From Oscillospiraceae bacterium (lineage in GTDB: Bacteria > Bacillota > Clostridia > Oscillospirales > Acutalibacteraceae): a DNA stretch of 64,000 bases. Location of the stretch: contig SVPW01000002.1 in the NCBI GenBank assembly GCA_015065645.1, positions 31,776-95,775 on the forward strand, in the 5' to 3' direction. Within the stretch, counting starts at the first letter, position 1. Each line of letters starts with the position of its first letter. Under the pieces are notes generated by a model. That model had not been told where the DNA came from and ran no database searches. It saw nothing but the letters and a program-made list of their open reading frames with translations. Shown in pieces: positions 1 through 64,000 of this stretch. The translations under genes and the position numbers were made by a program.

Positions 1-1281
1 GTTTTGAATAAGTTTAAGCGGCAGAGTTGCGGCGTTTCTCAAATTAATAAGTGCGGTTGCATTATTAATTCTGCTATCACCTCTGGCAGCTTCATTTACA
101 CCGCTTTGTGTAAGAGTGTTTTCTATAAGATTATTTATGTTTTGTGAAAACGCAGAAGAAAAATCGGGCGGAGTCACATAATGAACCGCACCTGCAACAT
201 CCTCATTTGAGCCATACACCTTTAATATCTGACCGGGGTCATTGGTAACATTTTCACCAACCGTATCACCATTTACCACCATTATCGGCATACCGGAGCT
301 CATTGATGCCCAAACATTCGCCGTAATCATACGGTTTATGGCTATCTGGTTTGGTATAAGATATGTAACCTCGCTGTTGCCATATATAAGCCTGCCTCTT
401 CTTTCCCAAACAAATAATGATAACGGATAATAATGAAGCCCCGTATCAAATTTAGGCCGTATTATAGAGTTTTCCGTGGTTTTGATACACTGAACCGTAA
501 TATCTCCGTTCTCTTTATATTCTTTAAATAACCTTGTAAGAACAAGTACCTTAGAATCAGATGAAGATTTATCAATATCACGCAAGCTTTTAATTCCGTA
601 TCGTGCCGCTTCACGCTTTACCTCTTCAACAGGACGATAAGATGCAATTATTATAAATGGCTGTTTTTGAACATCGTCAATATAACAATCTCCAAAATAT
701 ACATTTTCAATATCCAAAATCTCACAGCAAATATCGCCTAAAATGGGAGTATTGCAATCCTCATCGGCATAAAGACCTGTTTTCACACTGTCATCCCAAT
801 AGGTATAAAGCACACTACTTCCCGTTACATAGGCATTTTTCAGCGCCTTTTCGCAAAGAGAAGTAAAGCCCACACGCTCTGCTGTAACCTTTTGATAATC
901 CGATAATGCCGACATAACAAGATTTATTTCACGGTCATCGGTAGCACCCGAAAAATTAAATAACGGGTCATTTGATATATCTTTTCTTTTTTCATTCAGC
1001 TGTGAACGAAGTCCAACCGTATTGGGAACACCATCCGCACTGAAACTTACCGAAAAGGGTGAAAGCAGCACCTGTGCCATTTTGTATTCACCTATTCGTC
1101 TTATGATGTTGTGACGCACTAAAGGACGGTCATTTCCGCATTTTACACCACTCCATTGTTCACCGCTGTAAAAGCGTTCGTTAATACGGTTTTGCTCAAA
1201 CATTCCCCTACTTCCCAACGATTGTTTAAAGGCAACCGCACTGCGGTATTCTTTAAATATCTTAGTTGGATTTAAGTCCAT
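1..1281 (-). CDS. Phage structural protein, portal-like (3'-partial, runs off the left edge)
   Basis: I translated the minus strand by hand. ATG at 1281..1279 has GGAGG 7 nt upstream, then 427 codons with no stop down to position 1. It is absent from the supplied track because it has no in-window stop. The protein begins MDLNPTKIFKEYRSAVAFKQ and contains FYSGEQW and DRPLVRHNI, reminiscent of portal proteins. It lies directly downstream of the capsid gene. Confidence 0.5.
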   Translation of the reverse strand, partial: MDLNPTKIFKEYRSAVAFKQSLGSRGMFEQNRINERFYSGEQWSGVKCGNDRPLVRHNIIRRIGEYKMAQVLLSPFSVSFSADGVPNTVGLRSQLNEKRKDISNDPLFNFSGATDDREINLVMSALSDYQKVTAERVGFTSLCEKALKNAYVTGSSVLYTYWDDSVKTGLYADEDCNTPILGDICCEILDIENVYFGDCYIDDVQKQPFIIIASYRPVEEVKREAARYGIKSLRDIDKSSSDSKVLVLTRLFKEYKENGDITVQCIKTTENSIIRPKFDTGLHYYPLSLFVWERRGRLIYGNSEVTYLIPNQIAINRMITANVWASMSSGMPIMVVNGDTVGENVTNDPGQILKVYGSNEDVAGAVHYVTPPDFSSAFSQNINNLIENTLTQSGVNEAARGDSRINNATALINLRNAATLPLKLIQN

Positions 1282-1352
1282 AGCCATTCCTCCATTATAT
1301 ATAGTGGGGTTTGTTTCGGGGTGTTTGCCCCGAAAACAAACCTTTCAAAAAA

Positions 1353-2531
1353 TTAATTAATTGTTACTATAGCAACAGTTGTTCTTGTAGAAGCAAGACC
1401 ATCAACCAAAACCTCAGCGAAATAATAATATTCTCCCGCTTCAAGCTCCTTTGGTAATGTATAGGTCTTCTTATTTTCACCTGCAAGCTTTACAGCACCA
1501 TTACCGCTTTCATCCTCACACTTATACCACTGATAAGAAAGTGTGCCGGATTCAGTTTCGGCAGTAACGGTAATGCTTGCCGTAATTTGACCTGCATTTG
1601 CCTCAACATCTTCAGGCTGACCTGTAATATTAACAGCAGGTGATACCCAAGCCCATACAGCATCAAGACCGCTTTTATTTACAAATACATCATAATAAAT
1701 ACGGTAATCAAACTTATATGCATCCGCATCAAGATTCTGCTCAGGGGTAAAAATACGCATCTGCTCGGTCTTTTTAATGAGATGTGCTCCACGCTTGGGA
1801 CATACAAGCATATATACCTGACGAGCATTTTGAGCCGGGGTAAATCCGCCTGCTGCGGTATTGTTAAAGGTATATGCAGTCTTCATTCTTGAAGAAACCA
1901 CCGGAATAACCGCAACACCGTTAAGGTAACGCACCTGAAGGTCAATTTCGCCCTGCTTAAAGTCACCAACGGTAAGCATTTTGGAAATTTCAGAAGAATT
2001 CTGAAGCTTTGCATACATACCGCTGTCAATAAAGGCAACAAGCTCTTCATCGTAACCCACGGTATCCTGAACCGACTGAATAAGCTCACAAAGAGCCTTA
2101 AATGGTGCGGCAATATCACCGTTTACAAGATTTGCACGGCTTGCCGCAAGACCTGCAAGCTTTGAAATAACATAAGCATCACATTCAGGAACCACCTTTG
2201 TGCGTACATATTCGCCCAAAATCTTTCCTGCAAGGTTTGCAATACCGGTTTCATCCATATCCTCACGGTCAATCTGCAAAGAACGTGCACGGTCCATTGC
2301 CATTGTGTGGGAGGTATTACTTACGGTAATTGCACCTCGTGAAAAACCTGTATCACGGTCATAATCGGCAAGACCCTGAAAATCAACATCGGGAATTATA
2401 ACTGTTTTGGCACCCACAAACTTTGCAGCCATTGCATTATCGGCAAAAAAGCCGGTAGCACTACGCTGTGAAAAAAGGCGGTCAAGCTCCTCGGAATAAC
2501 GGGTTGCATTTTCAAAAGTATTAATTGACAT
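1353..2531 (-). CDS. Phage major capsid protein with C-terminal Ig-like domain
   Basis: 392 aa, positioned after a scaffold-like gene in the head module. The last ~90 aa (ITGQPEDVEA...LSYQWYKCEDESG...YYYFAEV) look like an Ig/Big-type decoration domain. Confidence 0.7.
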   Translation of the reverse strand: MSINTFENATRYSEELDRLFSQRSATGFFADNAMAAKFVGAKTVIIPDVDFQGLADYDRDTGFSRGAITVSNTSHTMAMDRARSLQIDREDMDETGIANLAGKILGEYVRTKVVPECDAYVISKLAGLAASRANLVNGDIAAPFKALCELIQSVQDTVGYDEELVAFIDSGMYAKLQNSSEISKMLTVGDFKQGEIDLQVRYLNGVAVIPVVSSRMKTAYTFNNTAAGGFTPAQNARQVYMLVCPKRGAHLIKKTEQMRIFTPEQNLDADAYKFDYRIYYDVFVNKSGLDAVWAWVSPAVNITGQPEDVEANAGQITASITVTAETESGTLSYQWYKCEDESGNGAVKLAGENKKTYTLPKELEAGEYYYFAEVLVDGLASTRTTVAIVTIN

Positions 2532-2570
2532 AAAATCTCTCCTAAATATATTTTTTAAACTTTAAATATT

Positions 2571-3218
2571 TTAAGCTCTCCATAACCCTTGTAAAAAAGC
2601 AAGATTAGCAGGGTCATCTTCTGCCGCAAAGGCCAACTGAGAACCAATGCTTGCCTTTTGAGAGCTTTTTTGCTGTGATTTTGTTTTATCTGCCAAACGC
2701 TTTTGTGCAAGGCAGTAACGCAGGTATTCATCCAGCAATTTTGTTCTGCGAAGCTGTGCCGAAGAAAGCACGCTTTCGGGAAGCTTTTCGGCAGAAGTAA
2801 ACTGCGGAAAGGCTTCCTTTAATTCGGCAAAGCCCAAATCATCTTCGGAATGTGAATCTTCAAGTGAAATTATATGCTCCGCAAGAGCTTCATTTCCTCC
2901 ACAGCTTTCCAAAAGCTGTGCTTTACGCATATTTTTAGCCTCCGCTTCAAATTCACTTAAAGCTTCCGAAACACTAACCCCTTTATTTGCCGCTAAAGCA
3001 CGAAGTCGATTATAATCATCGCTTATCTGATCATACTTCATTCCCTTTTGGGAAAGTACAGCGGCTTCTTCCGGGGTAAGCTGTAAAATTTTCTTATTGA
3101 ATTTAACTGATATTTTGATATCATCGGTCTGAGGCTTTGTTTTCGCTTCATTTTCCGAACTTTTTTGTGCCTGGGGCTGTGGTTGACCCTGCGGCTCAGA
3201 ATTTAATATATCTTCCAT
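2571..3218 (-). CDS. Phage scaffolding-like protein (acidic, helical)
   Basis: Sits between terL and the capsid gene and is rich in E/K/Q/A. The likely start is the internal ATG (MEDILNSE) preceded by AGGAG, which removes the overlap with the upstream small ORF. Confidence 0.5.
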   Translation of the reverse strand: MEDILNSEPQGQPQPQAQKSSENEAKTKPQTDDIKISVKFNKKILQLTPEEAAVLSQKGMKYDQISDDYNRLRALAANKGVSVSEALSEFEAEAKNMRKAQLLESCGGNEALAEHIISLEDSHSEDDLGFAELKEAFPQFTSAEKLPESVLSSAQLRRTKLLDEYLRYCLAQKRLADKTKSQQKSSQKASIGSQLAFAAEDDPANLAFLQGLWRA

Positions 3219-3222
3219 ATCT

Positions 3223-3399
3223 TTACTCCTGTTCACTGCCGTCATAATTTAAGAAATTAAAATAATCCAAATTTTGCATTTTTTCAATTCTTAACGGCAT
3301 TTTTTGGTACTCCACAGGCGGTTTGGACTTTGCTTTGCCGATAATATATCCGCAAGCAAAGAAAAACACGCCCATAAAAATAAATATAAATTGGCTCAT
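3223..3399 (-). CDS. Small single-pass membrane protein in the phage head module
   Basis: MSQFIFIFMGVFFFACGYIIGKAK is a hydrophobic helix followed by a basic stretch. Its ATG overlaps the terL stop (TAATG), suggesting translational coupling. Confidence 0.4.
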   Translation of the reverse strand: MSQFIFIFMGVFFFACGYIIGKAKSKPPVEYQKMPLRIEKMQNLDYFNFLNYDGSEQE

Positions 3400-4703
3400 T
3401 AGCTCCATCCTCCGCTGAAATCATTTTTCCGCAAACCCTCAAAGGCGGTATAAGGGGTTTCCATGTGTTTTTCGGGATGAAAAAATCTAACATCCTCAAA
3501 AGCATAACGGAGCGCATCACAAAGGTGATTATCACTGTCCTTAGGCATTCTTCTGCCGCTTTCTCCGGCAGATTCCTCATAGCAGTAGGTAGAAAGCTCT
3601 CTTATCATATTAACGCATTTATCATCAACAAAAATCTTGTATTCTGATATTCGGTCAATACCGTTTAAAATACTGTCTCTCCCCTTTACAGAAGGGGTTA
3701 TTCTGCCTATCCCCAACCTTTTGAGGTCATCGTTTGACTTTGGCTCCGCACAATCGGCACGAATCCTTTCTTTTGAATATCCACGCTTTTTAATTTCATT
3801 GGCAATATCACAATTAAGCATCCGTGTCTTATAAAATTCATCATAGATATACAGTATTTTCTCCACGGGATTCACCATAAAAGCCACAAAAGCGGTGGGG
3901 TCATTGGTATAGCCGTAATCAAGACCAAAAAAGCTGCGCCAGCAATTCAGCTTTTCCGGCGGTATTTGCGGAGCTCCTACCTCCCAATTTTCAAAAACAA
4001 GACCTTCTGCAATACCCCAATTACCAAGACCTGCAACCTCATACTTACGGCGATTTGTACGCTTCATCCGTTCAAAAACGGCACGGTCGGTATCATCCAA
4101 AAATTCATTTATTAAATAGTTGGTTGAAAAGACCTTTATATCACTGCTTTCACGGTCAAAAAAGCGTTTTTTCAACCAATGAGCAGCGCTCCACGGATTA
4201 AAAGTAAGGGTGGTCTGTTTAAAAAGCGGTGACGGAACAGAACCACGAGGCATAGAAAGATCCAGCTTATCAAAATCCTCCTCATGTGCAAGCTCAAACG
4301 CCTCCTCCACCCAAACAAAGTTAAGGTAGCCTTTATTTACGGTGGTAGAAGCTAACTTCAATACATCATCAAACCCACGAAACAGGATTTTTTGACCCGT
4401 GGGCAGGTAGGTCATTTCCAAAGGACTTACGGTATTGCTCCAAAGATGTGAAACACCAAGTCTGCTTTGAGCCCATTTAAGCTGTGCAAATGTGGAATCA
4501 CGGTGGGTATTCATAACCTGACGCACAACCAGCAAATTTGAATCGGGATAACGCATTATTCTAAAAATAAAATTAAGTGCGGTTGTTGCGCTTTTCTTTG
4601 AGCCTTTGCCCCCTTTGAGAACACGATAGCGCGCTTTGCATCCCCAAAAATCATCGTAGCCGCCTCCTACAATTTCAGAGAGCTTTATGCTCGAAGTCAT
4701 CAA
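3399..4703 (-). CDS. Phage terminase large subunit
   Basis: 434 aa. Walker A-like VLKGGKGSKKS lies near the N-terminus, as in PBSX/Terminase_3-type TerL. The C-terminal half is nuclease-like. The gene overlaps the upstream small gene. Confidence 0.85.
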   Translation of the reverse strand: MMTSSIKLSEIVGGGYDDFWGCKARYRVLKGGKGSKKSATTALNFIFRIMRYPDSNLLVVRQVMNTHRDSTFAQLKWAQSRLGVSHLWSNTVSPLEMTYLPTGQKILFRGFDDVLKLASTTVNKGYLNFVWVEEAFELAHEEDFDKLDLSMPRGSVPSPLFKQTTLTFNPWSAAHWLKKRFFDRESSDIKVFSTNYLINEFLDDTDRAVFERMKRTNRRKYEVAGLGNWGIAEGLVFENWEVGAPQIPPEKLNCWRSFFGLDYGYTNDPTAFVAFMVNPVEKILYIYDEFYKTRMLNCDIANEIKKRGYSKERIRADCAEPKSNDDLKRLGIGRITPSVKGRDSILNGIDRISEYKIFVDDKCVNMIRELSTYCYEESAGESGRRMPKDSDNHLCDALRYAFEDVRFFHPEKHMETPYTAFEGLRKNDFSGGWS

Positions 4704-4953
4704 TAATCATCACCGCCCCCGAAGAAGTGGGAGCATCGTCTGCCCGATCACTCACGATACTCCTCAGCTCCTTAATTGCCGAAAGGTCGCCCGATGCCGC
4801 TTTTTTATAAAGAGCTATCATAACGGCGGCCTTTCGTGTCGGCTTTTTCAAAACAAAGCCCTCATCTTTAAGTGATTGTTCTTCCGCGTATGAAAGTCTT
4901 TCATTAAGAAGCGATTTAAGTGTTGCTTTTAAAAGCTTATCACTTTGTTTCAT
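4675..4953 (-). CDS. Putative phage terminase small subunit
   Basis: 92 aa counted from the ATG preceded by AAAGGAGGA (MKQSDKLLKATL...). It overlaps the terL start by 29 nt. The call rests on position and size only. Confidence 0.45.
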   Translation of the reverse strand: MKQSDKLLKATLKSLLNERLSYAEEQSLKDEGFVLKKPTRKAAVMIALYKKAASGDLSAIKELRSIVSDRADDAPTSSGAVMIIDDFEHKAL

Positions 4954-4997
4954 AGGCGTTCCTCCTTTCGACAAATCTATCATACACGGGGTATATA

Positions 4998-5054
4998 CGA
5001 CATTCACCGACATTCAAATACAAATTCCCGCCATTTGCCGCCATTTGCCGCCAT
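4998..5054. repeat. Two sets of short tandem direct repeats upstream of terS
   Basis: cgacattca occurs at 4998..5006 and 5008..5016. ccatttgccg occurs at 5031..5040 and 5041..5050, with a partial copy at 5051..5054. Confidence 0.8.
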
Positions 5055-5117
5055 CCCTTATCCCAAAAAACAAAAAATCCGCCTTACCTTTTGGGTAAAA
5101 CAGCCTTATATAAATTA

Positions 5118-5144
5118 AAACGGGAGAGCAATGCCCTCCCGTTT
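5118..5144 (-). terminator. Intrinsic terminator downstream of the LRR-dockerin gene
   Basis: The aaacgggag / ctcccgttt stem is followed by a U-run on the minus strand. Confidence 0.7.
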
Positions 5145-5156
5145 GTTACTATGATA

Positions 5157-6890
5157 TTACATTTTTTTGGTAAGAAGCTTTTTAAGATATATCAAATCCT
5201 TTACATTTACAACACCATCACCGTTGCAATCTCCATCAGGTGAAATGGTACTTCCCTTTAAAATATTATTTCTTATAAATACCAAATCCTTTGAATTTAC
5301 CTCTCCGTCACCCGAAGCGTCACACGCAACCGAGATGATTGAATAATTTATACCGTATTGTATTGCAAAATCCTTTGCGGGTGCTAAATAATAACAATTA
5401 ATAGTTAAATTGTCACATCCACCAAAAGCATTATCTGCAATATAGGTTACGCTGTTCGGAATGGTTATGTTTTTAAGGCTTTCGCACATATAAAACGCCT
5501 GATAAGGCAACTGTTCAACATTGCCCTCAATTATTACATTTTCTATTTTATCACAGTAAACAAATGCAAAACCTTCAATTTTAGTGCATTTTTTGGAAAG
5601 CACAACCTTTTTAAGTGAAGCAGGAACATAATCTCTATTTACTCCGTAATAATAGGCACCGAAAATCCAACCAAAATGGTAATTTTCTTCTGTTTTACCG
5701 TCACCAACAAAAGGTAATGTTATGCTTTCAAGCTGATTACAGCCCGCAAAGGCACTTTTACCTATATTTGTAACACTATCAGGAACAATTACATTTGTTA
5801 AGCTACTGCAATCTTTAAAGGCATTTCCGTTTATAGTTGTAACACTACTTGGAATATCTATACCTTTAAGACTACTGCAACCCTCAAATGCGTACAAACC
5901 TATGCTTGTAACGGTTTCGGGAATGGTTATTTCTTTAAGACTGCTGCACCCCTTAAATGCTTCCATATCTATACTTTTTACATTTTTGGGAATATCTATA
6001 GTTTCAAGACTGGTGCAATTTTTAAACATAGCATAATTAATGGCTGTAATATAATCAGGCAGTTCTACATTTTTAAGACCGCTACAATCTTCAAACAAAG
6101 GATAATCAAATGTTTTTACGGTATCGGGAAAAGAAAAGCTTTCAAGACTGCTACAGCCGCAAAATGCGTAAGCTTTTATGTATGTAACGCTTTCGGGAAT
6201 TGTTATATTTTTAAGACCTGAACAATTACGAAATGCCGAATGACCTATTGTTGTAACTTTATCGTGAATATATATAGTTTCAATCTTATCACAGCCTTGA
6301 AAATAATTGCCTATTACGGTATCCTCTTCAGGAATTGAAACCTCAGTTAAAAGCTTGCCGTTCAAATATAAATTTTGAGCATAAATCATTGGGTTTGCAT
6401 CATATTTTCCAAACTCAATATCACACCAGGCATCTAAATCAGTTATATAAACATCTTTAAGATTTTTACAATATATAAACGCATAATCACCTATGCTTTT
6501 TACGCTGCTTGGAATATATATGCTTGTTAGTATACGGCAATTATCGAATGACCATTCACCAATACTCGTAATACCGTCAGGAATGGTTATTTTAGAAATT
6601 AAATAGCATCCAAAAAATGAATAATCGCCTATGCTTGTAACACCTTTTTCAATAATAACCTCTTTTATTGTTCTGTCATTATACCAAGGTGAGGTATTAT
6701 CGGCATCAAGGCTATAATCTCCCATTCTGCCGTTACCCGAAATGGTAAGAACACCGTCCTCAAGTACCCATGTGCAATCACCTGTAATACCGCTTGTAGC
6801 CGCAAATGCGGTTAATGACGAAAGCGGTAAAGCGGTTAAGATTAATGCAATACAAAAAAATAAAGCGGCGAATTTTTTAAAGCTTTTCAT
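5157..6890 (-). CDS. Secreted BspA-type leucine-rich-repeat protein with C-terminal type I dockerin
   Basis: Signal peptide ending LTAFAATSG. About 15 repeats follow the pattern IPxSVTxIGxxAFxxCxxL. The C-terminus has duplicated Ca loops DASGDGEVNSKD and DCNGDGVVNVKD. Confidence 0.8.
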   Translation of the reverse strand: MKSFKKFAALFFCIALILTALPLSSLTAFAATSGITGDCTWVLEDGVLTISGNGRMGDYSLDADNTSPWYNDRTIKEVIIEKGVTSIGDYSFFGCYLISKITIPDGITSIGEWSFDNCRILTSIYIPSSVKSIGDYAFIYCKNLKDVYITDLDAWCDIEFGKYDANPMIYAQNLYLNGKLLTEVSIPEEDTVIGNYFQGCDKIETIYIHDKVTTIGHSAFRNCSGLKNITIPESVTYIKAYAFCGCSSLESFSFPDTVKTFDYPLFEDCSGLKNVELPDYITAINYAMFKNCTSLETIDIPKNVKSIDMEAFKGCSSLKEITIPETVTSIGLYAFEGCSSLKGIDIPSSVTTINGNAFKDCSSLTNVIVPDSVTNIGKSAFAGCNQLESITLPFVGDGKTEENYHFGWIFGAYYYGVNRDYVPASLKKVVLSKKCTKIEGFAFVYCDKIENVIIEGNVEQLPYQAFYMCESLKNITIPNSVTYIADNAFGGCDNLTINCYYLAPAKDFAIQYGINYSIISVACDASGDGEVNSKDLVFIRNNILKGSTISPDGDCNGDGVVNVKDLIYLKKLLTKKM

Positions 6891-7033
6891 TAGAAATAAT
6901 CTCCTTTAAAATAACATATTAAAAATCGCAAGGCTTAGAAAATAAATATATAACTCCGTTCAGATTTTACCACGATTTTCTTCAAAAAGCAATATATATA
7001 TTCAGCAAAACAAAAATGCCGTAACATAAGCCA

Positions 7034-7069
7034 ATATGCCGAGCGTTATTTTTAAAACGCTCGGCATAT
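7034..7069 (-). terminator. Hairpin terminator downstream of the kinase-like gene
   Basis: 14-bp stem atatgccgagcgtt / aacgctcggcatat. Confidence 0.55.
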
Positions 7070-7098
7070 ATTCGTTTAATAAAGGGCTGTTTATTTAA

Positions 7099-7857
7099 TT
7101 ATTCGTAATCTACAACATCTACCCAGGAGAGTAAGAATTCACGCTCGTGAGCATTGCCTTTAACCGACTGTGAAGCTGCAACAATAGGCATCCATTTCTG
7201 AACATATTGGCGTGCGGTGTTGCTCTTTTTACAGAAAAGGTCAAGATACTTCTTTGCAAGTGCTTCATTTCCGTCAAGACAGAAAAGAAGATATGTTCTT
7301 GCAACATCGGCAGAAGCATTACCCTGTGTTGCGTGTGCCCAGTCAATTATATAGGGTACACCTTCGGGTGTGATTACAATGTTAGAGGGGTTAAAATCAC
7401 CATGACAAACCTTTTTATGCTTAGGCATGCCCTCAAGGCGGGTGTGCAACTCATAACGGGTGGTGGCATCAAGGTCGGTCTCGCTTATTTTACGATTCAT
7501 CTTATCCTTTAATTTGTTAAGAAGCGGGCAGATTTTAGAATGTGCACTAAGCTGAAGGTCAACAAACATTTCAAGATATTCGTCTTCCTTATCGGGATTT
7601 TTTGCCATAAGCTCTTCAAGGGTTTCACCCTCAATATACTCCGAAATAATAGACCATTTACCGTCTATCATAGTAACTTCCAAAACCTTGGGGGTGTTAA
7701 GTCCGGTTTCTTCAATACGAGCCTGATTTAAAGCCTCATTAAGAACATCCGCCTTAGAAAAATCCTCATTAAATACCTTAACGGTGCGGTTGCCGTCACG
7801 GTAAATTACTTTAGTGTCTCTAACCTTAATAACTTCAGCGTTTTTCATCAATTTCAC
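7099..7857 (-). CDS. Aminoglycoside/choline-kinase-family phosphotransferase (APH fold)
   Basis: Catalytic-loop motif HGDFNPSNI plus IDW, in a 252-aa protein. Confidence 0.7.
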   Translation of the reverse strand: MKLMKNAEVIKVRDTKVIYRDGNRTVKVFNEDFSKADVLNEALNQARIEETGLNTPKVLEVTMIDGKWSIISEYIEGETLEELMAKNPDKEDEYLEMFVDLQLSAHSKICPLLNKLKDKMNRKISETDLDATTRYELHTRLEGMPKHKKVCHGDFNPSNIVITPEGVPYIIDWAHATQGNASADVARTYLLFCLDGNEALAKKYLDLFCKKSNTARQYVQKWMPIVAASQSVKGNAHEREFLLSWVDVVDYE

Positions 7858-7863
7858 CCTCCG

Positions 7864-10503
7864 TTAATTCTTTTTAGGCATATCGGCTTCTTTAAAATGC
7901 TTGCCGTAATATGCGTTAAGATACATCTGCTTAATTTCACTCATCAAAGGATAACGTGGGTTAGCACCTGTGCACTGGTCATCAAATGCCTGCTCAACCA
8001 TATCGTCAAGACGGTCAAGGAAATCCTTTTCGTCTGCAACATAATCACGTATGGTTTCCTTAATGCCAACCTTTGCTTTAAGCTCATTTATAGCCTTGAT
8101 AAGTCTTTCAAGCTTCTGAGCATCCGTCTTGCCGCCAAGACCCAGATAATCAGCAACCTGAGCATATCTTGCCAGCGTGTGGGGATGGTCATACTGAGAG
8201 AATGTACCCATTTTTGCAGGAGCTTCTGCCGCATTAAAACGGATAACCTCTTCAATCATAAGTGCGTTTGCAACACCGTGTGGCAAATGATGGAATGCAC
8301 CAAGCTTATGTGCCATAGAGTGGCATACACCAAGGAACGCATTAGCAAATGCCATACCTGCCATAGTTGCGGCATTAGCCATTTTTTCTCTTGCCACGGG
8401 GTCGTTAGCACCGTTATCATAAGCACGTGGCAGATACTCAAAAATAATCTTGAGTGATTGCAGTGCAAGACCGTCGGTATAATCGGTTGCAAGCATTGCG
8501 GCATAAGCCTCCAATGCATGGGTAACAGCGTCAATACCCGAAGCCGCTGTAAGGCCTTTTGGTGCGCTCATATGAAGATCGGCATCAATAATAGCCATAT
8601 TGGGAAGCAACTCATAATCTGCCAAAGGATACTTAATACCGGTGGTTTCATCGGTAATAACAGCAAAAGGTGTAACCTCACTACCTGTACCGGCAGATGT
8701 AGGAATAGCGATAAAGTAAGCCTTTTCACCCATTTTCGGGAATGTGTATACACGCTTGCGTATATCTACAAAGCGCATTGCCATATCCATAAAGTCAGCA
8801 TCGGGATGCTCATAAAGAACCCACATAATCTTAGCGGCATCCATTGCAGAGCCACCACCCAATGCAATAATGCAATCAGGCTTGAATGCTGCCATTTGAG
8901 CAGCACCCTCTTTTGCGTTACCAAGTGTTGGATCAGGCTGAACATTAAAGAATGTAGTATGAACGATACCCATTTCATCAAGCTTATCGGAAATAGGTTT
9001 AGTGTAACCATTTTCATAAAGGAATGTATCGGTTACAATAAATGCTCTCTTTTTGCCCATAACCGAGCCCAACTCATCCAAAGCTACCGGCAAGCAGCCC
9101 TTTTTCATATATATCTTCTGCGGAGCTCTGAACCAAAGCATATTCTCTCTCCTCTCGGCAACGGTTTTAATATTTAATAAGTGCTTAACTCCAACATTTT
9201 CTGAAACTGAGTTTCCACCCCAAGAACCACAGCCCAAGGTGAGTGACGGAGCTAACTTAAAGTTATAAAGATCACCTATACCGCCCTGAGAAGATGGTGT
9301 GTTAACAAGTATACGGCAGGTTTTCATTCGTGCGGCAAACTCACTGAGCTTTTCGGTTTCGGTAAGCTCGTTAAGATATACGGAAGAGGTATGTCCGTAA
9401 CCACCGTCTGCCACCAAATGCTCAGCCTTTTGCAAAGCATCCTCAAAATTCTTTGCCTTGTACATTGCAAGTACGGGGCTTAATTTTTCGTGAGCAAACT
9501 CTTCCGAAAGCTCAACACTTTCAACCTCACCTATAAGTATCTTAGTACCCTCCGGCACCTTAACACCTGCAAGAGAAGCAATCGTAGCCGCCTTTTGACC
9601 AACTATCTTAGCATTGAGTGCGCCGTTTATAATAATTGTTTTTCTAACCTTTTCGGTTTCTTCCTCATTGAGGAAATAGCAACCACGTGCGGCAAACTCA
9701 GCCTTTACGGCATCGTAAACACTTTCAATAACAATAACCGACTGCTCAGATGCACATATCATACCGTTATCAAAGGTTTTTGAATGAATAATAGAGTTTA
9801 CAGCAAGTAAAATATCGGCTGTATCATCAATGATTGCAGGGGTATTACCTGCACCAACGCCCAATGCAGGCTTACCGCTTGAATAAGCCGCCTTTACCAT
9901 TCCGGGACCGCCCGTTGCAAGGATAATATCTGCCTCTTTCATAACCATATTGGTCATATCAAGGCTTGGTACATCAATCCATGCAATAATATCTTCGGGA
10001 GCGCCTGCCTTAACTGCGGCTTCTAAAACAAGCTTAGCTGCCGCAATGGTGGAGTTCTTTGCGCGCGGATGCGGACTGATGATAATACCGTTTCTGGTTT
10101 TAAGAGCCAAAAGCGTCTTAAAAATAGCGGTAGATGTGGGGTTAGTTGTAGGGATAACAGCGGCAATAACACCGATAGGCTCAGCTATCTTCTTCATTCC
10201 GTAAGCTTTATCCTCTTCAATAACACCGCATGTTTTAGTATTTTTATAAGCATTGTAAATATATTCCGAAGCATAGTGGTTCTTTATAACCTTATCTTCA
10301 ACAACACCCATTCCCGTTTCTTCCACAGCCTGCTTTGCAAGTGTGATACGGGCCTTATTTGCGGCAGATGCAGCCGCTAAAAATATAGCGTCTACCTGTT
10401 GTTGTGTGTAACCGGCAAATTTCTTTTGTGCGGCACGTACTCTGTTTATAGCCGCCTCTAATTTTTCAACGCCGTCTACAATTTCATAAACCTTTTCGTT
10501 CAT
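7864..10503 (-). CDS. adhE: Bifunctional acetaldehyde-CoA/alcohol dehydrogenase
   Basis: 879 aa with an N-terminal aldehyde dehydrogenase half and a C-terminal iron-type ADH half (GGGSAMDAAK motif). Confidence 0.95.
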   Translation of the reverse strand: MNEKVYEIVDGVEKLEAAINRVRAAQKKFAGYTQQQVDAIFLAAASAANKARITLAKQAVEETGMGVVEDKVIKNHYASEYIYNAYKNTKTCGVIEEDKAYGMKKIAEPIGVIAAVIPTTNPTSTAIFKTLLALKTRNGIIISPHPRAKNSTIAAAKLVLEAAVKAGAPEDIIAWIDVPSLDMTNMVMKEADIILATGGPGMVKAAYSSGKPALGVGAGNTPAIIDDTADILLAVNSIIHSKTFDNGMICASEQSVIVIESVYDAVKAEFAARGCYFLNEEETEKVRKTIIINGALNAKIVGQKAATIASLAGVKVPEGTKILIGEVESVELSEEFAHEKLSPVLAMYKAKNFEDALQKAEHLVADGGYGHTSSVYLNELTETEKLSEFAARMKTCRILVNTPSSQGGIGDLYNFKLAPSLTLGCGSWGGNSVSENVGVKHLLNIKTVAERRENMLWFRAPQKIYMKKGCLPVALDELGSVMGKKRAFIVTDTFLYENGYTKPISDKLDEMGIVHTTFFNVQPDPTLGNAKEGAAQMAAFKPDCIIALGGGSAMDAAKIMWVLYEHPDADFMDMAMRFVDIRKRVYTFPKMGEKAYFIAIPTSAGTGSEVTPFAVITDETTGIKYPLADYELLPNMAIIDADLHMSAPKGLTAASGIDAVTHALEAYAAMLATDYTDGLALQSLKIIFEYLPRAYDNGANDPVAREKMANAATMAGMAFANAFLGVCHSMAHKLGAFHHLPHGVANALMIEEVIRFNAAEAPAKMGTFSQYDHPHTLARYAQVADYLGLGGKTDAQKLERLIKAINELKAKVGIKETIRDYVADEKDFLDRLDDMVEQAFDDQCTGANPRYPLMSEIKQMYLNAYYGKHFKEADMPKKN

Positions 10504-10570
10504 AATTTTCCTCCTGATAAAAAATCCGTTTGCGAAATATGGTTTTGTTTTTAAATCAACGATTGTTATT

Positions 10571-10599
10571 ATTTTAACATACCTCCACCCATTTGTAAA
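10571..10599 (-). promoter_or_regulatory. Candidate sigma-A promoter of adhE
   Basis: On the minus strand: TTTACA, 17-nt spacer, TAAAAT. Confidence 0.4.
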
Positions 10600-10712
10600 T
10601 ACAAAATTTTTATATATTTTTGCATATATTATTATATTTTCTGTTTTTTAACTTGAAAATTCGGCTTTATAACTGTAATATATACTTAAATTAAACATAA
10701 AAGGAAGATTTT

Positions 10713-11000
10713 ATGCCTTTGGTATATTGGATTATTTTTATATTTATTTGTTTTATAAATCTTATTTCCGTAATAATCTGCATCCTTGATAAACACCGTG
10801 CCGTAAAAAAGGGCAGAAGGATAAGGGAACGCACCTTAATTCTGCTTTGTATTTTCGGCGGTTCACCATTTATGTATGCAACAATGATTTTTATCCGCCA
10901 TAAAACACGGCATATAAAATTTATGCTTGGTATACCGCTTATATTTGCAATTCAGTTCACCTTGGCGTTATTTTTCATCAGTAAATACTTGACAATATAA
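10713..11000 (+). CDS. DUF1294-family small membrane protein
   Basis: 95 aa with the typical DKxxAxKxxxRIxExTL motif (LDKHRAVKKGRRIRERTL) and hydrophobic helices. Confidence 0.65.
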   Translation: MPLVYWIIFIFICFINLISVIICILDKHRAVKKGRRIRERTLILLCIFGGSPFMYATMIFIRHKTRHIKFMLGIPLIFAIQFTLALFFISKYLTI

Positions 11001-11017
11001 CATTTAAGCCATATAAT
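10989..11017 (+). promoter_or_regulatory. Consensus sigma-A promoter for the FMN riboswitch-ribU unit
   Basis: TTGACA 10989..10994, 17-nt spacer, TATAAT 11012..11017. Confidence 0.7.
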
Positions 11018-11028
11018 ATTATGCAGAA

Positions 11029-11145
11029 AACTTCAGGGCGAGGTGCAATTCCTCACCGGTGGTAAAGCCCACGAGCCTTATATATAATTTAAGGTTGATT
11101 CGGTCCAATTCCGAAGCCGACGGTACAGTCCGGATGAAAGAAGTT
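11029..11145 (+). promoter_or_regulatory. FMN riboswitch (RFN element)
   Basis: CUUCAGGGCGAGGUGCAAUUCCUCACCGGUGGUAAAGCCCACGAGCC...GGUUGAUUCGGUCCAAUUCCGAAGCCGACGGUACAGUCCGGAUGAAAGAAG matches the RFN consensus. The P1 helix is AACUUC/GAAGUU. Confidence 0.92.
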
Positions 11146-11177
11146 AAATGCACTTTTAATTTATTTGCATTTTTCAC

Positions 11178-11206
11178 GCCCTCACTTTTTTGTGGGGGCT
11201 TTCTTT
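11178..11206 (+). terminator. Riboswitch expression-platform terminator
   Basis: gccctcac / gtgggggc hairpin followed by a T-rich run, located between the aptamer and the ribU RBS. Confidence 0.6.
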
Positions 11207-11232
11207 ACGCCCTAAAACAGGAGGAATTTTAT

Positions 11233-11895
11233 ATGCCACAAAAAAACATTAAAAAGCTTGCAGTTTCTGCCATGCTTACCGCACTTGCTTTTTTGCTAAC
11301 ATTCTGTACTTCTTTTTTTAAGGTAAGCGGTTTTTTATCACTTGACCTAAAGGATGCCGTGCTTTCCGTAATTTCTCTTATGTATGGCCCGCTTTACGGA
11401 ATTATATCTGTTTTGGCGGTAGCTCTGCTTGAATTTATCACCATAAGCTCAACAGGTGTTTACGGGCTCATAATGAACATCTTAGCCAGCGGTACATTTG
11501 TGCTTGTATGCGGTTTGGTTTATAAATTTAAGCGTGATTTTTTCGGTGCAATACTTGCAGGTATACTTACCGTTATTTCGGTAACAGCAGTTATGATTAC
11601 GGCAAATATTTTTATTACACCATATTATCTTAAAATGCCAACTCAGGTAGTGCTTGATATGATATTACCTATACTTCTTCCCTTTAACCTCTTTAAATCT
11701 GTGCTTAATTCCTCTCTTATGCTTCTCATTTATAAACCTTTTACCACTGTTTTAAAGAAAAACAGGCTTTTAGATAATCAAAACGAAAAGGCATACAAAA
11801 TGAATAAACGCTCTATTATACTTATTTGTGTTTCTGCACTTTTAGTAATTATTGCTATTTCTGTAATGATTTACTTGGGTATAGAAATTAAATAA
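11233..11895 (+). CDS. ribU: Riboflavin ECF-transporter S component
   Basis: The start is reassigned to ATG 11233 (AGGAGG upstream), because the track ORF start at 11059 would translate the riboswitch. 220-aa multi-TM protein directly downstream of the FMN riboswitch. Confidence 0.8.
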   Translation: MPQKNIKKLAVSAMLTALAFLLTFCTSFFKVSGFLSLDLKDAVLSVISLMYGPLYGIISVLAVALLEFITISSTGVYGLIMNILASGTFVLVCGLVYKFKRDFFGAILAGILTVISVTAVMITANIFITPYYLKMPTQVVLDMILPILLPFNLFKSVLNSSLMLLIYKPFTTVLKKNRLLDNQNEKAYKMNKRSIILICVSALLVIIAISVMIYLGIEIK

Positions 11896-11909
11896 TTAAT
11901 TATTTTCTC

Positions 11910-11937
11910 TTGACAAATCGTTATTTTGTGATAAAAT
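11910..11937 (+). promoter_or_regulatory. Candidate promoter of the SAM riboswitch-metK unit
   Basis: TTGACA 11910..11915, 16-nt spacer, extended -10 TGaTAAAAT. Confidence 0.6.
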
Positions 11938-11960
11938 ACTTTTTGCAAACCGAATATTTC

Positions 11961-12055
11961 CTTATCAAGAGTGGTGGAGGGAACAGGCCCGTTGAAACCC
12001 GGCAACCTGTCTTTATGACAAGGTGCCAAATCCTGCGGAGAATCCGAAAGATGAG
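11961..12055 (+). promoter_or_regulatory. SAM-I riboswitch (S-box)
   Basis: CUUAUCAAGAGUGGUGGAGGGAACAGGCCCGUUGAAACCCGGCAACC...GGUGCCAAAUCCUGC...AGAUGAG matches the S-box consensus. Confidence 0.92.
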
Positions 12056-12061
12056 GCTTTT

Positions 12062-12090
12062 AACCGTCTCCTTTCGGGAGGCGGTTTTTT
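12062..12090 (+). terminator. S-box terminator
   Basis: accgtctcc / ggaggcggt hairpin followed by TTTTTT. Confidence 0.8.
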
Positions 12091-12135
12091 AATAGTTATT
12101 TTAAAAGAATTATAATATGAAAGGAAGTTTTTTAA

Positions 12136-13320
12136 ATGGCAAAAATGCTTTTTACATCCGAATCTGTAAACGAAGGTCATCCCGATAAGGTGAGTGACCA
12201 GGTTTCTGACGCTATTCTTGATGCTATCATAGCCCAAGACCCCAAGGCCCGTGTTGCTTGCGAAACATTCTGCACAACAGGTATTGTTACCGTTATGGGT
12301 GAAATCACCACCACCGCACAGGTAGATATTCCTGCAATCGTACGCGAAGTTCTCTGTGATATAGGCTACAACGGTGCAGATGCCGGATTTGACGGCAACA
12401 CCTGCGCTGTTATGACCGCTATTGACAAGCAGTCCCCCGATATTGCCTTAGGTGTTGACCATTCTATGGAGTTTAAGGGCGGTGAAGAGGATGTTTACAA
12501 TCTTCACGGTGCAGGCGACCAGGGTATGATGTTCGGCTATGCTTGCGATGAAACTGCGGAGCTTATGCCGCTTTCCACCTCTCTTGCACACCACCTTTCA
12601 AAGAGACTTACCGATGTAAGAAAAGACGGCACTCTCCCCTATCTTCGTCCTGACGGAAAAACGCAGGTAACCGTTGAATATAATGACGGTGTGCCCACCC
12701 GTGTTGATGCTGTGGTTGTTTCCAGCCAGCACACTGCAGATGTTGAACTTGAGACCTTGCGTAAGGGCATTTTGGAAGAGGTTATAAAGCCTATTATCCC
12801 TGCAAATTTACTTGATGAAAACACCAAGTTCTATATCAATCCCACAGGCCGCTTTGTTGTAGGCGGACCTCAGGGTGATACAGGTCTTACAGGCAGAAAG
12901 ATAATCGTTGATACCTACGGCGGTATGGCACGCCACGGCGGCGGCGCATTTTCGGGTAAGGACCCCACAAAGGTTGACCGCAGTGCCGCTTATGCCGCAA
13001 GATATGTTGCAAAAAATGTTGTTGCAGCAGGTCTTGCCAAAAAGTGCGAGGTTCAGCTTGCCTATGCAATAGGTGTTGCAAAGCCGGTATCCGTAATGAT
13101 AGATACATTCGGCACAGGTACTGTTTCTGACGAAAAGATAGCTGAGGCTGTTTCAAAGGTATTTGACCTTCGTCCTGCCGCTATTATTGATACTTTACAG
13201 CTTCGCCGCCCAATCTTCCGCAAGACCACAAACTACGGTCATTTTGGTCGTGAGGATGCTGATTTCCGTTGGGAATACACCGATAGAGTAGATGCACTTA
13301 AAGCCGCAGTAAAGGCATAA
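12136..13320 (+). CDS. metK: S-adenosylmethionine synthetase
   Basis: 394 aa with the canonical [14 protein letters not shown]-terminus and [16 protein letters not shown] motif. Confidence 0.97.
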
Positions 13321-13331
13321 TTATAAAAAAT

Positions 13332-13361
13332 GTCGGCCCCGTTTCGGAGCCGACTTTTTTT
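13332..13361 (+). terminator. metK terminator
   Basis: gtcggc...gccgac hairpin followed by a T-run. Confidence 0.75.
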
Positions 13362-13468
13362 ATAAACCAAAATTAAAAGTCAAAAACAGATAAACTAAAA
13401 AAGCGTATCGAAATGTTGTTGCAAAATGCCAAAATCCCCTTATAATATAAATTGTAAGGAGTGATATT

Positions 13469-14599
13469 ATGGATTTTAAAAAATACTTGACCGATAATGT
13501 TTTAAAATTCTGGCTTGATAATGCTATTGACTACGAAAAAGGCGGTATTTTCACCTGCCTTGACCGTGAGGGTAAAATATACGGCGAAGAAAAAAGCGTT
13601 TGGTTTCAAGGCCGTGCACTTTACATTTTCTCTTACGCTTACAACAATGTAGAAAAAAATCCTGAATATTTAAAGGCGGCAGAAGCAATTTACAAATTCT
13701 TGCCCACCTGCACCGACACCGACGACAGAATGTTCTTCACCGTTACCCGTGACGGTAAGGAAATTCAAAAACGCAGATACTATTTTTCAGAAACCTTTGC
13801 CGCAATAGGATGTTGTGAATACTACCTTGCAACAGGAAATGAGGAGGCAAAAAGTAAGGCGGAATACTATTTTGATACCGCCTACAACATATACAAAGAC
13901 CCCTCCCTTTCAGCACCTAAATTCAACCCCGAAAATGTGCGTTTACATTCCCTTTCACCCTCTATGATTATGCTTTCTACCGCACAGGTGCTTAGAAAGA
14001 TAGACAAAGAAAAGTATGACCCAATTGCAAATGAAAGCGTAAAGCAGATACTTATGCACCTTACCGATAAGGGACTGCTTGAAAATGTAAGTCCGGAGGG
14101 TGAATTTGTAAATACCCCCACAGGCCGTATTGTAAATCCCGGTCACAGCCTTGAAGCCGCTTGGTTTTTAATGAGTGAGGGTATGTATACAGGCGATAAG
14201 AAGCTATTGGAAACAGGTAAGGACATAATTGATATTTCTATGAAATTAGGTCTTGATAACGGCGGTATTATTTCTTTCTGTGACTGCTTGGGTCACCCCG
14301 CAGTAGCACTTGAATGGGATATGAAGCTTTGGTGGCCGCAATGTGAAGCAATTATTGCAAACCGCCTATGTTTCGAGCTATTCGGTGAAGAAAAATACTT
14401 AGAGCAGTATAAAGATTTACTTGAATATACCGATAAATACTTTGCCGATAAGGAGTGCGGCGAATGGTACGGCTATTTGCATTATGATTCCACCGTTGCC
14501 AACACATTAAAGGGTAATATTTTCAAAGGTCCGTTCCACCTGCCAAGAATGTTAATGATAGTGGATAAAATAGAAAACGGAACATATAACGGTCTGTAA
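13469..14599 (+). CDS. AGE-family (N-acylglucosamine 2-epimerase-like) epimerase/isomerase
   Basis: 376 aa with (alpha/alpha)6-barrel-type sequence features (FWLDNAIDYEKGGIF, NPGHSLEAAWF, WWPQCEA, GPFHLPR). Confidence 0.7.
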   Translation: MDFKKYLTDNVLKFWLDNAIDYEKGGIFTCLDREGKIYGEEKSVWFQGRALYIFSYAYNNVEKNPEYLKAAEAIYKFLPTCTDTDDRMFFTVTRDGKEIQKRRYYFSETFAAIGCCEYYLATGNEEAKSKAEYYFDTAYNIYKDPSLSAPKFNPENVRLHSLSPSMIMLSTAQVLRKIDKEKYDPIANESVKQILMHLTDKGLLENVSPEGEFVNTPTGRIVNPGHSLEAAWFLMSEGMYTGDKKLLETGKDIIDISMKLGLDNGGIISFCDCLGHPAVALEWDMKLWWPQCEAIIANRLCFELFGEEKYLEQYKDLLEYTDKYFADKECGEWYGYLHYDSTVANTLKGNIFKGPFHLPRMLMIVDKIENGTYNGL

Positions 14600-14619
14600 A
14601 ACAATATTTCCACATAAAA

Positions 14620-14655
14620 AACCTCATTCACTTCATATATTGAGTGAATGAGGTT
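14620..14655. terminator. Bidirectional terminator between the convergent AGE and glnA genes
   Basis: 13-bp stem aacctcattcact / agtgaatgaggtt, flanked by A- and T-runs. Confidence 0.75.
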
Positions 14656-14692
14656 TTAATTTTTTTACTATTCAAAAATTAAATATTGAAAA

Positions 14693-16117
14693 TTAAAGAT
14701 TATAATACTTATCAAATTCAGCAGGATGCGGAATTGCGGCAAGCTGTCTGCATTCAGCACGCTTTGTCTTAATAAAGTTGCGAATAAGCTCTTCGGGGAA
14801 TACTCCACCCTCAGTAAGATAAGCAAAATCCTTTTCAAGGCAATCAAGAGCTTCATCAAGAGATACAGGAAGACCCTGAAGCTTTGCTTTTTCCTCCTCA
14901 GGAAGATTATAAAGGTTCATATCATAAGGACCCCAACCGTTTGCATGAGGATCTATCTTATTCTTAACACCATCAAGACCTGCCATAAGTATTGCTGCAT
15001 AGCAGAAATAAGGATTGCAGGTAGCATCAGGATTACGAAGCTCAAAACGGCGCTTATCAGGACTCTTTGCATAAGCGGGAATACGGATAACCGCACTTCT
15101 GTTAGAGGTTGCATAGCCCACAGTTACAGGTGCCTCAAAACCGGGAACCAAACGCTTAAATGAATTGGTGCTGGGGTTAGTGATAGCACAAAGAGAACCA
15201 ATATGCTTTAAAAGACCGCCAATGAAATAATGAGCAGTTTCACTAAGGTGTGAATAACCATTATCATCAGAGAATACGGGCTGACCGTCCTTGAAAAGAA
15301 GCATATGCACATGCATACCGCTACCTGCTTCACCATAAATAGGCTTAGGCATAAAGGTTGCACTTTTACCGTATTTAAGAGCAGTATTATGAATAATATA
15401 CTTTATCATCATTGTAGCATCTGCCATGTGAACAACCTCACCAAGCTGAGGCTCAATTTCAAACTGACCCGAAGCCGCAACCTCTGGATGATGATAATTT
15501 ATTTCAATGCCTGCATCCTTCATAAGCATACACATTTCACTACGGCACTCATAAGAGGTATCAAACGGCTTTGCAATATGATAGTTCTTCTGCTTTGCAA
15601 CTACAACACCGTGACCCTCATTACCCGAATTCCAATATGACTGCTTAGCATCAACAGTAGCACCTATGTACTGACCGTCAACATTCCAGGTGACATCATC
15701 AAAAAGATAAAACTCAAACTCAGGCAATATCTTCATTTCATCAGCAACACCGCTGTTTTTCATATATTCAACAGCAGCCTTTATGATGTTACGGGGATAT
15801 TGTGCCAAAGGACGGTTTTCAGGAGTGTCAATTATCATTGCATTACCTGTCATTGAAAGGGTTGGAATATCGCAGAAAGGATCAATCACGGCAGTATCAG
15901 GATCGGGAATAAATACCATATCGCTTTTTTCAACCACTGCATAACCGTAGTTAGAAGCATCAAAACCGATACCGCTTTTCATGGTGTCCTCAGAAAAGTT
16001 TTCTGCAGGAATGGTAACATGACGGTACTGACCGTTAATATCTACCATTTTGAAATCGACCATTTTTATGTCATTTTCTTTAATAAGCTCAAGAATATCG
16101 TGAACAGTTTTTGCCAT
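14693..16117 (-). CDS. glnA: Glutamine synthetase, type I (E. coli-like GSI-beta form)
   Basis: 474 aa, collinear with E. coli GlnA as I remember it (HHPEVA, GSGMHVHM, NSFKRLVPGFEAP, NLYNLPEEE). Confidence 0.9.
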   Translation of the reverse strand: MAKTVHDILELIKENDIKMVDFKMVDINGQYRHVTIPAENFSEDTMKSGIGFDASNYGYAVVEKSDMVFIPDPDTAVIDPFCDIPTLSMTGNAMIIDTPENRPLAQYPRNIIKAAVEYMKNSGVADEMKILPEFEFYLFDDVTWNVDGQYIGATVDAKQSYWNSGNEGHGVVVAKQKNYHIAKPFDTSYECRSEMCMLMKDAGIEINYHHPEVAASGQFEIEPQLGEVVHMADATMMIKYIIHNTALKYGKSATFMPKPIYGEAGSGMHVHMLLFKDGQPVFSDDNGYSHLSETAHYFIGGLLKHIGSLCAITNPSTNSFKRLVPGFEAPVTVGYATSNRSAVIRIPAYAKSPDKRRFELRNPDATCNPYFCYAAILMAGLDGVKNKIDPHANGWGPYDMNLYNLPEEEKAKLQGLPVSLDEALDCLEKDFAYLTEGGVFPEELIRNFIKTKRAECRQLAAIPHPAEFDKYYNL

Positions 16118-16248
16118 AAAATCATACCTCTTTTTCTATTTATGATATTAAATTTAATATAACAAATTTTTCTATTTTTGTCAATATATCGTGTTGAAAA
16201 TGTTTGTATTTTAACAACATATTGTAAAAAGTATGATTTTTCATCTAT

Positions 16249-17148
16249 TCAATCTTTAAAATATTTAAGATTTATCGTAACATCCTCGTTATCAGTTGCA
16301 AGTATCATAATGGGCGAAATACTTGTAAGCCCCTCAACCGTGCCGTCAGCATTTGATATAGCGGTTTGCTGTTTAAAGGATTCATATTCAGTAACCGAAT
16401 TTCCAACCTCAAGCTGTATATCCTTATAAGTAACAGAACATCCCTTTTCAGCCGTTCCGTCTGCAATAGCGTATACAAAAATAACTAAAATACAGTTATC
16501 GTTTGGTTTCTCAGGAATAATTCCTGTCTTTTCTATATAAGAATATTCTTCGTTTGATAATACTTCGGGAGTATTAATAAACGAACCTGCTAATTGATTT
16601 GTTGACTTATCATACCAACCAATACGAAGATTTGCTTTATTGTTAGATGAACACTTCGCCCAACCCGATACCGTAACGGTATCTCCTGCGTTTAAGCCGT
16701 AAAGAGATATAGTTGCAAATCGGTATGTTCCGGCAACAAGATTTTGAGCAACGGTTATTTCATTTTCCGTCACATTCATAATATCCGACTGACCACCCGA
16801 TTTTCCTCCGTTAATATTAAACAGATTTTTCCCGAAACGGCTCACCTTAATTCTCGAAAAATCGCTTACAACATCACTTGTCAAGCTCACATTAAGGTTG
16901 TGTTCGGCAGAGCTGACATCATTAACATGAATTACTTTTCCGCTTGCAGTCGCCTTTTGTGTTTCAGCAGCCGCCTGCCCTGCTTTAAAAACCTTAATGG
17001 TATTTTCCGCAATAGTTCTTATTTTAAAATCAAAAGCGGCAGTATTTATTTCAGCAGGTGTTATATCCTTTATTTTGGATTTTTTCCCCGCTTCAAATAC
17101 CTTAATCTCATTTTCTGCAATTAACACCAATTTTTCCGAAACACTCAT
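16249..17148 (-). CDS. Phage tail-fibre/receptor-binding-type protein with C-terminal jelly-roll (CBM-like) domain
   Basis: The N-terminus carries the duplicated motif IAENEIKVFEAGKK / IAENTIKVFKAGQA. The C-terminus has GWAKCSSNNKANLRIGWYD and IQLEVGNSVTEYE, typical of phage fibre tips. Confidence 0.5.
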   Translation of the reverse strand: MSVSEKLVLIAENEIKVFEAGKKSKIKDITPAEINTAAFDFKIRTIAENTIKVFKAGQAAAETQKATASGKVIHVNDVSSAEHNLNVSLTSDVVSDFSRIKVSRFGKNLFNINGGKSGGQSDIMNVTENEITVAQNLVAGTYRFATISLYGLNAGDTVTVSGWAKCSSNNKANLRIGWYDKSTNQLAGSFINTPEVLSNEEYSYIEKTGIIPEKPNDNCILVIFVYAIADGTAEKGCSVTYKDIQLEVGNSVTEYESFKQQTAISNADGTVEGLTSISPIMILATDNEDVTINLKYFKD

Positions 17149-17972
17149 TCCTCAACACTTCCTATGAGCTGATTTTGAATTTCAATAATTTTATCAAGTG
17201 CCTTTTCAATGCTTTTGTTTGAAATTTCAAGGAAGGTTATATGCAAATATGGTGGATAGGGTGTTATAACCGTTTCTCTAATATCTGTGATAATAAAAGT
17301 ATCATCGGTTTCCGTGTTCAGATATAAATCACCAACATTTGCAGTGGCAAGTTCGTGTGATTTTTCAACAGGTATAGCCATCAACAATCCATACAAATCC
17401 GAATGTTCAACCTCAGTACCTGTAAAAACCTTAACCCCCTTTTTCATCAAAGCCGCACTTGCGGCGGCAGCTAAAGCCGATTCGGTTGCAGAGGCTGCAC
17501 TCTCCTCTGCGTTTCGAGCAGCCTTTTTTGCCGATTGCTCAAGGCTTGTCAGGCTCTCACGGCTTTCATCAAGCTTACCGCTTGCAAACGGCACACCTTT
17601 GAAATAAACACTTACCGGAACGCTTAAAAGCTCCATTTCGGTCTTGCTTTCAGCATTTAACAATGTCACCACCAAAACAATCTTTGCCTCACCGCCTAAG
17701 CGTGTTATATTCTCCCCTAACGGCAGAGTAACTGTTTCCCCTGTAAAGGGGGCAGACTCTGTGCTGTAAAGCGCTCCGCAACTATCAAAGCAATCAAAAC
17801 GGTACTTTAGTTCCTTGCTGTCATCCGCTTGCTGCTGTATCTTTTCAAGTAAAGCCTCTTCAATAGTAAATAAAAGCTGCGTAGCGTTATGCTCGCCCGC
17901 AATACCTGCAAACTGACGGGCATTAGGCGTTACCGCATTTTCATTCACCGTAAATTTAATTTCTCTTATCAT
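17145..17972 (-). CDS. Phage baseplate/tail-fibre-type protein with Ala/Ser-rich coiled coil
   Basis: Start reassigned to the ATG preceded by AAAGGAG (MIREIKFTVNENAV). The central segment SAKKAARNAEESAASATESALAAAASA is fibre-like. The gene overlaps the downstream gene by 4 nt. Confidence 0.45.
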   Translation of the reverse strand: MIREIKFTVNENAVTPNARQFAGIAGEHNATQLLFTIEEALLEKIQQQADDSKELKYRFDCFDSCGALYSTESAPFTGETVTLPLGENITRLGGEAKIVLVVTLLNAESKTEMELLSVPVSVYFKGVPFASGKLDESRESLTSLEQSAKKAARNAEESAASATESALAAAASAALMKKGVKVFTGTEVEHSDLYGLLMAIPVEKSHELATANVGDLYLNTETDDTFIITDIRETVITPYPPYLHITFLEISNKSIEKALDKIIEIQNQLIGSVEE

Positions 17973-18058
17973 ACTTATACTCCTTTTAAAATTTAAAAAT
18001 TCATAACTCAATTAAATAGTTATTTACAAATTAATACCTCCCCCATATACGAAAAACA

Positions 18059-18087
18059 GTTGACATACTTTAACTTATATGCTATTA
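18059..18087 (+). promoter_or_regulatory. Consensus promoter of the XRE gene
   Basis: TTGACA 18059..18064, 17-nt spacer, TATTAT 18082..18087. Confidence 0.6.
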
Positions 18088-18143
18088 TTTATTCGCTTAG
18101 AGTTTATGTTAATCAACTTTATTTCCTATTATAGTTTGAGTTA

Positions 18144-18171
18144 TTCAACTTGTCAACCTTAAAAAGTTGAA
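18144..18171. repeat. Inverted repeat (candidate operator) in the XRE 5' leader
   Basis: TTCAACTT (18144..18151), 12 nt, AAGTTGAA (18164..18171). A further caactt copy lies at about 18113. Confidence 0.6.
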
Positions 18172-18219
18172 CTACATAAACTTTGTTTAGATTACACAAT
18201 ACAGAAACGGAGTATTTAT

Positions 18220-18549
18220 ATGTTTTATGACAGATTTGTTGAAATATGCAAACAGCACAACGTATCACCCTCACAAGTGGCAATAAGATGCGGATTTAAT
18301 AAATCAAGCATTACAAGCTGGAAGAAAAACGGCTATACACCACGACAAGAAATTTTAATAAAAATCGCCGATTATTTTAATGTAACGGTTGATTTTTTGC
18401 TTGGCAACCAACAAAATGAATCTACCGTAATTAGTGATGAAGATATTAAAACCGCATTATTCGGCGGTGATAAGCCTGTAAGTGATGAAATGTGGGATGA
18501 AGTTAAATCCTATGTTGAGTATTTAAAAACCAAATATCAGAATAACTAA
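18220..18549 (+). CDS. XRE-family helix-turn-helix transcriptional regulator
   Basis: N-terminal HTH_3-type sequence (SPSQVAIRCGFNKSSITSWKKNGYTP...KIADYFNVTVDFLLG). Confidence 0.8.
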   Translation: MFYDRFVEICKQHNVSPSQVAIRCGFNKSSITSWKKNGYTPRQEILIKIADYFNVTVDFLLGNQQNESTVISDEDIKTALFGGDKPVSDEMWDEVKSYVEYLKTKYQNN

Positions 18550-18553
18550 AAAA

Positions 18554-18589
18554 ATCCCTTTTGCAATCCATAAAAATTGCAAAAGGGAT
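18554..18589. terminator. Bidirectional terminator between the XRE gene and gatB
   Basis: 14-bp stem atcccttttgcaat / attgcaaaagggat, flanked by A- and T-runs. Confidence 0.8.
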
Positions 18590-18609
18590 TAAATATTTTT
18601 TACTTGAAA

Positions 18610-20034
18610 TTAAAGATTTTTCATTTTGTTTTCCAAAATTTCTTTAATAACAGCAGGGTCACCTGCACCTCTAAGCTCCTTCATACAAGCACCAAACAAT
18701 GCCTGCATTGCTTTAAGTTTACCGTTTTTATAGTCTTCAACAGCTTGTGAGTTTTCACCTATAACCTTATCAATAGTGCTTTCAACGGTGGAAAGGTCAA
18801 TCTTTCTGTCAAGACCCTTTTCCTTACAATAAGCAACGGGGTCAACATCGTCCTCTACCACTGCAATAAGCACCTTTTTACCTGCGTTGCGGTTAATTTT
18901 GCCGCTATCAACCATTTTAATAATAGCAGAAAGCTTTTCAGCCGTTACGGTAAGCTCATTAATTGATTTACCATCCTTGCGGAGAATACCGGCACAATCA
19001 GTAAGAATCCAAGCAGCAGTATCCTTTGGATTGCAACCCATGGCAACTGTATCATCTAACAATTTGCTTAATTGATGATTTCCGATAAGCATATCAATTT
19101 CCTTATCGGAAATGCCTGCTTCACGGTATGCTTCAGCCTTTTCATCAACAGCCTCAGGCTTACTTGCCTTAATCTGCTCAAGCCATTCATCATCAATTAT
19201 AATTGGCATAAGGTTGGCATCGGGGAAATAACGATAATCTGCTTCTGTTTCCTTATTACGCATTGCAAATGTTTTACCGCTTACATCATCAAAACGCCTT
19301 GTTTCCTGAACAAGCTCTTCGGTTTCAAACTCTAAAGCATCCATATGACGCTGTGCTTCATAACGAATTGCACGCTCAATAGCCTCAAAGGAGCTCATAT
19401 TCTTAATTTCTGTACGAACACCGAACTCCTCACTTCCCTCAGGTCTAACCGAAATGTTTACATCACAGCGCATTGCGCCCTCTTCACATTCGGAAATGCC
19501 GCCTGAACGGAACATTGATTTAAGCTTATTAAGATAGGTTACAACCTCCTCAGCACTGCGAAAATCAGGCTGAGTAACTATCTCTATAAGCGGTACACTT
19601 GTACGGTTAAAATCAACAAATGATGATTTACCGCTGTGAACAAGCTTACCTGCATCCTCTTCCATGTGGATCTGCTTAATGCGAATATCACGGGAACCCT
19701 GAGAAGTTTTAAGTGTAACACAGCCGTTTACACATATAGGGTTATTTATCTGTGTTATCTGATAAGCACAGGGAAGATCGGGATAATAATAATTCTTTTT
19801 ATCAAAGGTTGTGTATTTATTAATATCACAGTTAAGCATAAGACCTGCTGTAACAGCCAATTCCACTACTCTTTTGTTCATTACGGGAAGCATACCCGGC
19901 ATTCCGCTGCAGGCAGGACAAACACAGTCATTAGGTTCTTTCGGAGAAGAATGACCGCCGCAAGAACAGAATATTTTTGATTCGGTGCTTAACTCAACGT
20001 GTGTTTCAAGACCGATAACCAATTCGTAATTCAT
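18610..20034 (-). CDS. gatB: Asp/Glu-tRNA amidotransferase subunit B
   Basis: 474 aa with the canonical N-terminus YELVIGLETHVEL and a YqeY-like C-terminal tail. Confidence 0.95.
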   Translation of the reverse strand: MNYELVIGLETHVELSTESKIFCSCGGHSSPKEPNDCVCPACSGMPGMLPVMNKRVVELAVTAGLMLNCDINKYTTFDKKNYYYPDLPCAYQITQINNPICVNGCVTLKTSQGSRDIRIKQIHMEEDAGKLVHSGKSSFVDFNRTSVPLIEIVTQPDFRSAEEVVTYLNKLKSMFRSGGISECEEGAMRCDVNISVRPEGSEEFGVRTEIKNMSSFEAIERAIRYEAQRHMDALEFETEELVQETRRFDDVSGKTFAMRNKETEADYRYFPDANLMPIIIDDEWLEQIKASKPEAVDEKAEAYREAGISDKEIDMLIGNHQLSKLLDDTVAMGCNPKDTAAWILTDCAGILRKDGKSINELTVTAEKLSAIIKMVDSGKINRNAGKKVLIAVVEDDVDPVAYCKEKGLDRKIDLSTVESTIDKVIGENSQAVEDYKNGKLKAMQALFGACMKELRGAGDPAVIKEILENKMKNL

Positions 20035-20037
20035 AGC

Positions 20038-21222
20038 TTACTTACCTCCCCTTTCAACACAAGCCGCCAAGCTTAAAAGTGTGCTTTCGCCAAAATGCTT
20101 ACCCAAAAGCTGAACACCGCCGCTAACTAAAGCAGGTGTACCGATAAGGTTTGCAACTGCGGTAAATACACTTTCATCAAAAACCTTACCAAAAGCCGAT
20201 GCTATATCATACTTTTCATAAGAAGCCTTACTGCATACGGGGGTTAAAACCGCATCGTAATTTTCCATAAGCTTTTCAAAGCTTTCAGCCACAACACGGC
20301 GCACTCTGAGCGATTTATCAAAGCAATCCTTATAACGGTTTTTGGAAAGAACATCCGAACCATAAAGAATAACAGCCTTTGTTAGGAAATTAAAACCTTG
20401 GGTTCTGGTATTTACATACAATTCATCAATATTTCTATATTCCTTTGCACGATAACCGTACTTAACACCGTCATATCTTGAAACATTATTACAGGTTTCA
20501 GCAGTCATAAGAATCTGCCAAGCCGTATTTGCTATGCCAAAAAAGTCAACCGATATTTCCTCAACCTCAACTCCGTTTTTACGAAGTTCATCTGCAAAGG
20601 TGTTTACCTTTGCTTTGGTTTCATCATCTGCCAATTCAAGCAGTTCTTTTACAATACAAACCTTTCTTTTTGAAACATCATTTTGAATGGTATAATCATA
20701 GCTTTCATTTTTAAGGCTTGTTCCATCCTTTTCATCATGACCGGAAATAACCTCAATAATTTCCTTTATACCATCAGCATTAGCCGCATAAACACCTATC
20801 TGTTCACCCGAAGCGGCACATGAAATAACACCATAGCGTGAAACCGTACCATATGTGGGTTTAAGAAAATCCACACCCGAAATTGCTGCAGCACGCCTGG
20901 TACTGCCGTTCATATCAACACCTAAAGCCGCCTTAACACTACCATTTGCAACAAGCTGAGCAGCAGCGCCTTTAAGCTCCTTTTCTTTTTCGGAATAATA
21001 TGAAAACTCACCCATAAGGTCAAGGCCAAACTCACCAACATGTGTTTTTCCTGAAATTTTATATCCCTTTTCTTCAAGATTAACAACCGCCTGTGCACTG
21101 AAAAGCGGCTTAAATCCTTCTAAAATGCGTGAGCCTGCAGTTGCCGGAACATCCTTAACAAGAATTGTATCATCAACCGCAATATTTCCGTTTTCACAAA
21201 TTTGAGTTGCATAATATTTCAT
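20038..21222 (-). CDS. gatA: GatA-like amidase-family subunit, shortened and lacking the GGSSGG signature
   Basis: LKPTYGTVSRYG, VKD and GS-TRR contexts align with GatA, but GGSSGGSAAAVA is replaced by ELKGAAAQLVA. The likely start is ATG 21222, with GAGGTG overlapping the aspS stop. Confidence 0.7.
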   Translation of the reverse strand: MKYYATQICENGNIAVDDTILVKDVPATAGSRILEGFKPLFSAQAVVNLEEKGYKISGKTHVGEFGLDLMGEFSYYSEKEKELKGAAAQLVANGSVKAALGVDMNGSTRRAAAISGVDFLKPTYGTVSRYGVISCAASGEQIGVYAANADGIKEIIEVISGHDEKDGTSLKNESYDYTIQNDVSKRKVCIVKELLELADDETKAKVNTFADELRKNGVEVEEISVDFFGIANTAWQILMTAETCNNVSRYDGVKYGYRAKEYRNIDELYVNTRTQGFNFLTKAVILYGSDVLSKNRYKDCFDKSLRVRRVVAESFEKLMENYDAVLTPVCSKASYEKYDIASAFGKVFDESVFTAVANLIGTPALVSGGVQLLGKHFGESTLLSLAACVERGGK

Positions 21223-21232
21223 TTCAAACACC

Positions 21233-23308
21233 TCACTTTACAAGTCTTGGTACCTGCCAGCTGTCATCGTTGCGTTCGGGAGCGCCAAGGAGCAGGCTTT
21301 CTCTGCTGAAAGGTTGCTTACGAACATCCTCACGAAGCACATTGGTCATAGGCATAACATATATCATCTGTTCAACATTTTCTGTGTTCACATCTTTAAG
21401 AGCAGCTTCATTTTCACCCATCATCTTAAAAATATCCTGCATAACAGCTTCCTCTTCCTCTGTAAGAGAAATCTGATTCAGTTGCTGTGCATTTGAGAAT
21501 GTGGAACGCTTACCCTGTGACTGCTTTGCGGAGCCATTACCTGCCGCACGACCTGCAAGAACACTACCGTTTCCAAGCAGATGAACATCCTCAAGCTGTT
21601 GATTGGAAACTTCACTTGGAGCACCAAGAAGCAGATCCTGTGCATTACCGTTAAGCGGGAATGCAATAACATCAAGTATCTTTTCCTCATCGGTAAGAAG
21701 CATTACCATTCTATCAATGCCGGGAGCCATACCTGCATGAGGTGGAGCACCGTATTGGAATGCTGTATAAAGTGCATTAAAGCGTGATTTAAGCTCTTCT
21801 TCAGAATAGCCTGCAATATCAAACGCCTTTTTCATAATATCTATATCATGGTTACGAACCGCACCCGAAGCCAACTCAATACCATTACATACCAAGTCAT
21901 ATTGGTAAGCCAAAACCTCTGTAGGCTCCTTATTAACAAGTGCATCCATACCACCCTGAGGCATAGAGAAGGGGTTGTGGGTAAAGATTGTATCCCCTGT
22001 TTCCTCGTCAAGCTCATACATCGGGAAATCAACAACAAAGCAGAATTCAAAGGAATCATCACCAATAAGGTCAAGCTGTTCCTTTGCGGCAAGCCAGGTA
22101 CGGATAGCACCCGCTTTTTTCTCGGTATCATTCTTCTTGTCATCACAAATAAAGAAGAGTGTTTCTCCCTCTTTCACACCTGTAATTTCAATTATTTCTG
22201 CTTTTTTGGAATCACTTAAAAACTTAGCAATTGGGCCTATAAACACACCATCTTTAAGGGTGATATAGCCAAGTCCGCCAAGTCCAACCTCAGCAGAGGT
22301 TGCATATTTAAGGGAATCCTCAAAGAATTTGTTTGATTTACCACGGCAATCGGCAACAATTCCACGAACAGGTCTACCCTTAAATGCGGGGAAATTTACA
22401 TCGGCAAAAAAGTCGGTCAAATCACATATAATAAGCGGATTGCGTAAATCGGGCTTATCCGAACCGTATTTCATCATAGCATCAGCATAGGTAATACGGC
22501 GGAAAGGCTTTTCGCTTACCTTTTTATCTGAAAATGTTACAAATGTATCGTGAACAACATCCTCACAAACATCCAAAACCTCTTCCTGTGTTGCAAATGC
22601 CATTTCAAAGTCAAGCTGATAAAATTCACCCGGTGAACGGTCAGCACGGGCATCCTCATCACGGAAACAGGGAGCAACCTGGAAATATCTGTCAAATCCG
22701 GATACCATTAAAAGTTGCTTAAACTGCTGCGGTGCCTGAGGTAAAGCATAAAATTTACCCGGATGCTTACGGCTTGGTACAAGGAAGTCACGTGCGCCCT
22801 CAGGTGAGGAAGCTGTGAGTATTGGGGTTTGCATATCAAGAAAACCCTTATCCTCCATCTTGTTTCTTAAATGACGAATTATCTTTGAACGGATAACAAG
22901 ATTTTCATGGTTTTTGGGATTACGCAGGTCAAGATAGCGGTATTTAAGGCGAAGCTCATCCTTGCTCAACCTTGAAGCTCTTACATCAAACGGGAGCATA
23001 TTTTTGGATTTGCCAAGTACCTCAAGACTATCAACTACAAGCTCAACATAACCTGTTTCAATCTTGGTATTTACAGTTTCAGCGTCACGCTTTTCAACCA
23101 CACCGCTTACCGAAATTACGGTTTCACGGTTCACATTTGCAAGCAGAGATTCATTATGAATAACCACCTGTGTTACGCCTGTGTAGTCACGTAGGTCAAC
23201 AAATATAACGCCACCGTGGTCACGAATAACATCTACCCAGCCTGCAAGCTGAACAGTCTGGCCGATGTGCTTATCACGGATATCGTTACAGAATAGTGTT
23301 CTATACAT
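21233..23308 (-). CDS. aspS: Aspartyl-tRNA synthetase fused to a C-terminal GatC domain
   Basis: Residues 1-578 are bacterial class IIb AspRS. A 34-aa G/S/A/Q linker follows. The last 79 aa carry GatC motifs (LTEEEE, VNTENVE, NVLRED, GAPE, QVPRLV). Confidence 0.85.
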   Translation of the reverse strand: MYRTLFCNDIRDKHIGQTVQLAGWVDVIRDHGGVIFVDLRDYTGVTQVVIHNESLLANVNRETVISVSGVVEKRDAETVNTKIETGYVELVVDSLEVLGKSKNMLPFDVRASRLSKDELRLKYRYLDLRNPKNHENLVIRSKIIRHLRNKMEDKGFLDMQTPILTASSPEGARDFLVPSRKHPGKFYALPQAPQQFKQLLMVSGFDRYFQVAPCFRDEDARADRSPGEFYQLDFEMAFATQEEVLDVCEDVVHDTFVTFSDKKVSEKPFRRITYADAMMKYGSDKPDLRNPLIICDLTDFFADVNFPAFKGRPVRGIVADCRGKSNKFFEDSLKYATSAEVGLGGLGYITLKDGVFIGPIAKFLSDSKKAEIIEITGVKEGETLFFICDDKKNDTEKKAGAIRTWLAAKEQLDLIGDDSFEFCFVVDFPMYELDEETGDTIFTHNPFSMPQGGMDALVNKEPTEVLAYQYDLVCNGIELASGAVRNHDIDIMKKAFDIAGYSEEELKSRFNALYTAFQYGAPPHAGMAPGIDRMVMLLTDEEKILDVIAFPLNGNAQDLLLGAPSEVSNQQLEDVHLLGNGSVLAGRAAGNGSAKQSQGKRSTFSNAQQLNQISLTEEEEAVMQDIFKMMGENEAALKDVNTENVEQMIYVMPMTNVLREDVRKQPFSRESLLLGAPERNDDSWQVPRLVK

Positions 23309-23310
23309 GA

Positions 23311-23551
23311 TACATACCTCCTAATTTTCTCAAAAAAAATAAACGTCCCGGGAATATAAAATATTCCCGGGACGAGTAAAACAAGTTTAACCCGCGGTGC
23401 CACCCGCATTGATACGCATAAGCGTACCCTCTTTTAAATATTAAATTCAAAGTCAACCGTGGAGTGTTCCCAAGCTTACTACTCATCTCAAATGCGCTTT
23501 CAGTCGGTGACGCATTCTCCCTGACAGACTTTCCACAAAAGCCGAGTCTCC
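23311..23551 (-). promoter_or_regulatory. T-box leader of the aspS-gatA-gatB operon
   Basis: T-box sequence AAUGCGGGUGGCACCGCGGG lies at 23410..23391. A 14-bp terminator hairpin at 23374..23344 is followed by a U-run. Stem III-like hairpin and F-box-like ACGGUUG are also present. Confidence 0.85.
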
Positions 23552-23557
23552 ATGCGT

Positions 23558-23586
23558 ATTATAGCAAAATACCGCCGCTTTGTCAA
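23558..23586 (-). promoter_or_regulatory. Consensus sigma-A promoter of the T-box leader
   Basis: On the minus strand: TTGACA (23586..23581), 17-nt spacer, TATAAT (23563..23558). Confidence 0.75.
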
Positions 23587-23705
23587 CAATATTTTTAACG
23601 GTAAATTGATACAATATTCATTAATACACACTTTTACAAATATTGACTTATTTTTCATAATGTGATAATATTTACTTGTAAAATAAAAATTTGGAGTGAA
23701 AAATT

Positions 23706-24095
23706 ATGTTTTGCAAAAATTGCGGTGCACAACTTCCTGATGAAACTTTGTTTTGTGTAAGATGCGGTGCGGATTTAATGCAATCAAACCCCTATCATCA
23801 GCAACAGCAGTATCAACAACCACCTTATCAGCAACCCTATCAATAACCTTACACTCCTTCAACACATCAACCTGCACAAGGCTTTGCAATAGCATCACTT
23901 GTTTTGGGTATTGTATCTTTTTTGATTTTTGCAATTATTGCAGGGCCCTTGGCAATCATTTTCGGAGTAGTTGCTAAAAATAAGGGTAACAGAAGCTCTA
24001 TGGCAACCGCAGGTATTATATGCGGAATTATAGGTATTGTGAGCTATTTTATTATGATAATTTTATTACAAAATACTATTTTTGCTCTATTTTAA
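23706..24095 (+). pseudogene. Zinc-ribbon plus DUF4190-type membrane protein interrupted by an in-frame TAA
   Basis: MFCKNCGAQLPDETLFCVRCGADL followed by a Q/P/Y-rich linker. TAA at 23844..23846 lies in the same frame as the downstream TM region (GFAIASLVLGIVSFLIFAIIAGPLAIIFG...). Confidence 0.65.
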
Positions 24096-24107
24096 ATAAC
24101 ACTACAA

Positions 24108-24146
24108 AAACGGGATGTCTAATCATGAAGACATCCCGTTTTTTGT
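24108..24146. terminator. Bidirectional terminator
   Basis: aaacgggatgtct / agacatcccgttt hairpin followed by a T-run. Confidence 0.8.
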
Positions 24147-24159
24147 TTCTATTCACAAA

Positions 24160-25332
24160 TTAAAATGCACCATCTAATTCCTCTTTTTCAGGTGGGAAAT
24201 AGCTATGCCTTGCACTTTGTACAAATTTAATTTGTTTTTCTCCTTTTACAGCATTAAACAAAGCCATAACGGTTTTTGGCGGACAAACATAATCGCCTAA
24301 ATAGCAATGAATTTGTATGGGACATTTAATATGCATACCTTGTGCTACGGTATCAAAATACCTAAGCCCTTCGGCAAATTTGGGCCGCCATCCCTTTAGA
24401 TAACCCTGTGCTTCGGCATTAAGGTCACAAAACCATGGTTTATAGGCTATAAGCTCGGTTACATCACGGTCATGAGCCGCAACGGTTACAGCCTGCAAAG
24501 CCCCCTGACTTCCACCAACGGATATAATATCCTTTCCGTTCCATTCGGGTAAGGATTTAACATATTTAAGGGCTATAAGATTTCTTATCATCATTCCCCT
24601 GTAATATGTTGTCATATTAGAAGCGTTTTCTTCATCACTAAACCCGTAAAAAGAAAGCTCACTGCCGTATATTTTTTCAAGTTCACTGTCACTCTTATCA
24701 TTCTCAAAGCCGTGTGCATTAAAGCAAGCGCAGATTTTATTTTCATCATATTCATAATATGCTGCATGAATTCCATATCCCAAGAAAGAAATACGGATTG
24801 GATACTTTTCACCGCCCAAAGGAATTGTAATACATCCGCTTGCATTTCTTCCAAAAGGTGTTTTAACCATCACCTCATATTCTCTAAAGCCTTCACGATT
24901 ATCCCTATCCTTTTCCTTTAAACAGACAACCTGCGTTTCAAATTCCGCAACGGTTTTTTCTATCTCTGCCCAATATTCATTAAAATCATCAGGCAAACAA
25001 TCAGAATATGAAAGGGTGAGAACATCAGCTCCGGCAGATGAATCCAATGGATCAAAGCCTTCTATCTCCTTACCGTCACCATCAAGTGCAATACAATTAA
25101 GATGAACAAATCCTGCTCTTTCAAGGTAATATTTAAGTGTTAACGGCTTTTCTGCAGTAATTTTTGCCTTGCCGTTAATTTTTTTGCCATCATCACCCTG
25201 CATTTCCCATTTTACATTTTTACAATCTATATTCTTGCCATCTTCCCTTGCAAAAACAGTAAATATTATCTCCTCACCGCAGGTATATGAAAGTGGATTT
25301 TTATTAGTAAAGCACTTAAAATATTTCGCCAT
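24160..25332 (-). CDS. Acetyl-xylan-esterase/cephalosporin-C-deacetylase-like esterase (CE7-type) with an N-terminal extra domain
   Basis: Nucleophile-elbow motif GGSQGA, with C-terminal SARHSY supplying a candidate catalytic His. No signal peptide. Confidence 0.65.
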   Translation of the reverse strand: MAKYFKCFTNKNPLSYTCGEEIIFTVFAREDGKNIDCKNVKWEMQGDDGKKINGKAKITAEKPLTLKYYLERAGFVHLNCIALDGDGKEIEGFDPLDSSAGADVLTLSYSDCLPDDFNEYWAEIEKTVAEFETQVVCLKEKDRDNREGFREYEVMVKTPFGRNASGCITIPLGGEKYPIRISFLGYGIHAAYYEYDENKICACFNAHGFENDKSDSELEKIYGSELSFYGFSDEENASNMTTYYRGMMIRNLIALKYVKSLPEWNGKDIISVGGSQGALQAVTVAAHDRDVTELIAYKPWFCDLNAEAQGYLKGWRPKFAEGLRYFDTVAQGMHIKCPIQIHCYLGDYVCPPKTVMALFNAVKGEKQIKFVQSARHSYFPPEKEELDGAF

Positions 25333-25375
25333 TTATATCTTCCTTTTCATAAAAATACAGCCTATCAGCTAACCC

Positions 25376-25410
25376 TTACGCATAATTTGGTAATACCAAA
25401 TTATGCGTAA
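25376..25410. repeat. Perfect 17+1+17 palindrome between GH2 and CE7
   Basis: ttacgcataatttggta a taccaaattatgcgtaa. No U-run follows it on the minus strand. Confidence 0.9.
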
Positions 25411-25426
25411 TAATTTTTTCCCTTTA

Positions 25427-30518
<5,092 letters not shown>

Positions 30519-30549
30519 AACTGTGACCCCTCCGATTATATCCACACAC

Positions 30550-32676
30550 TTAAATAATCTTTACTGTTATCTTTCTTTCTGTAAGGCAGTTTTCTCCTAT
30601 ATACAAATCAAATTCGCCCTTTTCAAGTTTAAAACTACCGTCTTTAAGATAAAAACCAAGCTGTTCTTTCCCCAATTCAAACTCAAAATCGGATATTTCA
30701 CCCGGTTCAATCTGCTTTTTCAAATAGCCTTTAAGCTCTTTAAGCGGTCTCATAACGCTTGCAACCTTATCACAAACATATAACTGAACCGTTTCTTTTG
30801 CCGAAAACTCACCAATATTTTTAACGCTTACTTTAAGTTTGAAGCTTTCACCGTTTTCAATATCACTTAAAGATAGCTCTTGCTTTTCGGCTGTGATTTC
30901 ACCGTAAGAAAACTCAGTATAAGTAAGCCCAAATCCAAACGGATACATAGGATTTGCAAGACCATCAATATAACAGGCGGAAAGTGCCCCCTGCCATACA
31001 TCCCCATAATAAGCATTTACCGTTTTACCCGGACGCAAAGCATTATAATAAATCGGGATATGACCCGTTTTTTTAGGGAATGTTACGGAAAGTCTGCCGC
31101 TTGGAGATGTTTTACCGAATAAAATATCGCAAACAGCGTGTGCCGTACATGAACCCGAATGCCATGCATAAAGAATAGCATCAAAATACTGCTCTACATC
31201 CTCTAAAGCAACAGGTCTGCCGTAAAATAAAACTCCCACTACCCTTTTGCCTGTGGCTTTAGCCCTTAAAATAAGCTCTTTTTGTTCTTGTGTTACCGAA
31301 ATATCTGCAAGTGAATGGGCTTCACCGTTCATCTGATTAGTCTCGCCCAAAGCCAAAACTATCGTATCGGCATTACCGCAAATTGAATTGCTGATTCTTT
31401 CTTTTCCCACAGTTTCACAAAAAGCCTCATATAAATTCTGTGTTTCCTCTGCTCTGCCGTCAAGTGTCCAACTTCCTAAAAGACTTCTTCTTTCATTTAC
31501 AAAAGGCCCTATTAAAATAATATTTTTATCTTTTTCAAGCGGCAATGTTTTATTATCATTTTTAAGCAAAACCATACTTTCTGCCGCTAATTTACGGGAA
31601 TTTTGCAGATGCTTTTGCCTATCAAACACGATAGCTTCACAATAAGGATTTTCAAAAAGCCCCTTTGCAAGCTTAACCCTTAAAATTCTTTTTACCGCTT
31701 TATCAATAGTCTGCTCTGCAACCCTTTGCTCTTCAACAAGAGCTTTAAGATTATTTATATATGAGCTTTCCACCATATCCATATCTGTGCCTGCATTTAT
31801 ACACTGCTCAGCACAATCGGCATCGTTCACCGCAGTACCTTGACGAAGCGGCAGCCTCACAGCACCCCAATCCGAAATAACAAATCCCTCAAAGCCCAAA
31901 TGTTCACGCAGAATATCATTCATATAAAATCTGCTTGAACCCACATTTTCACCGTTTATATCATTAAATGATGACATAACCGTTCCAACACCGCTTTTCA
32001 CCGCACTGCGAAAAGCCGGCAAATAATAATTATATAGGCTATAATCGGAAATTTCGGTATGGTGATAATCCCTGCCGGCTTCTGATGCACCATAGCCGAT
32101 AAAATGCTTGGCGCAAGCCACTAATTTGCCCTTTTCAAAATTGCCCTGAAAACCCTTAATCACTGCCTGAGCTATCTTACCTGCAACAAACGGGTCCTCA
32201 CCCGGTGTTTCAATAATTCTTCCCCACCTGGGGTCACGGCATAAATCAAGCATAGGGCTAAAGGTCCAATGAATACCGTCTGAAGAGGCTTCTTCGGCAA
32301 TATCAGAATAACATTCTTCAATAAGCGAGGAATTAAATGAACAGGACTGTGCAAGCGGTATGGGATATACCGTTCTGTGCCCATATATTACATCACGCGC
32401 AAAAACAAGAGGTATTTTATTTGGGCTTTCATTTACCGCCACATGCTGAAATTCATTCAATAATTCACGATTTACAGAAGAATTATCATCATTTCCCGCT
32501 GTAGAAGATGCCGCCAAAATAAGTGAACCCACCTGACCTTTTCTTATCATATCCTTAATATGGTCTATAGTTTTAGGATCGGTTGAAAAACAAATCTGAT
32601 TGAGCTGACCTATTTTTTCATCGAGAGACATCCTGCTTATAATTGTATCTATTAAAGTATCAAACCTTTTAAACAT
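30550..32676 (-). CDS. GH3 beta-glucosidase
   Basis: SLDEKIGQL N-terminus, FVISDWGA nucleophile motif, and a C-terminal Fn3-like domain. No signal peptide. The start is taken at MFKRF. Confidence 0.85.
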   Translation of the reverse strand: MFKRFDTLIDTIISRMSLDEKIGQLNQICFSTDPKTIDHIKDMIRKGQVGSLILAASSTAGNDDNSSVNRELLNEFQHVAVNESPNKIPLVFARDVIYGHRTVYPIPLAQSCSFNSSLIEECYSDIAEEASSDGIHWTFSPMLDLCRDPRWGRIIETPGEDPFVAGKIAQAVIKGFQGNFEKGKLVACAKHFIGYGASEAGRDYHHTEISDYSLYNYYLPAFRSAVKSGVGTVMSSFNDINGENVGSSRFYMNDILREHLGFEGFVISDWGAVRLPLRQGTAVNDADCAEQCINAGTDMDMVESSYINNLKALVEEQRVAEQTIDKAVKRILRVKLAKGLFENPYCEAIVFDRQKHLQNSRKLAAESMVLLKNDNKTLPLEKDKNIILIGPFVNERRSLLGSWTLDGRAEETQNLYEAFCETVGKERISNSICGNADTIVLALGETNQMNGEAHSLADISVTQEQKELILRAKATGKRVVGVLFYGRPVALEDVEQYFDAILYAWHSGSCTAHAVCDILFGKTSPSGRLSVTFPKKTGHIPIYYNALRPGKTVNAYYGDVWQGALSACYIDGLANPMYPFGFGLTYTEFSYGEITAEKQELSLSDIENGESFKLKVSVKNIGEFSAKETVQLYVCDKVASVMRPLKELKGYLKKQIEPGEISDFEFELGKEQLGFYLKDGSFKLEKGEFDLYIGENCLTERKITVKII

Positions 32677-32794
32677 AAGTGCAACCTCTGTTAAAAAATA
32701 TATGTAAAGCAATTTTAAAACTCAAACTGATTTACATATATTCTTTAACATCAGTTAGTGAGACACAAATGTGCCTCACTAACCAAACTAAAAA

Positions 32795-33859
32795 TTATTT
32801 TTGGAATATACGGATATAATCCATGCTGAAACTTTCAGAGAAAGAACCAACAAGCTCTCCCAAAATATCACCCGGTGTACTACCGTTATTATAGGTACCG
32901 TAATAATCAGTTGGTGCAGAAACACCCATTATCATATAGGTGGATTTATGGAAAGCCTCCCATTTTTCGGGATCGGAAGCAATATCCTGCTCAAGATATG
33001 CAACACCATCAAAATAGAATACTATTTTCTGTGCATCCCAATAAAGAGAAATTTCATGGAAAGAATCCGATAAGCTTTCTCCATTGGCTGGGGTTATAGT
33101 ATCACGCTTATCAATAGTGTCACCATGGTTTGTGTGATCGGTATAATTTACCCATGTATGAAGATTGGGAATTATCTGATCTGCGCCGAAGTTTTCAACA
33201 TAGTCAAACTCATTTACGCTGGCACCGTTATCATCAACAGTTCTTGACCAAAGTGTGCTGCAAGCACCGTTTTTGGTTGCAAGCTTTACTCTGGCAGTCA
33301 TAATACCATAGGTAAAGCTCTTTTTTGCATTGATCTTGGTTGCATAATAACCACCGTCGATCTTACCTGTTTTCATAACGAGCAAACCATCTTCAAGATA
33401 GTAGTTGTTACCCTCTTCATTAATTACGGAAACAGTTCCGTCCTGCCAACGTGAAGAATTTTCCACATCTATCCAGGGACCGCCGTATTTTTGACCGCTT
33501 AATACAGAGCCAAGATAATACGAGCTTGTTCTCTCATAATACGGACCCGGATTTGTAGTTTCGGTTACATACCATTTATCGGTATTAAGCTTTTCTGCAT
33601 TAAACTCATCTCCCCATACATAGGAATAGCCGTCAAGCAGATTCTTTTCACCGATATACCTACCCGAAAGCTCAAAGCCTGCGGGAATAAACTTATATTT
33701 TTCTAAAAATGTTATAAATTTGTTTACTGCAAATGCGGTTGCGTAATCGCTTCCCGCTTCGATGTAAAGGTTATCCTCATAAAGGAATATTTTATAGTCG
33801 GAAAGCCCATAAACATCACCCTTTATACCTGTAAGATTTTCCAATGCAGCATTTTTCAA
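32795..33859 (-). CDS. GH16 domain protein, 5'-truncated paralog of the 883-aa GH16 lipoprotein (possibly a pseudogene)
   Basis: Catalytic motif NEFDYVENFG (ExDxxE). There is only a TTG start and no signal peptide. Homology to the paralog continues upstream of that start. Confidence 0.6.
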   Translation of the reverse strand: MKNAALENLTGIKGDVYGLSDYKIFLYEDNLYIEAGSDYATAFAVNKFITFLEKYKFIPAGFELSGRYIGEKNLLDGYSYVWGDEFNAEKLNTDKWYVTETTNPGPYYERTSSYYLGSVLSGQKYGGPWIDVENSSRWQDGTVSVINEEGNNYYLEDGLLVMKTGKIDGGYYATKINAKKSFTYGIMTARVKLATKNGACSTLWSRTVDDNGASVNEFDYVENFGADQIIPNLHTWVNYTDHTNHGDTIDKRDTITPANGESLSDSFHEISLYWDAQKIVFYFDGVAYLEQDIASDPEKWEAFHKSTYMIMGVSAPTDYYGTYNNGSTPGDILGELVGSFSESFSMDYIRIFQK

Positions 33860-33984
33860 AACGCTCTCATCAATATCGGAAATTCCTACAACGATTTTTT
33901 TAGACGATGCTTTTGCTGATGATGAAAGATCTACATCGAAAGATTTTTCGATCGAATCAACAAGCGACTGGGTCGCATGGGCAG

Positions 33985-36243
33985 TTAAAAAGACGCATTT
34001 CCTCCTGCGGATACTGTATAAGTAGCAAGCTCGTTGCCGTTTATGGTAACAGTTTCAATACCAAGCAAATTCTTTCTTAATGCAATAGTATCGGAAGCTG
34101 CAACTGCGTTATCACGGTCGGTATCATAAAGTAATTCATCGGTATTGTTTGCGATTACCTTCTTTATGCGAACAAGGTCTTTTACATTGGTTGAATCGTC
34201 CATAGTAACGTCAAACTTATCAAACCATTTTGCATTGAGTGCGGCATCAGCAGAAACTGATGTTACCTTTTCTTCACCGTTATACCAACCACCGAAGTTG
34301 TGGAGTAATGTACGGGGGAGGCCAACTATAACAGAACCGCTTTCAGCTATTGCTGTAACATCTGTGCTATAGGTGTTATCGGTATACTTAACTGTAACTA
34401 AGCCTAAGGTACCTGCAGGAATTTCTGTTACGGTTACAGATTTAATGTTGAACGAACCCTGACCGTCAAAAGCAAGTCTTAAAGCCTTTGCATATACACC
34501 GTCAATTACACAGGAAATGCTTGCGTTATCTACGGTTTCGCTGTGCTTTTTAGCGGCACAAATATATTGTCCGTTATCCTGTGTTGTGGTATTAACATTA
34601 TAAAGGATTGCAATCTGCGGATGGTATTGCTTATCGTATGTACCGATATTGGTAACATCATACTCAACATTAACTACATACTTTGCAGTGCTGTCAAGAC
34701 CTACATAGTTGTCGTTGCTGTATTCCAAAGAAACAGCAGCACCGCCGGTATATACTGTGCCAGTGTGTACAACATTATTTTCCTTGTCCATAAGAATTCC
34801 ATCAAAGCCCTGAATTGTAACGCCAAGTGCAGAAGAAGCATCGGTAGGAACATCAAGTGTCATAGTTGCCTTTGGTTTTTCGACGGAAATCATATCGGTT
34901 GCAGTAAGGTCAACATTACCTGTCTTTGTCCACGCAGCGGTAATATCAAGAGAGCTAACTACATTTGTGTGCTTAATGCCGTTTGCATCAAACCAACCTT
35001 TAAATTCATAACCTGCCTTTACGGGTGTAGGTAATAAATCGCCGATAAGTGCAATGTCAACAGTCTTAATACCGCTGTTTGTTAATGTTACAGGAACAAC
35101 CTTTGTATACTCTTCAATTGTAACGGAAGAAATTTCAAAGCTACCCTTACCTGTAAGAGCAAGTCTTATAGGATGACCTGTACCGTATTTAGAACCTTCA
35201 AAAGTGGTGGTCAAGGTCTGCTCTGCATTAACTTTTCCAGGTGCAATACGCTGTGCGGCAATTACCTTACTGCCGTTATCCTGGTTCAAATTATAACCAA
35301 TGTTATAAACAATACCTAATTCAGGGTAATCCTCTGTTTTAGTTGCAGGTGTTGCTGTAACCTTATATTTAACTGTAATCTTATATGATTTATTAGAATC
35401 TGCTACTACATAGTTTTCTGCATCATACTTTAACGGTATCATGGTTTTAAGATACATTGTGGTCCAGTGGTTTATCCATGTGTTAGTACCGTCAAACAAG
35501 GTTCCGTTATAAGCATAGGTTGCATTTACATCAACACTCAAAGGAGCAGATGCAGTTGCCGCTGTGAAGTTAGAGTGTGAAGCGTTTGATACGCTGATAG
35601 GCGCAACATTTGTTAAATCAGCAGCCTTTACATCATAAGCATAGCTTGCCTGCTTAATGGTAATCGACTTAATTGTAGCAGCACCGTGACCGCCGAAATG
35701 CAATCTCAAAGGCTGGTTAGCAGTAGGTGTAGTTGTAACAGAAAGTGAATAAGAACCGGTTGCGGCATTCTTGTTTGCGGCAAGCATAAATGTTCCATTA
35801 TCAATAGTGGTATTTGAAGAGTGGTTATTATAACCAAGACCAATCTGCGGAACATAAGTTGTGTCGGTTGTACCAGCGCTTGTTACATCATAAATTACAT
35901 TTATAGCATAGGTAGCACCTTTTTGAAGAATAATAAAATTATCGCTGCTATCCTTCAAAGCGTACATAGCACCGCTGAGCCAAAGCTTATCTGTTTTAAT
36001 GGCATCACCGCTCATAAACAATTTAGCATCGTTATAGATGCTGAAGGTTACAGCCATACTTCCGTCCTCGCCATAGGTTTGGGACATAGAAAGGTTTGTT
36101 TCGTCTGCACCTATGCGAACGGACTTAGTTAAATCAACGGTTATATTGCTGATTGTTGTTGCGGCAGAGGATGTTATTGTTACAGAGCAAAGTGTGGTAA
36201 CAATAAGGCATACTGCCAATACTAAAGAAATAATTTTTTTCAT
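33985..36243 (-). CDS. Secreted multi-module surface protein with a dockerin-like C-terminus
   Basis: Signal peptide; three ~170-aa modules of unassigned type; two Listeria-Bacteroides repeats (GYEFKGWFDANG, FGGWYNGEEK); C-terminal Ca-loop-like DVTMDDSTNVKD and DTDRDNAVAASD. Confidence 0.7.
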   Translation of the reverse strand: MKKIISLVLAVCLIVTTLCSVTITSSAATTISNITVDLTKSVRIGADETNLSMSQTYGEDGSMAVTFSIYNDAKLFMSGDAIKTDKLWLSGAMYALKDSSDNFIILQKGATYAINVIYDVTSAGTTDTTYVPQIGLGYNNHSSNTTIDNGTFMLAANKNAATGSYSLSVTTTPTANQPLRLHFGGHGAATIKSITIKQASYAYDVKAADLTNVAPISVSNASHSNFTAATASAPLSVDVNATYAYNGTLFDGTNTWINHWTTMYLKTMIPLKYDAENYVVADSNKSYKITVKYKVTATPATKTEDYPELGIVYNIGYNLNQDNGSKVIAAQRIAPGKVNAEQTLTTTFEGSKYGTGHPIRLALTGKGSFEISSVTIEEYTKVVPVTLTNSGIKTVDIALIGDLLPTPVKAGYEFKGWFDANGIKHTNVVSSLDITAAWTKTGNVDLTATDMISVEKPKATMTLDVPTDASSALGVTIQGFDGILMDKENNVVHTGTVYTGGAAVSLEYSNDNYVGLDSTAKYVVNVEYDVTNIGTYDKQYHPQIAILYNVNTTTQDNGQYICAAKKHSETVDNASISCVIDGVYAKALRLAFDGQGSFNIKSVTVTEIPAGTLGLVTVKYTDNTYSTDVTAIAESGSVIVGLPRTLLHNFGGWYNGEEKVTSVSADAALNAKWFDKFDVTMDDSTNVKDLVRIKKVIANNTDELLYDTDRDNAVAASDTIALRKNLLGIETVTINGNELATYTVSAGGNASF

Positions 36244-36330
36244 CAGTTTTCCTTCTTTCTAAAATTATTAAAAAGTTGCCGGATGTGTTATTTTTTAGTT
36301 CAAACTCCCCCTTTTAAACCCTTCTTCGTT

Positions 36331-37239
36331 TTAGCCCGTGATACCAACACGGTCAATCGAACGGACAAATTTGCGCTGGAATATCATATACAGAACAAGT
36401 GGTATTACTATGTACATAAGGCAGGCCGCACTAACCAATGTTGAATACTCGGGCCATCCCTTATAAACACCAATTTGTTGCAGATATACAGTTAAGAAAT
36501 TCATCACCATTGAAAGCGGTGCATCTTCTGATAAGAAGCTGAGCGTTGCCAGGTGATACTCATTCCAATGCCACACGAAGGACAGCACCGAAACGGTAAC
36601 AAGCACCACGCTTGATGAAGGAAGAGCTATTTTAAAATAGGTTTTAACAGGTCCTGCACCGTCAATATAAGCTGCATCCTCAAGCTCCTTAGGAAGACCT
36701 ATAAAGAATTGCTGGTAAATAAATATCATCATACCGCTTCTGATTCCAACACCAAACAGTGACGGCAACCAATAAACAAACGGTGTGCTGAATATATGCA
36801 AATTCCTGAAATTCACCGACATTGAAAGGCTGTACATCTGTATAGGTATAAGAAGTGAAAGGATAAGAAGAAATGTAAATATCGGCTTTCCTTTAAACTT
36901 AAAGCGTGCAAAGCCGTAAGCGATAAAGGCACAAACAAAAACCTCTATCAAAGCACTTAAAACCTGTACCAAAAGTGTTTGCTTTAAAGCAGAACCAAAA
37001 TTCATTAGCTCATAAATATCACTGAAGCTTTTAAAGCTGTAGCTTACAGGCACCCATATATGCTCCATATCAAGCAAGGCATTTCTATCCTTAATGGCAG
37101 AAACGAACATATACAGCAGTGGATACAAAACTATGTAGCCCACAATGCACAAAAATGCAATTCTTGCTATTGATGATATAATGGAAGGTATTTTTTGGCG
37201 GACTAAATTGCCGTCAAACCGTACTTTGTTTTTCAGCAT
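36331..37239 (-). CDS. Carbohydrate ABC transporter permease (MalG/LplC-type)
   Basis: 302 aa, 6 TM, EAA-loop region LEDAAYIDGAG. Confidence 0.85.
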   Translation of the reverse strand: MLKNKVRFDGNLVRQKIPSIISSIARIAFLCIVGYIVLYPLLYMFVSAIKDRNALLDMEHIWVPVSYSFKSFSDIYELMNFGSALKQTLLVQVLSALIEVFVCAFIAYGFARFKFKGKPIFTFLLILSLLIPIQMYSLSMSVNFRNLHIFSTPFVYWLPSLFGVGIRSGMMIFIYQQFFIGLPKELEDAAYIDGAGPVKTYFKIALPSSSVVLVTVSVLSFVWHWNEYHLATLSFLSEDAPLSMVMNFLTVYLQQIGVYKGWPEYSTLVSAACLMYIVIPLVLYMIFQRKFVRSIDRVGITG

Positions 37240-37240
37240 A

Positions 37241-38137
37241 TTAACTCCACCTCTTTAAAAATACTTTGTTATAAAACAGCAATATCACAGCCATAATCAG
37301 TCCTATAATAAGGAAATAGAACCACAATGATGCCGAACCTCTGCCGTAATCAAGATTATTAAAGAAATTATATCCGTGAGATATTACTTCATTATTGCTC
37401 TTTGTAATATTTTCAACTATGGTGAAAACGATTACCAAGAACATTGTGCGTCCTAACATCGGCAATGTTATAAACCAAAACTCTTCCCATTTGGTTGCAC
37501 CTTCAACCTTTGAAACCTCATAAAGCAGGTCGGGAATTGACTGTAATCCTGCAATAAACAGAATTATCTGTATTCCGCTTTGCCATACAAGCATAAACAA
37601 ATTATCAAGTGCTACAGAAAGATAATTTTCAATGGCGGTTGGAAGATTAAGGGCTGTGAAAACCTCAGAAAAATCTATCATTCCAAATGAAACCGAATCA
37701 TTTACGGCAACCTCGGTAGCATTAGATGATGCCGCACCCAAATAAAGCTCCAAAACCGCACCGCTTGCAATAATTACAGGCATAAAGAAAAGGGATCTGA
37801 AAAACAATCTGCCACGGAATTTATTATTAAGCATTACAGCCAAGATAAGGCTTACCACCAAAATAAACGGAACAGAAATAAGCATATCTGTAATTGCCGC
37901 AATAAAATCATCAATATACTGGGTATCCTTAAACAGAATGTAATCAAAATTTTCCATTCCCAAAAATTTAGTTTTAACGCCGCCTGTTCCAATGGAAATT
38001 TGTGCAAAACTAAAATACGCCGATTGAATTATTGGTACAAGGAAGAAAAATATCATTCCCACTATCCAGGGAGAAAGAAATATAAAACCATAACGGGATT
38101 TTAATGTTTCAAGACCCTTTGGTTTGCGCTTTTTCAT
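37241..38137 (-). CDS. Sugar ABC transporter permease (MalF/LplB-type)
   Basis: 298 aa, multi-TM, EAA-loop region YEVSKVEGAT. Confidence 0.85.
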   Translation of the reverse strand: MKKRKPKGLETLKSRYGFIFLSPWIVGMIFFFLVPIIQSAYFSFAQISIGTGGVKTKFLGMENFDYILFKDTQYIDDFIAAITDMLISVPFILVVSLILAVMLNNKFRGRLFFRSLFFMPVIIASGAVLELYLGAASSNATEVAVNDSVSFGMIDFSEVFTALNLPTAIENYLSVALDNLFMLVWQSGIQIILFIAGLQSIPDLLYEVSKVEGATKWEEFWFITLPMLGRTMFLVIVFTIVENITKSNNEVISHGYNFFNNLDYGRGSASLWFYFLIIGLIMAVILLFYNKVFLKRWS

Positions 38138-40396
38138 TTACTCTCCCCTCCCTGTTATATAGCTTTTAGCTGAAACGGTACCGTAATCGGTTGTAATCTG
38201 TGTTTCACCGTAATTTACAACCGCATAAACACCGTTATCAAATTTTGTAACAGCCGCAGTATCACTTAAACGAATATATTCGGTAACGCACGCACCCTCA
38301 ATATCTTCAAGATAATCCTTAATACCGTTAATACTGCTTATAATATTATCCTTATTACCATCGAAATGTGAGCCGTAAATAAATGAATGTTCACTTGTTA
38401 CAAGCTCACTTTCAAAATTGTAATAAAGCGTGTATGATGGTGAAATACCGCTTTCGATACATCTTAATAATGCATCCTGCTTATCAACACAAAGGTTGAT
38501 TGAAACCGAACTCATTGGGCGGTAGCCCTTAAATACAAGCTGATAAAACGGAACATCATAGCTTGAAACAGAATGGTTTGATGAATAAAGCGGAACATCA
38601 CTGATATAATCGGAATTTACAGCCGCATAATCATTTGCGCTATTGCTTAATGTGTTATATCCGGATTTTGAAACTTCTTTATAAATGTTTGCAACATCCC
38701 GTGCCATATTTCCGCTTATATAATAATTTTGTTTACCGTAATCGGAATAAACGGCTTTTGAAAGTGTGGCATAGGAAACACCCGATAGCCCAAGCTCCTT
38801 ACTGCTTTGTATAACCTTTTCTGAAGCCTTAAATAGATTATCTCTTGATAAAACAAAGAATCTATCTTGATTTCTTCCCTTGCTCACATTATCAAAGCTG
38901 GAAAACTCAACCGTTTGACCGCCATGGTAAACTGCGGCAGAAGATTTTGAAAAGCCTGAACCCGATTCACTGAATGAAATCAAATCAAAATCCATAAAAG
39001 AATTGATTTTCTTACCATTAAGTGCCTTTATAAGTGATTTCATACCGTCTTCTCCGCCAAGCTTATCGGCAACGGTAAATCCGCCTGCAACCTCACCAAT
39101 ATCAATTCCGCTTTTTCCAAATCCCGAAAGCTGGATATTAATATCACTGCCAATATCGGCGGTAAGCTTTTCTGTCATAGAAAGCGCCTGAGCAGTTGTG
39201 GTGAGAGGAAAAAGCTTATCTGTGGGAACACCGATAATAAAATCAGGCTGAATCACAGCACCTATAAATTTGAAGGTGGCGGTCTTTTCATCTTCGCTTT
39301 TGGGGGTTAAGCCTGCATTTTTTATCAAATAATCACGGTAGCAATCAGCCATACCGTCAATATCGGCATCCTCACCCGAAAGCGGAAAATATTCCACTAT
39401 CATTGGTTTTGTTACAATGCCATCACTTAAAATTTTGAAAGCACCAAGCGTTGTGGTTGTAACAAAGTTTTCAGGGCGCTCAATATAACTGAAGCCTCTT
39501 ATCCTAAATTCCGGATATACGGTTGAATAACCTATATTTTGAGAACCTATATTCCAATTTAATGCTGCAGATTCCGCACCAGAAGTAATAACCGCAAATA
39601 TTGCGTTATCACCCTTTTTAGCACCGAAAACAGGCATATTAACCTGTTTTTCGGGATTGGACATTCCGTAAGACTGATAGGAAAGGTCCTTACCGTATAC
39701 ATATTTTTGACCTATAGAGCCAACCGAGCCCGAAACAAACGGTTTTATTACCGTGCCCGAACCATCAGGAATCAAAAAGAAACTGTTTTGTGCATCATTC
39801 TTCATTCCGCAAAGGAACGGTGCAATGGCAACAGAATGTATCTTATACTCTTCCCCTTCGGAAATTTTAGTGGGGTCAATAGCTATTTTGAATGAATTTT
39901 CTGTCAACACATAATAAACAGGAACCGAAAACTCATTCTCCATAAATTCATAGGTAACCTTTAAGCCGTTTTTGATTTTTTCGGCATATATTCCCCCGCT
40001 TTGAACAGCAGAGGTGTAAGAATATGCCTTAACATCATCAAAAGATTTGGGATCCTGATATATTACCTGAACAACAGAATCAATTTGAGGATGAACCTTT
40101 TTAATCATTCCGTTTTCCTGATACTCTATCACAGAAGCCTCCATTGGAATTTGGCCCCAAACATAACCGGTTTTCTTTTCTTCAAAGCTGACACGCTTAG
40201 TTGCATTATCCCATTTAAGAGCTAAATTTTCATTTTCAAAAACCACACCCGTGGTGCTGTAATTTCCTTCAAAATTCTGCTCAGAATAGGATAAAAAGGT
40301 TGTAACAGCAGCCTTTTCCTCACCGCATCCGCTAAGAGATAACACCAATGAAAGTACCATTAATACAGAAAGAAATCTTATTAAATATTTTTTCAT
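38138..40396 (-). CDS. Large lipoprotein of unknown function (possibly DUF5696-type)
   Basis: Lipobox LSLSGC. 752 aa. The stop abuts the next start with a 0-nt gap. I cannot place any motif in a characterised family. Confidence 0.6.
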   Translation of the reverse strand: MKKYLIRFLSVLMVLSLVLSLSGCGEEKAAVTTFLSYSEQNFEGNYSTTGVVFENENLALKWDNATKRVSFEEKKTGYVWGQIPMEASVIEYQENGMIKKVHPQIDSVVQVIYQDPKSFDDVKAYSYTSAVQSGGIYAEKIKNGLKVTYEFMENEFSVPVYYVLTENSFKIAIDPTKISEGEEYKIHSVAIAPFLCGMKNDAQNSFFLIPDGSGTVIKPFVSGSVGSIGQKYVYGKDLSYQSYGMSNPEKQVNMPVFGAKKGDNAIFAVITSGAESAALNWNIGSQNIGYSTVYPEFRIRGFSYIERPENFVTTTTLGAFKILSDGIVTKPMIVEYFPLSGEDADIDGMADCYRDYLIKNAGLTPKSEDEKTATFKFIGAVIQPDFIIGVPTDKLFPLTTTAQALSMTEKLTADIGSDINIQLSGFGKSGIDIGEVAGGFTVADKLGGEDGMKSLIKALNGKKINSFMDFDLISFSESGSGFSKSSAAVYHGGQTVEFSSFDNVSKGRNQDRFFVLSRDNLFKASEKVIQSSKELGLSGVSYATLSKAVYSDYGKQNYYISGNMARDVANIYKEVSKSGYNTLSNSANDYAAVNSDYISDVPLYSSNHSVSSYDVPFYQLVFKGYRPMSSVSINLCVDKQDALLRCIESGISPSYTLYYNFESELVTSEHSFIYGSHFDGNKDNIISSINGIKDYLEDIEGACVTEYIRLSDTAAVTKFDNGVYAVVNYGETQITTDYGTVSAKSYITGRGE

Positions 40397-40410
40397 ATAA
40401 ATTTCCTCCT

Positions 40411-42543
40411 TTAACGGTATTTAATCTCGGTGAATACTGTACCTATCCAACCGTAAACCTGCTGAGCAAGCATAAATACAAGGAAAATAAGGAACACGAT
40501 TATAAGCATTGCTATAACAGTAACAAATGTGGTTAAAAGGAATTTACCAAACTCAAAATCGTGAATTTTCATTATTCCCACTGCAATTATTATAAAGGTG
40601 TATGCTGTGCAGATAGTTTGGAATATGGTAACAAATACAAATTCATCGGGAGAAAGTATGTGTGAAAGACCAACACCGAAAATGGTTGCAAAAATGGTTG
40701 GTATTAAGCTATAACAGGCAACTATGTATATTTCTTTAAGCTTGCCTATACCGCCCATAAGCACGCAAACAAGCCAGTTTGCAATTACAAACAGTAAAAC
40801 CAATGCAACGGTTCTCAGCAGTACAAAGAAAGAGTTATAGCTTGAAGCATCAAATCGGTTAAAGGCATAACCTGATGCCACATCACTTACTGCGGCAGAA
40901 ATATAGAATAGTGCAAGTAAAACGGTAGCGCATACCACCGAACCCATATTCTTTTCTTTAACTAATCTGAAAGCTTCAAATGGATGGAATACACTTGAAA
41001 GCATATTCTTTACCTTATCGTTTTTGATAAGCACTATACCCTTTTTCTTCTTAAAGTGCAAAGCAATGAAAATTACCGCAATAATTATTAACAACCCTAA
41101 AAAGCCTACGGTAAACCATTCCTCTAAAAAGGCAGTTCTTAGCTTTACAAAGGCATTTGCATAGGTTTCTCTATCAGCACCAAGCTTTGAATACTCCAAT
41201 GCTTTGTCATATTCCCCCATGGTATAATAAGCCTTTGCAAGACCCCTATAAGCAAGCTGATTGTTAACATCGGTCTTTATAACCTCATTCCAAGTTTCTA
41301 CCGTTTGCTCAAAATCATCATTCAAGGTATCAATCTGAGCCAATCTTACTGTATTACCGTAATCGGTAATGGAATAAACGGTAATGTTTTTATTTACAGG
41401 GTCACTTACAATAACATCTGTTCCGTTTACCGCAATAGCTCCACCCAAAGCAACAGTTCCCTTTTGGCTTTGTGAGCCTGAATTTCCGCCAAAAACGCAG
41501 ATAAGATTGCTTTCCTCATCATACCAGAATATTCTATTCGAAAGGCCGCTTTCAAGAGCATAGAAAAAGCCATCCTTATCCACATCTATAGCTTTAAGGG
41601 ATTCGGGCTTAGCAAGCTTGGTGGCAATATCCGCAAAGTTATAATCCTCTTTACCAAGCACATCCTTACCACCGGGATTAAGCCTTTTTACCTGCCCTGT
41701 GGGAGTTTCCGTTCCACCTGTAGAGGTTACGGTATAAATAAAATCATTGGGTCCTACCACAAAATCGGTAAACTGATAAGGTAATGACCTTACCGATGCA
41801 GCTCTTTTTTCATCAGTAGAAAAAATGTTGTTAATAAAATTCTTTATTACATCCCCTACCGAAACCGCAACGGCATTTGCACCATAGAATCCTAAAAATT
41901 CCATTGTGGGAGAATAAACCAATGCTCCGTAATATGAACCGTCGCTTGAGATGTAAAGATAATCCCTTGAATCCACTGCAATTTTTTGCGGACTGTAATT
42001 AAAGTCTTTAGGTATCAGCTTGGATTCAGGCAAGGTAAGATAATGCAATACCTCACCTTTAATATTTATAACTAAAATTCTGGCATTTTTTGTATCAGCT
42101 ATATAAATTTTTTCATCCTTAACAAATATGCCCGAAGCCCCCACTATTGAAAGTGCTTCTCCGTTATAAATAATCTGATTTATTTCAACCTTTAGTTTAT
42201 AATTCTCATCAAGCACTAATACCTTATTTGATGTGCTGTCAAGAATATATGTATATCCGTTTGAGGCGCAAATATCATTAACACTTCCAAAAATAGCTGT
42301 GCCAAGTGTTGCACCGTCAATAACTGCTTGAGGCTTATACATAGGTTTACAATAAACCATTGTTTTGGTTTCGCTTCCCAAACCTTCCCAATAGGTATAG
42401 GTTGAAAACGAGGTCTCCTCCGTACCAACGGTAGATGTTTTGTATGAAGAGGCAGATACATTAGCGGAAAATACCGCACTCAAAAGTAATATCACCGCAA
42501 ACAGGAAAGCGAATAATTTAAAGCTTTTATTTTTTCTTAACAT
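40411..42543 (-). CDS. Signal peptide, six-bladed NHL-like beta-propeller, TPR-like segment and C-terminal Yip1-type polytopic membrane domain
   Basis: Six repeats of the pattern [IV]xxDxxxx[IF]Y[IV]xDxxNxx[IV] (e.g. GIFVKDEKIYIADTKNARILV). AYRGLAKAYYTMGEYDKALEY is TPR-like. The last ~240 aa contain 5-6 TM helices. Confidence 0.65.
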   Translation of the reverse strand: MLRKNKSFKLFAFLFAVILLLSAVFSANVSASSYKTSTVGTEETSFSTYTYWEGLGSETKTMVYCKPMYKPQAVIDGATLGTAIFGSVNDICASNGYTYILDSTSNKVLVLDENYKLKVEINQIIYNGEALSIVGASGIFVKDEKIYIADTKNARILVINIKGEVLHYLTLPESKLIPKDFNYSPQKIAVDSRDYLYISSDGSYYGALVYSPTMEFLGFYGANAVAVSVGDVIKNFINNIFSTDEKRAASVRSLPYQFTDFVVGPNDFIYTVTSTGGTETPTGQVKRLNPGGKDVLGKEDYNFADIATKLAKPESLKAIDVDKDGFFYALESGLSNRIFWYDEESNLICVFGGNSGSQSQKGTVALGGAIAVNGTDVIVSDPVNKNITVYSITDYGNTVRLAQIDTLNDDFEQTVETWNEVIKTDVNNQLAYRGLAKAYYTMGEYDKALEYSKLGADRETYANAFVKLRTAFLEEWFTVGFLGLLIIIAVIFIALHFKKKKGIVLIKNDKVKNMLSSVFHPFEAFRLVKEKNMGSVVCATVLLALFYISAAVSDVASGYAFNRFDASSYNSFFVLLRTVALVLLFVIANWLVCVLMGGIGKLKEIYIVACYSLIPTIFATIFGVGLSHILSPDEFVFVTIFQTICTAYTFIIIAVGIMKIHDFEFGKFLLTTFVTVIAMLIIVFLIFLVFMLAQQVYGWIGTVFTEIKYR

Positions 42544-42555
42544 ATCATCCGCCCC

Positions 42556-43455
42556 CTATCCCTTTATACCTGCACTACCCATTGTTTCTTTAATACTGCT
42601 TTGAGAAATTAAATAAACAAAAATGGGAGGTATCATCATAATTACGGTTGCTGCCATAGCCGCACCCGAACGTGCTATACCGCCGGAGCTTATTGTTGAC
42701 ATTACCGTAGGTAAGGTTTTTAAGGATTCATTGAATATAGTACCTGCAGGAATGGTTGCCCAAATGGACTGGAAAGCAAACAATACAAGGGTAAGCACGC
42801 AAGGCTTAACATTCGGGAATATAATACTCCAGAATATCCTCAAATAATTTGCACCGTCAATTTTAGATGCTTCAATCAGAGCATCGGGAATATATCCATC
42901 CATATACTGCTTCATAAGGAATACACCCATAGAAGAAGGTATAGCAGGCAAAATATAAACCCAATAGGAATCAATAATACCCATACCGTTATAAATAAGA
43001 TAACGAGGAATACTAAGTGTATAGGCATTAAACAAAAGCGATAACTGAATAATAAGAAATATAGTTTTCTTAAATTTCAAATCAATTTTTGAAAGCACAA
43101 ATGCCGCAGCAGTTGCCGCTAAAACATGCAACAGTGTACCTGCCACACTTATAAACAAGCTGTTTGTAACATAACGTGAAAGCGGAATATTAAGTCCCGA
43201 AATCAAATCAGGCAATGCCAAATAATTGTTAAATGTCGGTCTTTTTACCGTGAAAAGAGTTGGTGGAAAAACCAACAATTCATCAAGCGGCTTAAACGAA
43301 GTTGCCACACTGTAAACAAGCGGCAATACCGAAAAAGCACCAAACATAAACAGAAAAGCAAAAAATATAAAATTACCGAATTTAGAACGGGTATACTTAC
43401 GAACCGAACCCTCAGAACGCTGTGTGGACAGTTTTATTTTAAGTTTATTTTTCAT
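42556..43455 (-). CDS. Carbohydrate ABC transporter permease (MalG/LplC-type)
   Basis: 299 aa, EAA-loop region LIEASKIDGAN. Confidence 0.85.
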   Translation of the reverse strand: MKNKLKIKLSTQRSEGSVRKYTRSKFGNFIFFAFLFMFGAFSVLPLVYSVATSFKPLDELLVFPPTLFTVKRPTFNNYLALPDLISGLNIPLSRYVTNSLFISVAGTLLHVLAATAAAFVLSKIDLKFKKTIFLIIQLSLLFNAYTLSIPRYLIYNGMGIIDSYWVYILPAIPSSMGVFLMKQYMDGYIPDALIEASKIDGANYLRIFWSIIFPNVKPCVLTLVLFAFQSIWATIPAGTIFNESLKTLPTVMSTISSGGIARSGAAMAATVIMMIPPIFVYLISQSSIKETMGSAGIKG

Positions 43456-43456
43456 A

Positions 43457-44359
43457 TTACTGCCCCACCTTCTTCAATAACTTGACTATGAGTGTTCTTG
43501 TTCCGAACATCATAACAAAAAGCATTACCGAAAGTGCAGAAGCATAACCCATTTCGTATTTAACAGAACCTACATCCGTAAGATACGAAACAATAGTATC
43601 TGCTGCATAGCCAACAGTAGGATAGCCTGCAAGAGTGGTTATTATACTGCTTATAGAGAAGGCTGATGCTATCTGCATAACGGCGCTGAAAAGCAACATA
43701 TGCTGCATACCGGGCAAGGTTATATACCACAGCTCCTGCCAACGGTTTCTTATACCGTCAACCGCACCTGCTTCAAATAATTCAGGATTAATATTCTGCA
43801 AACCTGAAATATTTGCAAGGAATGATGTACCCATACTCATCCATAGCTGAATTATTACCACTATCGGAACTATAAGTGCTTCATCCGAAAACCACTGCTT
43901 TGGTGCTGTTATAAGACCCGCATCAAGCAAAAGACTGTTCATATAGCCGTAGCTATCGCTCGCAAAGATTATAGTCCAGACATAAAGTGCGTTTCCTACT
44001 AATGTTGGGACATAAAACATAAAGGAAAGCAATGTTCGCATTGCGGGTCTGAACTCATTTATCATCCAAGCCAAAACGAAAGAAAGTAAAAAACCTGCAG
44101 GGCCGGTTAAAATAGCCAAAACAAAGGTATTTTTCAGAATGGTTGGAAAAACATCATCCTGAATAATCATTCTTAAATAATTTTCAAGTCCTGCAAAGGA
44201 TGGCATTGATACCATATCAAAGTTAAAAAAGCTAAGTACAATAGAAGAAAGCACGGGCAATACCGTCATAAGAAAAAACAGCACTAAAAACGGTCCTATA
44301 AGCAGATAAATTTGTCCACGCTCTTTAATTACGGTCATTAATTTTTTCTTTTTCATCAT
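43457..44359 (-). CDS. Sugar ABC transporter permease (MalF/LplB-type)
   Basis: 300 aa, EAA-loop region LFEAGAVDGI. Confidence 0.85.
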   Translation of the reverse strand: MMKKKKLMTVIKERGQIYLLIGPFLVLFFLMTVLPVLSSIVLSFFNFDMVSMPSFAGLENYLRMIIQDDVFPTILKNTFVLAILTGPAGFLLSFVLAWMINEFRPAMRTLLSFMFYVPTLVGNALYVWTIIFASDSYGYMNSLLLDAGLITAPKQWFSDEALIVPIVVIIQLWMSMGTSFLANISGLQNINPELFEAGAVDGIRNRWQELWYITLPGMQHMLLFSAVMQIASAFSISSIITTLAGYPTVGYAADTIVSYLTDVGSVKYEMGYASALSVMLFVMMFGTRTLIVKLLKKVGQ

Positions 44360-44363
44360 AAAA

Positions 44364-47237
44364 TTAACCTCCGTAATTCTTATTAGCGTATTCTTTTATC
44401 TTACGCTGAATTTCTTTATCACTTGTAACCGACCAATCCATAATAGCTTCCTTAGCGGATTTTTTGCCGTTTTTAGTAGCCCAAAATGCTTGGTCTATAG
44501 AACGGGAAACATAATAGCTACCCGGAACTTCAGGAAGTTCTTTTACATTTTTCCATTGCTCTAAAATAACATCCAATGCCTCATCATCCCAAGAAAGACG
44601 GGATACTGCCTGCGGATTTGCAGAGCTTGTTCTGCCTGTTTCACCGATTATTGCCTCAACCTCTGCCGAATAACGGTACTGAGTATCAGCCGATACCCAC
44701 CACTTAACAAACTTCCAAGCGGCATCCTTTGCCTTACTTGATTTCATTATGGAAACGCCCGTACCTGAGCCTGCACAGGTATTATCTACCGTTCCGTCCT
44801 CCTTTAAAATACCGGGAATTGGTGCTATTGACCACTTACCCTGAATTTCGGGAGCACCAAGCTTTATTGTAAGATATTGGGTATAGCTTGCAATTCCCAA
44901 CGGTATTGTTCCCACACGGAATTTCTGATAAAAATTCGCATCCTGATCAAGGCTGTATTCGGTATAAAATTCTGTCCAGAATTTAAAAGCATCTATAGAT
45001 TCAGAGCTTGCAAGATTGGTTGCATTAAGCTCCTCATTATATACAGAAGCACCACGCTGCATAAGCATTGTGGGGAATATGGTAAGTCCTCCTGCCCCTA
45101 TATTTACCGTAAATGCCGCACCCAATTTTGTATACGGCAGATAGGTGTTCATCTTATTTCTCTGCAATATTCCTGTTACCGAAAGAAAGTCATCCCATGT
45201 TACGGGAACTTCAAGCTCTAAAGCCTTTAAAATATCTTTTCTATAAAACATTACAAAGAAATTTTGGGTATCAGGCAAAGCGTAGGTTCCGCCCTTATAC
45301 ATATAAGGAGCTTCTGCACCATCAAAGAAGTTATCCGCTAAAACCTTTTCATAATCATCAAATTCTTTAAGATTATAAAGCACCCCGCGCATTGCGAGGT
45401 TAACAGGCTCTGTTCTTGCCATATGTAGATATAAATCAGGTGAATTACCCGATATTACACCCTGAACCAAAGAAGCATTAACCTGCTCAACCGTTACATT
45501 TACATCATTATTAGGTGTAAAGCTATCCTGAATAAGGGAATTTAAAACCTTAACCTGATCTCTACCCCAGTTTACCCATATTTTTATTGAGGGTAGACTT
45601 TCATCATCACTACTGCTGATAGAAGAGGAATTTGTCATATATGAATCGGCATATCTCATAAGAAAGAATTTGAAGCCCTCAAAAAATCCTGCTTCGGGAG
45701 TTTTAAACTCCTTATCGGGAGCTGCCAAAATAATTTGGTCAACAGAAAGTGACATGTTTTTAATATCGTAAAGCCATGCACTTAATGTTTGCTGTGCGGA
45801 ATAAAAGCTTGATACCTGCAAATGTGCATCATAAACATTATCGGTCATTTCTTTTATAATGCGTGCCATATTTTTGAGTGCACCGTTAAGCTCACCGTTT
45901 ACTTTAAGATCAGTGCCAATATCTGCCATTAAAGCATTTATCTGATCATAGGAATCATTTAAAACCGCTTCAAAATCCGGGATTTGATTATGCAATTCAT
46001 AATCACGGTTTGCATCGGGATTTTCTCCCGTTATCATAACTATATCAAGATAAAGCTCACCTAAAGGACTTACTATTTGCTGAAGTCTGCCAAAAACCTC
46101 TGCAATATCAAAAAGAGTTACCGAAAGCGAAAGCTCATGCTCACCCTTTGTAAGATAAATGAGATAATCCTTATTTTTACCATCATTAAACTCCTTAAAC
46201 TGCCAATCGGTAGAATAAGGAAAGCTTATATTGCCCGCTTCTTCAAATGGGGTTTTACCGTCAATTTTAAGGAGGCGGTAAACCTCACCATCGGTAACAT
46301 AGCTTTGCTTAAAGGCTATACCAAGCTTATACAAACCATCCTTTGGAACATTTACCTTCCATGTAATTTCAGAACCTGTATTATTCCAGGTTGTTCCGCC
46401 TATATGATTAATAACGGAGTTTACAGCGCTTGACGGAGAAATATCCGCTGTGCTTTGATCGCTTTTTGCAGAAAGTGAATATGCGTTTTTATAGCAAGCA
46501 TTCTCACCCTCTATTACAATCTGTTCGCCATCATATTTCTCATAATTGCCATACTGCTTTGAAACCTCACTATAAGGCTTAACCTCATCAGGTGGAAGCA
46601 AGCTAACCTTTTCAAGCAAGAATTCCTTACCGCAAGATTCTATTCTTATGGTATGTTCACCTGCAGAAAGCATAAATTCATAAGGGATAAGCTCTATTCC
46701 CTCATCATCGGTTATCTTTTGAAAATAAAAGCCATCCTTATGCTTTTGAAGCGAGCATACCTGATCCCCGTTTGTAAGGGTTCTGATTTCACCCTCATCC
46801 TCCCACAAAGCTCTTAAAATAAGCTCTTCGCAGTCAGAAAACGGTGTTTCACCGTCTATTTTAAGGGAAAACTTATAATTTTCCGTTACATCATCCAAAG
46901 GTGAAAAGGAAAGTGCAATATTATAAGCGCCATCTTTGGGAACATTGAGTGAAAACTCAACGGCATCTCCTTTAGCCAACTTATAAGCTTCACCTTCTGA
47001 AAGATACTGTGAGCCCAAAATACACGACTGTGCGTTAAGCTCTATCATCTCCGCAGCCTTTTCAAAGTTTTTTTCCGATTTATAAAGGCGGTATTCACTG
47101 TTATACTCTACTTTTCCAAATGAAGCCGAGTAATCTTCATCATATTCATCAGAGGATATGCCGGAAATCACGGAATATAAAGAAAATATTAAAGCAAATG
47201 CCAATACATATACCGCAATTTTTTTAAACCTGCTCAT
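44364..47237 (-). CDS. Membrane-anchored giant solute-binding protein: two CBM-like modules, a helical linker and a family-1 SBP domain
   Basis: Start at the ATG preceded by AAGGAGG (MSRFKKIAVYVLAF, an N-terminal TM helix). Duplicated modules: GDAVEFSLNVPKDGAYNIALSF...LKIDGETPF and GSEITWKVNVPKDGLYKLGIAF...LKIDGKTPF. The C-terminal ~420 aa are SBP-like. Confidence 0.7.
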   Translation of the reverse strand: MSRFKKIAVYVLAFALIFSLYSVISGISSDEYDEDYSASFGKVEYNSEYRLYKSEKNFEKAAEMIELNAQSCILGSQYLSEGEAYKLAKGDAVEFSLNVPKDGAYNIALSFSPLDDVTENYKFSLKIDGETPFSDCEELILRALWEDEGEIRTLTNGDQVCSLQKHKDGFYFQKITDDEGIELIPYEFMLSAGEHTIRIESCGKEFLLEKVSLLPPDEVKPYSEVSKQYGNYEKYDGEQIVIEGENACYKNAYSLSAKSDQSTADISPSSAVNSVINHIGGTTWNNTGSEITWKVNVPKDGLYKLGIAFKQSYVTDGEVYRLLKIDGKTPFEEAGNISFPYSTDWQFKEFNDGKNKDYLIYLTKGEHELSLSVTLFDIAEVFGRLQQIVSPLGELYLDIVMITGENPDANRDYELHNQIPDFEAVLNDSYDQINALMADIGTDLKVNGELNGALKNMARIIKEMTDNVYDAHLQVSSFYSAQQTLSAWLYDIKNMSLSVDQIILAAPDKEFKTPEAGFFEGFKFFLMRYADSYMTNSSSISSSDDESLPSIKIWVNWGRDQVKVLNSLIQDSFTPNNDVNVTVEQVNASLVQGVISGNSPDLYLHMARTEPVNLAMRGVLYNLKEFDDYEKVLADNFFDGAEAPYMYKGGTYALPDTQNFFVMFYRKDILKALELEVPVTWDDFLSVTGILQRNKMNTYLPYTKLGAAFTVNIGAGGLTIFPTMLMQRGASVYNEELNATNLASSESIDAFKFWTEFYTEYSLDQDANFYQKFRVGTIPLGIASYTQYLTIKLGAPEIQGKWSIAPIPGILKEDGTVDNTCAGSGTGVSIMKSSKAKDAAWKFVKWWVSADTQYRYSAEVEAIIGETGRTSSANPQAVSRLSWDDEALDVILEQWKNVKELPEVPGSYYVSRSIDQAFWATKNGKKSAKEAIMDWSVTSDKEIQRKIKEYANKNYGG

Positions 47238-47267
47238 CCGATTTACCTCCTTATCCAAATGATCTAC

Positions 47268-47304
47268 CGATTTAATTCCAAGAAAAACTTGGAATTAAAT
47301 CGGA
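47268..47304. repeat. 16-bp perfect-stem hairpin between the GH16 and giant SBP genes
   Basis: ccgatttaattccaag aaaaa cttggaattaaatcgg. No U-run follows it on the transcribed (minus) strand. Confidence 0.85.
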
Positions 47305-47320
47305 AAACAATAAAAATCAC

Positions 47321-49972
47321 TTACTTTTTTGCCTTTAAGGAATACTGTCGTGAATTTATTTGATACAAACGAATATAGTCTATAAGCTGTTCTTCGTAAA
47401 AATCCTCTATGTTAACCTTACCGTCACCATTGGTATCAAACAGCTTTGCAGCTTCATTTGGAGCTACATTTCCTCCTGCAAGCCAATTTCCCGGAGCACG
47501 ACCGGCTGCATAGGTAGCAGAAGGTGCTGTATTATTGAAAATAACATAGGTGGTTTCCTCAAATGCATACCAAACATCACTTGTAATTTCCTGAGAAAGA
47601 TAAATTTCACCATCTAAATACATATTTATAAATTCAGGGGTCCACTCCAAAGCAAGATGATGGAATGTATCGCTGAAGGTTTCACCTGCAGCAGGCACAC
47701 AGGTTTCTCTTAAAGAAATCATTTTTCCGTGATCGGTATGAGTATCAGCCCATGTATGTAAATTTGGTCTTAATTTATCTTCACCAAAGTTCTCATAAAT
47801 ATCTATTTCATTTACAACACTGCCGCCATCCTTGGTTCTTGTCCAGAAGCAGGCCGCATTGCCGTTAGATGTAGATGCCATTATACGGGCTTCCAATATA
47901 CCGTAACGGAACTCCATTCGACCATCAGTACAAATAATATTTCCACTGTAACCATTAACCTCTTTTTTGGAAATCTGAACCAGCATATTATCCCTGATAA
48001 CAGAATTTGTACCTAAGTTCTTTATAGTTCCCTCTTGTACATAATTAGGATTGCTTGCCTGCACCCAAGGACCGCCAAAATCATTATTGGGGTCATCATC
48101 TTCAAGTGATGCCTTTGATGCAAGATAATACGGGTCATTTTTTGCATACCAGCAACCCTCATCCTCGGTATAACCCTTTTCCATTACCTTCCAATTCTTT
48201 TTGCTCATAGTAGTACCGGAAGATGAATAAAACTCATCACCCCAGGTATACGCATAATCATTAAGCAGTGTATATTCACCCTTATTATAGCTACCGCTTA
48301 AAACGGTGTTCTTATCAAATACTGCCACCTTATCAAGCTGAGTAATAAGCTTTGAAACAGCATGACTTGCAGCATAATCACTGCCTGCTTCCACAAAAAG
48401 CTTTGAGCCATCCACAAAGATATTGTAATCTTCATTATTATAGGTGTGCCCCCTCTTTCCCGTGAGGAAATCCAATGAGGAAGCTTTAAAGGTATCACCC
48501 GAAATTCCCGAGCGTGTGGTAAGACCAATCAATATCTCATTTGATGTGGTTACGGTATCCTTTTCGATTTTCAGGTTATAACCTGTTTTTTTAACCACAT
48601 ATTCCACAAGTGATTCGGCAGCCTTTACCGTCATAATAGAAGGATATTTTTCGGTTCTGATAGTATAAGCGGCAATATTGGTATCACCGATTATTATATT
48701 TGCAAGCTTAGGTCTTGAAACATATTTTAAATTTGCAGGAATACTATCCTTATCGGTTTTGCAGTAGTTTGCCATAAAGTAATCTACCGCCAATTTCAAG
48801 GAATAATCTGTATTTGCGGCAATAATAAGCTTTTTGCCATCCATACGAATAATAAAATCTGCACCGTTATTAGCACGGTAGGATGTAAGCTCTTTATATG
48901 CCTTTGCCGATTCCTTGCGGTTAGTAAGACCTATCAGAAGCTCGTACTCATTTTCAGCCAAAGTATCGTTATCAAAAAGAACATCCGCTTCAAAAACATC
49001 TACCATATGCTTGCGCAGTTTGGTAAATATCTGCTTTTGGGTAACGGTGGAATCGGTGGGATAAACGATTCTGAAGCGTGAATCATAACCATTCATAAGA
49101 GAAATAGGTTCATTTTTATTGCCCGAAGTATCGTTATCTTCATCATCGGTATCGGTTTCATCCTCTGATTGCTGGTCATCATCTTCATTAAGCTGTGCAT
49201 CAAGCTTCATGGTAATAAAGAACAAATCGCCCTCATTAACCTCAATATCGGGAATATCGGGATATTCAAGCTCGGTAACTGCAGTGCCGTCACCCGCTGT
49301 AGAATTACAAAATTCTCCCGACCACACTTCACGGGTATTTACAATAAACTTTATAACTGCACTTCTGTTAGTGCCATCCTCAGCCAAAAAGCCTGTTTTT
49401 ACACCGCCAACGCTTTTGATTGCAGTTATTTTACCCGAAGGTATGCCAATAGTTCCGCTTTCGGTAATTTGCAGGCAAAGGGCTTCCTCCTCTTTGCCCG
49501 ATACCGAAAGCAATATACCTGCCGCAGTAGGCTTTTCTCCTTGATAGGTGGTAAGCTTTGCCGCTTTTGTGGTATAAGGCATAATAGAAACAGTTCCGTC
49601 ATTCATGAATGAATATGCGCTTAGCTTATCGGTGGAAATATAACCGCCGTTACGCCATTTTTCAAGGCCGTATATGCCACGCTTTTTCCAATCTTCACCT
49701 GTTTTATATGCCCATAACCAATCGGTATCATCCGAAAGGGATGTGAGTGTTGCCGCCTTTTGGTCGGCACTCATTGCATTCTTTATATCGTTAAATGCAA
49801 TTTTATTATTGCCCTCTTCATAAGCCAAAATAGGATTCATTGCCACAACAAGCTGTGGCTTTCTCTCCTGCTTAGAAGTGGGATTTTTTACTACCTGCTT
49901 TGAACCGCAGCCTGAAAAGGCGGAAACGGTTAAAACAAGTATTAATATTAATGAAATTATTCTGTTTTTCAT
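47321..49972 (-). CDS. GH16 endo-glucanase/glycanase lipoprotein with a long N-terminal region
   Basis: Lipobox SAFSGC; acidic linker; two copies of an ILIGL...DGxKLxIxAxxDYxxxxAV domain; C-terminal GH16 domain with NEIDIYENFG (ExDxxE, beta-bulge type). Confidence 0.8.
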   Translation of the reverse strand: MKNRIISLILILVLTVSAFSGCGSKQVVKNPTSKQERKPQLVVAMNPILAYEEGNNKIAFNDIKNAMSADQKAATLTSLSDDTDWLWAYKTGEDWKKRGIYGLEKWRNGGYISTDKLSAYSFMNDGTVSIMPYTTKAAKLTTYQGEKPTAAGILLSVSGKEEEALCLQITESGTIGIPSGKITAIKSVGGVKTGFLAEDGTNRSAVIKFIVNTREVWSGEFCNSTAGDGTAVTELEYPDIPDIEVNEGDLFFITMKLDAQLNEDDDQQSEDETDTDDEDNDTSGNKNEPISLMNGYDSRFRIVYPTDSTVTQKQIFTKLRKHMVDVFEADVLFDNDTLAENEYELLIGLTNRKESAKAYKELTSYRANNGADFIIRMDGKKLIIAANTDYSLKLAVDYFMANYCKTDKDSIPANLKYVSRPKLANIIIGDTNIAAYTIRTEKYPSIMTVKAAESLVEYVVKKTGYNLKIEKDTVTTSNEILIGLTTRSGISGDTFKASSLDFLTGKRGHTYNNEDYNIFVDGSKLFVEAGSDYAASHAVSKLITQLDKVAVFDKNTVLSGSYNKGEYTLLNDYAYTWGDEFYSSSGTTMSKKNWKVMEKGYTEDEGCWYAKNDPYYLASKASLEDDDPNNDFGGPWVQASNPNYVQEGTIKNLGTNSVIRDNMLVQISKKEVNGYSGNIICTDGRMEFRYGILEARIMASTSNGNAACFWTRTKDGGSVVNEIDIYENFGEDKLRPNLHTWADTHTDHGKMISLRETCVPAAGETFSDTFHHLALEWTPEFINMYLDGEIYLSQEITSDVWYAFEETTYVIFNNTAPSATYAAGRAPGNWLAGGNVAPNEAAKLFDTNGDGKVNIEDFYEEQLIDYIRLYQINSRQYSLKAKK

Positions 49973-49987
49973 TTAAACCGCTCCTCC

Positions 49988-52900
49988 TTACTCAGCCTTT
50001 GCTTTCTTTTTCTTGATAACAAAGATTATAATTACAACTGCCAAAGCCGCCAAAACAAGTAATGCACCCGCACATATAAGTATAATCATCAATAACGATA
50101 AACCGTTTTGCGATACCTCAATATTTGTATCCTTATTAACAACCACCTTATCTGCATCTAAAAGATTAGGTGCTTTGCCGTTATCTTCAGAATCCTCAAG
50201 CTCAATATCAGTATCATCAAAGGTGTTATCGTCATCATCTTTGATAATCTCAACAGCCCACTTAGCAAAAAGTGTCATATCATTTTCAATGGTATCCTTA
50301 TCAAAATCCCATTTTTTGCTAAAGGAATTATCTGTAAACCAGCCTTCAAACACAAATCCCTCTTTAAAAGAAAGACCCGGGTCAAAAACTAAGTCATGTA
50401 TCTGAATAACAGCATCATCAACCGCAGTTCCGCCGTTTTCTTCATACCTAACGGTGCAATCTCTTAATTTTTCAACACTTACTGTATCAATAAATATAGA
50501 TTGCAGGTCATTTGCGTTTCTTCTGATAGCAAGTGTTGGATAATATGCCATATTTTCGCTTACTTCAATATCACCCACAAACATAAAGTAACCTTCCCTA
50601 TCACCTGCAGGTACATATTCAAGCTTTACATTTCCGTTTTCTGCCAAAAGGTGCTGCTTTGATGGATTTTCAAGGCATACTGTCATATTAACAGGTACTT
50701 CATATATATCCTCACAACGCACCATAACCGTAACTCTGTATTTTCCGCCCTTATCAAGCAGCATTACATTTTCGGGGTGGTTTGGATCATAAAGAGCAAA
50801 TTTAGCCTGATTCCAATAATGGCTAAAGCCTTTAAGCCTAATATAATTATTACCGTTCAAAGCATTTTGGGGATCACCGATAACAAGGCTCCATTCCTTA
50901 GTTACCTCACGTGCCCAGCTTGTCATATATTTTTGCTGGCGATAGAAATCCTCCAAAAGCTCAGTTTCTTCAAAATCCAAAACAATGGGCTTTGAGAAAT
51001 CTGACGGAGTATCATATTTATCCTTTTTAATCTTTATATAAACAGTAGAATCAGAATTTGGGAAATAGCCGTTAAACTTTGTTTTAAATTCGGCATCCAA
51101 ATAGAAGCCGTCAAAAGTATTGGTGCCCTCTTTCACAGCATTTGCCAATGTAACCTTTTCTCCTGCAACACCATAAAGTGTATACCAAGTGGTATTGCCG
51201 TTTTTAAGAATTAATTTAACAACATCGTTTTTACAATTAATCTTTACATTATCAACATAAACCTTTTCATAGCAGTGGGTATCAACATTTGCGTTGTCAT
51301 CACGACCGGTAAGTGTAATATAAACATAACCGGTTCTTTCTGCCACGAATGACTGTTTATAAGAAAGATAATCGGTATCGGTTTCCATAACAGAAACCCT
51401 GTTCAGTGTTTGGAATGAATTATAGCCTATATCGGTATAAGCGCTATGCTCCGAAATTACCGGTATGATATATGAAAGACCCTTATGAGAAGCGAAGATA
51501 TAATCAAACTCAATAGTATATCTCTCACCCTTAACAACCGTGTAAGGTGTGCCATCCTCATTAACAAGCCTTATAACCTTATATCCATAGGAATCATTAT
51601 AAGAGCTGTATAATTCATTAGTGAATGCTAAAGCACCATCGGTATCCGAGGTTCCGTTACCGTAAATACCTGCATCACGAACCCATGCGGTTTCGTATGT
51701 CATACCCTTAGTTGATTCACTATTAAAGGCAGAATCCATATCTGCTATAGTGTTTTCATAAGGCTTTACATCTTCTTTATAAATTTCTGCATCAAAAGAG
51801 CCTGCGGTAAAATCATAACCGGCTTTTGGTTCCTCAATCCACTTTGCATAAAGTGTCAGTTCGTCCTTATCCTCAGGGTATTCATCATTTAATTTAGCTT
51901 CCTTTTTGTATTCGGCATCATAATACCAGCCATCAAACAAGTAACCGCTTTTAGTGGGTTCTTTAAATCTGAGAAGCTTTTCTCCCTTGAATGCACGCTC
52001 CGGAGCAAGCTCTGTTCCGCCAACGCTGTTATAAAGCAATACCTCACTGTCAAGAAGCTGCTTTATCTCAACATCATCAATATAAACAGCTTTACCATCA
52101 TAACCGTTTGAAGCTACCGCAATAGCAATAAGGCATCTTGAAGAATTACATCCCTTTAAGGCAGGAATATAAGCGGTAATCTTTTTCCATTCACCCTTTT
52201 TAAGATCTACCTTACCCTGAGTTTCCATATAGAAGCTTGTGAGATAATCATTTTTTAATGTACTGTCAACACTGTTTACGCTCCAAGTAAGGTCCTTCAT
52301 CGCTTCATTTGCATACATATAGAAGCTCACACGGTAAGCCGCACCTTTTTCTGCAGCATACGGCTTTAACTCGCCTTCCTGTTTGAGCGAAATTATAGTA
52401 TTTCCCGATAAACGCAAATAGCTTGTATTAAGGGTTAATTTTAAAGATTTCTTACTTGATTTACCGCTTGTATGATTGGCGGCATCTGAAACCTCTATAC
52501 CCTTTTTATTACCAAGAACACCTACATCTGTACCTACATTATATTCCTCATAGGTCTGAACTCCGATTACGGTATCCTTAATAATAGGCATAATCTTTTT
52601 AATTTTAACTGATAATACCTCAAGCTCGCCCTGACCTGAGAATAAAAGCTTAGGTAAATGAACCTGACCAAAATTGAATTTTTCGGCAGTGTATGATGTG
52701 GTATAGGTAAACTCCTTACCTTCATCCTCTGCTTTATGTACAGCATATCCCTTTATCTTTGTACGGGTTTGGCCGGGCTGACCATCAGCTCCAAAGCCTA
52801 TTTGCAAGCCTGCATTATCCCCTGCTTTAACATCTATTATCTTATATGTAACGGAAAGCTCATAAGAAGAGCCTATCTCAAGCTCTACATTTTGACCTCC

Positions 52901-54826
52901 GCTATTTTTCAAATAGTATGCAGGGAACCAAGAATCTGTACTTGGGTTATTAAAAGAGCTAAGTTGTCTTTCATAGTTATAAATATCAAAGAGAAGCTTT
53001 CCATCCGAAAGCTCAACCTTAGACTGAGCTGTTTTACTTGTTGTTACCAGTGTTTCATTTTTGGTAAGATCAATATCAAGCCAAACATCGGGATTATTTT
53101 CCTCCCATTTGGCATAAAGGTCACTAAGTCCTTCCTTTGCAGTTGTAATAGGTCTGCCTATAAAGTTTGAATACTTATACCAACCAAGGAATTTATAACC
53201 TTCTTTTGTGGGTATAACATCAATCACATCATCTATTTTATATTTTTTAGTTGTGGTTTCGTTGCCGTTATGGAAGGTTATAACAGCAACACCGCTATCA
53301 ACGCTCCATTTTGCATAAAGTGTTGTATCAGCAGTAACAGCATTAACTGCCTCACCGCTTAACTCCTTATCCAAATACCAACCGTTAAAAATATATTCAT
53401 CCTTAACAGGGGTTTTAAGTGCACCGCCGTTTAAAACAAACTCAGCGGTAATATCATCACCGTCAACATATTTAACTGCCGAGAAACCATTCACCTTATC
53501 TGCCGGCAATTCCAATATGGTGATAGAATTTAAAACAACCGTACCGTGTCCTGCAAACTGAAAACCGATATTATGAGCAGAAGTTGCTGTATATACCGTT
53601 GTTGTTTTAAAGGTTTCACCCCTATCGGGTGTTTTATATTTAGTATGGTCACCTATGCGTACCGAAGAGCTGCTTGTTACACCGTTTGCCAAAATATTTC
53701 CAAACAAACCTATCTGCAAGCCCCAATTATCATTACCTGCAGTGGTTGTTACGGTATAATCCATATTGATTATATATTTTGCGCCGGCCTTTGTTTTAAA
53801 CTGTGACTTTGTGCCGTTATTATCTGTAACGAACAAAAATGTTGGACGCCAAGTGCCGCCCCAGCCCATATAATCAAGGCTGTAGTTATAGTTGCTTGCT
53901 GTAACAGAATTGTTTGATACTGTAATGTTACTGCCAATAGCATTTTGCGGTGAAGTAACATTTTCTGTAATCACATCATAAGAATTAACAACATCACTTA
54001 CATCCGAATCTGATTTTGATACCCATTTGGCATAAAGAACCGCATCGGAAGATACAGCGGTTTTCTTACCGCCGTTAAATGCGGCATTATCATACCAACC
54101 GCCAAATTTATAACCGTTCTTTTCAGGGGTTTTAAGTGAACCGTTTTTAAGCACAAATTCTGTTGAAGCCTCTTCACCGTCAACATATTTTACAACCGCA
54201 TAATTAGCGGCTTTTTCGGCAGAAACCTCCGAAATTTTCACATTATTTAAGGTAATGGAACCCTGACCGTAAAATATTAAACCGACATTATGTGCAGAAG
54301 CGGCAGTAAATGCCACGGTATAATTAACGGTTTTTCCGTTATCTGCCGCAGGATGTACATTATAAAGCTTATTTCCCTGACTATCGGTATCCAACCAAAT
54401 TGCACTTTCTGTTTGACCGTTTGCCGCAATATTTCCAAACAAGCCTACCTGCAAACTGTGATTATCAGTTCTGTTTGAAACAACACTGTATTCCATTTCC
54501 ACAATGTACTTAGCATTCTGTTTGGTCATAAACTTGGATTTCACACCGTTATTTTCGGTAAGGAAGAAAAATGTGGGACGCCACATTTTCCAACCGTTAG
54601 TATTAAGCTTATAGCCATTATAACTGCCGGTGGTAATTTTTGAACCACTCATGCTTATAGAAACACCGGAGGATGCGCCAACCAAATTATCAGGGCTGGT
54701 GCTTTCTGTTCTTAAAATATCGTAAGCTGTAATATCATCCGTATTATTCGCCATTACTATTACAGAAGTTATTAAGGTTGACAAAAGAATTGTTATTACC
54801 AAAAATAGTGACAATACCTTTTTCAC
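49988..54826 (-). CDS. 1612-aa cell-surface multi-module glycan-binding-type protein with a C-terminal TM anchor
   Basis: N-terminal signal/TM segment; repeated ~170-aa modules; six Listeria-Bacteroides repeats (...GWYxD...LYAKW); C-terminal hydrophobic helix followed by KKKKAKAE. Confidence 0.75.
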   Translation of the reverse strand: MKKVLSLFLVITILLSTLITSVIVMANNTDDITAYDILRTESTSPDNLVGASSGVSISMSGSKITTGSYNGYKLNTNGWKMWRPTFFFLTENNGVKSKFMTKQNAKYIVEMEYSVVSNRTDNHSLQVGLFGNIAANGQTESAIWLDTDSQGNKLYNVHPAADNGKTVNYTVAFTAASAHNVGLIFYGQGSITLNNVKISEVSAEKAANYAVVKYVDGEEASTEFVLKNGSLKTPEKNGYKFGGWYDNAAFNGGKKTAVSSDAVLYAKWVSKSDSDVSDVVNSYDVITENVTSPQNAIGSNITVSNNSVTASNYNYSLDYMGWGGTWRPTFLFVTDNNGTKSQFKTKAGAKYIINMDYTVTTTAGNDNWGLQIGLFGNILANGVTSSSSVRIGDHTKYKTPDRGETFKTTTVYTATSAHNIGFQFAGHGTVVLNSITILELPADKVNGFSAVKYVDGDDITAEFVLNGGALKTPVKDEYIFNGWYLDKELSGEAVNAVTADTTLYAKWSVDSGVAVITFHNGNETTTKKYKIDDVIDVIPTKEGYKFLGWYKYSNFIGRPITTAKEGLSDLYAKWEENNPDVWLDIDLTKNETLVTTSKTAQSKVELSDGKLLFDIYNYERQLSSFNNPSTDSWFPAYYLKNSGGQNVELEIGSSYELSVTYKIIDVKAGDNAGLQIGFGADGQPGQTRTKIKGYAVHKAEDEGKEFTYTTSYTAEKFNFGQVHLPKLLFSGQGELEVLSVKIKKIMPIIKDTVIGVQTYEEYNVGTDVGVLGNKKGIEVSDAANHTSGKSSKKSLKLTLNTSYLRLSGNTIISLKQEGELKPYAAEKGAAYRVSFYMYANEAMKDLTWSVNSVDSTLKNDYLTSFYMETQGKVDLKKGEWKKITAYIPALKGCNSSRCLIAIAVASNGYDGKAVYIDDVEIKQLLDSEVLLYNSVGGTELAPERAFKGEKLLRFKEPTKSGYLFDGWYYDAEYKKEAKLNDEYPEDKDELTLYAKWIEEPKAGYDFTAGSFDAEIYKEDVKPYENTIADMDSAFNSESTKGMTYETAWVRDAGIYGNGTSDTDGALAFTNELYSSYNDSYGYKVIRLVNEDGTPYTVVKGERYTIEFDYIFASHKGLSYIIPVISEHSAYTDIGYNSFQTLNRVSVMETDTDYLSYKQSFVAERTGYVYITLTGRDDNANVDTHCYEKVYVDNVKINCKNDVVKLILKNGNTTWYTLYGVAGEKVTLANAVKEGTNTFDGFYLDAEFKTKFNGYFPNSDSTVYIKIKKDKYDTPSDFSKPIVLDFEETELLEDFYRQQKYMTSWAREVTKEWSLVIGDPQNALNGNNYIRLKGFSHYWNQAKFALYDPNHPENVMLLDKGGKYRVTVMVRCEDIYEVPVNMTVCLENPSKQHLLAENGNVKLEYVPAGDREGYFMFVGDIEVSENMAYYPTLAIRRNANDLQSIFIDTVSVEKLRDCTVRYEENGGTAVDDAVIQIHDLVFDPGLSFKEGFVFEGWFTDNSFSKKWDFDKDTIENDMTLFAKWAVEIIKDDDDNTFDDTDIELEDSEDNGKAPNLLDADKVVVNKDTNIEVSQNGLSLLMIILICAGALLVLAALAVVIIIFVIKKKKAKAE

Positions 54827-54849
54827 GCCGACACCTTCCTTTCAAGTTT

Positions 54850-54889
54850 AAAAAACTTACCATCCCTCGCTTTTGCTTAGGATGGTAAG
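54850..54889 (-). terminator. Intrinsic terminator/attenuator between the SBP gene and the rest of the operon
   Basis: cttaccatcc / ggatggtaag hairpin followed by UUUUUU on the minus strand. Confidence 0.65.
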
Positions 54890-54912
54890 CCCAAATTCGC
54901 TTTTTGCGAGTA

Positions 54913-56343
54913 TTATTTATAGGACGCTAATTTCTTGTTGGATTCATCGGTAGCATTCTGGAATGTATTCATAATCTTTTCAAGCTCTACTGCCATCTGC
55001 TCTGATGACTGACGGCGAAGCTCCTTAAATATTTCGCTATGTGTCCAGTTAAGGTCTACCATTGTAAGAGGTCCGCCAAGCACAGAAATCTTGAGGTCGT
55101 TTTCACGATATGCCTTTAAAACTGTTTCTGTGTAGAACTTCTGCATTTCCTTATTTCCGAAAATGCTTGCATCCTTATTGCAGTTATCAATATCCAAGAA
55201 ATAACGGAGGAAATAGTATGCGCCATCGGGATTCTTTGCATTCTTTGCAATACCGTATGCACGCAAACCAACACCGCCATAGTTACAGGGTTTGCCCTCA
55301 AAGCTATCAGGCATTCTTACTGCGCCAAAATCACTTGCAGACATATCTTTAAGATAACCATTTTTCTTAATTGCGTAAGCATCGGTAGTGAGCATTGCAA
55401 TATTACCTGCCGGATACTGAGCTATAAGATAGTTACCAACAAGACCTGCTTCACGACATTCAGCATAGAACTTCAAGGATTTAAGCATAGCTTCATTATT
55501 TTTATTGCATGATACCTTACCGCTGTTTGCATCGTAAGACATAAAGCCTGTGCCCATTGTGAGTGCCATTAAATAAGGATCTAATACACCGCCGTAGTAA
55601 CCAATCTTATCAGCATCAAGCATACACTGCTTAAAGGTTTCCCAAGTCCAGTTGCCGTTATTAATATAATCTACAGGAGATGTAAGGCCGTTTTCATTAA
55701 ATATCTTCTTATTATATACAACAATTCCTGCTGTGGGAACATAAGGGCTGTAATAAGAGTTTACAAAATAATTCTTGCCGTTAAACCTTGTTTGTTCGGT
55801 AATACGGGGATCCCAGAAGCCATCATTAATATTGAAATTCTTAGGCAATTCTGCGGCCACTTCATATATCTGAGGAATTTTATCATTAAGAATTATTACA
55901 TCAGGACCCTTGCCCGCTACTATCTGCTTGGCAATATCTGCTTCATATGTAAGCTGATTAAATAACTGCCACTTAACATTAATACCGGTAAGCTTTGTAA
56001 ATGCCTTTGCAACCTTTACATATTCAGCACCGCCTTCATCGCCCCAATGTGCGATTGTAACGGAAGTACCTCTAAGCTTTTTAGGTACATTTTTGAAAAC
56101 ATCCAAACGGTCTTTCTGAGAAGCACCATCGTTAAAGCTGCCGGAGCCATCGCCGGAACCTTCTTCTCCGCCTTCATCACCCGAAACGGTGCCTTCAAAA
56201 TCAATATCACCGCCCAAATCATCAAAAGTATCTTCTTTGGATGATGTTTTATCTGTTTTTTCATCACCGCCGCAACCTGCTACTGCAAAGCACATTACGA
56301 GTGATAAAACAAATGCCAATAATCTTATTGCTGTCTTTTTCAT
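54913..56343 (-). CDS. ABC transporter sugar-binding lipoprotein (family 1 SBP)
   Basis: Start at MKKTAIRLL. Lipobox AVAGCGG. Gly/Ser/Asp/Glu-rich tether followed by an SBP fold of ~400 aa. Confidence 0.85.
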   Translation of the reverse strand: MKKTAIRLLAFVLSLVMCFAVAGCGGDEKTDKTSSKEDTFDDLGGDIDFEGTVSGDEGGEEGSGDGSGSFNDGASQKDRLDVFKNVPKKLRGTSVTIAHWGDEGGAEYVKVAKAFTKLTGINVKWQLFNQLTYEADIAKQIVAGKGPDVIILNDKIPQIYEVAAELPKNFNINDGFWDPRITEQTRFNGKNYFVNSYYSPYVPTAGIVVYNKKIFNENGLTSPVDYINNGNWTWETFKQCMLDADKIGYYGGVLDPYLMALTMGTGFMSYDANSGKVSCNKNNEAMLKSLKFYAECREAGLVGNYLIAQYPAGNIAMLTTDAYAIKKNGYLKDMSASDFGAVRMPDSFEGKPCNYGGVGLRAYGIAKNAKNPDGAYYFLRYFLDIDNCNKDASIFGNKEMQKFYTETVLKAYRENDLKISVLGGPLTMVDLNWTHSEIFKELRRQSSEQMAVELEKIMNTFQNATDESNKKLASYK

Positions 56344-56648
56344 AATAAATTTTCCTTTCAATTTTATATTTTTTAAATTAAATTATGAGGATGATTACCC
56401 TCTGTATTCCAATATTTACAATTCAGTGTATTATGTCCTCTTAAACCTCTCCTTTGAAAATATTGCCAATAAACGCTTTGTATATTGCATCTATTCTGTA
56501 CATTATTACAACTATATTCTATCATAACTATAAAAACACAACAATTCAATTTTTTAAAATACAAATGCAATAAATTGTTTTTTATTTTTAAAAAATAGCG
56601 CAAACCAAGTTAAAATACACCATAAAAACCACCTTTTTCATAATTTGT

Positions 56649-56686
56649 AAAAAAAATACAGGCAATTCAAAAATGAACCGCCTGTA
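56649..56686 (-). terminator. Terminator of the regulator gene
   Basis: tacaggc / gcctgta hairpin followed by a U8 run on the minus strand. Confidence 0.6.
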
Positions 56687-56695
56687 TGAATTCAT

Positions 56696-57883
56696 TTAAT
56701 AATTTGAAAAATCAGTAATATCATTTGAAACATACTGTATATACTCTTCCAAATGCTTTACCGAGATATACTTTGAGAGTAGCTTTACAAAATCAGTTTT
56801 ATCCTTACACCCAACCTTTTTGAAATAATTATTTTTATGTGAGTTAAGTGCCTGAGGCGTTAGAAACAGCTTATGGGTAATGGTGCTGTTGGAATAGCCT
56901 TTAAGGAACATATAAATTATCAAAAGGTCCATGGTCTTTGCATTAAGCAAAAGATTTTCCAAAAGAAATATATCCTTAAAAGCAGGATCACTTTTATGGT
57001 CAAATTTTTCCGTTTCCTCAAATTTCATTGATACATTTCTTCGGGTTTGAACCGGGAAAAAGCCTGTATCGGTAAGTGCTTTTTTCTGGGTGGATTCACG
57101 GGGTATTATAATATTATTAAGGTCTATAGAAATACATTTAAAATCATTCTTATTATTTATAAGGCTGCGATATATCTGTAAAACTGCCGATTTCACAGCT
57201 TCCAATGTATAGGTAACGCTTGAAAGACTTACATGGCACAGCTTTGACATTATTGTATCCATACAGCCCAAGAAAAAACGATCCTCAAGATACTGCGGTT
57301 CATTTTCAATAAAATAATTCAAAAAAGCTATAGCCACAACATCATTTGGAAAATATACACCGTCATACTCATATCTATGCTCAAGATACTGAGCCATACA
57401 TTCATCAAAACCGCTTTTTATAGAGAAAACATCCTGATAATCAAAATCAGGATCAATATAATAAAGACCGTTTACCTTTGATTTATCCGATTTTGAATTT
57501 GCATAAAATCCAAAAAATGCAATTTTATTTTTACCGTTAGATTTAAAATAACGGTATACCAAAGATGCTGTTATATCATCATTATCGGTTATTGAGCTGT
57601 AAACATACTTATAATGTGCGTTATTCTTATCGTGTAAGGTTATTACGGGAATATCATTTTGATTACACAGCTCAACATATCGGCTGTTATCTTCGTTTAT
57701 TCCGTTAGTTATAAAAAAGACTGCTTTGGGATCGGTATAAATTTCCGGTATATCTTCCATTTTTTCAAAAACTACCGTAGGAATTCTTTTTTGATTAAGA
57801 GATTTTATGCCTGCAATCTCCTGCTTGGTTCTGGTTTCAATAAAATAAGAGGAACCGCTTTCCATTAAAATATATAACGACAT
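56696..57883 (-). CDS. Hybrid regulator: LacI-type sugar-binding (PBP type I) domain without an N-terminal HTH, plus a C-terminal LuxR/GerE-type HTH
   Basis: The N-terminal ~270 aa are PBP-like (KIAFFGF..., YDGVYFPNDVVAIAF). The C-terminus YSNSTITHKLFLTPQALNSHKNNYFKKVGCKDKTDFVKLL fits the GerE HTH pattern. Confidence 0.55.
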   Translation of the reverse strand: MSLYILMESGSSYFIETRTKQEIAGIKSLNQKRIPTVVFEKMEDIPEIYTDPKAVFFITNGINEDNSRYVELCNQNDIPVITLHDKNNAHYKYVYSSITDNDDITASLVYRYFKSNGKNKIAFFGFYANSKSDKSKVNGLYYIDPDFDYQDVFSIKSGFDECMAQYLEHRYEYDGVYFPNDVVAIAFLNYFIENEPQYLEDRFFLGCMDTIMSKLCHVSLSSVTYTLEAVKSAVLQIYRSLINNKNDFKCISIDLNNIIIPRESTQKKALTDTGFFPVQTRRNVSMKFEETEKFDHKSDPAFKDIFLLENLLLNAKTMDLLIIYMFLKGYSNSTITHKLFLTPQALNSHKNNYFKKVGCKDKTDFVKLLSKYISVKHLEEYIQYVSNDITDFSNY

Positions 57884-58040
57884 CTACTCACCGCATTTCA
57901 TAACACATATTTTTACATATTGAATGTAAATCACACAAAAACTTCTTTATTATTTTATCATTATTCAAACAAAAAAACAATCAATATTTTTAAGCACAAA
58001 TGTATTAAGTATAAAAACAAAAAAAATATGACAAAAAGTG

Positions 58041-58068
58041 TTGAAAAAGTAATTTATTGTGCTATAAT
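58041..58068 (+). promoter_or_regulatory. Candidate promoter with extended -10
   Basis: TTGAAA 58041..58046, 16-nt spacer, TGcTATAAT ending at 58068. Confidence 0.55.
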
Positions 58069-58124
58069 TATATGATGTATGATTATATATAAATATCTGT
58101 TTGAATTAAGGAGGAGGGTGCTTT

Positions 58125-58439
58125 TTGAACGAAAAACAATTAAAAAAATTAACTCGCCTTCAGTTGTTGGAGTTGTTGATTTTACAAACAGAGGAAAGTG
58201 AGCGCCTGCAAAAGCAATTAGACGATTTAAAGCTTAAAAAAGAAGTTGAAACCATTCAAATTTCAAACTTAGGCTCTATTGCCGAAGCAAGCATGCAGAT
58301 TGCCAATGTTTTTAATGCAACCCAACAAGCCGCTGATTTATATTTGGAAGCAGCAAAAAAGCAAGCGGATACCATTGTTGCGGAAGCTAAAGCAAAAGCA
58401 GAAGAAATTATTCGTAAAGCAGCAGAAGAAAAAGCGTAA
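58125..58439 (+). CDS. Small coiled-coil protein of unknown function
   Basis: TTG start with a strong AAGGAGGAGGG RBS. 104 aa. Helical, K/E/A-rich C-terminus (AKKQADTIVAEAKAKAEEIIRKAAEEKA). Confidence 0.5.
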   Translation: MNEKQLKKLTRLQLLELLILQTEESERLQKQLDDLKLKKEVETIQISNLGSIAEASMQIANVFNATQQAADLYLEAAKKQADTIVAEAKAKAEEIIRKAAEEKA

Positions 58440-58471
58440 AAATGCTAAACTATTAAGAGAGTATCTATGAT

Positions 58472-59071
58472 ATGAAATATAAACACGAAAAAAACGGATT
58501 AAAGCAGGAGCTTCCACATCTTGATATACTGCAGAGTGAATTAAAGCGTGAGCAATATAAAAAGCGTTTTAGGAAGCTGCTGAAAAGCACCATAAGCACC
58601 CTTATTGTGGTTTCAGCCATTGCAGCTTTGGTGGCAACCTTGGTTTTGCCTGTTTTGCAAATTGTGGGAACCAGTATGGAGCCAAATTTAACCGATGGTG
58701 ATTTTGTTTTACTTGTTAAAACGGACGACCTTGAAACGGGAGATTTGTGTGCGTTTTATTATTCCAATAAAATTTTGATAAAACGCATTATTGCAGTTCC
58801 GGGTGATTATTTGTGGATAGAATCGGATGGTACGGTTTTTCTCAACGGCAAAGAATTAAATGAGCCTTACATAAATCAAAAGGCTTTAGGTGAATGTGAT
58901 GTTGAATTTCCGTATCAGGTTCCCGAAAACGCTTACTTTATGATGGGGGATCGAAGAGAAACCTCTATTGATAGCCGCAGCAGTACAATAGGCTGTATTT
59001 CCGAGGACCAGATTGTTGGAAAAATATTATGTAAATTCTGGCCTTTAACAAGATTTGAATGGATGGCATAA
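58472..59071 (+). CDS. lepB: Signal peptidase I (S26 family)
   Basis: N-terminal TM helix, catalytic Ser box GTSMEPNL, Lys box ILIKRIIAVPGD, and MMGDRRETSIDSR. Confidence 0.9.
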   Translation: MKYKHEKNGLKQELPHLDILQSELKREQYKKRFRKLLKSTISTLIVVSAIAALVATLVLPVLQIVGTSMEPNLTDGDFVLLVKTDDLETGDLCAFYYSNKILIKRIIAVPGDYLWIESDGTVFLNGKELNEPYINQKALGECDVEFPYQVPENAYFMMGDRRETSIDSRSSTIGCISEDQIVGKILCKFWPLTRFEWMA

Positions 59072-59110
59072 TTTAAAACTAAAAAAACTATAACAGAAAG
59101 GAGGCAGACA

Positions 59111-61393
59111 ATGTTTAAAAATATAAATCAGTATTTAACGAAAATTAAACAGTGCAATCGAATGCAGCATAGATTTTTAAGCATTGCTCTGTGCCTTTCG
59201 TTAATAACCGTTCTTTGTGTTTTTTGGTATTTAAAGCAAACAGGTATCACCTTGGCGGGAGATGCTTTTTGCGGCATAAAAGAACATATTCATTCCGATG
59301 AATGTAAATCCGCTTGCGAATTGGAAGAACATATACATATTGAAAGCTGTTACAGTGATATTACTGCCGATTTGGAAACTGCAGATGATTGGGAGGCAAG
59401 CTTTGCAAATATAAACCGTGCAACCACAACTGCCGAAAATATTGTATTATTGGCTAAATCACAATTAGGCTGTAAAGAAAGTGAAATTAATTTTCAGGTA
59501 TCCGCAGATGGCATAAGACGAGGTATAACACGATACGGTCAATGGTACGGCAACCCTTACGGTGATTGGTCGGCAATGTTCGCTTCATTCTGTTTATACT
59601 ATGCAGGGGTTGAGGATGTTCCCAAAAATGCAGGCCCTCAATCTATGCTGCTTAAATGGGATGAACAAGGTATATATAAATCGGCTGACGAATATTCACC
59701 AAAAATCGGCAATCTGATTTTCTTGAACAAAAATTCAGAAACCGATTCCTGCAACAGCGTTGCAATAATTATCGGCAATGCAAACGATACAATCACAGTT
59801 ATTGAGGGCGATGTTGATAACGAGGTTAAAGAGGTAACCTATGCTATTAACAGCACCGAAATATTAGGATATGGCTTGGTGCCTGATGTATCTGAATATT
59901 CGGTATTGGTTGAACCTCCAAAAACTGCAGATTCCATAGCCACACAAACCACCTTTGAGCGTTCAATGCTCACAAGCTCAAATCGCTTCGTGCTTTACAC
60001 CGTTCAAAACGGTAATACATATGCTATTGACGGCACAGGTAAAGCCGTTCAGATTTTAGTGGATGAAAACGGAAAAATCCGCACCGATTATGAAAATCCC
60101 GATTTATTGCTTTGGACCTTTTCACGGTATAACAACAGTTCCACAGCCATACAAAATGTTGGAAGCGGAAGATATTTACATCCCTATTACAATTCAGCTA
60201 CCGATAACGGAATAACAACCCCCGGAAGATGGGGTACAACCGTTACAGCATCAGGAAACGGGGCTAAATTAAGTCATTCGGCTTACATTGCTTTAGATGC
60301 TCAGAACGAACAGTTTGTAATGACACGAACACAAAACCAAAACATCACATTCCTTATTGGAATGAGTAGTCCGTGTACAGTTTGGTTTGATGGTACAAAC
60401 GGTGGAATTATGAGTCTTGGCGGTGCTGATAACAGCAGTGTTTCGGCTTTTACCGATAGCGTTATAACATTACCAACAAACTGGAAATCCCCCGTAAAAT
60501 ATGATTACACATTAAAAGGCTGGTATGATATTACCAATCATAAGTATTACTCCCCCGGTGATAGAGTAACCGTTACGGGAAATATGGTATTTTATGCCGA
60601 TTGGAAAGCAACCACTTATGATATTGGTAAGTTTAACTCATATACAGATAGTACAATAAGCACCAATAAGTTTATAACAACCCGTATATTTGATTACGGT
60701 GCTTTACTAAATGTGTTATCTGAATCGGTTTCCGTTACGGCAGATGCTAACAGCCACAGTGAAACCTGGCGGTTAATTACATCGGGTAATAACCTTTATA
60801 ACGGCGAACCAACACTTAACTTTATTCTTCGAGATTGGGATAGAGGAAACGAAGATATTTCTTATCCAAGCGGTCATAACGACCGTAACAACCCCACAAG
60901 TGCCGGTTCGGTTTATCCGGGATTATATACCGATACCATACGGGATGTATTTTTCAATCCTGATGTTAAGCTTCCCGGAAAGGAATATCTTGGCGAAGGC
61001 GATCATCTGTTCCAGCTTTGTGAAGACCCCTCACACAGTTACTACGGATATTATTACTACAACTCCGAACTAAACGCTGCATCATATAATCAATCAGATC
61101 AAAGGTTCTATGTTTATGATTATCTTGAGGGTACACGAGATTCGGTAGATAACGGAGATGGCGGAAATTACTCAGACTTTCTCCCCTTAAACTCACCCTA
61201 TGCTAATTTAAACGGAAAAACTCCTCAAACCTATACCTATAACGGTATAGAAAATGAATATGTTGGAACCACCCATTATGTGTATGATAGCCGTTATAAC
61301 GATAATAACAACACCACAAACAATATATCAACAAACTATTGGTTTGGTACCCTAAAAGATTTTCAGGCACTGTATATGATAATTCGTTGGTAA
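59111..61393 (+). CDS. Large membrane-anchored surface protein (Cys/His-rich motif, CHAP-like domain, Listeria-Bacteroides repeat), apparently 3'-truncated
   Basis: TM helix; duplicated EHIHxxxC motif; CHAP-like region (GDWSAMFASFCLYYAG ... IGNLIFL ... NSVAIIIG); LKGWYDITNHKYY...FYADW repeat. The ORF ends abruptly with no sorting signal. Confidence 0.6.
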   Translation: MFKNINQYLTKIKQCNRMQHRFLSIALCLSLITVLCVFWYLKQTGITLAGDAFCGIKEHIHSDECKSACELEEHIHIESCYSDITADLETADDWEASFANINRATTTAENIVLLAKSQLGCKESEINFQVSADGIRRGITRYGQWYGNPYGDWSAMFASFCLYYAGVEDVPKNAGPQSMLLKWDEQGIYKSADEYSPKIGNLIFLNKNSETDSCNSVAIIIGNANDTITVIEGDVDNEVKEVTYAINSTEILGYGLVPDVSEYSVLVEPPKTADSIATQTTFERSMLTSSNRFVLYTVQNGNTYAIDGTGKAVQILVDENGKIRTDYENPDLLLWTFSRYNNSSTAIQNVGSGRYLHPYYNSATDNGITTPGRWGTTVTASGNGAKLSHSAYIALDAQNEQFVMTRTQNQNITFLIGMSSPCTVWFDGTNGGIMSLGGADNSSVSAFTDSVITLPTNWKSPVKYDYTLKGWYDITNHKYYSPGDRVTVTGNMVFYADWKATTYDIGKFNSYTDSTISTNKFITTRIFDYGALLNVLSESVSVTADANSHSETWRLITSGNNLYNGEPTLNFILRDWDRGNEDISYPSGHNDRNNPTSAGSVYPGLYTDTIRDVFFNPDVKLPGKEYLGEGDHLFQLCEDPSHSYYGYYYYNSELNAASYNQSDQRFYVYDYLEGTRDSVDNGDGGNYSDFLPLNSPYANLNGKTPQTYTYNGIENEYVGTTHYVYDSRYNDNNNTTNNISTNYWFGTLKDFQALYMIIRW

Positions 61394-61632
61394 TCGGAGG
61401 ATATTATTGCAAGGGACAGTTTGATTGTCTTACCCGATTGGATAATGGAAATATAATAACCGTAACAGATATGACCGGTGCACAGTTCAGCTATGAGATA
61501 AAGGATATAATACGAAAAAAAGATGTTGATTCTAAATTTTTAAACAATAATTCTTTTGATATTACTTTGTTTGTTTACAGCCCAAAATCATTTGATTATA
61601 TAATTGTAAGAGGCAGTAATGTGTTTAACTGA
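61339..61632 (+). pseudogene. Sortase-like C-terminal fragment lacking the catalytic His and Cys
   Basis: FSGTVYDNSLVIGGYY...ITVTDMTGAQFSYEI...DITLFVYSP...YIIVRG parallels the sortase pattern xVIxGH...Y.Y.I...LTLxTC...RxVVxA, with H to G and C to Y substitutions. TTG start only. It overlaps the upstream ORF by 55 nt. Confidence 0.3.
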
Positions 61633-61643
61633 GGTTTTTTTGA

Positions 61644-62252
61644 ATGAAAATTAATGCAAAAAATATGCAATGGACAAGAGCTCCAAAGCAGTATACAATC
61701 GAAGAAAATAAGGTTGAAATGATAACCGAACCATACACCGATTTATGGCAAAGAACATATTATCATTTCAGAAATGACAATGCACCTGTTTTACAGATGG
61801 AAACAGATGAAAAATTCTTTTCTTTTGTGGTTAAAACGGAATTTGATACAAAGGTTCGTTATGACCAAAGCGGAATTGTTATGTATCTTAACAGCGAAAA
61901 TTGGCTGAAAGCATCAATAGAATATGAAAACGATACCATTCAGCGCCTTGGAAGCGTTGTAACAAACAATGGGTATTCGGATTGGGCTTCTGTTGATGTT
62001 GATGCAAAAATCAAATCGGTATGGTTTCGTTTGAGCCGTAGAGAGGATGATTTTTGTATTGAAAACTCAACAGACGGTGTCATCTTTAAGCAAATGCGTA
62101 TTTGCCATTTGTTCAATGTAAAAGATACTGTTAAGTTTGGAATTTATGCTTGCAGCGCTGAAAATTCATCATTTAAAGCAATATTTTCCGATATGGAAAT
62201 CACCGAATGTAAATGGTATGCACATGATGGTCAGCAACCTGATGTAGATTAA
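61644..62252 (+). CDS. DUF1349-family (concanavalin-like) protein
   Basis: 202 aa with TDLWQRTYY, DQSGIVMY and WFRLSRREDDF, a typical DUF1349 pattern. Confidence 0.7.
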   Translation: MKINAKNMQWTRAPKQYTIEENKVEMITEPYTDLWQRTYYHFRNDNAPVLQMETDEKFFSFVVKTEFDTKVRYDQSGIVMYLNSENWLKASIEYENDTIQRLGSVVTNNGYSDWASVDVDAKIKSVWFRLSRREDDFCIENSTDGVIFKQMRICHLFNVKDTVKFGIYACSAENSSFKAIFSDMEITECKWYAHDGQQPDVD

Positions 62253-62280
62253 ATAAAAGATATATAGAGGTGTTTATGGT

Positions 62281-62901
62281 TTGAAAAACATCGAACGCAG
62301 AGACAAAGGATTAGCATATATAGCAGATGATGAAGTTTTTGCACAGATTAAAAAATGCCGTAAGCTTTTATATAAGCTTAACCATACCGATTTTGATAAT
62401 ACGCAAGAATTATCCGAAATTATAGGTTGCTTGCTTGGAAAATCCGAGAATGCGATTATCACTCCTCCCTTTCACTGTGATTATGGTTTTAATATTGAGG
62501 TTGGAAAAAATTTTTATGCAAATTATAACTGCACCATCCTTGATGTAGCAAAGGTTAAAATCGGTGATAATTGCCTGCTTGCACCTAATGTTGCAATTTA
62601 TACCGCAGGTCATCCCGTATATCCCACAACACGAAATTCCGGATACGAATACGGCAAAGAAATTGTTATCGGTGATAATGTTTGGATTGGCGGTAATTCG
62701 GTTATTTGTCCGGGTGTACATATTGGAAGTAATGTAGTTATCGGAGCAGGAAGTGTGGTAACAAAGGATATTCCGGATTGGTGCATTGCCGCAGGAAACC
62801 CGTGTAAGGTTATCAGACCGATTACAGAGGATGATAAACGAAAACTATACAAAAACGAAGAAATAGACCAAGAAGCTTGGGAAATTATAAATCAGGAATA
62901 A
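62281..62901 (+). CDS. maa: Maltose/galactoside O-acetyltransferase (hexapeptide repeat)
   Basis: TTG start. The Maa/LacA N-terminal domain is followed by left-handed beta-helix repeats (IGDNVWIGGNSVICPGVHIGSNVVIGAGSVV). Confidence 0.85.
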   Translation: MKNIERRDKGLAYIADDEVFAQIKKCRKLLYKLNHTDFDNTQELSEIIGCLLGKSENAIITPPFHCDYGFNIEVGKNFYANYNCTILDVAKVKIGDNCLLAPNVAIYTAGHPVYPTTRNSGYEYGKEIVIGDNVWIGGNSVICPGVHIGSNVVIGAGSVVTKDIPDWCIAAGNPCKVIRPITEDDKRKLYKNEEIDQEAWEIINQE

Positions 62902-62914
62902 CTTATACAACAGC

Positions 62915-62947
62915 AAAAAGCAGATGGGTAAACCATCTGCTTTTTTT
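62915..62947 (+). terminator. maa terminator
   Basis: aaaaagcagatgg / ccatctgcttttt hairpin followed by a T-run. Confidence 0.8.
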
Positions 62948-63398
62948 GATTGTAAGAACAATCATTCTCTATTGTCCGCTTTATTTCCCGCAGTTTTTAT
63001 CAAAATTCGGGTTACAGAAATAATAGTTTTTCGGGTTCAAATGATCACTTGCATGACGAAGCGCTTCACCGAAATTACCAATTCAAACAAAAGCCCATAA
63101 ACCCTTTATTTATATCCGTTCCGCCTGTAGATGCTCCTGATGCTAAGGCGATACCTATACCCAAACCATAAAGTGTTCCACCAAAAAATGCGGCGTGTTG
63201 AGCAAGACATGGTTTATGTATATTGGTTTCGCCCCATTTTTCATATTCTTCACTTGATAGATTTGGAGAGAAATAAACAATTATTGTAAACGCTACCCGG
63301 AACTATAAATTTATATTCCCGGCAGGTTCTCTGAACATCTTTTTATAATTCTTCAAAGCATAATCTAAAATTATATTTTCAGACACAACTCTGTTCCC

Positions 63399-64000
63399 TT
63401 ATCTGTTTTCCTCGATTTGTGAAATCAAATATTTACCAACCTCACACATAAACTTGGTAGCAGCAGGATAAAGTTCTACCGGTTTGCCTCTATAAAAGGC
63501 ATCTGCCTCAAAGGTTAAATCACCCTTATAATCTATATGAGCCAATGCTTTGCACATAGCAATAAAATCTATCTTCTCCATAAAAGGTAAGGTGTGCTTA
63601 TCGGATTTAAAATCTGTATCATGAACATGAAGTGCCTGTAAACGCTTGTTTCCCATGGTTTTAATAAATGTAGGAATGTCAGCATTCATAAGGGAAACAT
63701 GACCGATATCAAGGCAACCTACTATCCATTCACTATCGATAGCATCCAAGTATTTGTTAAATTCCCATGCTCTTGAGCAGGTACTATCGCTTGGAACTTT
63801 ATTGCCGTTATTACACTGCCACATATTTTCGCAAGCAACCTTAATTCCAAACTTTTCGCAATAAGGAATAAGGCTCTTATAAAACTCAACATTTATTTCG
63901 AACAATTCCTCGGGATGATCGGGATAAATTAAATGCTGTTTAGGATGAACAACAATGATTTTAGCACCTAAAATAGACGCTACTTCCATCGCTCTGACAA
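63399..64000 (-). CDS. Sugar phosphate isomerase/epimerase (xylose-isomerase-like TIM barrel), 5'-partial
   Basis: The frame stays open upstream of the listed Met to the window edge (..VRAMEVASILGAKIIVVHP). CENMW, DIGH and HVHD metal-ligand-type motifs are present. Confidence 0.75.
   Translation of the reverse strand, partial: VRAMEVASILGAKIIVVHPKQHLIYPDHPEELFEINVEFYKSLIPYCEKFGIKVACENMWQCNNGNKVPSDSTCSRAWEFNKYLDAIDSEWIVGCLDIGHVSLMNADIPTFIKTMGNKRLQALHVHDTDFKSDKHTLPFMEKIDFIAMCKALAHIDYKGDLTFEADAFYRGKPVELYPAATKFMCEVGKYLISQIEENR

Follow-up and report, generated by a model that had tools for sequence, protein, structure and literature searches.

The locus described here raises the question of why an aspartyl-tRNA synthetase (AspRS) gene should run on into a subunit of the tRNA-dependent amidotransferase, and what the resulting protein would do. 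The transamidosome is a textbook example of substrate channelling, by which the genetic code is kept safe from a tRNA that is mischarged on purpose; studies so far have treated it as a transient complex that depends on tRNA. In the window, by which we mean the whole 64,000-nucleotide stretch of DNA from an Oscillospiraceae bacterium that was analyzed, a preliminary description had read one gene as an AspRS with a C-terminal GatC domain and had proposed that this gene hard-wires such a complex through a tether.

The gene is a single open reading frame of 691 aa at 21233..23308 on the minus strand, which starts with ATG and contains no internal stop codon (Table 1). Pfam domains were assigned at residues 19-98 (tRNA_anti-codon), 117-553 (tRNA-synt_2), and 338-393 (GAD). 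Residues 1-577 scored 739 bits against the NCBIfam aspS model NF001750 (cut-off 443), and the AspRS module scored 608 bits against TIGR00459 (cut-off 374). These equivalog scores above the cut-offs, together with the OB domain, the class II core, and GAD, characterize the module as a bacterial-type AspRS. In the tail, PF02686 matched residues 615-686 from the first to the last of its 66 profile positions, with E=5e-9 and 36.6 bits (cut-off 23). The TIGR00135 gatC model aligned residues 603-690 with its positions 4/5-92 of 93; its cut-off is 47.1 bits, and the whole protein scored 44.6 and the isolated tail 49.1 bits. Compared with PDB sequences, the tail aligned end-to-end with Aquifex GatC (3h0l_C, E=1e-6) and with S. 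aureus GatC (2df4_C), and the domain is 55% identical to a free-standing GatC of 93 aa (P0126). By these matches the tail is a genuine and complete GatC domain, and the division of the frame into AspRS (1-578) and GatC given in the preliminary description was borne out by NF001750, by PF02686, and by TIGR00135 for the tail alone. Its statement that the window has no free-standing gatC also held, since a GatC HMM search of all six frames found no second GatC there. The proposed 34-aa linker was correct only in part. A variable linker does exist at about residues 579-599, but the last 14 aa (KRSTFSNAQQLNQ) form the first GatC helix, which is conserved: this segment can be aligned with free-standing GatCs and is nearly invariant in the orthologues. 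The AlphaFold2 single-chain model of the full fusion, built from a shallow alignment, reached a pLDDT of 46 and was too poor for use.

Table 1. Positions of the operon features within the window.
Feature	Position	Strand	Remarks
Bidirectional intrinsic terminator, operon end	18553..18590	.	15-17-pair hairpin, T-runs on both strands
gatB, 474 aa	18610..20034	-	Canonical kinase/transamidase subunit with YqeY tail
gatA-like gene, 394 aa	20038..21222	-	PF01425 match; glutaminase site lost
Stop codon of aspS::gatC	21233..21235	-	
GatC domain, residues 600-691	21236..21511	-	PF02686 and TIGR00135 matches, PDB GatC matches
Variable Gly/Ser/Ala-rich linker, residues 579-599 (~21 aa)	21512..21574	-	Low identity, indels in orthologues
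AspRS module, residues 1-578	21575..23308	-	Bacterial type: OB anticodon-binding domain, class II catalytic core, GAD insertion
T-box leader	23333..23553	-	Rfam RF00230 in E-value mode and comparative analysis
Terminator hairpin, then U-run	23344..23374	-	
T-box sequence AAUGCGGGUGGCACCGCGGG	23391..23410	-	
Stem I of T-box leader	23459..23553	-	
Specifier codon AAC (Asn), then purine	23466..23468	-	
Sigma-70 promoter, TTGACA-17 nt-TATAAT, extended TG	23558..23586	-	12/12 consensus matches

At least 120 protein clusters, formed at 90% identity, contain the fusion. The 120 best all carry both the AspRS and the GatC domains in 690-741 aa (690-693 aa in all but one), and the identical 691-aa protein is found on three contigs from different sources. 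GTDB gave 576 matches, and we examined the best 80 species genomes, which belong to Acutalibacteraceae and relatives; in these, GatC lies within an AspRS-length open frame wherever the contig permits, so that the survey places the fusion in at least 80 GTDB species of the lineage. The related genomes come from goat, cattle, and deer gut samples. About 65 of the 67 complete species-level loci keep the fusion frame open, at a saturated dS of ~1.7. The AspRS module shows 90% mean identity to its orthologues and a dN/dS of ~0.05, the linker 51% mean identity with insertions and deletions (66 orthologues aligned) and a dN/dS of ~0.34, and the GatC domain a dN/dS of ~0.10. The chance that a missed stop or a frameshift, arising in sequencing or assembly, has joined two ordinary genes is vanishingly small. 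What speaks for such an artefact is limited to the two interrupted frames among the 80 loci (L050 and L079), which is what occasional MAG errors would be expected to give, and it is opposed by the identical protein from different sources, by the single frame of ~691 codons in upwards of 120 clusters and in ~65 independently assembled species genomes, and by the purifying selection on the GatC part that its low dN/dS indicates.

An exhaustive search of the representative set with the GatC tail returned fragments and free-standing GatCs only; the full-length fusions of that set presumably sit under AspRS clusters, and the tail search is no measure of spread. Two candidates for other architectures were rejected. 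P0359, which has Amidase and tRNA-synt_2 Pfam domains and might have been an AspRS-GatC-GatA triple fusion, is a frameshifted gene call, and an apparent family of 270-280-aa proteins on long contigs, consisting of the AspRS C-terminus and GatC, is not a real truncated family; its fragment at L083 is due to one in-frame stop in a full-length fused gene. At another locus, L084, the gene is split in the gene calls, as is gatB, judging from the gene calls alone.

The unfused relatives suggest how the fusion may have arisen. L082 and L086 have the order aspS, gatC, gatA-like, gatB, and in L086 aspS and gatC lie in the same frame, 45 nt apart, with one TGA between them. The fusion probably originated by read-through of the aspS stop into the neighbouring gatC, and the linker has about the length of the L086 spacer. 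Since relatives are only a single point mutation short of it, the fusion could be nearly neutral. It is possible, if rather unlikely, that this is the whole explanation, so that a non-discriminating AspRS and GatC joined by stop loss would form the same complex as in the unfused relatives, and the tether would add equal expression without any kinetic or fidelity gain and persist because it is harmless. The ease with which such fusions can arise in an arrangement like that of L086, the fact that close relatives manage without the fusion while having the same gatA-like and gatB genes, and the poor conservation of the linker all agree with this explanation, whereas the open frame in nearly all complete loci despite the saturated dS, and the unrelated linkers in at least two further fused groups (P0141/L088 and the L083/P0316 lineage), do not. 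The open frame and the further fused groups point to recurrent retention rather than drift, although an advantage is not thereby proven.

The preliminary description implied that such a fusion is rare and unrecorded, and this implication found no support. NCBIfam already contains the model NF009460 (PRK12820), named 'bifunctional aspartyl-tRNA synthetase/aspartyl/glutamyl-tRNA amidotransferase subunit C', which has the same AspRS-GatC order in ~700-720 aa; the fusion occurs in the many species counted above, and it is also present in another Clostridia lineage (L083/P0316). The novelty of the fusion as an architecture is thus weakened. Residues 5-667 of the window protein align with positions 24-696 of 723 in NF009460, but its 460 bits fall short of the cut-off of 1379, which places it outside this equivalog. 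The high-GC fused protein of L083 is below the same cut-off (622 bits). Because both miss it, these are separate lineages that share an architecture. Of the possibility that the fusion is already described and common, the second half was found to be true and a database model exists, but in the literature searched, the coverage of which was incomplete, we found no paper characterizing a natural AspRS-GatC fusion and no biochemical paper on fusions of the NF009460, window, or L083 type.

We then consider the partner of GatC encoded next in the operon. The gatA-like protein matched PF01425 with 185.9 bits (profile positions 52-445), the amidase-signature fold is recognizable, and every one of its best sequence matches in the PDB is a GatA chain. 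Against the GatA equivalog TIGR00132 it scored 270 bits, below the cut-off of 481, with an alignment beginning at model position 60; about 70 N-terminal residues are absent. When the protein was aligned with S. aureus and Aquifex GatA, and also directly with the canonical GatA of L083, its glutaminase site differed at several points. First, Lys79 is replaced by Asp. Second, the GGSSGGS motif, which contains the cis-Ser, is deleted. Third, the positions of Arg358 and Asp425 are occupied by Val and Ser; the residue numbers other than Ser178 are reportedly those of Nakamura et al. 2006. The triad and the glutamine-binding residues of GatA are therefore not present as a set, although Ser178, the nucleophile of GatA (PMC2330236), is retained in the window's own protein. 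Among the 79 orthologues, the Lys position is Asp in 77 and Glu in two, and the nucleophile is represented by Ala 44 times, by Ser 31 times, by Thr three times, and by Gly once. The gene shows a dN/dS of ~0.12. By these residues, the GatA-like protein is a conserved pseudo-glutaminase. L083, the only locus examined in its lineage, combines the fusion with a normal GatA, so that there is no mechanistic coupling between being fused and having a dead GatA. No description of a dead GatA was found in the literature searched, which was covered incompletely. The AlphaFold2 model of the GatA-like protein (pLDDT 51, shallow alignment) was also too poor for use. The preliminary description did not recognize the product as a dead glutaminase, which changes the likely chemistry.

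The gatB product has the properties of a GatB equivalog, with 569 bits against NF004012 (cut-off 338), GatB_N and GatB_Yqey Pfam matches of 373 and 123 bits, the GLETHVEL and HMEEDAGK motifs in its translation, and a dN/dS of ~0.06. The genes are tightly packed. The preferred ATG of the gatA-like gene, at 21222, is 10 nt past the aspS::gatC stop and is preceded by a GAGGTG Shine-Dalgarno sequence, and 3 nt separate the gatA-like stop from the gatB start; the coordinates agree with the spacing and gene order given earlier. The order aspS::gatC, gatA-like (393-394 aa), gatB is kept in about 75 loci, and most orthologous leaders retain the TATAAT of the promoter.

Upstream of the fused gene lies a T-box leader, which is absent from the preliminary description. 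RF00230 matched it with 40.4 bits (E=2.6e-7 in a 951-nt search), below the gathering score of 93; run at its gathering thresholds, Rfam reported a T-box neither in the window nor in any of seven related loci. Comparison of orthologous leaders supported the match. The motif GGGUGGCACCGCG is present in 66 of 68 of them, and CUCGUCCCG, the 3' partner of the T-box sequence AAUGCGGGUGGCACCGCGGG, overlaps the terminator stem, so that the leader has the expected arrangement of a T-box with a UGGN bulge over a terminator. The consensus Stem I comprises 25 pairs, 16 of which show compensatory changes, and the 3' side of its specifier loop reads N-AAC-R just before the basal helix. AAC is invariant across the leaders; it is followed by A or G and preceded by G, C, or U. 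The UGGC bulge suits a G73 discriminator base, as in tRNAAsn. Three other specifiers were considered and rejected. CAC (His) would be followed by U and would call for a C73 discriminator, which does not fit UGGC; GAA (Glu) begins with a G that is not conserved; and GAC (Asp) is located in the apical loop. By this comparative analysis the operon is under a T-box with an invariant Asn specifier, which ties it to Asn-tRNAAsn synthesis.

The domain architecture and its conservation, the operon, the T-box with AAC, and the loss of GatA catalytic residues are the observed basis on which we propose, with fair but not high confidence, that the four-part operon encodes an Asn-transamidosome held together by a covalent tether and probably supplied with free ammonia. 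The T-box(Asn) leader, aspS::gatC, the gatA-like gene, and gatB would together serve tRNA-dependent asparagine formation. Uncharged tRNAAsn would pair with the leader at its AAC specifier and at its UGGC bulge, the terminator would be prevented, and the operon would be switched on. Its first product would be a bacterial-type AspRS carrying a complete GatC on a variable linker of ~21 residues. GatC would act as a belt that enables GatA folding and holds GatA to GatB, and from this role each subunit of the AspRS dimer should permanently carry one GatA-like/GatB module, giving a particle of 2:2:2 stoichiometry. Given that the T-box has an Asn specifier and that amidotransferase genes are both fused to aspS and next to it, we infer that the AspRS is non-discriminating and aspartylates tRNAAsn as well as tRNAAsp. 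Once it had loaded Asp onto tRNAAsn, GatB would receive the acceptor end and would phosphorylate and amidate the aspartyl group to give Asn-tRNAAsn, so that the mischarged intermediate would stay unreleased. The GatA-like subunit would most likely serve as scaffold and tunnel only, and the amide nitrogen, judging from the lost glutaminase residues, probably comes from free ammonia, an abundant compound in the ruminant gut. Within the 64-kb window, the next 30 ORFs by size include no asnS, asnA/B, second aspS, glnS, or canonical gatCAB; a housekeeping aspS, asnS, asnA/asnB, glnS, or canonical gatCAB elsewhere in the genome would change the physiological role.

It is very improbable that GatC, the GatA-like protein, and GatB no longer form an amidotransferase and instead, for example, sequester or proofread Asp-tRNAAsn or act in regulation, with an AsnRS encoded elsewhere making Asn-tRNAAsn. 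The lost glutaminase residues and the public annotation of the GatA-like protein as 'hypothetical' or 'amidase family' would fit such a role, but GatB is canonical and strongly constrained, the Asn-specifier T-box is the logic expected of a tRNAAsn-charging pathway, and amidotransferases can use NH4Cl in vitro (PMC4027206). The tethered complex would also not exist if the linker were cleaved after translation to release an ordinary AspRS and a free GatC. We regard this as improbable: the linker is exposed, variable, and rich in Gly, Ser, and Ala, which speaks for cleavage, but no conserved cleavage motif was seen in the linker alignment, and processing of this kind is unusual for bacterial housekeeping enzymes. 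A further point in favour of cleavage is a minor band of roughly the unfused size, with less than 10% of the GatA signal, seen in a Mycobacterium smegmatis GatC-GatA fusion mutant; this band may consist of protein that was never fused or that has been degraded (PMC7541841).

The proposed tethered Asn-transamidosome has the same components and the same presumed reaction path as the non-covalent Asn-transamidosome of Thermus thermophilus, Helicobacter pylori, and Pseudomonas aeruginosa. It has been known that in this complex AspRS mischarges tRNAAsn and GatB amidates the product, while Asp-tRNAAsn is not released (PMC2330236; PMC3367201), and that GatC is required for GatA folding and for GatA-GatB assembly in a transamidosome that channels the intermediate (PMC2330236). 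In the known complex, GatC is a free protein of ~95 aa and the partners are joined by tRNA and protein contacts, whereas in the window system GatC is part of the AspRS polypeptide, at its C-terminus, and works with a GatA-like partner that has no glutaminase site.

The NT-box operon of Clostridium acetobutylicum, also a member of Clostridia, likewise places a T-box over tRNA-dependent Asn and Asn-tRNAAsn synthesis. According to Saad et al. (2012 JBC, 2013 PNAS), this operon reportedly contains an additional aspS and gatCAB with AAC in the specifier loop, and it is said to have separate gatC, gatA, and gatB genes, a normal GatA, and the overlapping specifiers GAA/AAC. In the leaders of the window lineage, by contrast, the base before AAC varies, which leaves AAC as the only conserved codon. 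Two papers state that the NT-box controls an operon and not a single gene (PMC4574755), and link the extra AspRS enzymes and the additional GatCAB of this organism to T-box control and tRNA-dependent Asn synthesis (PMC4206432).

Other extended or fused relatives are also known. In yeast mitochondrial GatFAB, GatF is a GatC-like belt with an extra N-terminal domain, from which it follows that the GatC N-terminus can be extended while GatA-GatB assembly is kept, and the enzyme can use NH4Cl when its glutaminase step is circumvented (PMC4027206). In GatF the added domain is small, packs against GatA, and supports glutaminase activity, whereas the window extension is a 578-aa synthetase on a flexible linker. 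In the M. smegmatis mutant, loss of the stop between adjacent amidotransferase genes gave a viable fused polypeptide, but this fusion was selected in the laboratory, links GatA to the C-terminus of GatC, reduces fidelity, and was not found among ~500 natural gatCAB loci (PMC7541841); that of the window is natural, conserved, and made through the GatC N-terminus. Deinococcus radiodurans GlnRS is also a synthetase with a C-terminal amidotransferase piece, which is YqeY/GatB-like (PMC1865053), and this domain binds tRNA in a direct-pathway enzyme. The domain appended in the window is instead an assembly subunit of the indirect pathway.

A natural and conserved covalent transamidosome would offer a stable particle for structural work, and comparison of fused with split systems would directly test the contribution of tethering to fidelity. 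The fusion is also independent 'Rosetta-stone' evidence that a bacterial-type AspRS and GatCAB cooperate in vivo in Clostridia. Judging from the conserved pseudo-GatA, the amidotransferase may be able to do without its glutaminase half in ammonia-rich habitats, and the loss of that half bears on the persistence of indirect pathways and on nitrogen economy in gut anaerobes. We advance only tentatively, as a possible but doubtful extension, that a large clade of ruminant-gut Clostridia has a hard-wired, glutamine-independent Asn-tRNAAsn machine made of AspRS-GatC, GatB, and a dead GatA scaffold and fed by free ammonia. If true, no earlier case of a natural, ammonia-dependent amidotransferase acting on tRNA would precede it, and it would be a natural single-particle 'AsnRS in cis', and the tRNAAsn-sensing T-box would mark the whole unit as dedicated to asparagine. 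In public annotation the GatC domain is buried under 'aspartate--tRNA ligase', and since GatC and the GatA-like protein are both hidden in this way, automated metabolic reconstructions would wrongly score GatCAB as absent.

The fused aspS::gatC gene is one 691-codon ORF in a single frame, and its product carries the AspRS domains followed by a C-terminal GatC domain. In NCBIfam, residues 1-577 matched the bacterial aspS equivalog with 739 bits, while residues 603-690 aligned with positions 5-92 of the 93 in the TIGR00135 gatC model, which gave 49.1 bits (cut-off 47.1) when the tail was searched alone. The tail also aligned end to end with the crystallised GatC proteins of Aquifex and S. aureus. 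The preliminary description of an AspRS with a C-terminal GatC domain is therefore borne out by profile searches for both modules. However, the linker that it delimited included KRSTFSNAQQLNQ, which forms GatC's conserved first helix and lies outside the linker; the variable tether spans approximately residues 579-599. The next ATG, preceded by GAGGTG, lies 10 nt past the aspS::gatC stop and gatB lies 3 nt past the gatA-like gene, as described. The reported lack of a free-standing gatC holds within the window, since a GatC HMM found no second GatC in the six-frame translation of the 64 kb. Among the window's 30 largest other ORFs, we found no asnS, asnA/B, glnS, second aspS or canonical gatCAB. 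Both AlphaFold models were of too low quality for use.

Features of the aspS::gatC operon and domains of the fused protein
Feature	Position	Remark
aspS::gatC	21233..23308 (-)	
gatA-like gene	20038..21222 (-)	
gatB	18610..20034 (-)	
Sigma-70 promoter	23586..23558	perfect; upstream of aspS::gatC leader
Terminator of T-box leader	23374..23344	overlaps T-box sequence
Bidirectional terminator	18553..18590	operon end
OB anticodon-binding domain	residues 19-98	Pfam
Class II core	residues 117-553	Pfam
GAD insertion	residues 338-393	Pfam
GatC domain	residues 615-686	Pfam, E=5e-9, 36.6 bits (cut-off 23)

The identical fused protein is present on three contigs, and the best 120 database clusters (87-100% identity) each contain all four Pfam domains and are 690-741 aa long, all but one being 690-693 aa. 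When one genome per GTDB species was scanned, a related GatC was detected in 576 genomes, and the best 80 of these, for which goat, cattle and deer gut were the main sources, belong to Acutalibacteraceae, Candidatus Fimenecus, Ructibacterium and Fumia. Throughout these best 80 the same fusion recurs: in every case where the contig extends far enough, GatC lies within an open frame of AspRS length, and only 2 have an interrupted frame. The complete orthologues (n = 66) are 689-693 aa long. Synonymous divergence of the fused gene is saturated (dS ~1.7), and dN/dS was ~0.05 in AspRS and ~0.10 in GatC but reached ~0.34 in the linker. Since the frame is conserved across independent genomes at low dN/dS, a missed stop codon or frameshift is excluded. 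Cleavage of the linker, which would part the two modules, is a less likely reading of this conserved protein.

The gatA-like product has an amidase-signature fold (PF01425, 186 bits) and falls below the GatA equivalog cut-off (270 vs 481 bits), and ~70 N-terminal residues are missing; its NCBI annotation reads 'hypothetical protein' or 'amidase family protein'. When we aligned it with S. aureus GatA, Aquifex GatA and a canonical GatA from another locus, the glutaminase site was found to be lost. First, the catalytic Lys (AVKDN) is replaced by Asp, and this position is Asp in 77 and Glu in 2 of 79 orthologues. Second, the GGSSGGS motif carrying the cis-Ser is deleted, and the nucleophile Ser position is occupied by Ala (44), Ser (31), Thr (3) or Gly (1) among 79 orthologues. 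Finally, the Arg358 and Asp425 positions are Val and Ser, respectively. The gene encodes a conserved pseudo-glutaminase; it is intact in all orthologues and constrained (dN/dS ~0.12). GatB, with 569 bits where the cut-off is 338 and a dN/dS of 0.06, is canonical throughout, and loss of amidotransferase function seems less likely.

The gene order aspS::gatC, gatA-like (393-394 aa), gatB is kept in ~75 loci. The leader matches the Rfam T-box model in E-value mode (40.4 bits, E=2.6e-7, below the strict gathering score of 93) and contains the T-box sequence AAUGCGGGUGGCACCGCGGG, a motif present in 66 of 68 orthologous leaders. When 22 diverse Stem I sequences were folded jointly, the consensus contained 25 pairs, 16 of them with compensatory changes. 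In the orthologous leaders, N-AAC-R lies on the 3' side of the loop immediately before the basal helix; AAC is invariant, the next base is A or G, and the previous base is G, C or U. Because this is the canonical site of the specifier codon and its following purine, we assign AAC (Asn) as the specifier. The bulge, UGGC, is compatible with a G73 discriminator, which suits tRNAAsn, and tRNAHis was excluded as the ligand on this tRNA-identity ground. Based on the specifier and the bulge, the operon is predicted to be induced by uncharged tRNAAsn. The NT-box operon of C. acetobutylicum reportedly carries aspS with gatCAB. In that organism the NT-box controls an operon (PMC4574755), and additional AspRSs as well as GatCAB were linked to T-box regulation and to tRNA-dependent formation of Asn (PMC4206432), a linkage resembling that of the window locus.

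It has been known that GatC is needed for GatA folding and GatA-GatB assembly, and that the mischarged intermediate is channelled by the complex of non-discriminating AspRS, GatCAB and tRNAAsn (PMC2330236). In the fused protein, each AspRS subunit may carry one GatA-like/GatB module via GatC, which would form a permanent Asn-transamidosome; an added domain at the N-terminus is tolerated by a GatC-like subunit (PMC4027206). Because the glutaminase is dead, the amide nitrogen would most probably come from free ammonia, and amidotransferases accept NH4Cl in vitro (PMC4027206). The sequence analysis establishes the architecture, the operon, its Asn-specific control and the loss of the glutaminase site, and we suggest that the locus is a T-box(Asn)-controlled operon for a covalently tethered transamidosome with a pseudo-GatA. 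The preliminary interpretation was right on protein identity and is plausible on function.

The chief alternative is a selectively neutral tether, since relatives are a single mutation away from the fusion. The closest free-standing GatCs (93 aa, 48-55% identical) are encoded in aspS, gatC, gatA-like, gatB loci with the same dead GatA (L082 and L086, unfused relatives). In L086 (790..1170), aspS and gatC share one frame, with just one TGA and 45 nt of otherwise stop-free spacer between them; one substitution would suffice to join them through a linker as long as that observed, and reading through the TGA would also fuse them. In P0141/L088, which is more distantly related, the fusion runs via an unrelated linker and GatA is dead too. 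The pseudo-glutaminase occurs in the orthologues of L002-L082, L086 and L088; its presence in fused and unfused relatives indicates that it arose before the fusion and independently of it, as a distinct trait of the broader clade to which the window belongs. In a different, partly high-GC Clostridia lineage (names including Aristaeellaceae, Eubacteriales and Lachnospiraceae), ~90 clusters contain an AspRS-GatC fusion, and in the one locus examined, L083, the fusion is accompanied by a T-box motif of its own and by a normal GatA of 491 aa in which the triad is complete. The high-GC L083 fusion (4750..6825) has one in-frame stop in the GAD-domain region (HENG*VNSIL), where gene calls split; sequencing error, pseudogene formation and recoding are the candidate explanations. 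NCBIfam NF009460 is already named 'bifunctional aspartyl-tRNA synthetase/aspartyl/glutamyl-tRNA amidotransferase subunit C', and the window and L083 proteins (460 and 622 bits) are below its cut-off of 1379, so NF009460 represents yet another lineage. The architecture is thus catalogued and recurrent, and the rarity first implied was overstated, although a natural AspRS-GatC fusion was undescribed in the literature searched, whose coverage was incomplete.

Directly after the gatB terminator, 16249..18549 holds two ORFs (299 and 288 aa) without Pfam match and a small HTH gene, all present on the identical contig L001 too; these and a phage terminase large subunit (3399..4703 (-), Terminase_3 and Terminase_3C) may be remnants of a prophage or mobile element. 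Downstream of gatB by ~2.5 kb, past a terminator and three small genes, the same strand encodes a type I glutamine synthetase (14693..16117 (-)); it is probably unrelated to the operon, though notable beside a glutaminase-less GatA. A strong 15-pair hairpin flanked by T/A runs (24106..24143), between a small membrane-protein ORF (23904..24095 (+)) and the esterase gene, probably acts as a terminator in both directions, and its several weak sRNA matches (Rfam E-value mode) were rejected as spurious, drawn by the hairpin. A long same-strand carbohydrate-utilisation cluster (24160..57883 (-)) encodes an acetyl-xylan esterase, GH2 beta-galactosidase, GH3, two GH16-domain proteins, DUF5696, ABC sugar permeases and binding proteins (one of 964 aa with CBM35), a 1612-aa protein with Listeria-Bacteroides repeats, and several 750-aa ORFs without Pfam match. 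At 5157..6890 (-), a BspA-type leucine-rich-repeat protein matches dockerin I at its C-terminus, pointing to a surface protein associated with cellulosomes. An FMN riboswitch (11025..11149 (+), 117 bits) precedes an ECF-transporter-type gene and a SAM riboswitch (11959..12057 (+), 87.5 bits) precedes metK (12136..13320), these gene names being taken from the Pfam labels of L001.

Follow-up and report, generated by a model that had tools for sequence, protein, structure and literature searches.

The window analysed here, a stretch of 64,000 nucleotides, raises the question of why two complete pairs of sugar permeases should be encoded in one run of genes together with an outsized binding protein and two large envelope proteins. 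Seven open reading frames (ORFs) occupy positions 36331-47237, all on the minus strand and at the places given in an earlier sequence-only reading. The order of the module is giant binding protein, F1, G1, NHL/TPR/Yip1 protein, DUF5696 lipoprotein, F2 and G2, often followed by an ordinary binding protein (SBP2). Spacers derived from the ORF coordinates were 4, 1, 12, 14, 0 and 1 nt, bearing out the gaps of that reading and supporting its view of a tightly coupled seven-gene cassette, and no convincing promoter or terminator was seen in these tiny spacers. The non-permease parts are extracellular or membrane-located. In kind, this is a CUT1 ABC importer inside a Gram-positive glycan-utilisation locus. 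Its closest transporters are the CUT1 carbohydrate importers (TC 3.A.1.1; E. coli MalEFGK2, B. subtilis MsmEFG/MsmX and LplABC), with which it shares a binding protein of the SBP_bac_1/8 fold and MalF- and MalG-type permeases with EAA loops. As had been proposed, it departs from the standard binding protein-permease-permease layout: unlike CUT1 importers, it combines in one unit two permease pairs that diverged long ago, its first binding protein has a conserved extension of ~550 aa at the N-terminus (CBM-like modules and a TM anchor), and obligatory NHL-Yip1 and DUF5696 genes lie between the permease pairs.

All seven genes were found in the same order and orientation in 74 of the 84 loci fetched from Oscillospirales MAGs, which often hold 2-4 copies per genome; the remaining 10 loci were cut by contig ends. 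Median gaps over the 74 loci were 11, 4, 11, 14, -1 and 1 nt, and a second copy is present in the same MAG as the window. The module was also detected, with its order unchanged, in cultured Paenibacillus cellulosilyticus (Bacilli) and Butyrivibrio fibrisolvens (Lachnospirales), and across the Oscillospirales loci and these two genomes every gene was closest to its positional counterpart. The expectation of comparable unannotated arrangements in other Firmicutes proved strikingly right, conservation beyond the source genome being found in the 74 loci and both cultured genomes, and the hosts include many gut, rumen and soil Firmicutes. Some copies, such as L003 and L004, are flanked purely by housekeeping genes, and from copies such as these the module is a self-contained unit. 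Among 72,556 plasmids, the NHL-Yip1 and DUF5696 proteins both occurred only in the same two records, where they are adjacent. The distance matrices of the seven proteins correlate (r=0.73-0.89), indicating that they diverge together and share a common history, and sequence comparison points to a module that is ancient within the Bacillota and strictly ordered.

The first gene (44364..47237, minus strand) encodes a giant membrane-anchored solute-binding protein of 957 aa with a Pfam SBP_bac_1/8 match at residues 573-865. An anchoring TM segment at the N-terminus is followed by two beta-sandwich modules resembling CBM35/Golvesin-C, a helical region that is conserved, and a CUT1 binding domain (about 558-950), whose top PDB match was Lin1841 (E=2.5e-14). 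Pfam matches to CBM_35 and Golvesin_C were weak, as were those of the N-terminal profile to the CBM35 structures 2w47 and 2vzp. The protein has a single hydrophobic segment (14-32) and no lipobox Cys. The start previously chosen (ATG 47237), with AAGGAGG 7 nt upstream, was upheld as the better one; the TTG at 47258 listed by the ORF tool overlaps this ribosome-binding site. The first importer follows on the same strand with F1 (MalF/UgpA-type, 43457..44359; BPD_transp_1 38.8 bits) and G1 (MalG/UgpE-type, 42556..43455; BPD_transp_1 38 bits and a UgpE model match), and the second consists of F2 (MalF/UgpA-type, 37241..38137; BPD_transp_1 20.5 bits, with UgpA and MalF models) and G2 (MalG/UgpE-type, 36331..37239; BPD_transp_1 49.9 bits and a UgpE model match), likewise on the minus strand. 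The BPD_transp_1 match exceeds the Pfam cut-off in F1, G1 and G2 and falls below it in F2 (20.5 vs 26.4 bits). The F2 EAA loop (E207...G213...P226) is conserved at 100%, the E, A, D, G and P positions of the F1 loop (E196-G202...P216) at 98-100%, and the loops of G1 and G2 are also conserved; all four permeases thus have intact ATPase-docking loops and are predicted, by motif, to be functional.

No ABC ATPase was found among ORFs of at least 150 aa in the 11-58 kb part of the window, nor were ATPase genes found in the 84 loci. The absence noted by the sequence-only reading therefore stands for this region, while its unusual character does not, the Paenibacillus copy having a ugpC-type ATPase directly upstream of the module. 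Often, CUT1 systems in Firmicutes draw on a shared MsmK-type ATPase whose gene lies elsewhere.

The same reading held that the second permease pair has no binding protein of its own, a claim that was not borne out. An ordinary binding protein of 444-536 aa directly follows G2 in 36 of the loci examined (about half), and a homologue lies directly after G2 in the second copy of the same MAG. In the window, the lipoprotein SBP2 (54913..56361, minus strand; about 476-482 aa, SBP_bac_1/8, lipobox VAGC) lies 8 kb upstream of the module in the same gene string, and SBP2 diverges along with the module (r=0.82-0.88); it is likely the F2/G2 partner, shifted upstream at this locus. No second binding protein was present within 8-10 kb on either side in copies such as L003 and L004, so F2G2 may be served differently there.

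Of the two envelope proteins between the permease pairs, the first (40411..42543, minus strand; 710 aa) has a Pfam Yip1 match of 49.2 bits at 517-685. After a signal peptide come a six-bladed NHL beta-propeller outside the cell (about 49-392), helices of TPR type (394-454), a single TM helix and a Yip1 domain of five helices (about 517-710), and hydropathy gave a signal and six TM segments. In the AF2 model (pLDDT 78), the propeller matched the NHL domains of TRIM71, Thin and TRIM2 by Foldseek (target-normalised TM-score 0.70-0.76); Pfam, model and Foldseek agree with the original NHL, TPR and Yip1 calls. Butyrivibrio has separate NHL and YIP1 genes instead of the single fused protein.

The second envelope protein is a 752-aa lipoprotein (38138..40396, minus strand; lipobox LSGC, Cys24) matching DUF5696 (PF18952, 423 bits) and no other Pfam family at E up to 0.01; no mention of DUF5696 was found in any paper of the searchable literature. 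A profile search of the PDB matched 5opq (E=6.6e-8), and with the AF2 model (pLDDT 89.8, pTM 0.89) Foldseek returned 5opq (E=7e-34), NagBb (about 1e-28) and then GH101. The model thus predicts a three-domain glycosidase fold of the GH129/GH101 type, the closest folds being GH129 NagBb (alpha-N-acetylgalactosaminidase), DagB/ZGAL_3152 (3,6-anhydro-D-galactosidase, 5opq) and GH101 endo-alpha-N-acetylgalactosaminidases (E-values from 7e-34 to 1e-19), all sharing the succession of beta-sandwich, (beta/alpha)8 barrel and beta-sandwich. Identity is only 13-15%, and, unlike these enzymes, DUF5696 is always membrane-tethered and always encoded between the Yip1 gene and a permease pair. The lipoprotein had been read as a stand-in for a binding protein; its modelled fold argues instead for an enzyme-like protein.

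Enzymes surround the cassette. Upstream lies a GH16 surface lipoprotein (47321..49972, minus strand; Pfam GH16 at 665-792, lipobox FSGC) with a C-terminal laminarinase-like GH16 domain after an N-terminal stretch of about 650 aa without domain assignment. It matched laminarinases and beta-1,3-glucanases in the PDB (E=2.6e-11), GH16-type neighbours occur in 49 related loci, and it is likely an endo-acting enzyme feeding the module. A perfect 16-bp hairpin (47267..47303, minus strand; RNAfold -27 kcal/mol) lies between its stop codon and the ribosome-binding site that precedes the giant binding protein, and at the same site hairpins from seven related loci retain the distal stem while the proximal stem is changed in a compensatory way. 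Downstream, Pfam matches defined a block at 25427..33859 (minus strand) of a further GH16 (GH16b, 32795-33859, with PDB matches to laminarinases), a GH3 (30550-32712), a metallo-beta-lactamase/ComEC-like protein (28284-30545) and a GH2 (25427-28279). None of these four proteins has an N-terminal hydrophobic segment or signal peptide, unlike nearby surface proteins, which carry signal peptides or lipoboxes; they are likely cytoplasmic finishers of imported oligosaccharides. Enzyme families beside the copies of the module include GH16, GH3, GH2, GH10, GH1, GH13, GH78, GH36, GH42, GH28, GH30 and GH43, and the regulators are AraC or LuxR, with AraC divergently upstream in 20 loci and a LuxR-type regulator upstream in this locus and L003.

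A composite envelope machine feeding two importers, as first hypothesised, fits this evidence, and we consider it probable on balance that the module is the transport core of Gram-positive glycan-utilisation loci, working by the following uptake mechanism. Surface enzymes, here the GH16 lipoprotein, would cut the polymer, and the CBM-like modules of the giant binding protein would hold the chains and pass oligosaccharides to the conserved importer F1G1. DUF5696, as a membrane-tethered GH129/GH101-related glycosidase, would trim or debranch oligosaccharides at the membrane, its products entering via the variable importer F2G2 with the help of SBP2. The NHL-TPR-Yip1 protein may act as a membrane scaffold keeping the outer parts together, one shared MsmK/UgpC-type ATPase encoded elsewhere would power both importers, and cytoplasmic GH16, GH3 and GH2 would finish the breakdown. 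The known GH129/GH101 enzymes act on alpha-linked galacto-type sugars, a specificity that does not obviously fit the beta-glucan context of GH16 and GH3 and so counts against this explanation.

The catalytic role given to DUF5696 also bears on a doubtful though plausible alternative, in which DUF5696 is not an enzyme but a glycosidase-fold protein that has turned into a subunit of the F2G2 importer, with a substrate-capturing or ancillary role. Inactive GH13-like ectodomains of this sort occur in 4F2hc and rBAT on amino-acid transporters, and the idea is close to the earlier remark that the lipoprotein sits where a binding protein would be. In its favour, the F2 start codon directly abuts the DUF5696 stop here, and the two touch or overlap at practically all loci (median gap -1 nt, <=16 nt in 74/74); DUF5696 is also kept whichever enzymes flank the module, and roughly every second locus lacks a second binding protein beside G2, although many copies, this one included, do have a co-diverging ordinary binding protein. 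GH13-type barrels carry Glu and Asp after strands beta-5 and beta-7, positions taken in DUF5696 by the invariant Asn N588 and N634 in a mapping that rests only on predicted secondary structure. Neither D600 nor D614 survives in Paenibacillus and Butyrivibrio, where D237, K260, N588 and N634 are kept, and the alignment holds no second conserved barrel carboxylate, so that catalysis is putative. Unlike GH129/GH101, DUF5696 thus has no conserved barrel Glu/Asp for the acid/base role; however, this residue is not conserved between families of the superfamily anyway (PMC5698469). Speaking for an enzyme, exactly one barrel Asp (D552, invariant in 83/83 homologues and across both Oscillospirales and Paenibacillus) and one Asp of the N-domain (D237, 82/83) are retained, matching the kind of residues needed for activity in DagB, whose catalytic candidates include barrel Asp486 and N-terminal-domain Asp202, only the barrel Asp being common to DagB and NagBb (PMC5698469). 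By interpolation between matched stretches only, D552 falls at about the sequence position of DagB Asp486 and NagBb Asp435, and the conserved N-domain Asp is as in DagB.

A second difficulty for the proposed uptake mechanism lies in the unequal conservation of the parts. Median pairwise identity between copies was 63% for F1, 61% for G1, 54% for the binding domain of the giant protein, 48% for G2, 47% for F2, 42% for NHL-Yip1, 34% for DUF5696 and 30% for SBP2, a ranking repeated in Paenibacillus and Butyrivibrio; by this measure the first importer is far more conserved than the second importer, DUF5696 and the second binding protein. With no more than about 23-25% identity between F1 and F2, the two pairs are ancient paralogues. 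The binding domain is 52-69% identical among copies beside GH10, GH13, GH28, GH36, GH42, GH78 or GH16, which is odd for a nutrient-specific binding protein and counts against the favoured explanation. Together with the AraC and LuxR-type regulators, this gradient would suit a substrate-independent role for the giant binding protein and F1G1, as a glycan sensor reporting to those regulators or an ATP-driven engine acting on the extracellular assembly, with only F2G2 and SBP2 carrying specific sugars. We consider this improbable. The binding domain folds like any CUT1 sugar-binding protein, and the permeases, whose EAA loops are intact, are typical type I importer subunits. Nearby enzymes need not reflect what the module takes up, and a common product, e.g. 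a shared di- or trisaccharide, would account for the conservation more simply. That two ordinary sugar ABC systems came to lie beside two unrelated envelope genes by chance, or in this genome alone, is scarcely credible even though every part alone belongs to a common family, being refuted by synteny that is identical in order, orientation and close spacing across 74 loci of many species, shared in order with two other orders/classes of Bacillota, and made up of co-diverging genes closest to their positional counterparts.

Two known systems resemble the transport core proposed here. In B. subtilis YknWXYZ, a Yip1-domain membrane protein is likewise encoded inside an ABC transporter operon; YknYZ, however, belongs to the MacB/FtsX-type exporters, has a membrane-fusion protein and protects against SDP toxin (PMC4887032), whereas the partners in the module are type I importers and its Yip1 protein has a large NHL propeller and TPR ectodomain. 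As in Bacteroidota SusC/SusD and 'Gram-positive PULs', a transport core recurs, with several diverged copies to a genome, each joined to a different glycoside hydrolase set and regulator. Unlike SusC/SusD, the module works without an outer membrane or TonB-dependent transporter, its core being two ABC importers and two uncharacterised proteins, and no mention of a core marker of this kind was found in searchable papers. The cassette represents a single copy of an old module with a rigid gene order that has apparently gone unstudied, a Firmicutes unit that joins two sugar importers, an enzyme-like surface protein and a propeller-bearing membrane protein, and that probably serves as a core for taking up complex carbohydrates.

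ORF calls placed seven genes at the positions claimed by the sequence-only reading, all on the minus strand. In transcription order, they encode a giant binding protein (44364-47237, 957 aa), the MalF- and MalG-type permeases of a first importer (F1, 43457-44359, 300 aa; G1, 42556-43455, 299 aa), an NHL/TPR/Yip1 protein (40411-42543, 710 aa), a DUF5696 lipoprotein (38138-40396, 752 aa), and permeases of the same two types belonging to a second importer (F2, 37241-38137, 298 aa; G2, 36331-37239, 302 aa). The spacers of 4, 1, 12, 14, 0, and 1 nt were reproduced, and the domain calls made from sequence agreed with Pfam and NCBIfam results. For the first gene, the ORF tool chose TTG 47258 as the start; since AAGGAGG is located 7 nt upstream of ATG 47237, the start given in the sequence-only reading, the 957-aa form is correct. 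A promoter/terminator consensus scan yielded no interpretable signal within the cassette.

In the first contexts examined, DUF5696 homologues (31-42% identity) occurred in the same seven-gene order, and two of these loci were flanked by housekeeping genes alone. Scanning a single genome for each species yielded 287 relatives, from which the best 80 loci were fetched; ORFs were called in each locus and assigned by BLASTP. The seven genes were complete, on one strand and in the same order at 74 of 84 loci, the other ten being cut by contig ends. Together with modules in Paenibacillus cellulosilyticus and Butyrivibrio fibrisolvens, this bears out the earlier expectation that similar arrangements exist in other Firmicutes. 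Throughout the fetched loci, the best BLASTP match of each module gene was the window gene at the same position, and each gene of both cultured carriers likewise best matched its positional counterpart. The gap between the DUF5696 and F2 genes had a median of -1 nt and a maximum of 16 nt, with the other spacers similarly tiny. Among the best 80 loci of the 287, at least two loci each came from 14 genomes, five of which contributed three or four, and a second module copy was found in the metagenome-assembled genome (MAG) of the window itself.

The cultured copies were recovered by tblastn against 72,556 plasmids, where the DUF5696 protein and the NHL-Yip1 protein occurred in the same two records only, and adjacently. 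Both modules are carried on large non-mobilizable plasmids of 509 kb and 243 kb (L085, NZ_CP054609.1, and L086, NZ_CP146964.1, respectively), a location that may be a sampling effect since the annotated collection searched consisted of plasmids. The Butyrivibrio module is preceded by a GH43 gene and followed by two binding proteins; in Paenibacillus, several LLM-class flavin oxidoreductases and additional binding proteins take the place of glycoside hydrolases on the flanks of the module. RefSeq gene names for both copies are generic only.

The cassette lies within a 34-kb single-strand gene string running from 57883 down to 24160 on the minus strand, in which a transporter, glycoside hydrolases and a regulator are combined as in Gram-positive polysaccharide-utilization loci. 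First in the order of transcription is a LuxR-type regulator (56696-57883), followed by an ordinary lipoprotein binding protein, here termed SBP2 (54913-56361), then by a surface protein of 1612 aa that carries Listeria-Bacteroides repeats (49988-54826), and, directly before the cassette, by an 883-aa GH16 lipoprotein (47321-49972). Downstream of the cassette are a 752-aa secreted protein and then enzymes without signal peptides, namely a cytoplasmic 354-aa GH16 (32795-33859), a GH3, a 753-aa metallo-beta-lactamase-like protein (28284-30545), and a GH2, with an AXE1-type (CE7-type) esterase ending the string near 24160. Both GH16 domains are distantly laminarinase-like according to PDB matches (36-45 bits). 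The cytoplasmic location of an endo-type GH16 suggests that oligosaccharides are imported, not monosaccharides, and the neighboring glycoside hydrolases suggest that the module may transport sugars or oligosaccharides in the manner of CUT1 importers.

Several further features of the string were observed. A perfect 16-bp hairpin (CCGATTTAATTCCAAG / CTTGGAATTAAATCGG; 47267-47303, minus strand) lies between the GH16 stop codon and the ribosome-binding site that precedes the giant binding protein gene. A hairpin occupies the same site in seven related loci, with a conserved distal stem and a proximal stem that varies with compensatory changes; its U-run is weak or absent. Since there is no space for a promoter 3' of this hairpin, the upstream GH16 gene and the cassette probably share a transcript, and the hairpin may be an attenuator or an mRNA processing/stability element. 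Neither Pfam nor the PDB gave a match for the roughly 650 N-terminal residues of the GH16 lipoprotein. A short motif (…F.…G.KL.IEAGSDYA…) was seen by eye to repeat in this region and in the N-terminus of the 354-aa GH16, and the region may represent an undescribed domain linked to GH16. The metallo-beta-lactamase and ComEC-like matches of the cytoplasmic 753-aa protein are weak, and this protein is kept downstream of the module in the closest relatives (L005, L008, L011, L012, L024). Huge surface proteins (about 830-1900 aa) with Flg_new (Listeria-Bacteroides) repeats and a C-terminal transmembrane anchor recur beside the module, in the window and in L030, L033-L035, L066, L076, L080, and L087, often directly after the second binding protein, and may be glycan-binding or adhesion partners. 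Beyond the string, a 691-aa aspartyl-tRNA synthetase-like protein with a C-terminal GatC domain (21233-23308) precedes genes for a GatA-like amidase and GatB (20038-21231 and 18610-20034), and looks like an AspRS-GatC fusion in a transamidosome operon.

The lipoprotein of the cassette is a full-length member of Pfam DUF5696 (PF18952; 423.2 bits against 25.6, model positions 5-612 of 612), a family represented by 5,746 clusters (50% identity) when its profile was searched against 1.84 billion representative proteins. Its AF2 model (pLDDT 89.8, pTM 0.89) has a (beta/alpha)8 barrel between two beta-sandwich domains, one at each terminus. By Foldseek, the model matched 5opq and 5wzn (TM-score normalized to the target, TMt, 0.71-0.77; E 7e-34 to 1e-26), the best matches being the GH129-like 3,6-anhydro-D-galactosidase DagB (5opq, E=7e-34) and the GH129 alpha-N-acetylgalactosaminidase NagBb, followed by GH101 and then GH31, GH36, and GH97. 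The earlier reading had noted that this lipoprotein sits at the place of a binding protein; a binding-protein substitute is rejected by its GH129/GH101-like fold. At the sequence level, the DUF5696 profile recovered 5opq from the PDB (E=6.6e-8) through three weak stretches outside the catalytic center. A Pfam search with E up to 0.01 returned DUF5696 alone, with no GH129 membership, and a profile of the barrel (residues 405-700) recovered no GH129 structure from the PDB, giving marginal GH13 'region I' matches alone (E=0.03). A homologue search with a 151-aa 5opq fragment, taken from the HMMER alignment for profile-profile alignment, found no match; catalytic residues were consequently mapped by interpolation and predicted secondary structure only.

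By this mapping, D552 follows the predicted fourth barrel strand and would fall, by interpolation between matched stretches, at about the place of the nucleophile Asp of NagBb (D435) and DagB (D486). It is invariant in all 83 homologues as well as in Paenibacillus and Butyrivibrio. D237, K260, Y353, R354, N588, N634, and N728 are near-invariant among the 83 and persist in both cultured carriers, where D469, D471, D600, and D614 are not retained. DagB is reported to need Asp486, Glu517, and Glu531 for activity, together with Asp202, which the partner monomer contributes through its N-terminal domain, and NagBb and DagB share the barrel Asp only (PMC5698469). The candidate general acid/base carboxylates are E478 in NagBb and E517, E531, or D202 in DagB; the conserved D237 of the N-terminal domain may correspond to DagB D202. 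DUF5696 would thus keep the shared barrel Asp and an N-domain Asp without a second barrel carboxylate, none being universally kept among the 83 homologues, Paenibacillus and Butyrivibrio, where N588 is invariant. In a less probable rival explanation, DUF5696 would have no catalytic activity and would serve F2G2 as an ancillary or substrate-capturing subunit; the lack of a universal second barrel carboxylate speaks for it, and the invariant D552 against it. Modeling and conservation together suggest that DUF5696 is probably a glycosidase of a new family.

The giant binding protein matched SBP_bac_1/SBP_bac_8 at 77-80 bits (cut-off 26-27), and SBP2 matched the same families at 53 bits. The former consists of one N-terminal transmembrane helix, two modules with weak CBM35/Golvesin-C likeness, a well-conserved helical region, and a normal CUT1 binding domain that matched sugar-binding proteins in the PDB; no lipobox was found in it. 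In one lineage (L001/L002, 3140-5962) two genes encode it, one for the N-terminal part (508 aa) and one for the binding domain (388 aa), and Butyrivibrio likewise encodes NHL and Yip1 in separate genes, suggesting that these large proteins are modular and able to work as separate chains. F1, G1, and G2 scored above the Pfam cut-off for BPD_transp_1. F2 fell below the gathering threshold (20.5 against 26.4 bits) and was matched by UgpA and MalF models; its Pfam match is likewise absent or weak in precomputed annotations of related contigs, so automatic pipelines may miss that the module has four permeases. The EAA ATPase-docking loop is conserved in all four (73-80 homologues). No ABC ATPase gene was present among the scanned ORFs at 11-58 kb of the window, and no MalK/MsmK-type ATPase among ORFs of the 84 related loci. 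The absence had been read as an anomaly, which does not hold given the ugpC-type ATPase directly preceding the Paenibacillus copy, and the ATPase for the window copy is expected to be supplied from elsewhere in the genome.

Similarly, the second permease pair had been thought to lack a canonical binding protein next to it. An SBP2 homologue of 444-536 aa follows G2 in 36 of the examined loci, and also in the second module copy of the window's MAG, and SBP2 co-diverges with the module (r=0.82-0.88), indicating that this pair is not an orphan. In L003 and L004, no second binding protein was found within 8-10 kb on either side.

The two importers are unevenly conserved. For pairs of copies with DUF5696 proteins less than 50% identical, median pairwise identity was 63% for F1, 61% for G1, 54% for the giant protein's binding domain, 48% for G2, 47% for F2, 42% for the NHL-Yip1 protein, 34% for DUF5696, and 30% for SBP2, the fastest-evolving part. 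The same ranking was observed in both cultured carriers. Furthermore, the giant protein's binding domain is 52-69% identical to that of the window whether it lies beside GH10, GH13, GH28, GH36, GH42, GH78, or GH16, and this steadiness suggests that the first importer is substrate-independent. An unlikely second rival would make the first importer a sensor or engine and not a nutrient importer; its CUT1 binding domain and EAA loops are those of an importer. To judge by divergence, specificity seems to reside in the other half, made up of the second importer, SBP2, and DUF5696.

The NHL/TPR/Yip1 protein comprises, according to its model and a fold search, a signal peptide, a six-bladed NHL propeller, TPR-like helices, one transmembrane helix, and the Yip1 helices. 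Yip1 (PF04893) matched residues 517-685 at 49.2 bits against 28.6, and its five membrane helices are visible in both the model and the hydropathy profile. By Foldseek, the propeller resembles the NHL domains of TRIM71, Thin, and TRIM2 (TMt 0.70-0.76, E ~1e-11). Pfam NHL is on record for most homologues, and the Butyrivibrio gene is named 'NHL repeat-containing protein' in RefSeq.

Synteny, folds, topology signals, EAA loops, and enzyme neighborhoods were observed for the module. Its best-supported interpretation is a glycan-uptake core in which two importers would work with a membrane-tethered glycosidase and a scaffold protein; what it takes up or cleaves, which parts touch, and in which sequence they act are inferred. 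A shared ATPase, encoded at another site, would energize both importers, and locus-specific surface enzymes would feed the core. The module would work like a CUT1 ABC importer, and partly is one, within a Gram-positive glycan-utilization locus. A bolder and rather unlikely version unites all seven proteins in one supercomplex, a Gram-positive counterpart of the SusCD 'utilisome' of Bacteroidota, in which a substrate-independent, ATP-driven giant-binding-protein/F1G1 importer would be joined through an NHL-TPR-Yip1 hub to a membrane-bound DUF5696 glycosidase of a new family, passing its products directly to the specificity-bearing F2G2/SBP2; if so, long-glycan hydrolysis and import would be mechanically coupled at the membrane. 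Distance-matrix partial correlations give only weak hints on contacts (SBP-G1 0.48, SBP-Yip1 0.42, Yip1-DUF5696 0.40), and no conclusion is based on them. The module differs from YknWXYZ, which has a MacB/FtsX-type permease, an ATPase, and a membrane-fusion protein beside Yip1, whereas the module's Yip1 gene is flanked by BPD_transp_1 permeases only, with no gene for FtsX, HlyD, or an ATPase among the ORFs scanned. Recent duplication of one permease pair was ruled out, as F1 and F2 are only about 23-25% identical, which suggests an old module, and the pairs are already distinct in Bacilli. Chance juxtaposition of the cassette genes is excluded by the synteny data.

The module arrangement is not described in the literature searched, although journals outside it may differ, and that literature contains no mention of DUF5696 or PF18952. 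Four features appear undescribed: a seven-gene core that is obligatory, the extension of the binding protein, the association of importers with a Yip1-propeller protein, and the GH129/GH101-like character of DUF5696. Oscillospirales (Acutalibacteraceae, Ruminococcaceae, Oscillospiraceae) are abundant, mostly uncultured fiber degraders of human and animal guts, and to our knowledge little is known of their glycan uptake. Owing to its strict order, several copies per genome, and ties to many glycoside hydrolase families, the module could mark and delimit glycan-utilization loci in Firmicutes, as susC/susD do in Bacteroidota. Because B. fibrisolvens D1 (plasmid pNP243) and P. cellulosilyticus KACC 14175 are in culture, the question can be approached by experiment. 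The poorly understood bacterial Yip1 proteins gain a concrete setting, and the large DUF5696 family gains a testable role and may constitute a novel family of glycoside hydrolases with GH129/GH101 as relatives.
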